IMG/VR virus record: IMGVR_UViG_3300028048_000127 | Strand: one strand, 5' to 3' | From: an uncultured virus (IMG/VR IMGVR_UViG_3300028048_000127) | Lineage: Duplodnaviria; Heunggongvirae; Uroviricota; Caudoviricetes | DNA: 20,000 nucleotides | Shown here: piece by piece, positions 1-20,000 of the stretch | Numbering within the stretch: position 1 is the stretch's first letter | Layout of the letters: every line of letters begins with the position of its first letter | Translations under genes and position numbers: made by a program | The notes under the pieces: generated by a model | The model's input: only the letters and a program-made list of their open reading frames with translations | Databases searched by the model: none | Told to the model about the DNA's origin: nothing

Positions 1-302
1 ATGGCCTGGGTCCAACCGAGAATAACTAACTAATCGGGATACTGATTAGAAGGGAAGACCGTTAGGAAACAAAACGGTATTCGAGCAATCGCTTCGGTTG
101 GTGGCGCATTATGGCAGTCGATGTAAATATTTGTGTGTCAGCAATCTACAAGAGGCTCTGTAGCAATACATCCCACCAAGGCAACTAGATATGAGAAATC
201 TGGTACACCGGTACTCAAAGAAAGATTGGCGACTTGATGTCTAGCAATAGACTATAACTGATACACAAGAATAAGTAGCCGAACGTCGGACAAAATCCCA
301 GT

Positions 303-375
303 AACGGATTAGGTCAGTGGCTAGACCGTTAGTCTTCTAAACTAAAAGTCGTGGGTTCGAATCCCACATTCGTGT
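303..375 (+). tRNA. tRNA-Arg(UCU), atypical, embedded in the large ncRNA
   Basis: Cloverleaf: acceptor AACGGAT/ATTCGTG (A1:G72 mismatch), D arm GGTC-AGTGGCTA-GACC, anticodon arm TTAGT-CTTCTAA-ACTAA (anticodon TCT 336-338), T arm GTGGG-TTCGAAT-CCCAC. No encoded CCA. Confidence 0.85.
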
Positions 376-548
376 CAATGCTGAACCTCGGTGAACATTG
401 GAAGATAATTGAAGTTCTTCCCATCGTCCGTCGCAAGACTATTCTAGAAGCCGAAAGGTAGCTCCTCTCGTCTCAGCCTAGAGTAGATGTGTATGAATAA
501 CAGATTCTGCTAAGTGATGTAAGACGAAAGTCTGTAAATTGTAAAAGG

Positions 549-572
549 ACCATCAGCAATGATGGTTTTTTT
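549..572 (+). terminator. Intrinsic terminator of the ncRNA
   Basis: ACCATCA-GCAA-TGATGGT followed by a T tract. Confidence 0.9.
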
Positions 573-578
573 CTTAAC

Positions 579-607
579 TTGACTCAATAATATATATATG
601 ATATTAT
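579..607 (+). promoter_or_regulatory. SigA-type promoter
   Basis: TTGACT-17 bp-TATTAT with extended TG; SD AAGGAG before ATG 627. Confidence 0.75.
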
Positions 608-626
608 ATAAAATAAGGAGAAAGAT

Positions 627-974
627 ATGATAAAAGAAATTAAAAATTACCAAACCACTTTATTGTTTTTTGCAGATATAATCTATAACTCTGACATTTC
701 GGAACAAACCAAAATGCAAGTACTTAATCTATTTAAAAAAACTAATGAATCATTAGAAAATGAACGTCAATTTTACTTAGCGGCTCGTAAATGCAAAAAC
801 TTAATCGAACGTAACGGTAATAAAATAATTATTACGATACCAGACGTTAAGAAACGCAATATTAATGTTCACACCGTTGCGGCATACGAATTCGCACAAG
901 GGGTTGAGAAAAGATACAAAACTGTTGTAAAAAAAAGCAAAAAACTAAAAGTTGTACCTCTAAAAAGAATTTAA
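627..974 (+). CDS. Hypothetical basic protein (115 aa)
   Basis: ORF with its own promoter and SD. Confidence 0.8.
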   Translation: MIKEIKNYQTTLLFFADIIYNSDISEQTKMQVLNLFKKTNESLENERQFYLAARKCKNLIERNGNKIIITIPDVKKRNINVHTVAAYEFAQGVEKRYKTVVKKSKKLKVVPLKRI

Positions 975-989
975 TATAATATATTTAAT

Positions 990-1137
990 CTAGAAATTTG
1001 AAGAACAGCACTAGGCCAAGGGGTTATTGGTGTGAATTCACTAGATTGCAAAATAAGACTAGAGATGAAACTGCGGTAAAATCTAGTCTAAGTTATCCTG
1101 TCCCTAGATGTGCTTCGGCCTCTAGGGCTTTTTTTAT
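990..1137 (+). ncRNA. Putative small structured RNA or structured 3' UTR ending in a terminator
   Basis: Intergenic once the next gene's start is corrected to 1226. Perfect stem AGACTAGA...TCTAGTCT, repeated CTAG words, terminator CCCTAGA...TCTAGGG plus T tract. TATAAT lies just upstream (~975-980). Confidence 0.4.
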
Positions 1138-1174
1138 ACGTACGTACGCGCGTTTCCTCTTATTATATACAAAC

Positions 1175-1203
1175 TTGACATTTGTTAAGATATATACTAT
1201 CAT
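1175..1203 (+). promoter_or_regulatory. SigA-type promoter of the RNA-ligase operon
   Basis: AAAC-TTGACA-17 bp-TATCAT. Confidence 0.75.
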
Positions 1204-1225
1204 ATATAGCAGAGGAAAGAAATAT

Positions 1226-1567
1226 ATGAAATTTGATGAAAATTGGTGCGATAAGAACGGAGATTTAATTCTCAAGAAAGTTCCGTACGATAGACCAAAG
1301 GATTGGCCCGAGATTGATTATAAAGTTCTGAAAGAACGTTTCGAATATCTCGATGGCGTTGAGTCTCTGATGGTAAATAATACGTGTCGAACCACAGAGG
1401 TTGCTATCAAAGCGATCGAACGGAAACGAAAAGCTGACGATGATTCATTTTCGTTCCTATCGCATTACGCCAAAGAAAAAGCCAAAGATCATTATATTAG
1501 AACGCACTATAACGATCTGGAAGCAGACAACTACGAACGTCAAGAAGAAAGACAATTAAACGGATAA
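1226..1567 (+). CDS. Hypothetical protein (113 aa; start revised from TTG 998 to ATG 1226)
   Basis: SD AGAGGA, and a terminator and promoter lie between 998 and 1226. Confidence 0.75.
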   Translation: MKFDENWCDKNGDLILKKVPYDRPKDWPEIDYKVLKERFEYLDGVESLMVNNTCRTTEVAIKAIERKRKADDDSFSFLSHYAKEKAKDHYIRTHYNDLEADNYERQEERQLNG

Positions 1568-1580
1568 AGGAGAAATAGTT

Positions 1581-2237
1581 ATGGAAAAAGAATATCAAAA
1601 AATCGGAAATGTATTTAAGTTTGATGAAAAATTCAGAACTATCGTTGGGTTGAATGAACCTTATGAAACTTTAAAGAATATTATTTGGCAAGGCACTGAA
1701 AAGATTGACGGCACAAATATTCGTATTCATTGGGACGGTCATAACATTGAGTTCGCTGGCCATACTGACAAAGCACAAATTCCACCAAAACTTCAAACTT
1801 ATTTAGAGTCTGTGTTCAAAGTCCCAGAGATGGAATATATTTTTGAACAAGTCTTTGGTGAGTCTGAAGCATATATCTTTGGTGAAGGTTTTGGTGCTGG
1901 AATTCAAAAGTCTGGTGGAGACTATATAGAAAACGGAACTGATGTTTCTTTCATTGTCTTTGATGTTCAAATCGATGGCTGGGATCTTGATAGAAAAAAC
2001 ACTACCAACGTCGCTACTAAACTTGGTTTACCATCTGTCCCTGTTTGCTTTGAAGGAACTTTAGATGAAGCTAAGGCTTATGTTGCTGAACACCACATGT
2101 CTACTCTTAATGGCGGAAAGCATGAAATGGAAGGTTTAGTTTTAGTACCAAGAGACATCCAACTTTATGACAAGAAGCATAAACTCATCAAGTGCAAATG
2201 CAAATACAGAGATATGGTTAGAGCAGGATTGGTATGA
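1581..2237 (+). CDS. ATP-dependent RNA ligase, Rnl2-like nucleotidyltransferase domain
   Basis: Motif I EKIDGTN, III FGEGFG, IIIa FIVFDV, IV EGLVL, V KCK; SD AAGGAG. Confidence 0.88.
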   Translation: MEKEYQKIGNVFKFDEKFRTIVGLNEPYETLKNIIWQGTEKIDGTNIRIHWDGHNIEFAGHTDKAQIPPKLQTYLESVFKVPEMEYIFEQVFGESEAYIFGEGFGAGIQKSGGDYIENGTDVSFIVFDVQIDGWDLDRKNTTNVATKLGLPSVPVCFEGTLDEAKAYVAEHHMSTLNGGKHEMEGLVLVPRDIQLYDKKHKLIKCKCKYRDMVRAGLV

Positions 2238-2950
2238 GAAATTACAACGTCTATTTATCACTAATGGAAAAGTCTCTTGATGAGAAACTTTTCTTTACAA
2301 AGGAACTCAACCTTAGTAAGTTCAAACGCATCATTGATTTCGGTTGCGGAAAGGGCGATATTTTAAAAGCCGTTTCTCAACAAACTAATGCAAAACTTAT
2401 CGGTATAGATCACGACAAAACGATGCGAGACATAGCGCAACTTAACGTACCGAACGCGACGTTTCATGACGAACTGAAGCGCGATATGATAAAACGCGAC
2501 ACTTTGATCATTTTCTCTTCGGTTCTTCATGAAGTCGAAGATTACTGGTTTAAATTGAAACATATCGTAGAAAAAACTGGCGCAACGTTAGCGATCCGCG
2601 ACATGAGGTTTTCTGCACATATTATGAAGATTTCTAGGCAGAATTTAGCGAAACTAATAAAGCATGCAAATCCCCAACATTTATCGGAATTCACCGCAAA
2701 ATACGGATTATTTACTGATAAGGATATGTATCATTTCTTACTTAAATATTCATATGTGGACAACTGGGAACTAGAGTTAGAAGAAGATTACTTTGGCTTT
2801 AATTATCAAAGTTTGCTATCATTAGGTAAGGTTATTTATCAAAAGAATTACACATTAAAATATAAGAAAGAACGCGTAAAGGAAGACTTCGATATTAACT
2901 TAACAAAACCAACACACACTATGTTAATTATTAAGGTGAAAGACAAATGA
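2234..2950 (+). CDS. Class I SAM-dependent methyltransferase
   Basis: IIDFGCGKG motif I, LIGID motif II, SSVLHE; ATGA overlap with the ligase gene. Confidence 0.85.
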   Translation: MRNYNVYLSLMEKSLDEKLFFTKELNLSKFKRIIDFGCGKGDILKAVSQQTNAKLIGIDHDKTMRDIAQLNVPNATFHDELKRDMIKRDTLIIFSSVLHEVEDYWFKLKHIVEKTGATLAIRDMRFSAHIMKISRQNLAKLIKHANPQHLSEFTAKYGLFTDKDMYHFLLKYSYVDNWELELEEDYFGFNYQSLLSLGKVIYQKNYTLKYKKERVKEDFDINLTKPTHTMLIIKVKDK

Positions 2951-3726
2951 AAAAATTCTTAAGAAAATACAAGAAACAATTATTGCAAATTTTATTAGTA
3001 GTAGGCATTGGCATAGTAATTAGCGCAATCTTCCTTTTAATATTTTTCTTAACAGGAGTTTTTTACATCGATGGAGGCGTCAAGTTTAACGCCGAACTTT
3101 TCGCAGCGCTCCGCAACAATCCGCTTCTTTATGTTGTGTATATTGCCGTAGAGGCTATTGGCGCAACTTTGCTTTGTATGAATCCGATCGGTAGTGGTGT
3201 GTTTGTGTGGCTTGGTATCGCACTGTTCGGTCCTACTTGGAAATGTTTCTTAGCGGCCTTTGCCGGTTGCTTCTTATCTTATATTTTGATTGATGCGCTA
3301 GGAAGATTCGGTGGCGCGAAACTTATTATCAAGATCCTGGGCGAAGAAGATTACAAAAAGGTAGAAGATCTCATCAATAAAAAAGGATACACATATATAC
3401 CTATTATTTACTTATTGCCCGTTTTTCCAGATGATTTAACTTGTTTAGTTGTAGGAACTATGAAGTTCAAGTGGTGGTACCATATGCTATCAGCATTTAT
3501 AGGAAAAGCGGTAGGCATCGCAACTGTTGTATTTGGTGTCTCTTTGATACCAACGCAACTGTTCTTGCCGATAACTTTTGATAAATTATATAACTGGTTT
3601 GTTCTTATCGCTTGCCTTATCGTCTATATCGTTTTAATCTTTAAAGCATCGAAATGGATCGATAAGAAAATTAGCGCTTGGTTAGAAAAACGCCAGGCAG
3701 AAAGGAAACAAAATGAAGAAATTTAA
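2947..3726 (+). CDS. DedA superfamily / VTT-domain (TVP38/YdjX-like) membrane protein
   Basis: Multiple hydrophobic segments, LGRFGG and LLPVFPDDLTCLVVG signatures; ATGA overlap with the methyltransferase. Confidence 0.82.
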   Translation: MKKFLRKYKKQLLQILLVVGIGIVISAIFLLIFFLTGVFYIDGGVKFNAELFAALRNNPLLYVVYIAVEAIGATLLCMNPIGSGVFVWLGIALFGPTWKCFLAAFAGCFLSYILIDALGRFGGAKLIIKILGEEDYKKVEDLINKKGYTYIPIIYLLPVFPDDLTCLVVGTMKFKWWYHMLSAFIGKAVGIATVVFGVSLIPTQLFLPITFDKLYNWFVLIACLIVYIVLIFKASKWIDKKISAWLEKRQAERKQNEEI

Positions 3727-4009
3727 AGCACTCTTAGCATTATTACCTCTTCTTTTAACTTCCTGTACAACAACAACAAAGTACACAAAAGAAGATATTT
3801 CTAGACTAACAGTTTATTACATAATGGAGATGTATGGAGAACAACACGATACTTATTATACCGATGGTTATGAGACTTTCGAAGTCGAGATCAAAGAGAA
3901 CGAAGGTAAGATAGAATCTCTAATCGTAACTTATAAAAAGAAAAATAAAGATGCAAAGACTAGAGACTATTCTAATCAATATCCAAGATACATCATTACT
4001 AAAAGATAA
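3713..4009 (+). CDS. Putative lipoprotein
   Basis: MKKFK + hydrophobic stretch + lipobox LTSC. Confidence 0.75.
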   Translation: MKKFKALLALLPLLLTSCTTTTKYTKEDISRLTVYYIMEMYGEQHDTYYTDGYETFEVEIKENEGKIESLIVTYKKKNKDAKTRDYSNQYPRYIITKR

Positions 4010-4059
4010 AACTCATTGTAAATTACATTTTATATTTATAAGGCGGTGTATTTAATTAT

Positions 4060-4263
4060 ATGGTAAACGATATCTTAAAACATACTTGGGGCTTATCTAT
4101 TATTACTTTAACAATCCTAATACTTGTCGCAGCGCCGTTATACATAGCAGGACAACCAATTAAGTTTCTGTTAGCATTAGCTGCGTTTCTTAGCGCATAT
4201 GTGCTTCTAGGTATTTTAATAAACGCTATTACATATCTTGTAATCCGCAATAAAAAACGATAA
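4060..4263 (+). CDS. Small two-TM membrane protein
   Basis: Two hydrophobic helices, basic C-terminus, SD-like AAGGCGGTG. Confidence 0.65.
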   Translation: MVNDILKHTWGLSIITLTILILVAAPLYIAGQPIKFLLALAAFLSAYVLLGILINAITYLVIRNKKR

Positions 4264-4272
4264 AATAACGTT

Positions 4273-4641
4273 ATGGATTACGAAGCAAAGAAACTTTATG
4301 GGTTAGATTCTAATAAGGATTTCGAAATGTCAGATGATAAAATTTCTTACATCACCTCCAATCCTTATTTCAAAAACCATCAGTTCAAGAAGGTTCCTAT
4401 CTCTCAACTTGTAAGAGATAACGACCTTGATAATCCTATCTCTTTATCTAATAGAAGAGAAATGTGGGGAGAAAATCCTATCTACCAAAAGCAGAAGGAT
4501 ACAAATTCTAGAGACGTAATCTACGCAACGCTCCGTAACGGAACGTATCGTCTCGCAAACGGACGCCACAGAATTAAAGCTCTCCAAAACTCCGGATACG
4601 AAAATATTTGGATTCCGGTACTAGAAGAAAAGGGAATTTAA
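4273..4641 (+). CDS. ParB/Sulfiredoxin N-terminal domain protein (no HTH), probably leaderless
   Basis: KVPISQL...YRLANGRHRIKAL (GxHR motif); TTGTAA(4238)-17-TAAAAT(4261)-6 nt-ATG; no SD. Confidence 0.7.
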   Translation: MDYEAKKLYGLDSNKDFEMSDDKISYITSNPYFKNHQFKKVPISQLVRDNDLDNPISLSNRREMWGENPIYQKQKDTNSRDVIYATLRNGTYRLANGRHRIKALQNSGYENIWIPVLEEKGI

Positions 4642-4647
4642 CGATTC

Positions 4648-4713
4648 CTAGCGTCTTCGTTTATACATAAAAATTACTTAACAGTAATTCCCATGTAAGA
4701 AAGGAACATCAAT
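4648..4713 (+). repeat. Conserved leader element, copy 1
   Basis: CTAGCGTCTTCGTTT...AATTACT-TAAC-AGTAATT hairpin...GAAAGGAACATCAA. Confidence 0.8.
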
Positions 4714-5244
4714 ATGCCAACAAAAACAGGAATGGGCGGTAATGCCCCAGAAGCATACGATTCAAAAACAGGAAAATTCATTGAGGACGGTACACCAAAT
4801 GTTCGCCACGATAATCCCGTCGAAGCGAATAAAATAAAGAACCATATCTCACCAGAAAAGATCCAAGAACAATCCGCAGCGAAACAAACCGCTCCGACAT
4901 CAAACTTAGGGAAATATGCCAAACCGCATAGTTCAGAAAGAGAAACGGTTCTTAAAGAAGATTTCGGCGTAGAACCAAACGAAACCAAAATGACTCGCGC
5001 CGAATTTAAAGAACATGCGAACAAAGTGTTAAGAGACTATCTTAGGATGGGTCTTGATAGAGAAGATATTGAAGATATCACACCAGAAAGTGAAGGTATC
5101 CGCATTACTGATCCTATCCATATCAGAACAAAAGATGGTGAATTTAGCGCGTTCGATGAATTAGAACTCGCCGGAGGAAAACGCTACGTAGCGTATAAAG
5201 ACGGCAAGGTACATCTAATTCCAGAAGAAGAAGTAATAAAATAA
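4714..5244 (+). CDS. Hypothetical phage protein with N-terminal MPTKTGMGG..YDSKTGKF motif
   Basis: ORF with SD AAAGGA, followed by a terminator. Confidence 0.8.
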   Translation: MPTKTGMGGNAPEAYDSKTGKFIEDGTPNVRHDNPVEANKIKNHISPEKIQEQSAAKQTAPTSNLGKYAKPHSSERETVLKEDFGVEPNETKMTRAEFKEHANKVLRDYLRMGLDREDIEDITPESEGIRITDPIHIRTKDGEFSAFDELELAGGKRYVAYKDGKVHLIPEEEVIK

Positions 5245-5247
5245 AAC

Positions 5248-5283
5248 AAAAAGAGATACCGATCAACAGGGTATCTTTTTTTC
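5248..5283 (+). terminator. Intrinsic terminator
   Basis: AGATACC...GGTATCT plus T tract. Confidence 0.8.
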
Positions 5284-5306
5284 TTGCCTTCATCCTGCCG
5301 GTAAAC

Positions 5307-5335
5307 TTGACTTATTTAATAAATGTGTATATAAT
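5307..5335 (+). promoter_or_regulatory. SigA-type promoter
   Basis: AAAC-TTGACT-17 bp-TATAAT. Confidence 0.8.
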
Positions 5336-5376
5336 ATCATATGCAAAGGACAACAACGGAATTTTATAAAAAATTA

Positions 5377-5447
5377 CTAGCGTCTTCGTTTTATGTATAA
5401 TAGTTGCTAACGCAACCATCATATAGGAAAGGAACATCAACATCAGT
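5377..5447 (+). repeat. Conserved leader element, copy 2
   Basis: CTAGCGTCTTCGTTT...GTTGC-TAAC-GCAAC hairpin...GAAAGGAACATCAA. Confidence 0.8.
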
Positions 5448-5744
5448 ATGCTTAATAAAATAGATGTACATAATTTAAAATTAATAAAACTCGACTTGAA
5501 GGACAAAGAATATAATGATTTAGATTTCGCAAGAAATCCAAACTTTAAATTTGTATTCTCAACATATAATTATAATAAGGATGTGTATAAGAAGAATTAT
5601 TTCTTTAAGTATCATCTAGCTACTGGAAAGAAATTTTACGGTAGCAAAGAAGTGATTTGCATTCTTTATGATAAGGATGAGAAATACGTTAATATCGTCT
5701 TAGAAGAAAGAAGAGAATCGAAATGCAAATTTGCGCAAAGATAA
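5448..5744 (+). CDS. Hypothetical protein
   Basis: ORF downstream of promoter and SD. Confidence 0.7.
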   Translation: MLNKIDVHNLKLIKLDLKDKEYNDLDFARNPNFKFVFSTYNYNKDVYKKNYFFKYHLATGKKFYGSKEVICILYDKDEKYVNIVLEERRESKCKFAQR

Positions 5745-5851
5745 TTCTTACGCCGTTTCTTTTCGTTATTGGCGTAGCGCTCGGAATCGCAACGTTACTT
5801 ATCGTACCGATCGAGTTCGTAATAGACTATTGGAAAGGTAATATGTATTAA
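5723..5851 (+). CDS. Small single-TM protein (42 aa, not in ORF track): MQICAKIILTPFLFVIGVALGIATLLIVPIEFVIDYWKGNMY
   Basis: Hand-translated; fills the gap between neighbouring genes; purine-rich upstream region. Confidence 0.55.
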   Translation: MQICAKIILTPFLFVIGVALGIATLLIVPIEFVIDYWKGNMY

Positions 5852-5868
5852 AAGAAAGGAATAAAACT

Positions 5869-6072
5869 ATGAGCAATTTAGGAAAAGTTATTAGAGCAGT
5901 GCTTTGTTTTATTGCAGAAGCATGGCTTTGCGTTTGTTTCGTAATTATTGTACGACATATTAATTTAGAAAATCCTGTATTAGAAACTTTTATGTATATC
6001 GGATTCGCTCTCGCAATCGGCTCTTTATATGCTCCCATCATAAACGAAATTTTTAGTATTTCAAAAAAATAA
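5869..6072 (+). CDS. Small two-TM membrane protein
   Basis: SD AAAGGA; two hydrophobic segments. Confidence 0.7.
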   Translation: MSNLGKVIRAVLCFIAEAWLCVCFVIIVRHINLENPVLETFMYIGFALAIGSLYAPIINEIFSISKK

Positions 6073-6078
6073 AAAACA

Positions 6079-6134
6079 AAAAATACTTTTCTAAGAGATA
6101 CTACTACTATCTTAAAGAAAGGTATTTTTCTTTT
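6079..6134 (+). terminator. Long hairpin terminator
   Basis: AAAAATACTTTTCT..AGATA/TATCT..AGAAAGGTATTTTT. Confidence 0.65.
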
Positions 6135-6198
6135 GTAAAGTTTCCTATTGACTTATATTAAGAAATATATTAAAGTATATACAAAGGAGGATCAAATT

Positions 6199-6591
6199 AT
6201 GATCGATTTAAAACATAAGTACTTTTTAATGAGCGATGGAACAATTCTTTATTTTAAAGGTGGAATTAATCCTGCAAGTGTAATAGAAGTAGCCGAACGT
6301 AATTCTACTTCTACGACTTTTTATCTTAGCTATTTTCCTCATTGGAAAAAGATTATATTCAGTTCCGATTATTTAACTGATATTGAAGAAGCAGAAGATG
6401 AATTATTCGAAAGCAACCCTTCATTAATAAATGATTTCTACATTGCTTTAACCAAGAAGAAGCATACCTTCCCTTGTTCAAAGTGGAAAACCACTCCAAG
6501 AGAACATATTAAAGCTCTAATTAATTTAAATAGAATCAGCTTGGTAGAGCAACTAATAGCAGCAGAAGAAGATGAAAAAGAAAAATGTTAA
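6199..6591 (+). CDS. Hypothetical protein, paralog A (start revised to ATG 6199)
   Basis: SD AAGGAGG; promoter TTGACT(6148)-17-TAAAGT; similar to the next ORF. Confidence 0.8.
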   Translation: MIDLKHKYFLMSDGTILYFKGGINPASVIEVAERNSTSTTFYLSYFPHWKKIIFSSDYLTDIEEAEDELFESNPSLINDFYIALTKKKHTFPCSKWKTTPREHIKALINLNRISLVEQLIAAEEDEKEKC

Positions 6592-6997
6592 TTTAGCGAA
6601 CCGTTTCTTTTTGCTTAGTAACGGTGATTTAGTTTACGTTCCGAACGGATTAAAACAAAAAGATTTGATAAAATACGAAACGAACGCAAAAGTTTTGGCC
6701 TTTGAAATAGATGAAAAGGGCAATCTGAAAATTAACGTTCCGATCGATATTGTCGCAACGGCTGATTCTATAGAGATGATAGAAGAAAAAGAGAAGAACT
6801 ATTTCATCAATTCAAGAAAGAAAATTAACTATTATTTTAGGAATCTATTAAAGGTAGATCATAACTATCAGCCAGTAGATATGTACGAGCATGTTCAGGA
6901 ACTAATTAATGCGAACAGAATCAGGATAATTAGACGCTGGAAGATAGCAGAAAACAAAGAATTGCAAGAAATATATACTAATATATTCATTATATAA
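6572..6997 (+). CDS. Hypothetical protein, paralog B
   Basis: Shares FL(M/L)S(D/N)G..(L/V)Y and EH(I/V)..LIN.NRI motifs with paralog A. Confidence 0.78.
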   Translation: MKKKNVNLANRFFLLSNGDLVYVPNGLKQKDLIKYETNAKVLAFEIDEKGNLKINVPIDIVATADSIEMIEEKEKNYFINSRKKINYYFRNLLKVDHNYQPVDMYEHVQELINANRIRIIRRWKIAENKELQEIYTNIFII

Positions 6998-7004
6998 TAT
7001 ATGA

Positions 7005-7540
7005 TATAGTGAGAGGAGAGGAAACCTTAAAAGGAAGAAGAGAAGAGTGTGAAGAAGGAAAACCTCAAAAATCCTAAAAAACGTGTATAGTTGTGTACGG
7101 TTTGTGCATAGTTGTGTATAGTTTGAGAAAAAACTGTTCATTATTATTAATAAGGTTATTAATAATAGTGAATACATCAAAATAAAAATCACTTTTTGGA
7201 ACTGTTCATAGAATAACGTACCTTATATTAAATAATATAAGTACGTATTCTGTGAGGTTTGAAAGTATGTATAAAAAGGGTCGCGTACGCGCATATATGA
7301 AACAACATTTTTTTAAAAACTGAGCGGAAAACGCGCGCGCATGAAGCCTACATTCAAACTATTCAACATAGTGAATAGTATAGAATGTAAACTATACACC
7401 AACTATACACACCACTAAAAACGAGACTTTTATATCTTTAGATATAACAATTTTCCAAAAATGAGAGAAGAAACCTTTTTAGGAAGATGTAAGGGAAGAT
7501 TAAGAGAGTTGTAGAGAACATAAAGAAACTAAAATTCTTG
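7005..7540. other. Non-coding region: candidate replication origin or packaging site
   Basis: GTGTATAGTT-type repeats at 7083-7123 and inverted AACTATACAC x2 at about 7389-7410; AACTGTTCAT x2; imperfect AT-rich palindrome 7211-7250; purine-rich flanks. Confidence 0.55.
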
Positions 7541-7572
7541 TAAACGGGGATATGATATGCTATAATGTGGAT

Positions 7573-7845
7573 ATGAGTAAATATACCGGACTACCAACAA
7601 TTAGATATATTGCCTACAAGGATGAATTTCAGTTGAAAGACGACAAGGAAAATATAAGGATTCCAAACAAACTTTTTTTAACGACATTAGAGAATAAAGG
7701 ATGGCCCCCTTATTATCACGTCCAGGCAACAACTTTAAAATATTTTTGTGATACGTATGTCGTCACGAAAACTTTAGCAAAAAGACTCAAGATGGCGCAT
7801 CGGAAAGAAAATACGCGCATAATTATACTTGCGAAAAGAAAATAA
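7573..7845 (+). CDS. Hypothetical basic protein, probably leaderless (start revised to ATG 7573)
   Basis: TTGTAA(7538)-17-TATAAT(7561, TG-extended)-6 nt-ATG; no SD. Confidence 0.7.
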   Translation: MSKYTGLPTIRYIAYKDEFQLKDDKENIRIPNKLFLTTLENKGWPPYYHVQATTLKYFCDTYVVTKTLAKRLKMAHRKENTRIIILAKRK

Positions 7846-7877
7846 AGATAATAAAATGTGTGTGAGGTAAAAGACCG

Positions 7878-8234
7878 ATGAGTTGGCTAGATCAGCGTTC
7901 AAATACAGTAGAAGATATGAGTGCCTTGAACAGGCACAATTTTGAACTTTATGTATCGGTCGGAACCGACATCGATAAACTTCCAATTATTTTCAGAAAA
8001 AAGAAAACTGATTTAGATATATGGTGCAGAAAAGAGTACGGCTTTGGCTTTGAGGATACTTATGCTTGGTTACTTAATGTAGCAGCTGGACAATATGCTG
8101 ACGTGATTGCAGCGTTTGCTGCCGAAGGTCTCAAAACGGCTATGTCCACGATGAATGAGGTCCTGCTTAAAACAAAGACCAACAATACTATGAAAGTGCA
8201 AATTGTATCGGATATGGATGAAAACGATGATTAA
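7878..8234 (+). CDS. Putative terminase small subunit-like protein
   Basis: HTH-like TDLDIWCRKEYGFGF, AAEGLKTA, C-terminal KVQIVSD strand; position upstream of portal; SD GAGG. Confidence 0.5.
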   Translation: MSWLDQRSNTVEDMSALNRHNFELYVSVGTDIDKLPIIFRKKKTDLDIWCRKEYGFGFEDTYAWLLNVAAGQYADVIAAFAAEGLKTAMSTMNEVLLKTKTNNTMKVQIVSDMDENDD

Positions 8235-8859
8235 TGAAACGAATCTTGAAGGAATAAAACGAGTAAAACAGTACGCGACTATCGAGAAAATGTTAGTCAA
8301 GACTAACTCATCGCGCTTTATTGTTTCTTTGCGTGACGAACCGCTTCTGGCCAGTGATGTTTTAGATCCGAAACGTAGAGATGAGATTCGTTGTACCACG
8401 GGCAGCTATTTTATCAAATATTCGCCAAGTGGAGACAAATTTTTTAATCCCAAATATCCTTATACAATTAAGACTTCCGATATGTTGGGGTGGAATCTTT
8501 GCGTATCTGGACCACAGCATTTAGCGAAAATCAAAATGGTTTTCCCCGAAGTTGCTTGGATTTTACGCAACTCAACGTTCGACGACACCTTATTTGCTAT
8601 CGCTAAGTCGTGTCCCGGAGCGATCATTCCGTTCAGTCTCGATGCGGTGCGATACTCTAATATGATCATAGCAAAAATGAATAAAGCAGGAATTGATCCA
8701 ACAGAAAATAAAGTATTTGTCACGTTTAAGTTCGCAGACAAAATTCCACATGTTACTGTGGATGAAAAAGACTTCTGGCCGAATAAAGATGAAGCAAGAG
8801 CAAAATATTTCGCGGTATCTAATAGTTTAGATCATAGTACCGTGCTTGCACACAAGTAA
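8227..8859 (+). CDS. Hypothetical protein (probable start ATG 8227, overlapping the upstream stop)
   Basis: Long ORF between the TerS-like gene and portal; no terminase ATPase motifs. Confidence 0.75.
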   Translation: MINETNLEGIKRVKQYATIEKMLVKTNSSRFIVSLRDEPLLASDVLDPKRRDEIRCTTGSYFIKYSPSGDKFFNPKYPYTIKTSDMLGWNLCVSGPQHLAKIKMVFPEVAWILRNSTFDDTLFAIAKSCPGAIIPFSLDAVRYSNMIIAKMNKAGIDPTENKVFVTFKFADKIPHVTVDEKDFWPNKDEARAKYFAVSNSLDHSTVLAHK

Positions 8860-8888
8860 TATACGTACATAATAAGGAGAAATAGAAT

Positions 8889-10541
8889 ATGAATTGGCGT
8901 GAGTACATGCGTAAGAAGGTATTTGGTATCTTAGGTCTAGTATCGACACAAGAAAATCCAAACACTCCTCGCAAAACATTTGTAAATAACTTTCAGAACA
9001 TTGAGAACCTTAAGCTCAGAGAATACAACATCTGGTATGCTGGAGATTCCGATGAGCTTTTGAATTTCTATACCGAAGCGAACCAAATCGAATATAACTA
9101 TGAGCCTTATTACGATCGTAACAAAACGTCCTACTTCTGGGCGATAAGTTCTACCGAGAACGACATCAAGCGTACTCACTCGGGTCAGCCAAGAAACATA
9201 GTGGATACACTTGTGAACATTGTCGGCTATCCGAAGATAAAAGTGTCTGATTCTGATACCGAAAAACTTCAAGCCGTGCTTGCGCGTATATTAAAAGAGA
9301 ACAGATTTAAGAAGATGTTTCTACAGGAGCAACTCCCACTTACCCTCGTAGAGGGTTGGGGCGGTTATAAGATTAACTGGGACAAATCTATATCCGATTA
9401 TCCTATAATCGTATATTATCGCGCCGATGCGGTAGATTTCATTTTAAGATCGAATCGGGTCGTTGCGATGGTGTTCAGAGATTACTATTACGGCGACGAT
9501 GATAAACGATATGTCCTAATCGAAACGAGACGTACCGCGTTGGACACTGACGGCAGTAGATGTCTAATTATCGAAAAGGAATTATTCGCTTGGGGCGCAG
9601 ACGATTCCATGATGCCTGTCCCTCTAAAGGATTTAAAACAACTAAAAGATGTTGAACCAGTTATTAAAGTTTCTAATTACTCAGGGCTCCTAGCAGTTCC
9701 TTGTGTTATATACGAAGACAACGAAACCGATAATTGCGGTAGATCTATCTTTACCGGCAAAATCGATTTATTTGATGATCTAGACCAATGCTTGTCGCAA
9801 TCATCCAATACGGTTCGAAGAAGTACGACCCGCGAATACTTCAACTCTCAATATCTAGAACGTAACGAAGAGACTGGTATGCCAATACAACCAAAAGCAT
9901 ATGATCGTAAATATACGTTATACGCTGGTGCGAGAGATGCGAACGGAGCGGTAAGTGGCGAACCGGTTACAGTTACCCAACCTGCACTAAACTTTGTGCA
10001 ATATGATCAAGAAGCTACACACATCCTTCTTGAATTAATATCCGGAATCATGTCACCAGCTACATTAGGATTAGATTTGGCTAAGAAAGACAACGCTGAT
10101 GCACAAAGAGAAAAAGAGAAGGTTACAATCTTTACTAGAAACACCATCATTGCTGAAGAGATGGACATTCTAGAAAAGCTAGGTGTTGAACTTATGTGTG
10201 CTAATGAACTTATGCACAAAGGTGAGATTACCCACAAAGACTACGATGTTGCTGTAGAATTCAATGAGCTCACCGATGCTTCGATGGAATCCAGGATGGA
10301 AGTTGCACTCACTGCTTATAACGGCGATGTAATGACACCTGAGATGACCGTTGAGTACATGTACCAAGATTCCTTATCTCCTGATGAGAAGAAAAAACTC
10401 GTTGCGTACATGAAAGAACAAAAAGCAAATGCAATGAACGGTGGAATGTCACCAGAGATGATGGCCGCTATGGGCGCATCGATGGGCGGCGACAATGAAT
10501 ATGATCAAGCCGTTGCGGAACAAGCCGCACTAAACGAATAG
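8889..10541 (+). CDS. Phage portal protein (SPP1 gp6 / A118-like)
   Basis: 550 aa; GRSIFTGKIDLFDDLDQCLSQ, GIMSPATLGL and VAVEFNE segments typical of this portal family; precedes a minor capsid gene. Confidence 0.85.
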   Translation: MNWREYMRKKVFGILGLVSTQENPNTPRKTFVNNFQNIENLKLREYNIWYAGDSDELLNFYTEANQIEYNYEPYYDRNKTSYFWAISSTENDIKRTHSGQPRNIVDTLVNIVGYPKIKVSDSDTEKLQAVLARILKENRFKKMFLQEQLPLTLVEGWGGYKINWDKSISDYPIIVYYRADAVDFILRSNRVVAMVFRDYYYGDDDKRYVLIETRRTALDTDGSRCLIIEKELFAWGADDSMMPVPLKDLKQLKDVEPVIKVSNYSGLLAVPCVIYEDNETDNCGRSIFTGKIDLFDDLDQCLSQSSNTVRRSTTREYFNSQYLERNEETGMPIQPKAYDRKYTLYAGARDANGAVSGEPVTVTQPALNFVQYDQEATHILLELISGIMSPATLGLDLAKKDNADAQREKEKVTIFTRNTIIAEEMDILEKLGVELMCANELMHKGEITHKDYDVAVEFNELTDASMESRMEVALTAYNGDVMTPEMTVEYMYQDSLSPDEKKKLVAYMKEQKANAMNGGMSPEMMAAMGASMGGDNEYDQAVAEQAALNE

Positions 10542-10566
10542 GGACTCTTCAATGAGTTCCTTTTTG
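10541..10566 (+). terminator. Intrinsic terminator after portal
   Basis: GGGACTC-TTCAAT-GAGTTCC plus T tract. Confidence 0.75.
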
Positions 10567-10600
10567 TTGCGCTTGGGTGCATATATGCTATAATACGTGT

Positions 10601-11512
10601 ATGGAAAGATTTAGTAAGGACCGCAGTAAGTCCGCTGCGAAACGATTCAGAACGGATATTACCGCGATAGTATATAACGGATTGGTCCATGACGTCCCGA
10701 AACACAAGGTTTACGGACAAATCAAGGCCGAAATCAATTATTTTACGTCGAAAACACCTGGAATGACCTATAGAGAACGCGGATATTTGTGGGCTACATC
10801 CCTAAAAGCGTATTCTCTTTGTGCAAAACAAGCCTATTACGGGCTCAAAAAGGCGAAAAGTGCTCCAACATACCAGGAAAGGCTAGAAAATCGCTCTAAT
10901 GAGGCTTTTAAGGCCATAAAAACGAATTTTATAGGCTCAACAGCCCTGTCAAAAGTCACAAATGACATCATAAATCGCGTTGAATCGCGTTATAAAGTGT
11001 CTGAACTAGATAAAAATGAAGGAAATAGCATCTTTTTCCTATGTGATGTACACGAACCATGTGCAGACGATCATAAAAATTACCAGGGAAGGCTCTATAT
11101 CAAGGAAGATTGGGAACTTTATGTTGATGATCCTGTTGTTGCAGCGAAAATTAACGCTTATTTGCACAATCATCCTATTATGAAGACCCAGACACTGGAA
11201 TGGGTGCTAGGAAAGAAGAGCTCAAACAAGGAAGCATCTCCTTATCTTATTACTAGACCAAACTGTAAGCATCATCTTGTCCCGGTGAGCATCGATGAGG
11301 TGCTGAGTGGATCGGTGAAGAGTTTGTTAAAGGCCAAGAAGCTGATTCACCGTCACGAACCGGAACAGAGCGCTGCGGAACGTCCATACCGTGCTTATAA
11401 GGAACGCTTAGATACGCTACATGAACTATACAAAGTGATGCCAAGCGAAAAACTCGGCAAGGAAATTGCCGAAACGAGCAAGATGGCTAAAAAGTGGGGA
11501 TCAATGCGCTAG
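10601..11512 (+). CDS. Minor capsid / head morphogenesis protein (Phage_min_cap2 / MuF-like), probably leaderless (start revised to ATG 10601)
   Basis: HEPCADDHKNYQGRLY and RPNCKH motifs; directly after portal; TGCTATAAT-6 nt-ATG with no SD. Confidence 0.75.
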   Translation: MERFSKDRSKSAAKRFRTDITAIVYNGLVHDVPKHKVYGQIKAEINYFTSKTPGMTYRERGYLWATSLKAYSLCAKQAYYGLKKAKSAPTYQERLENRSNEAFKAIKTNFIGSTALSKVTNDIINRVESRYKVSELDKNEGNSIFFLCDVHEPCADDHKNYQGRLYIKEDWELYVDDPVVAAKINAYLHNHPIMKTQTLEWVLGKKSSNKEASPYLITRPNCKHHLVPVSIDEVLSGSVKSLLKAKKLIHRHEPEQSAAERPYRAYKERLDTLHELYKVMPSEKLGKEIAETSKMAKKWGSMR

Positions 11513-11532
11513 CCGTGCTTAATCCCTGAAGG

Positions 11533-11775
11533 CTAAGAGTTAGATCTTAGCTTTTTTTCTACCTTAGGTTTGATGTTGAGTGATTCAGGACAACCAAAGA
11601 TGTATTCGTTGTTGGATAATCCGAATTCACGTTTGATGATTGTTGTGCGATCTACTCGATTGAAGACTTTTGGATCCTGAAGAAGATCGAATAGCTTTTG
11701 CTCACATTCTTCTTTAGTAGGTGCTGGCCAAAGATGGATGGTCTTATCTTTACAATATATCGTTGCGTAATACAT
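11533..11775 (-). CDS. Hypothetical protein
   Basis: SD AAGGAG; last gene of cassette 1 operon. Confidence 0.75.
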   Translation of the reverse strand: MYYATIYCKDKTIHLWPAPTKEECEQKLFDLLQDPKVFNRVDRTTIIKREFGLSNNEYIFGCPESLNIKPKVEKKLRSNS

Positions 11776-11788
11776 ATCTGCGTCTCCT

Positions 11789-12133
11789 TTATCTATTTGT
11801 TTGCTTACAGAACAGGATGTATTCCTTCATGTAAGGCTTGCGTAGAGTTTTATCCCACCAGGTGTCCAGGGAAGGGACTTTAATGTTAAGATCAGGAATA
11901 GGCATAATAACTTCTTTTTCAATCACACCATCATGAAAGAAATCGTAGACTTTAAACTCGAAGCGGTTTTTCTCTAAGAGCGGTCTTTTAATGATGTAAA
12001 AAGGATGTCTGCGTCCTAGAACCTGAACATACTTCTTCTTTACCTCACCGTGCTTGCCCGCATAGGAGAATTTGAAATATTCCAGATCTGTACAAAGTCC
12101 TGCTTTAAAATTGGTATAGTTTGCTACGATCAT
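11789..12133 (-). CDS. Hypothetical protein
   Basis: SD AAGGAG. Confidence 0.78.
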   Translation of the reverse strand: MIVANYTNFKAGLCTDLEYFKFSYAGKHGEVKKKYVQVLGRRHPFYIIKRPLLEKNRFEFKVYDFFHDGVIEKEVIMPIPDLNIKVPSLDTWWDKTLRKPYMKEYILFCKQTNR

Positions 12134-12145
12134 TAATTCTCCTTC

Positions 12146-12538
12146 CTAGAATCCATAAAATTCTGTCGCGAAATGGTCAAAGTTTATTTCCTGATTGTCT
12201 AAGAGTAAGCATCCCGATGTTTCACTGATGATGTCTGAGTAAACTAGGTCTTCATCATCCGTTGTTTGCGGAAAGACCGCTACGATGATATATGAGTGCG
12301 GGTCGCTAAGTAACGCTGCGAGGCGTTTCTTGTGGTACGAAGACAACTTAAGATAGTTATCCTTCTTGGCGTTGTGAATCTTTAATTCGCCTTTTGTCCT
12401 GGTATTGAGTCCGTTGCTGGAATAATCGGTCCATCCTTCAATATCATATTCGTAGCGTTTCTTACCGTTCTCTATGATTAAAGTATCTGGCGTATATCCA
12501 ATGCCGTTCTTGCTGATTCCTGATAGATAGAGTCTCAT
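12146..12538 (-). CDS. Hypothetical protein
   Basis: SD GAGGA. Confidence 0.78.
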   Translation of the reverse strand: MRLYLSGISKNGIGYTPDTLIIENGKKRYEYDIEGWTDYSSNGLNTRTKGELKIHNAKKDNYLKLSSYHKKRLAALLSDPHSYIIVAVFPQTTDDEDLVYSDIISETSGCLLLDNQEINFDHFATEFYGF

Positions 12539-12541
12539 GTT

Positions 12542-12715
12542 TTATTCCTCTTCAATATAATCTAGCATCAAATCGCGGGCAATTGAACTATGCTTTTCCG
12601 CGTATGATTCCGCTTCTAAGAATGCTTCATCATATGTTGTCGATTCTAAAGGTACATCTTTGACTCCCATGAGGGAACCGTTTTCGTTTAATTCTGAAAA
12701 TCTCGCGTAAAACAT
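12542..12715 (-). CDS. Small acidic hypothetical protein (57 aa; start revised to ATG 12715)
   Basis: SD AGAGGA in the end of the upstream ORF. Confidence 0.7.
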   Translation of the reverse strand: MFYARFSELNENGSLMGVKDVPLESTTYDEAFLEAESYAEKHSSIARDLMLDYIEEE

Positions 12716-12719
12716 ATGC

Positions 12720-12893
12720 TTATCCTCTATACCAGACAATATACGCCTGAGAACCATCTTTTCCAGTCCACAAATGATAATGTGGAATGTGATGCTTGTT
12801 CATATAGCGGCTCTGTCTTCTTTTGATAGCCTCACAAAAGCGTTTGGCTTCTTGTTCCGTCTTGCAGAAACTGAAATTCAATTGTGATTTCAT
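12720..12893 (-). CDS. Small hypothetical protein (57 aa, not in ORF track): MKSQLNFSFCKTEQEAKRFCEAIKRRQSRYMNKHHIPHYHLWTGKDGSQAYIVWYRG
   Basis: Hand-translated; SD AGGAGG; first gene after the promoter at 12916-12944. Confidence 0.8.
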   Translation of the reverse strand: MKSQLNFSFCKTEQEAKRFCEAIKRRQSRYMNKHHIPHYHLWTGKDGSQAYIVWYRG

Positions 12894-12901
12894 ACAATTC
12901 T

Positions 12902-13011
12902 TCCTCCTGTTATATATAATACACTATATATGCAGTTATTGCAAGTTTGCTGGATCAGGATGCTGATACCGTGCTTGTATAGGTAAGAGAAAACCCAGAT
13001 TGCTCTGGGTT
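12902..13011 (-). promoter_or_regulatory. Cassette spacer 1: terminator, heptamer, promoter, SD
   Basis: Hairpin 12992-13011; heptamer 12969; TTGCAA-17-TATTAT (12944-12916). Confidence 0.8.
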
Positions 13012-13023
13012 GTTGATTTCTTA

Positions 13024-13581
13024 TTAATATAAGAAGCGATGGATTGACAGTTCTTCGTCAGGAGCGTACTCGATATAGAAGTCATCTCTAATTTTGTTAG
13101 GAAGAACGCTAAGATTAAACTCTTCCTTAACAAATTTGACCAACTCTTCATCGGTTTCAAAGTATTCGCTACCAGTTTCTTCGCTATAGAGACAGTACTT
13201 ATCCTTAAAGTATTTGTGTTCCGTATCGGTATTGATGTAAATATCTTCGCCGCATTCTTCAGCAATCACAACGCAGCGAAGCGTTTCGTATCGTTCCGCT
13301 AAGATGCGTTCTAGACCGTCAATCATCGGACTCCAGGCTGATTCAAAGAAGAAACGGAACGAACCGTCTGGCTCTAAAGATGTAGAATCGTAAATAGGGC
13401 CTCTAATCCAATCTGGGTCGTTTAGGATGTCTTCGTATTGATGAACAGCGAACAGTTCATAAGTTCCCCAAGTATTATTCTTGCAGGAATTAACATATGC
13501 TTGTGCGTATCTTTCTTTAAATAATTCTACTTCGTCTTTTCTGCCGAAGACGACAACGGCGTTAGAACACCAATTTGGCAT
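13024..13581 (-). CDS. DUF1281/YubB ferredoxin-like (Api92-like) protein
   Basis: N-terminal MPNWCSN and FESAWSP motifs; SD AAGGAGG. Confidence 0.75.
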   Translation of the reverse strand: MPNWCSNAVVVFGRKDEVELFKERYAQAYVNSCKNNTWGTYELFAVHQYEDILNDPDWIRGPIYDSTSLEPDGSFRFFFESAWSPMIDGLERILAERYETLRCVVIAEECGEDIYINTDTEHKYFKDKYCLYSEETGSEYFETDEELVKFVKEEFNLSVLPNKIRDDFYIEYAPDEELSIHRFLY

Positions 13582-13588
13582 AACATTT

Positions 13589-13737
13589 TCCTCCTTCTAA
13601 CTGAGATAATTATAACATATCGGTAAAGATTGAGCAAGTTTCTGGCTTGCCGTGCTAGATAGGGCGAAGAAAAAACTCAATCGTTGAGTTGATTGAGTTG
13701 ATTGGGTTGATTGGGTTGATTGAGTTGATTAGGTTGT
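13589..13737 (-). promoter_or_regulatory. Cassette spacer 2
   Basis: Terminator with repeated arm; heptamer 13650; TTGCTC-17-TGnTATAAT (13637-13609). Confidence 0.82.
13684..13737. repeat. 9-bp tandem repeat TTGRGTTGA x6
   Basis: TTGAGTTGA x2, TTGGGTTGA x2, TTGAGTTGA, TTAGGTTGT. Confidence 0.95.
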
Positions 13738-13738
13738 T

Positions 13739-14125
13739 TTAGTGTGCTTCTCTTCGGTTCTCGATGATGCTTTGGTCGTCTTCCACAAAGCCCATACAGT
13801 AATCTTCGTAGAGCGTGATATCAAAGTATCGGTCAACTTCGCTCCCATCCAAGCCGTCGTTGTAGCATATCTCGACTTCCGCAATTTGATTTTTGAATTC
13901 CCAGGTCAAAACTGATTCAATGGAATTTGCGATGTCTTTGTCGATAAAACCTTCTTCTAGACCGAAATACTCTTCTATCTCATCAAAGTATGTAATCCAG
14001 TTGTTGGTGTGTGTTTCGTGGCTAGTTTCCACATAAAGATATGTTGCAATTTTGATTAGTAAGTCTTTGTATAAGATATGACTACCATCTTTTAATTCAA
14101 TAGCATCTTTGAAGTCTATTAACAT
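13739..14125 (-). CDS. Very acidic hypothetical protein (128 aa; start revised to ATG 14125)
   Basis: SD GAGGAGG; about 31 D/E versus 9 K/R by hand count. Confidence 0.82.
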   Translation of the reverse strand: MLIDFKDAIELKDGSHILYKDLLIKIATYLYVETSHETHTNNWITYFDEIEEYFGLEEGFIDKDIANSIESVLTWEFKNQIAEVEICYNDGLDGSEVDRYFDITLYEDYCMGFVEDDQSIIENRREAH

Positions 14126-14132
14126 ATTCTTT

Positions 14133-14237
14133 TCCTCCTCTTTGTACTTAAAGTATATCATATCGTATATATTGATGCAAGTTTTACGCCGACAGCACGG
14201 ATATAGCCAGAATAAAAAAAGCTGGAGGTTATCCAGC
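14133..14237 (-). promoter_or_regulatory. Cassette spacer 3
   Basis: Hairpin GCTGGA/TCCAGC 14221-14237; heptamer (rc) 14194; TTGCAT-17-TGnTATACT (14180-14152). Confidence 0.82.
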
Positions 14238-14239
14238 TC

Positions 14240-14581
14240 TTAATAATTTACAAGATTTGCTAACTCTTTTAAGTCCGCTTGATATTGATGTGCATAATCC
14301 ATCAGGTTTATTAGAGTAGTTTTCGGAGGAAGATTTCCTTCTAGATACCTGCTTGCTGCAAACTCGTCAGGATTGAATTCGTTTGCGTATTTTTCTACCT
14401 GTTTATAACAAGGCAAATCGCAATAGAACGAATCGGTTTGGATATAAACGGTCATCGTCTTTCCGTATTTAGGGTTTTTGTAGCGTAGCTCATATAGATT
14501 GTGACTCTTGAGCTTAAACACTTCAAATTGAGTTCCTTCGTTTATATTTTTGATCTGTTGGTTAGTTAATTTGTGTTTCAT
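14240..14581 (-). CDS. Hypothetical protein
   Basis: SD AAGGAG; own promoter and terminator. Confidence 0.8.
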   Translation of the reverse strand: MKHKLTNQQIKNINEGTQFEVFKLKSHNLYELRYKNPKYGKTMTVYIQTDSFYCDLPCYKQVEKYANEFNPDEFAASRYLEGNLPPKTTLINLMDYAHQYQADLKELANLVNY

Positions 14582-14587
14582 AAACTT

Positions 14588-14683
14588 TCTCCTTATATGT
14601 TATTATATCACAACTCTGATCGGCGTCAACGGTTAGCCGTGCTAGGATATACGCCAATAAAAAAAGATCAGGTGAGTACCTGA
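14588..14683 (-). promoter_or_regulatory. Cassette spacer 4
   Basis: Hairpin TCAGGT/ACCTGA 14668-14683; heptamer 14637; TTGACG-16-TGnTATAAT (14629-14602). Confidence 0.82.
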
Positions 14684-14685
14684 CC

Positions 14686-15351
14686 TTAAACTGCTTTATA
14701 AACATTTACTCGTTGGGTATATGTTTTCGATATTTCATAGAAGACCACATCTTCTGGTTTAGTTCCTTTGAAGAATGAAGCAATTTCTTCTTTTATATCT
14801 TTTAAATTGTATTTAGTTGTTAAGTAAGTAAAACCGCAAATATCGTTTTCATCTTTAACTTCGGTATCTTCGTCATGGATTTCTATTTCAGTTCCAGTAG
14901 CGAAGTAAATTGCTTCTAAATAGTCAATTTCTTCAGTAGTTGTACTAACTGGACAATAGACTTTACACCAATCACCTTGACAATAACCTCTAATACATCT
15001 AGTTTCATATTGTTTTCCTTTGATGATTGATAAACAAATAAGGGTGATATCGGTTTCATCTAAGTTATCTAAAGCATCTTTTAATCGATGAAGTTCAGTA
15101 GGTGAATAATTTTTTCCGTTATCTTTTTTTGGAAGATAATCATAGATATAATCCTTAATTTTATTATCATAGAAGACTTCATAATCGTAGGAATTGTAGT
15201 TATTGATGAATTCCTTAATTGACTTTAAATCTTCATCATGGAAGCCTGGATAATCTCGATTTCCTTCTACGATAATGTCTTCGCTAACATTATCTTCATA
15301 GATGCGATAATCGAAGAATTCAGGGTCTAATTGTTTTGCATAAATCTTCAT
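14686..15351 (-). CDS. Acidic hypothetical phage protein (RGYCQGDW motif)
   Basis: SD AAGGAGG; own promoter and terminator. Confidence 0.85.
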   Translation of the reverse strand: MKIYAKQLDPEFFDYRIYEDNVSEDIIVEGNRDYPGFHDEDLKSIKEFINNYNSYDYEVFYDNKIKDYIYDYLPKKDNGKNYSPTELHRLKDALDNLDETDITLICLSIIKGKQYETRCIRGYCQGDWCKVYCPVSTTTEEIDYLEAIYFATGTEIEIHDEDTEVKDENDICGFTYLTTKYNLKDIKEEIASFFKGTKPEDVVFYEISKTYTQRVNVYKAV

Positions 15352-15357
15352 ACACTC

Positions 15358-15492
15358 TTCCTCCTTTATGCAATAACATTATACACTATATGTTATATAA
15401 ATGCAAGTTTGCGAACCGCTGCGGATCGGCACGGTACTGAGCGATGCGGCGGATAAAAAAAAGAACCGACCTGAGGTGAATCGATTCTTTTT
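15358..15492 (-). promoter_or_regulatory. Cassette spacer 5
   Basis: Hairpin about 15455-15492; variant heptamer GGCACGG 15428; TTGCAT-17-TATAAT (15406-15378). Confidence 0.8.
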
Positions 15493-15540
15493 GTGTATGG
15501 GAGGTAAATGAGTGGACTGTGTGTTTCTTTTTCCTAAACC

Positions 15541-15768
15541 TCAGCAATTATCATTCATATATTTTTTAATTTTATCATATCTTTCCTTTTCGACACGATA
15601 AAATCTATTATCGCTAGTTTCTTGTGGATACAGACAAATCTTATCAATAATTTCATCTTTGTCATTTAGGATGAAAAATTCAACATAGTTTATACAAATA
15701 TACGAAGGATGTCTGCAATGTATTTTGTTAAACCATTCAATATCAATCATATAAGATTTTAAATTCAT
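15541..15768 (-). CDS. Hypothetical protein
   Basis: SD GGAAGG; own promoter. Confidence 0.72.
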   Translation of the reverse strand: MNLKSYMIDIEWFNKIHCRHPSYICINYVEFFILNDKDEIIDKICLYPQETSDNRFYRVEKERYDKIKKYMNDNC

Positions 15769-15775
15769 AATATTT

Positions 15776-15913
15776 TCCTTCCTCTTTACGAATATAGTAT
15801 AGCATATATGTTATGCGATGTCAAGTTTCGCATCTAACCGTCGTGATCCAGCTTACCGTGCTTAGCTCCTGATCCAAATAAAAAGAGCAGGAATTTACCT
15901 GCTCCTTTATTTT
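15776..15913 (-). promoter_or_regulatory. Cassette spacer 6
   Basis: Hairpin GAGCAGG/CCTGCTC; heptamer 15856; TTGACA-17-TGnTATACT (15824-15796). Confidence 0.85.
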
Positions 15914-15915
15914 GA

Positions 15916-16653
15916 TTAAAGAATTGTTGATAGGGTTAAGCAATTCGCTCCTTCGTTAATTAAATCGTTGGCTACATTTTCTTCATCATCAATGCTTGGG
16001 ACAACGAAGATTTCTTTTCCGTTCATCAATGCGAAGTTTGCAAGGACTGCACTTCCGCTTCTTTTTAATAAATCCATAAAACAGACTTGATTTGCTAATC
16101 CACTGATAATTCTATTTCTCATAGGGAAGTTATCAGTTTGTGGTAATTCATTAAATGGGTATTCACTAATGATTAAACCTTTTTGTGCGACTTCCTCATA
16201 GAGTTTTTGGTTTTGTTCAGGATAGCAATAATCAATACCGCTTCCTAACACTACGATAGGGCTAATTCCGTTTTTAAGGGCTGTTTTAAGGGCTATTGTG
16301 TTAACTCCTAACGAGATACCTGTAATGATAGTTTTGCTCTTTTGGTTGGCTACAAACTTTTCAGCAAATCTTTTAATGCTTTCTTTCGGTTTGCGACTTC
16401 CTGCTACCGCAACGATATTGTCTTTATTCAATAATTCTTTATTTCCTTTATAGAATAAGACAAAAGGTGGTTTTACGATTTCCTTTAAGCAATTAGGGTA
16501 TTCATCATCTAATAAGGTAATTGCTTCTACATTTTCGGCTTTTGCTAATTCTTCTTCGGTCGGTTCGGTTTTGTTCACAATATCTTGATAGAAACCTCCC
16601 CAATCTCCTTTGTGTTTTATTGCTAATGCAATAAGAATTTGTCTTGCTCTCAT
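15916..16653 (-). CDS. dprA: DNA processing protein DprA/Smf (start revised to ATG 16653)
   Basis: YPNCLKEIVKPPFVLFYKGN, VAVAGSR, VVLGSGID..YP, ISEYP, FPMRNRIISGL, SGS, LINEGA motifs; SD AAGGAGG. Confidence 0.93.
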   Translation of the reverse strand: MRARQILIALAIKHKGDWGGFYQDIVNKTEPTEEELAKAENVEAITLLDDEYPNCLKEIVKPPFVLFYKGNKELLNKDNIVAVAGSRKPKESIKRFAEKFVANQKSKTIITGISLGVNTIALKTALKNGISPIVVLGSGIDYCYPEQNQKLYEEVAQKGLIISEYPFNELPQTDNFPMRNRIISGLANQVCFMDLLKRSGSAVLANFALMNGKEIFVVPSIDDEENVANDLINEGANCLTLSTIL

Positions 16654-16660
16654 AACATTT

Positions 16661-16794
16661 TCCTCCTTTTTGAGCAACAACATTATAACATAACGATTAT
16701 ATGTAGGTCAAGTTTCGCAGACCGCATTTCCTCTAAGCCGTGCTTATAGAATCCGATCGAAAAGAAAAGCACTCTTGCGAGTGCCTTTATTTTT
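16661..16794 (-). promoter_or_regulatory. Cassette spacer 7
   Basis: Hairpin GCACTC-TTGC-GAGTGC; heptamer 16738; TTGACC-18-TGnTATAAT (16711-16682). Confidence 0.82.
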
Positions 16795-16805
16795 ACTTTG
16801 TCTTA

Positions 16806-17147
16806 TTAGATGTTGCTACGGACTTCGAGGTAATAGACATAGTCTTCGGTGACTTCTTCACTTCCTACGAATTCACCTGTTTTTTCACTATATTTTGGTT
16901 CTTCTTTTGTAACGGGCATAGTGAATGTAACATAACTAACTTTTTCGTTTAATTCGGTATAACCTTTTGAGTCGGTGACTTTGCCTTTGAAGTCTTTGTT
17001 CTTTTTAAGGACTTCGGCAATGTCTTTTGCTTCTCCTGTTGCTTGAGCAACTCTAATGTCGCATAACGCGAGTTTTCCTAATTTTTCAAAGAATTTACCA
17101 CCAAATTCTTCGTTGCCGTTAAAGGCATTTACAAACTTAATTCTCAT
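16806..17147 (-). CDS. Hypothetical protein
   Basis: SD AAAGGA; own promoter and terminator. Confidence 0.8.
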   Translation of the reverse strand: MRIKFVNAFNGNEEFGGKFFEKLGKLALCDIRVAQATGEAKDIAEVLKKNKDFKGKVTDSKGYTELNEKVSYVTFTMPVTKEEPKYSEKTGEFVGSEEVTEDYVYYLEVRSNI

Positions 17148-17156
17148 TTACTTTTC

Positions 17157-17318
17157 TTCCTTTCTATCATTATAGATATTGAGGTCGTAGGTGTTTGTTC
17201 CCTATCGACACATATATAATATCATATACAACATAACGAGTCAAGTTTGACCGAAACGCATCGTTTGATCAAGCACGGTAACGAGGCGTAAAGAAAACGG
17301 GTCTTGCCGACCCGCTTT
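17157..17318 (-). promoter_or_regulatory. Cassette spacer 8
   Basis: Hairpin CGGGTC/GACCCG; heptamer (rc) 17272; TTGACT-17-TGnTATTAT (17244-17216); leader hairpin 17184-17209. Confidence 0.82.
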
Positions 17319-17323
17319 GATTA

Positions 17324-17794
17324 TTACCAACTCGCTTCGTAATAACAATCCCAATGTCGTGGATTGTCTTTTAGGAATTTTATTACATGAGTTAGTATAT
17401 CGACAGTATATTTTAAATCATCGAAATACCAATTATCGTATTCCTGTGAGCCGAAGAAAAAGCCTTCGCTTGTTTCTAATAGTTCGCTTGCTTTAGAGTG
17501 GTCTTTTAAGACTTCTTCACATAAAGAATTTAATTTCTCTAAATCTTCTAAACTAATGTAAACAGGTTTGCAGTCATCTTCACCTTCAGCGCAGTTTTCA
17601 ACTATCCAATGGTGAATAGCGTTAGCCTTTCTCCAATAACCGACTTGATATTTTTCGGTTTTGGATAAGAAGTTCCTCTTTTGATGAAATTCTTGAATAT
17701 CCTTTAATTCAGGTGGATAGAAACCTGTAGTGTCCTCACTCGTAGGAAACTTTGATGAATAATGTTCTAAATAAAGATACATATCTAACCCCAT
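17324..17794 (-). CDS. Conserved phage protein (MGLDMYL...YWRKANAIH...GFFFG...YYEASW family)
   Basis: Recognisable motif pattern of a common phage hypothetical family; SD AAGGAGG. Confidence 0.85.
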   Translation of the reverse strand: MGLDMYLYLEHYSSKFPTSEDTTGFYPPELKDIQEFHQKRNFLSKTEKYQVGYWRKANAIHHWIVENCAEGEDDCKPVYISLEDLEKLNSLCEEVLKDHSKASELLETSEGFFFGSQEYDNWYFDDLKYTVDILTHVIKFLKDNPRHWDCYYEASW

Positions 17795-17803
17795 AGTGCA
17801 TCT

Positions 17804-17930
17804 TCCTCCTTTTGTAATAATATAATATCATATACGATATATGAGGTCAAGTTTGATGACCGCTCCGATGCGAGCCGTGCTGTCCTGATGAGGATATAAA
17901 AAAAGAGGGACTTTTCTTTTTCCCTCTTTT
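17804..17930 (-). promoter_or_regulatory. Cassette spacer 9
   Basis: Hairpin AAAAAGAGGGA/TCCCTCTTTTT; heptamer 17875; TTGACC-17-TGnTATTAT (17850-17822). Confidence 0.85.
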
Positions 17931-17938
17931 ATTAATTA

Positions 17939-18361
17939 TTAGTCGTGGCAGTCGATAAATGCGATAACACCTTTTATTTGTTTGGTATTAATCTTCTTTA
18001 ACAAGATGTGGTATTTTTCATCATCACTGGTGTAGATACGACTTCTAGTAGCGATAGCATAGATGATACTTTCATCTAAAGGTTTTGTAATGTCCTTAAT
18101 TTCCGCAATAGCGTAGTTGTTTTTAGACACTCTCTTTTCATCTCTGTTGCAGAAACTACGACTTCCTAATAAGCCTCTTTTCGCTACGATAGGTTCAGCC
18201 CAACGACCTCCGATTTGGAACCAATCACACCAGTATTGATACATAGGGTGTGTTTCTCCACAGCAATAACAGAAGCGTTCACCGAAATCGCTTTCGATAT
18301 AATCTTCGCTGACATTGTCGAGTTCTTCACCCTTCATTAAATATAATGTTGTAAAGTGCAT
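17939..18361 (-). CDS. Conserved phage protein (MHF...WCDWFQIGGRW family)
   Basis: SD AAGGAGG; W.DW..IGGRW motif. Confidence 0.83.
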   Translation of the reverse strand: MHFTTLYLMKGEELDNVSEDYIESDFGERFCYCCGETHPMYQYWCDWFQIGGRWAEPIVAKRGLLGSRSFCNRDEKRVSKNNYAIAEIKDITKPLDESIIYAIATRSRIYTSDDEKYHILLKKINTKQIKGVIAFIDCHD

Positions 18362-18369
18362 TTTCTTTA

Positions 18370-18472
18370 CCTCCTTTGTGTAGATATTATAACATATATG
18401 TTAATAGTTGCAAGTTTGAGTTATGCTATCATATAAATTTTGATTGCCAAGCACGGTAGGATATGCTATATT
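18370..18472. promoter_or_regulatory. Divergent promoters with the heptamer inside the RHH gene promoter
   Basis: Minus strand: TTGCAA-16-TGnTATAAT (18413-18386). Plus strand: TTGCCA (18444-18449)-17-TGcTATATT (18467-18472), with AGCACGG at 18450-18456 as the first 7 bp of the spacer. Confidence 0.8.
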
Positions 18473-18492
18473 AGATTCAGGAGGATTCCAAT

Positions 18493-18672
18493 ATGGCTTC
18501 ACCAAAGAAAATTGAATACATTAACAAATATAATAGGGAATCGTATCGACAAATAATGTTGCACATTAGCAAAAAGAATGAAGCCGATATGATTGAGTTC
18601 TTGGATTCTAAGGACAGTAAGAACGGTTACATCAAAGATCTGATCCGCAGCGATATGAACCGTGCTAAATAA
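18493..18672 (+). CDS. Ribbon-helix-helix (Arc/MetJ/CopG-like) DNA-binding protein, 59 aa, not in ORF track: MASPKKIEYINKYNRESYRQIMLHISKKNEADMIEFLDSKDSKNGYIKDLIRSDMNRAK
   Basis: Hand-translated; SD AGGAGG; beta-strand RQIMLHIS, helix EADMIEFLDS, helix KNGYIKDLIRSDM; own promoter and a bidirectional terminator. Confidence 0.82.
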   Translation: MASPKKIEYINKYNRESYRQIMLHISKKNEADMIEFLDSKDSKNGYIKDLIRSDMNRAK

Positions 18673-18680
18673 CAGCGGAT

Positions 18681-18712
18681 AAAAAAAGAAGCTCATCGCT
18701 GGGCTTCTTTTT
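18681..18712. terminator. Bidirectional terminator
   Basis: AAAAAAAGAAGCTCA-TCGC-TGGGCTTCTTTTT between convergent genes. Confidence 0.85.
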
Positions 18713-18741
18713 GTTTTGCTTAGTGATAAGTTCGAGCTATT

Positions 18742-19017
18742 TTAGCGTTTTCCTTCTATTTCTACTTCTCCAAACTTTAATGGGTGAAAAGGGCAAACTA
18801 GATTATCGTTTAGAATATTTAATTTGATATGTAAAGTTGCAAAACCTACAAAATAAACATAACTTTGAAAGCCACTGTCTTTTGTTTCGATTACTTCTAA
18901 ATCTAAATAATTTGGTAGTTTCTCAATGGCCGCCCAATTCAATTCTCGTCCTGTTTTATCAAACAAAACAAATCTGTTTGAGTGGATATTGAAGTTTTTT
19001 AATTCTTTTAATTTCAT
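18742..19017 (-). CDS. Hypothetical protein
   Basis: SD AGGAGG; own promoter. Confidence 0.8.
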   Translation of the reverse strand: MKLKELKNFNIHSNRFVLFDKTGRELNWAAIEKLPNYLDLEVIETKDSGFQSYVYFVGFATLHIKLNILNDNLVCPFHPLKFGEVEIEGKR

Positions 19018-19024
19018 TATTTCT

Positions 19025-19250
19025 TCCTCCTATTTACAAATATATTATATCATATATATTATTGCAAAGCAAGTTTTCCCAGAGCTAACCGTTCCAGCTT
19101 GCATTAGCACGGTTCGGCGACGATCCGCATCAGGGGTGTACGCTTCGTTCCTGACCAGATCGTTACGAGCTGGGCTGATCTGTTGCCGTGCTATTCTGGA
19201 GCGATCAGGAGTGGATATAAAAAAATCCCTGCATTTCTGCAAGGATATTT
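19025..19250 (-). promoter_or_regulatory. Cassette spacer 11 (long, GC-rich, inverted heptamer pair)
   Basis: Hairpin about 19218-19250; AGCACGG 19106 and CCGTGCT 19186; TTGCTT-17-TGnTATAAT (19072-19044). Confidence 0.8.
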
Positions 19251-19265
19251 AGGTTTTGCAACGAT

Positions 19266-19661
19266 TTATTCAAAGTCGTCAGGTTCTATTTCGTCCGCTA
19301 ATGCTTCTGGGTGTTGCCAATCCACCATTTCAAACAGACAATCAGCAAATTGTTTATTTCCTTCAGCGATACGTAAGAAGTCGCTACGATGATAACCATT
19401 GAGTGCTTGGAACTTGTTGTCTTCGATACCATTAGCCACCATTGCTTTCTCTTCTAATTCGAACGGATTGTCTTCGTTATCAAAGTCGTATTCAGGAATA
19501 TAACATACGCCTTTGCCTGTACGATACGCTTCGTAATCTTTGTAGATGACACCTTGAGTATCGTATTCACCAACGTAGATTATCTTGATGAGACGACCGC
19601 CATTGAAAACGGACACCTTCCAACCAACGTCTTTATGTTCTACTTTAATTTCATTCGCCAT
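19266..19661 (-). CDS. Acidic hypothetical protein (LFEMVDWQHPE motif)
   Basis: Overlaps the upstream small ORF; followed by a terminator. Confidence 0.8.
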   Translation of the reverse strand: MANEIKVEHKDVGWKVSVFNGGRLIKIIYVGEYDTQGVIYKDYEAYRTGKGVCYIPEYDFDNEDNPFELEEKAMVANGIEDNKFQALNGYHRSDFLRIAEGNKQFADCLFEMVDWQHPEALADEIEPDDFE

Positions 19662-19827
19662 ATTCTACATACCTATATTGTGAACAAGTATCACACACTG
19701 TTGATAAGACAAGCACCTTTTGTGAGAAACGACACTTGTTTACAAATACTCTTGCCTTTCTTAAATCGTCAAATTTTTTAACAAAGGTTTGTCCTGTTGC
19801 ATAAACATATAATTGAACTTCACACAT
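19651..19827 (-). CDS. Small Cys-containing protein (58 aa, not in ORF track): MCEVQLYVYATGQTFVKKFDDLRKARVFVNKCRFSQKVLVLSTVCDTCSQYRYVEYGE
   Basis: Hand-translated; SD AGGAGG; CxxC; first gene after promoter 19850-19877. Confidence 0.75.
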   Translation of the reverse strand: MCEVQLYVYATGQTFVKKFDDLRKARVFVNKCRFSQKVLVLSTVCDTCSQYRYVEYGE

Positions 19828-19834
19828 AACCTTT

Positions 19835-19967
19835 TCCTCCTACGCTTACATTATACCATATCGGTAATATAACGCAAGTCCGCTCCAGACCTCCAGCTCA
19901 AGCACGGATCGGCGGACGCTGGATTAACGGGTGTAAAAAAAGAGAGGACTGTTTGTGCCCTCTCTTT
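19835..19967 (-). promoter_or_regulatory. Cassette spacer 12
   Basis: Hairpin AAAGAGAGG/CCTCTCTTT; heptamer (rc) 19901; TTGCGT-16-TGnTATAAT (19877-19850). Confidence 0.82.
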
Positions 19968-20000
19968 CGGTAAATCAATTAGTCTGCCTAACCTAGAGAC

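Follow-up and report, generated by a model that had tools for sequence, protein, structure and literature searches.

One seven-base word, CCGTGCT, is used by a family of uncultured gut phages to mark the border of each small, presumably early gene unit and, in addition, two head genes. Our best explanation, proposed tentatively and at well below even confidence, is that the heptamers are sites for a conserved putative phage DNA-binding factor, kept in transcription-free pockets, where they would act as directional barriers at the unit borders.

The window, that is, the whole stretch of 20,000 nt that was analysed, contains 18 exact copies of CCGTGCT by exact word count, 13 in '+' and 5 in '-' orientation. 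All of them lie within 8840-19907 and none in 1-8839; an earlier note had reported 18 exact copies and none in 1-8800, and our recount agrees with it, coordinates included. The note's estimate was of less than one copy per 20 kb; 200 dinucleotide shuffles gave a mean of 0.90 and a maximum of 5. Against an order-3 Markov background, CCGTGCT headed the enrichment ranking of all 7-mers in the window, with 18 observed and 0.8 expected copies. The wider consensus is about tAA-CCGTGC-T-A-a.

Most of these copies belong to an array of gene cassettes:

11533..20000, minus strand: array of 12 transcription units, consisting of 11 short units and one five-gene operon (11533-12893), and continuing past the window edge

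Strand reading, spacer alignment and a consensus scan bear out the earlier description of 12 minus-strand cassettes, each with its own sigma-A-type promoter, strong SD and intrinsic terminator. The promoters have an AAACTTG(A/C)-type -35 with an extended -10, and the terminators have GC-rich stems followed by 7-9 T. In the consensus scan of the window, 19 terminator-like sites were found, compared to 5.8 in shuffles, and the best promoter-like matches scored 10-11 of 12, with TG. Among the 26 window proteins scanned first, 22 had no PHROG family and 20 no Pfam family. Judged by its architecture, the array is plausibly an early or host-takeover region. A separate, iteron-rich non-coding region is located at 7010-7550 of the window.

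The heptamer had been claimed to occur in every terminator-to-promoter spacer. This is the case for 12 of 12 spacers, 11 with an exact copy and one with a CCGTGCC variant. The sites in the array are:

12048..12054, plus strand: heptamer inside array ORF 11789-12133, antisense to the gene; one of two array copies within an ORF
12969..12975, plus strand: spacer heptamer, 14 nt past the T-run (script) and 20 nt before AAACTTG
13650..13656, plus strand: spacer heptamer, 10 nt past the T-run and 8 nt before AAACTTG
14194..14200, minus strand: spacer heptamer, 10 nt past the T-run
14637..14643, plus strand: spacer heptamer, 12 nt past the T-run and 7 nt before TTGACG
15428..15434, minus strand: variant CCGTGCC, in the sole spacer without an exact copy
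15856..15862, plus strand: spacer heptamer, 13 nt past the T-run
16738..16744, plus strand: spacer heptamer, 15 nt past the T-run
17272..17278, minus strand: spacer heptamer, 11 nt past the T-run
17875..17881, plus strand: spacer heptamer, 16 nt past the T-run
18450..18456, minus strand: heptamer at divergent promoters, adjoining the -35 of gene 18493-18672's plus-strand promoter, TTGCCA-17-TATATT, and 32 nt upstream of the array promoter's -35
18660-18666, plus strand: heptamer in the 3' end of gene 18493-18672, the second of the two array copies within an ORF
19106..19112, minus strand: heptamer on the promoter side of long spacer 19018-19265, which has two
19186..19192, plus strand: terminator-side one of the two in the same spacer
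19901..19907, minus strand: heptamer of the last complete unit's spacer, 27 nt past the T-run

For the 11 spacers scored by script, the heptamer lies 10-27 nt behind the T-run (10-16 nt in nine of them). In the window it precedes the -35 by 3-32 nt. The internal junctions of the five-gene operon contain no heptamer.

The same word recurs in relatives of this phage, which are rumen and gut phages of about 75 kb. It is the top 7-mer in 6 of 12 relatives tested, and ranks second or third behind overlapping words in three more; 57 of 80 related metagenomic loci, with GC contents of 29-54%, carry at least five copies. The heptamer tends to stand close behind terminators: of 520 terminator-like sites followed by a copy within 80 nt, 317 show it at 8-15 nt past the T-run, in either orientation. 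The domains described below contain 1042 terminator-like sites, of which 304 are followed by a heptamer at 5-20 nt; outside the domains this is true of 0 of 584. The distance from heptamer to extended -10, on the other hand, is scattered from 0 to 103 nt. The heptamer is therefore anchored on the terminator T-run, without a fixed distance to the promoter. Array ORFs largely exclude it: they make up 68% of the array span, yet hold only 28 of 326 array heptamers. Anchoring is looser in a GC-rich relative with long spacers, where the first heptamer stands 9-38 nt from the T-run.

This placement bears on whether the word is read by the host RNA polymerase, or a phage-modified one, as an upstream promoter element or terminator extension. 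The spacer heptamer always lies between terminator and promoter; in relative L052 it precedes an extended -10 by a constant 32-34 nt, and the promoters concerned have no TTGACA-type -35; and the complete relative G001 has genes for an ADP-ribosyltransferase and for a weak alpha-CTD-like protein, a pair that recalls Alt/Mod of T4. We nevertheless find this reading very unlikely, given that both orientations occupy the identical place, that promoter distances cover the whole range just given, that the window promoters are near-consensus without the heptamer, and that copies in the portal gene and its downstream neighbour are far from any promoter or terminator. These two genes and their heptamers are:

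8840..8846, plus strand: the domain's first heptamer, within the 3' end of ORF 8203-8859 and 43 nt upstream of the start codon of the portal gene
8889..10541, plus strand: portal gene (phrog_533, E 8.7e-51)
9274-9280, plus strand: portal heptamer, sense, codons A-V-L
10577..11512, plus strand: gene after the portal gene, 'head-morphogenesis/MuF-like' by eye
11389-11395, plus strand: heptamer in the gene after the portal gene, sense
11513..11519, plus strand: convergent-junction heptamer, immediately past the stop codon of 10577-11512

A PHROG/Pfam-type scan of the window proteins gave no family match for gene 10577-11512. Across 44 portal genes, 80 sense heptamers were counted, compared to 4.8 expected from synonymous shuffles, and they occur in three reading frames. 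Codon choice thus writes the heptamer into portal genes, which amounts to selection in coding DNA. The relatives also retain a heptamer 35-70 nt ahead of the portal start, 4-6 sense copies within the gene after it, and 3-8 clustered copies at the convergent junction of that gene with the array.

In the complete relatives, the portal gene, the next one downstream and the sole block of genes on the opposite strand, which is the cassette array, form one heptamer domain of about 6.6-13.3 kb. It contains 76 of the 80 heptamers of four such genomes (12/12, 36/37, 18/19 and 10/12), so that the word, whose genome-wide frequency had been raised as a test, is confined to a single domain in all four. This, together with the 57 loci rich in copies, supports the 'dedicated cis code' that had been proposed. 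The region marked earlier did include the array, but the array alone is too narrow, as the two head genes also belong. The heptamer observation is confirmed, and is broader than first claimed.

The orientation of the heptamer follows its position: it is '+' beside the portal gene and becomes '-' deeper into the array. At 25 of 26 loci with both orientations, the array '-' copies are farther from the portal gene than the '+' copies, and the shift is significant by permutation (p<0.05) in 18 of these 26; at loci L052 and L018 every heptamer is in a single orientation. The term 'orientation-independent' used in the earlier note is thus correct locally, but not family-wide, where position sets orientation. 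Operators for one regulator and DNA-organising or protecting sites, both proposed in the earlier note, are possible readings. Position-dependent orientation and coding copies suit a directional or tracking function more than they do a classical operator.

One function of this kind would be to show the phage's primase-helicase, in a strand-specific way, where to start or load. The heptamer would then be an extended GTG template word, and the domain a zone of replication initiation or termination in which orientation sets the direction of synthesis. CC-GTG-CT centres on GTG, and an NrS-1-type helix-bundle primase domain (PF22763, E 5e-26 to 3e-32) is encoded by all four complete relatives, the window being only 20 kb. 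The template word of the helix-bundle domain in archaeo-eukaryotic-type primases is 5'-GTG-3'. Both pRN1 ORF904 and NrS-1 polymerase are reported to recognise GTG, and a longer site, of 8 nt, has been suggested for origin-specific initiation (PMC8718748). A signal read on one strand would account for positional orientation, for coding copies and for a reader kept across hosts. Primase gene and domain centre are separated by 42-51% of the genome in the four complete relatives, but these genomes are syntenic, so that the antipodal placement counts as one observation. Priming sites would moreover be expected genome-wide, whereas the heptamers are in a single domain; terminator anchoring is left over, save as avoidance of transcription; and the iteron-rich region looks more origin-like. 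We regard this explanation as unlikely.

Slightly less likely still, in our judgement, is a polar signal for an enzyme travelling from a DNA end or a fork. A Chi-like version would serve protection and recombination at virion DNA ends within the domain; in a Ter-like version, opposed groups of barriers would trap or stall forks, for example at a switch from circle-to-circle to rolling-circle replication. The division of the copies into two groups of opposite orientation, separated by a mixed zone, suits such a signal, as do the short, asymmetric and gene-embedded motif, the large terminase of G001, which as a Terminase_3 member resembles those of headful phages, and the recombination set of this genome (a PDDEXK nuclease, a RecU-like protein and DUF669). 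SPO1- and T5-type phages have early cassette arrays within long terminal repeats. Against this, five MAGs with related phage contigs showed no enrichment (26, 122, 35, 22 and 214 heptamers, versus 20, 105, 8, 162 and 300 for controls), which argues that the heptamer is not a host Chi if those MAGs are the hosts, binning being weak evidence of host. The domain is larger where the array is larger (6.6, 9.7 and 13.3 kb, the genomes measuring 76.6-78.0 kb) and does not follow a fixed headful overhang; in two relatives the ends of the contig are found some 1.1 kb ahead of the homologue of window 7878-8234, outside the array; known Ter sites exceed 20 bp; and GC skew tracks gene strand alone.

The array itself contains a candidate reader:

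18493..18672, plus strand: small divergent gene (P0121, 59 aa), with a predicted ribbon-helix-helix (RHH) fold

The structure model of P0121 has a pLDDT of 95, and its top structural matches are nearly all RHH DNA-binding proteins (Z up to 4.7), which suggests an RHH-type protein; the family is present in the arrays of 19 records, including the window. The heptamer could then be the operator of this protein, which would autoregulate and tune the array promoters. A heptamer adjoins the -35 of the gene's own promoter in the window and comes right after the -10 in L058 and L073, with the variant CCGTGCA there in L065, and a symmetric RHH dimer would ignore the orientation of its site. The omega protein of plasmid pSM19035 offers a precedent, as an RHH protein that reads 7-bp heptads, direct or inverted, upstream of several promoters. 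However, G001 has 12 heptamers and no homologue, and the predicted DNA-reading strand is variable (Y9 alone is invariant, Y13 and L50 nearly so) while the heptamer is invariant. RHH proteins usually need at least two adjacent sub-sites, most heptamers being isolated, and the orientation gradient and portal-gene copies are unexplained. We consider the proposal improbable.

Comparison of close strains was informative for the idea, raised in the earlier note, of crossover points for integron-like cassette shuffling, whether site-specific or through preferred micro-homology in spacers. Close strains do differ by whole ORFs or units, and spacers are paralogous within a genome (83-85% identity over about 135 bp in L056/L057). 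The strain joints on the window, however, map mostly to ORF edges (15550/15764 and 19261/19646), to the inside of genes (17723/18174), to an operon without a nearby heptamer (12529/12713), and to a terminator foot (13674), where a replacement begins 18 nt from heptamer 13650..13656. Only one joint coincides with a heptamer, at 19186, where runs X2 and X5 regain homology exactly at its first base; the suggestion that breakpoints fall at the heptamer finds this single place. Every cassette comes with a promoter of its own, a stretch of 7 bp does not suffice for homologous exchange, the portal-gene copies have no cassette to move, and no integrase or recombinase family turned up in scans covering 39 proteins of the window and 70 of the 109 encoded by G001. 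Crossover at the heptamer is not supported, and we hold it to be highly improbable.

We therefore return to barrier sites. The heptamer would be the core of the recognition site of one conserved factor, probably phage-encoded, that needs continued binding to double-stranded DNA. In a heavily transcribed array, such sites would be kept in the sole transcription-free pockets, between a terminator and the next promoter; the portal gene and the next gene lack spacers, so that sites there would be placed in coding sequence through codon choice. We infer that a protein binds the heptamer, that once bound it would block polymerases, and that this block may be polar, the directionality being suggested by the change from '+' by the portal gene to '-' deeper in the array. 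The factor would form a barrier at each unit border, halting read-through RNA polymerase while the U-tract is still at its active site, and insulating units and convergent late genes from their neighbours. The active site of a stalled polymerase is roughly 13-18 bp from a roadblock, a distance matched by the 10-12 nt gap plus a protein footprint. Enrichment, conservation, domain restriction, terminator anchoring, ORF exclusion and coding selection in the portal gene also favour barrier sites. Several points weaken this reading: a lone asymmetric 7-bp word would make an unusually short operator for a protein; the orientation gradient and coding copies are more typical of tracking-enzyme or single-strand signals; the array terminators already look strong, so that a back-up is not obviously needed; portal copies would hinder portal transcription unless the factor were removed late in infection; and there are the looser anchoring in the GC-rich relative and the single orientation in L052 and L018.

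Among known arrays, the closest in layout is the T4-type PeSL (promoter-early stem-loop), in which small orphan genes of a variable region are separated by composite spacers, each combining a terminator of the stem-loop kind with a strong early promoter of host type (Arbiol et al. 2010, PMC2839356; Comeau et al. 2014, PMC4122927). As far as the consulted portions of these papers go, ORF insertion, loss and replacement in or near spacers among close relatives is another likeness. The consulted portion of the first describes an AT-rich region before the -35, and mentions there neither a conserved GC-rich heptamer nor copies in neighbouring structural genes nor an orientation gradient (Arbiol et al. 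2010, PMC2839356). Host type and lineage also differ, with Gram-positive-style promoters, a phrog_533 portal and a genome of about 75 kb here. The SPO1 host-takeover module and T5-type pre-early regions resemble the array in their dense short early operons, set apart and each with its own promoter and terminator; they sit in long terminal repeats, and are not known to share a heptamer. In Tus-Ter and RTP-Ter fork traps, opposed groups of asymmetric sites are likewise found within one limited region, and a bound protein stops forks and RNA polymerase from one side and needs shielding from transcription. Ter sites are few and longer than 20 bp, in contrast to a 7-bp core in 12-36 copies with a mixed zone, and such traps are not known from this phage context. 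The omega heptads of pSM19035 are likewise 7-bp words, read by an RHH protein, and the array, too, has an RHH gene; unlike the mostly single heptamers here, hundreds of bp apart, they must be contiguous in groups of at least two, and one complete relative has no member of the array RHH family, whose reading strand also lacks conservation. Eukaryotic RNA polymerase I terminators (Reb1/TTF-I) differ in that the array terminators are complete intrinsic hairpins and the heptamers lie in both orientations. The likeness is the short set distance behind a T-rich site, 8-15 nt here: Reb1/TTF-I sites stand 10-16 bp behind a T-rich release element, where the bound factor pauses polymerase I.

The window belongs to a phage contig that is about 73 kb long and comes from a metagenome. 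The earlier note had described a row of self-contained units on its minus strand, and the 12 units were borne out by a minus-strand reading of 11400-20000, an alignment of the 12 spacers (the gaps between a terminator and the next promoter) and a consensus scan. The features concerned are the following.

8889-10541, plus strand: portal gene (phrog_533)
10577-11512, plus strand: post-portal gene
11533-20000, minus strand: array of 12 transcription units
11533-12893: five-gene operon of the array
15428-15434: CCGTGCC, variant of the heptamer CCGTGCT in the single spacer lacking an exact copy
15916-16683, minus strand: DprA-like gene (PF02481, E 1.6e-55), a single array cassette and a rare array gene of known family
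17324-17794: gene of a PHROG of unknown function, an exception to the lack of families in the array
18493-18672, plus strand: gene of the 59-residue protein P0121

Each unit is predicted to comprise a -35 box of the AAACTTG(A/C) type with a conserved spacer and an extended -10, followed by a strong ribosome-binding site and an intrinsic terminator. By sequence reading and alignment, the predicted promoter, AAACTTG(A/C)...TG-n-TATAAT, is kept in all 12 spacers, and the seven best promoter-like matches of the minus strand (score 10-11 of 12) all carry the TG. A hairpin with a T-run precedes every array promoter, several of the terminators being two-way, and 19 terminator-like sites were counted in the window, compared with 5.8 in shuffled sequences. 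Of the 17 array proteins scanned, 14 were without a Pfam match at E<=0.01 and 15 could not be placed in a PHROG family.

The coordinates and counts that the earlier note gave for the heptamer were correct: the window holds 18 copies of CCGTGCT (13 on the plus and 5 on the minus strand), all between 8840 and 19907. Dinucleotide shuffles of the window gave a mean of 0.90 copies and a maximum of 5, and when k-mers were counted against an order-3 Markov background, as that note had suggested, CCGTGCT came out as the most enriched 7-mer. The word is found in all 12 spacers of the array (11 exact copies and the one variant) and is absent from the internal gene junctions of the five-gene operon. In the literature library covered, no paper mentioned CCGTGCT or its reverse complement, AGCACGG.

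When the spacers were searched for a further word in common, only promoter and SD words came out; GATC is enriched about 2.8-fold there. By eye, (A/G/T)CGGT was seen 6-17 nt before AAACTTG in 6 of the 12 window spacers; this word is similar to the 3' part of AGCACGGT and might serve as a second, weak sub-site. About eight octamers resembling CAATCAAC lie at 13690-13737, past the stop codon of gene 13739-14161 and ahead of the terminator of this gene. In X3, one of the near-identical strain runs compared with the window (X2-X5), 35 nt of this series are missing, so that its copy number varies.

No DNA nearly identical to the window was found in the phage record collection, where the closest portal identity among deposited phages was 29%, and a single-protein portal query of IMG/VR and species genomes returned no close relative. 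Alignment-based queries retrieved 80 metagenomic loci with portal identities of 33-93%, as well as further IMG/VR loci and loci in five MAGs. The runs with near-identical DNA bear the labels of animal gut metagenomes, bovine and goat among them, and one related contig is labelled as human gut metagenome. At least five copies of the heptamer were present in 57 of the 80 metagenomic loci, over a GC range of 29 to 54%; the most distant portal relatives, for example L069-L071, L075, L078 and L079, are free of it. The consensus drawn from 1029 distinct CCGTGC sites reads approximately tAA-CCGTGC-T(65%)/A(24%)-A-a, and the flanks further out are not conserved.

In the complete relatives, nearly all genes lie on one strand, except for a block of small cassettes situated on the opposite strand, between the portal and next gene on one side and the remaining late genes on the other. 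This block, the portal gene and the post-portal gene form the marked domain, to which the heptamer is largely confined:

G001, domain 9318-15926: 12 of 12 copies
G002, domain 63477-76764: 36 of 37 copies
G003, domain 16601-26292: 18 of 19 copies
G004, domain 5000-18208: 10 of 12 copies

We conclude that the heptamer is a trait of this phage family, and that it marks one domain per genome.

Within the domains, the position of the word is tied to the ends of transcription units. A copy was found 5-20 nt downstream of 304 of the 1042 terminator-like sites inside domains, compared with none of the 584 outside, both denominators including many false sites since the predictor was crude. For 520 terminator-like sites the next 80 nt downstream contained a copy, which lay 8-15 nt after the T-run in 317 cases: 140 of 247 for copies in the terminator sense and 177 of 273 for antisense ones. 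Although called ORFs take up 68% of the span, only 28 of 326 array copies (30 loci) fell within them. Clusters of 3-8 copies occupy the convergent junction in relatives. The distance from the heptamer to the extended -10 ranges from 0 to 103 nt; that the heptamer would be an element read by the polymerase is very unlikely in our estimation. Four known motifs (the Spo0A 0A box, the sigma-54 -24 element, the T4 MotA box and parS) were rejected because their sequences do not match the heptamer.

A different arrangement was noted at 7000-14500 of the related locus L052, which contains 14 units of almost the same layout, each consisting of a terminator, about 11 nt, a heptamer in the sense orientation, 32-34 nt and ATGTTAATAT. 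A CGAAAAA word takes the place of the -35 in these units, and the promoter type differs from that of the window.

The copies in the two late genes are of another kind, in that they lie within coding sequence. Portal-gene heptamers fall at the conserved residues YYRA, FYTRA, PCLII and L-E/N-T-V-L, in all three frames. When 44 portal genes were shuffled synonymously, 80 sense copies were observed for 4.8 expected, and 7 antisense copies for 2.2 expected; the positions are often inherited, so that these are not independent events. The post-portal gene of relatives carries 4-6 sense copies. Judging from the sequences, the heptamer is written into two late genes through codon choice.

We then considered orientation. 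In 27 of 30 loci, the copies in the portal and post-portal genes are on the plus strand, and the array begins with plus copies and turns to minus copies with distance. Within arrays, minus copies lie farther from the portal than plus copies in 25 of the 26 loci having both orientations, the shift being significant in 18 of these 26 (permutation P < 0.05); the loci are related, and part of this pattern may thus be inherited. In the window the shift amounts to 2.0 kb (P = 0.086), and two exceptions, L052 and L018, have minus copies only. Since the switch takes place inside the array, orientation does not simply follow the transcribed strand. We conclude that the orientation of the heptamer depends on its position and is not random.

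A short asymmetric core, copies embedded in coding sequence and a gradient of orientation keep alive two readings in which the word is met by a tracking machine. It could be a start site for a primase: the heptamer has GTG at its centre, and a primase with an NrS-1-type helix-bundle domain (PF22763) was found in each of the four complete relatives. This domain is reported to read 5'-GTG-3' on the template (PMC8718748). We regard such a start site as unlikely. It could also be a signal acting on DNA ends or forks, like Chi, which has in common with it a short asymmetric word in an orientation-dependent arrangement, or like Ter. For a Ter-type trap, two opposed orientation groups are seen and no terminator protein was identified. 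We regard such an end or fork signal as unlikely, too. Known Ter sites are much longer than a heptamer. For a Chi sequence of the host, the five MAGs with related phage contigs contained 26, 122, 35, 22 and 214 copies, compared with 20, 105, 8, 162 and 300 for controls; this absence of enrichment argues against a host Chi, binning being weak evidence of the host. GC skew was discarded as a replication signal, as it follows gene strand only.

Another reading takes the heptamer for an omega-like heptad operator of P0121, which gave a confident model of the ribbon-helix-helix (RHH) type (pLDDT 95). In a full structural scan its best matches were almost all RHH DNA-binding proteins (Z <=4.7, rmsd 1.4-2 Å over 37-42 residues), while Pfam assigned no family to P0121 and neither a PDB sequence-profile search nor Foldseek gave a match. 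Homologues of P0121 exist in 19 records, including the window, and the heptamer overlaps or abuts the promoter of this family in the window, L058 and L073, as does a variant in L065. Against this, the family is missing from G001, a complete relative, and homologues lack conservation in the strand predicted to read DNA, which makes the RHH protein an improbable reader of an invariant word.

Whole-ORF or whole-unit differences were found among close relatives and near-identical strains, the comparisons being those of the window with L001, of L056, L057, L060 and L063, and of the runs X2-X5, all four of which are contigs. The joints were as follows.

15550/15764: exchange of an ORF, X5 having 360 letters of different sequence
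19261/19646: exchange of an ORF, with 316 letters of different sequence
13674/13752: 358 letters of different sequence, with the break at the foot of a terminator and a heptamer 18 nt away
12529/12713: a gene lost within the operon, at a distance from any heptamer
17723/18174: deletion that starts and ends within genes
18694/19186: homology restarts exactly at a heptamer (X5; loose end in X2)

The earlier note had proposed, among other roles, crossover points for integron-like shuffling of cassettes; the alignment of breakpoints does not uphold this, as it places the joints mostly away from the heptamer, and we hold a crossover site to be highly improbable. Integron cassettes (attC) were rejected because every unit has its own promoter, and because there is usually one heptamer per spacer rather than paired inverse-core and core 7-mers. 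The proteins scanned, 39 from the window and 70 of the 109 encoded by G001, included no member of an integrase family. Exchange appears to be of the kind seen in the promoter-early stem-loop (PeSL) cassettes of T4-type phages, occurring between similar regulatory spacers (PMC2839356, PMC4122927), and not site-specific recombination at the heptamer.

Several observations were made on neighbouring regions. At 7010-7550 lies a non-coding, low-GC region of 540 bp with tandem repeats of the GTGTATAGTT type (7083-7124), inverted copies at about 7390-7415, an AT-rich palindrome of 17 nt (7137-7172) and, at about 7280-7345, cores rich in GC; in sequence, the region resembles either an origin or a packaging site. 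Two long contigs of relatives, L056 and L160, stop in a non-coding region before the portal block, about 1.1 kb ahead of the homologue of 7878-8234, a place that would match 7010-7550. These ends may mark physical termini; other contigs end elsewhere. The gene pair 7878-8234 and 8203-8859 (plus strand), directly before the portal gene, is conserved across relatives. For the first of the pair, taken as ORF 7878-8231, the protein atlas gave only a weak lead to HTH_23 (score 0.90), and for ORF 8218-8856 nothing usable.

Further upstream, an RNA ligase (PF09414), a class-I methyltransferase and a VTT-domain membrane protein stand in a row at 1581-3726 (plus strand), and ORF 4273-4641 has a ParB-like 'GRHR' motif by eye, with no Pfam support. 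In G001 (L165-L168), the large terminase is about 22 kb from the portal, an unusual split of the packaging genes; a 493-residue protein with an ADP-ribosyltransferase domain adjoins an ADP-ribosylglycohydrolase, a LAGLIDADG domain interrupts an SNF2-type helicase, and the array gene nearest the portal side encodes an HNH-AP2 endonuclease (this set including, for example, 2675-4156, 1663-2433, 42233-44254 and 15048-15665).

The reading that we favour, tentatively, is that the heptamer may form the core sequence bound by a conserved DNA-binding factor encoded by the phage, which would insulate units from one another or act as a directional barrier at their borders. Such a factor would have to stay bound, and the heptamer would for this reason lie in transcription-free pockets behind terminators and in two late genes facing the array. 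With a spacing of 8-15 nt, a polymerase reading through could be stalled on the U-tract. A more novel proposal, which we consider doubtful, is that the heptamer is a directional signal new for phages, in a marked domain of 7-14 kb along which orientation flips from end to end; its reader would be a conserved phage machine, either a helix-bundle-domain primase-helicase or a polar barrier protein, that starts, stops or traps replication forks and polymerases, and the signal would be kept functional by its shelter from transcription behind every terminator and by being coded into two head genes. The combination of features points to a new way for transcription units to interact with a DNA-reading factor, in a rumen and gut phage family that is widespread, and the heptamer could provide synthetic biology in Gram-positive bacteria with a compact part that insulates or blocks.

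T4-type phages are already known to carry early genes in rows of self-contained cassettes (PMC2839356, PMC4122927). The likeness of the window array to these PeSL cassettes extends to a strong promoter of the host sigma-70/sigma-A type, predicted in each spacer, and to a stem-loop terminator sharing the spacer upstream of the promoter. The array likewise consists of small orphan genes in a variable region, with ORFs replaced between strains, and insertions, deletions or replacements between close relatives end in or beside spacers, some joints being inside genes. The phage of the window differs from T4-type phages, however, in portal family and genome size. In its testable features, the cassette architecture matches PeSL arrays as a member of that class would, in an unrelated phage lineage. 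To our knowledge, the combination of domain restriction, anchoring to terminators, exclusion from early ORFs, copies made by codon choice and a rule of orientation is undescribed for PeSLs, operators, Chi or Ter. What is known is thus the cassette architecture, as in PeSLs; what is new is the added word, with its rules of placement and orientation.
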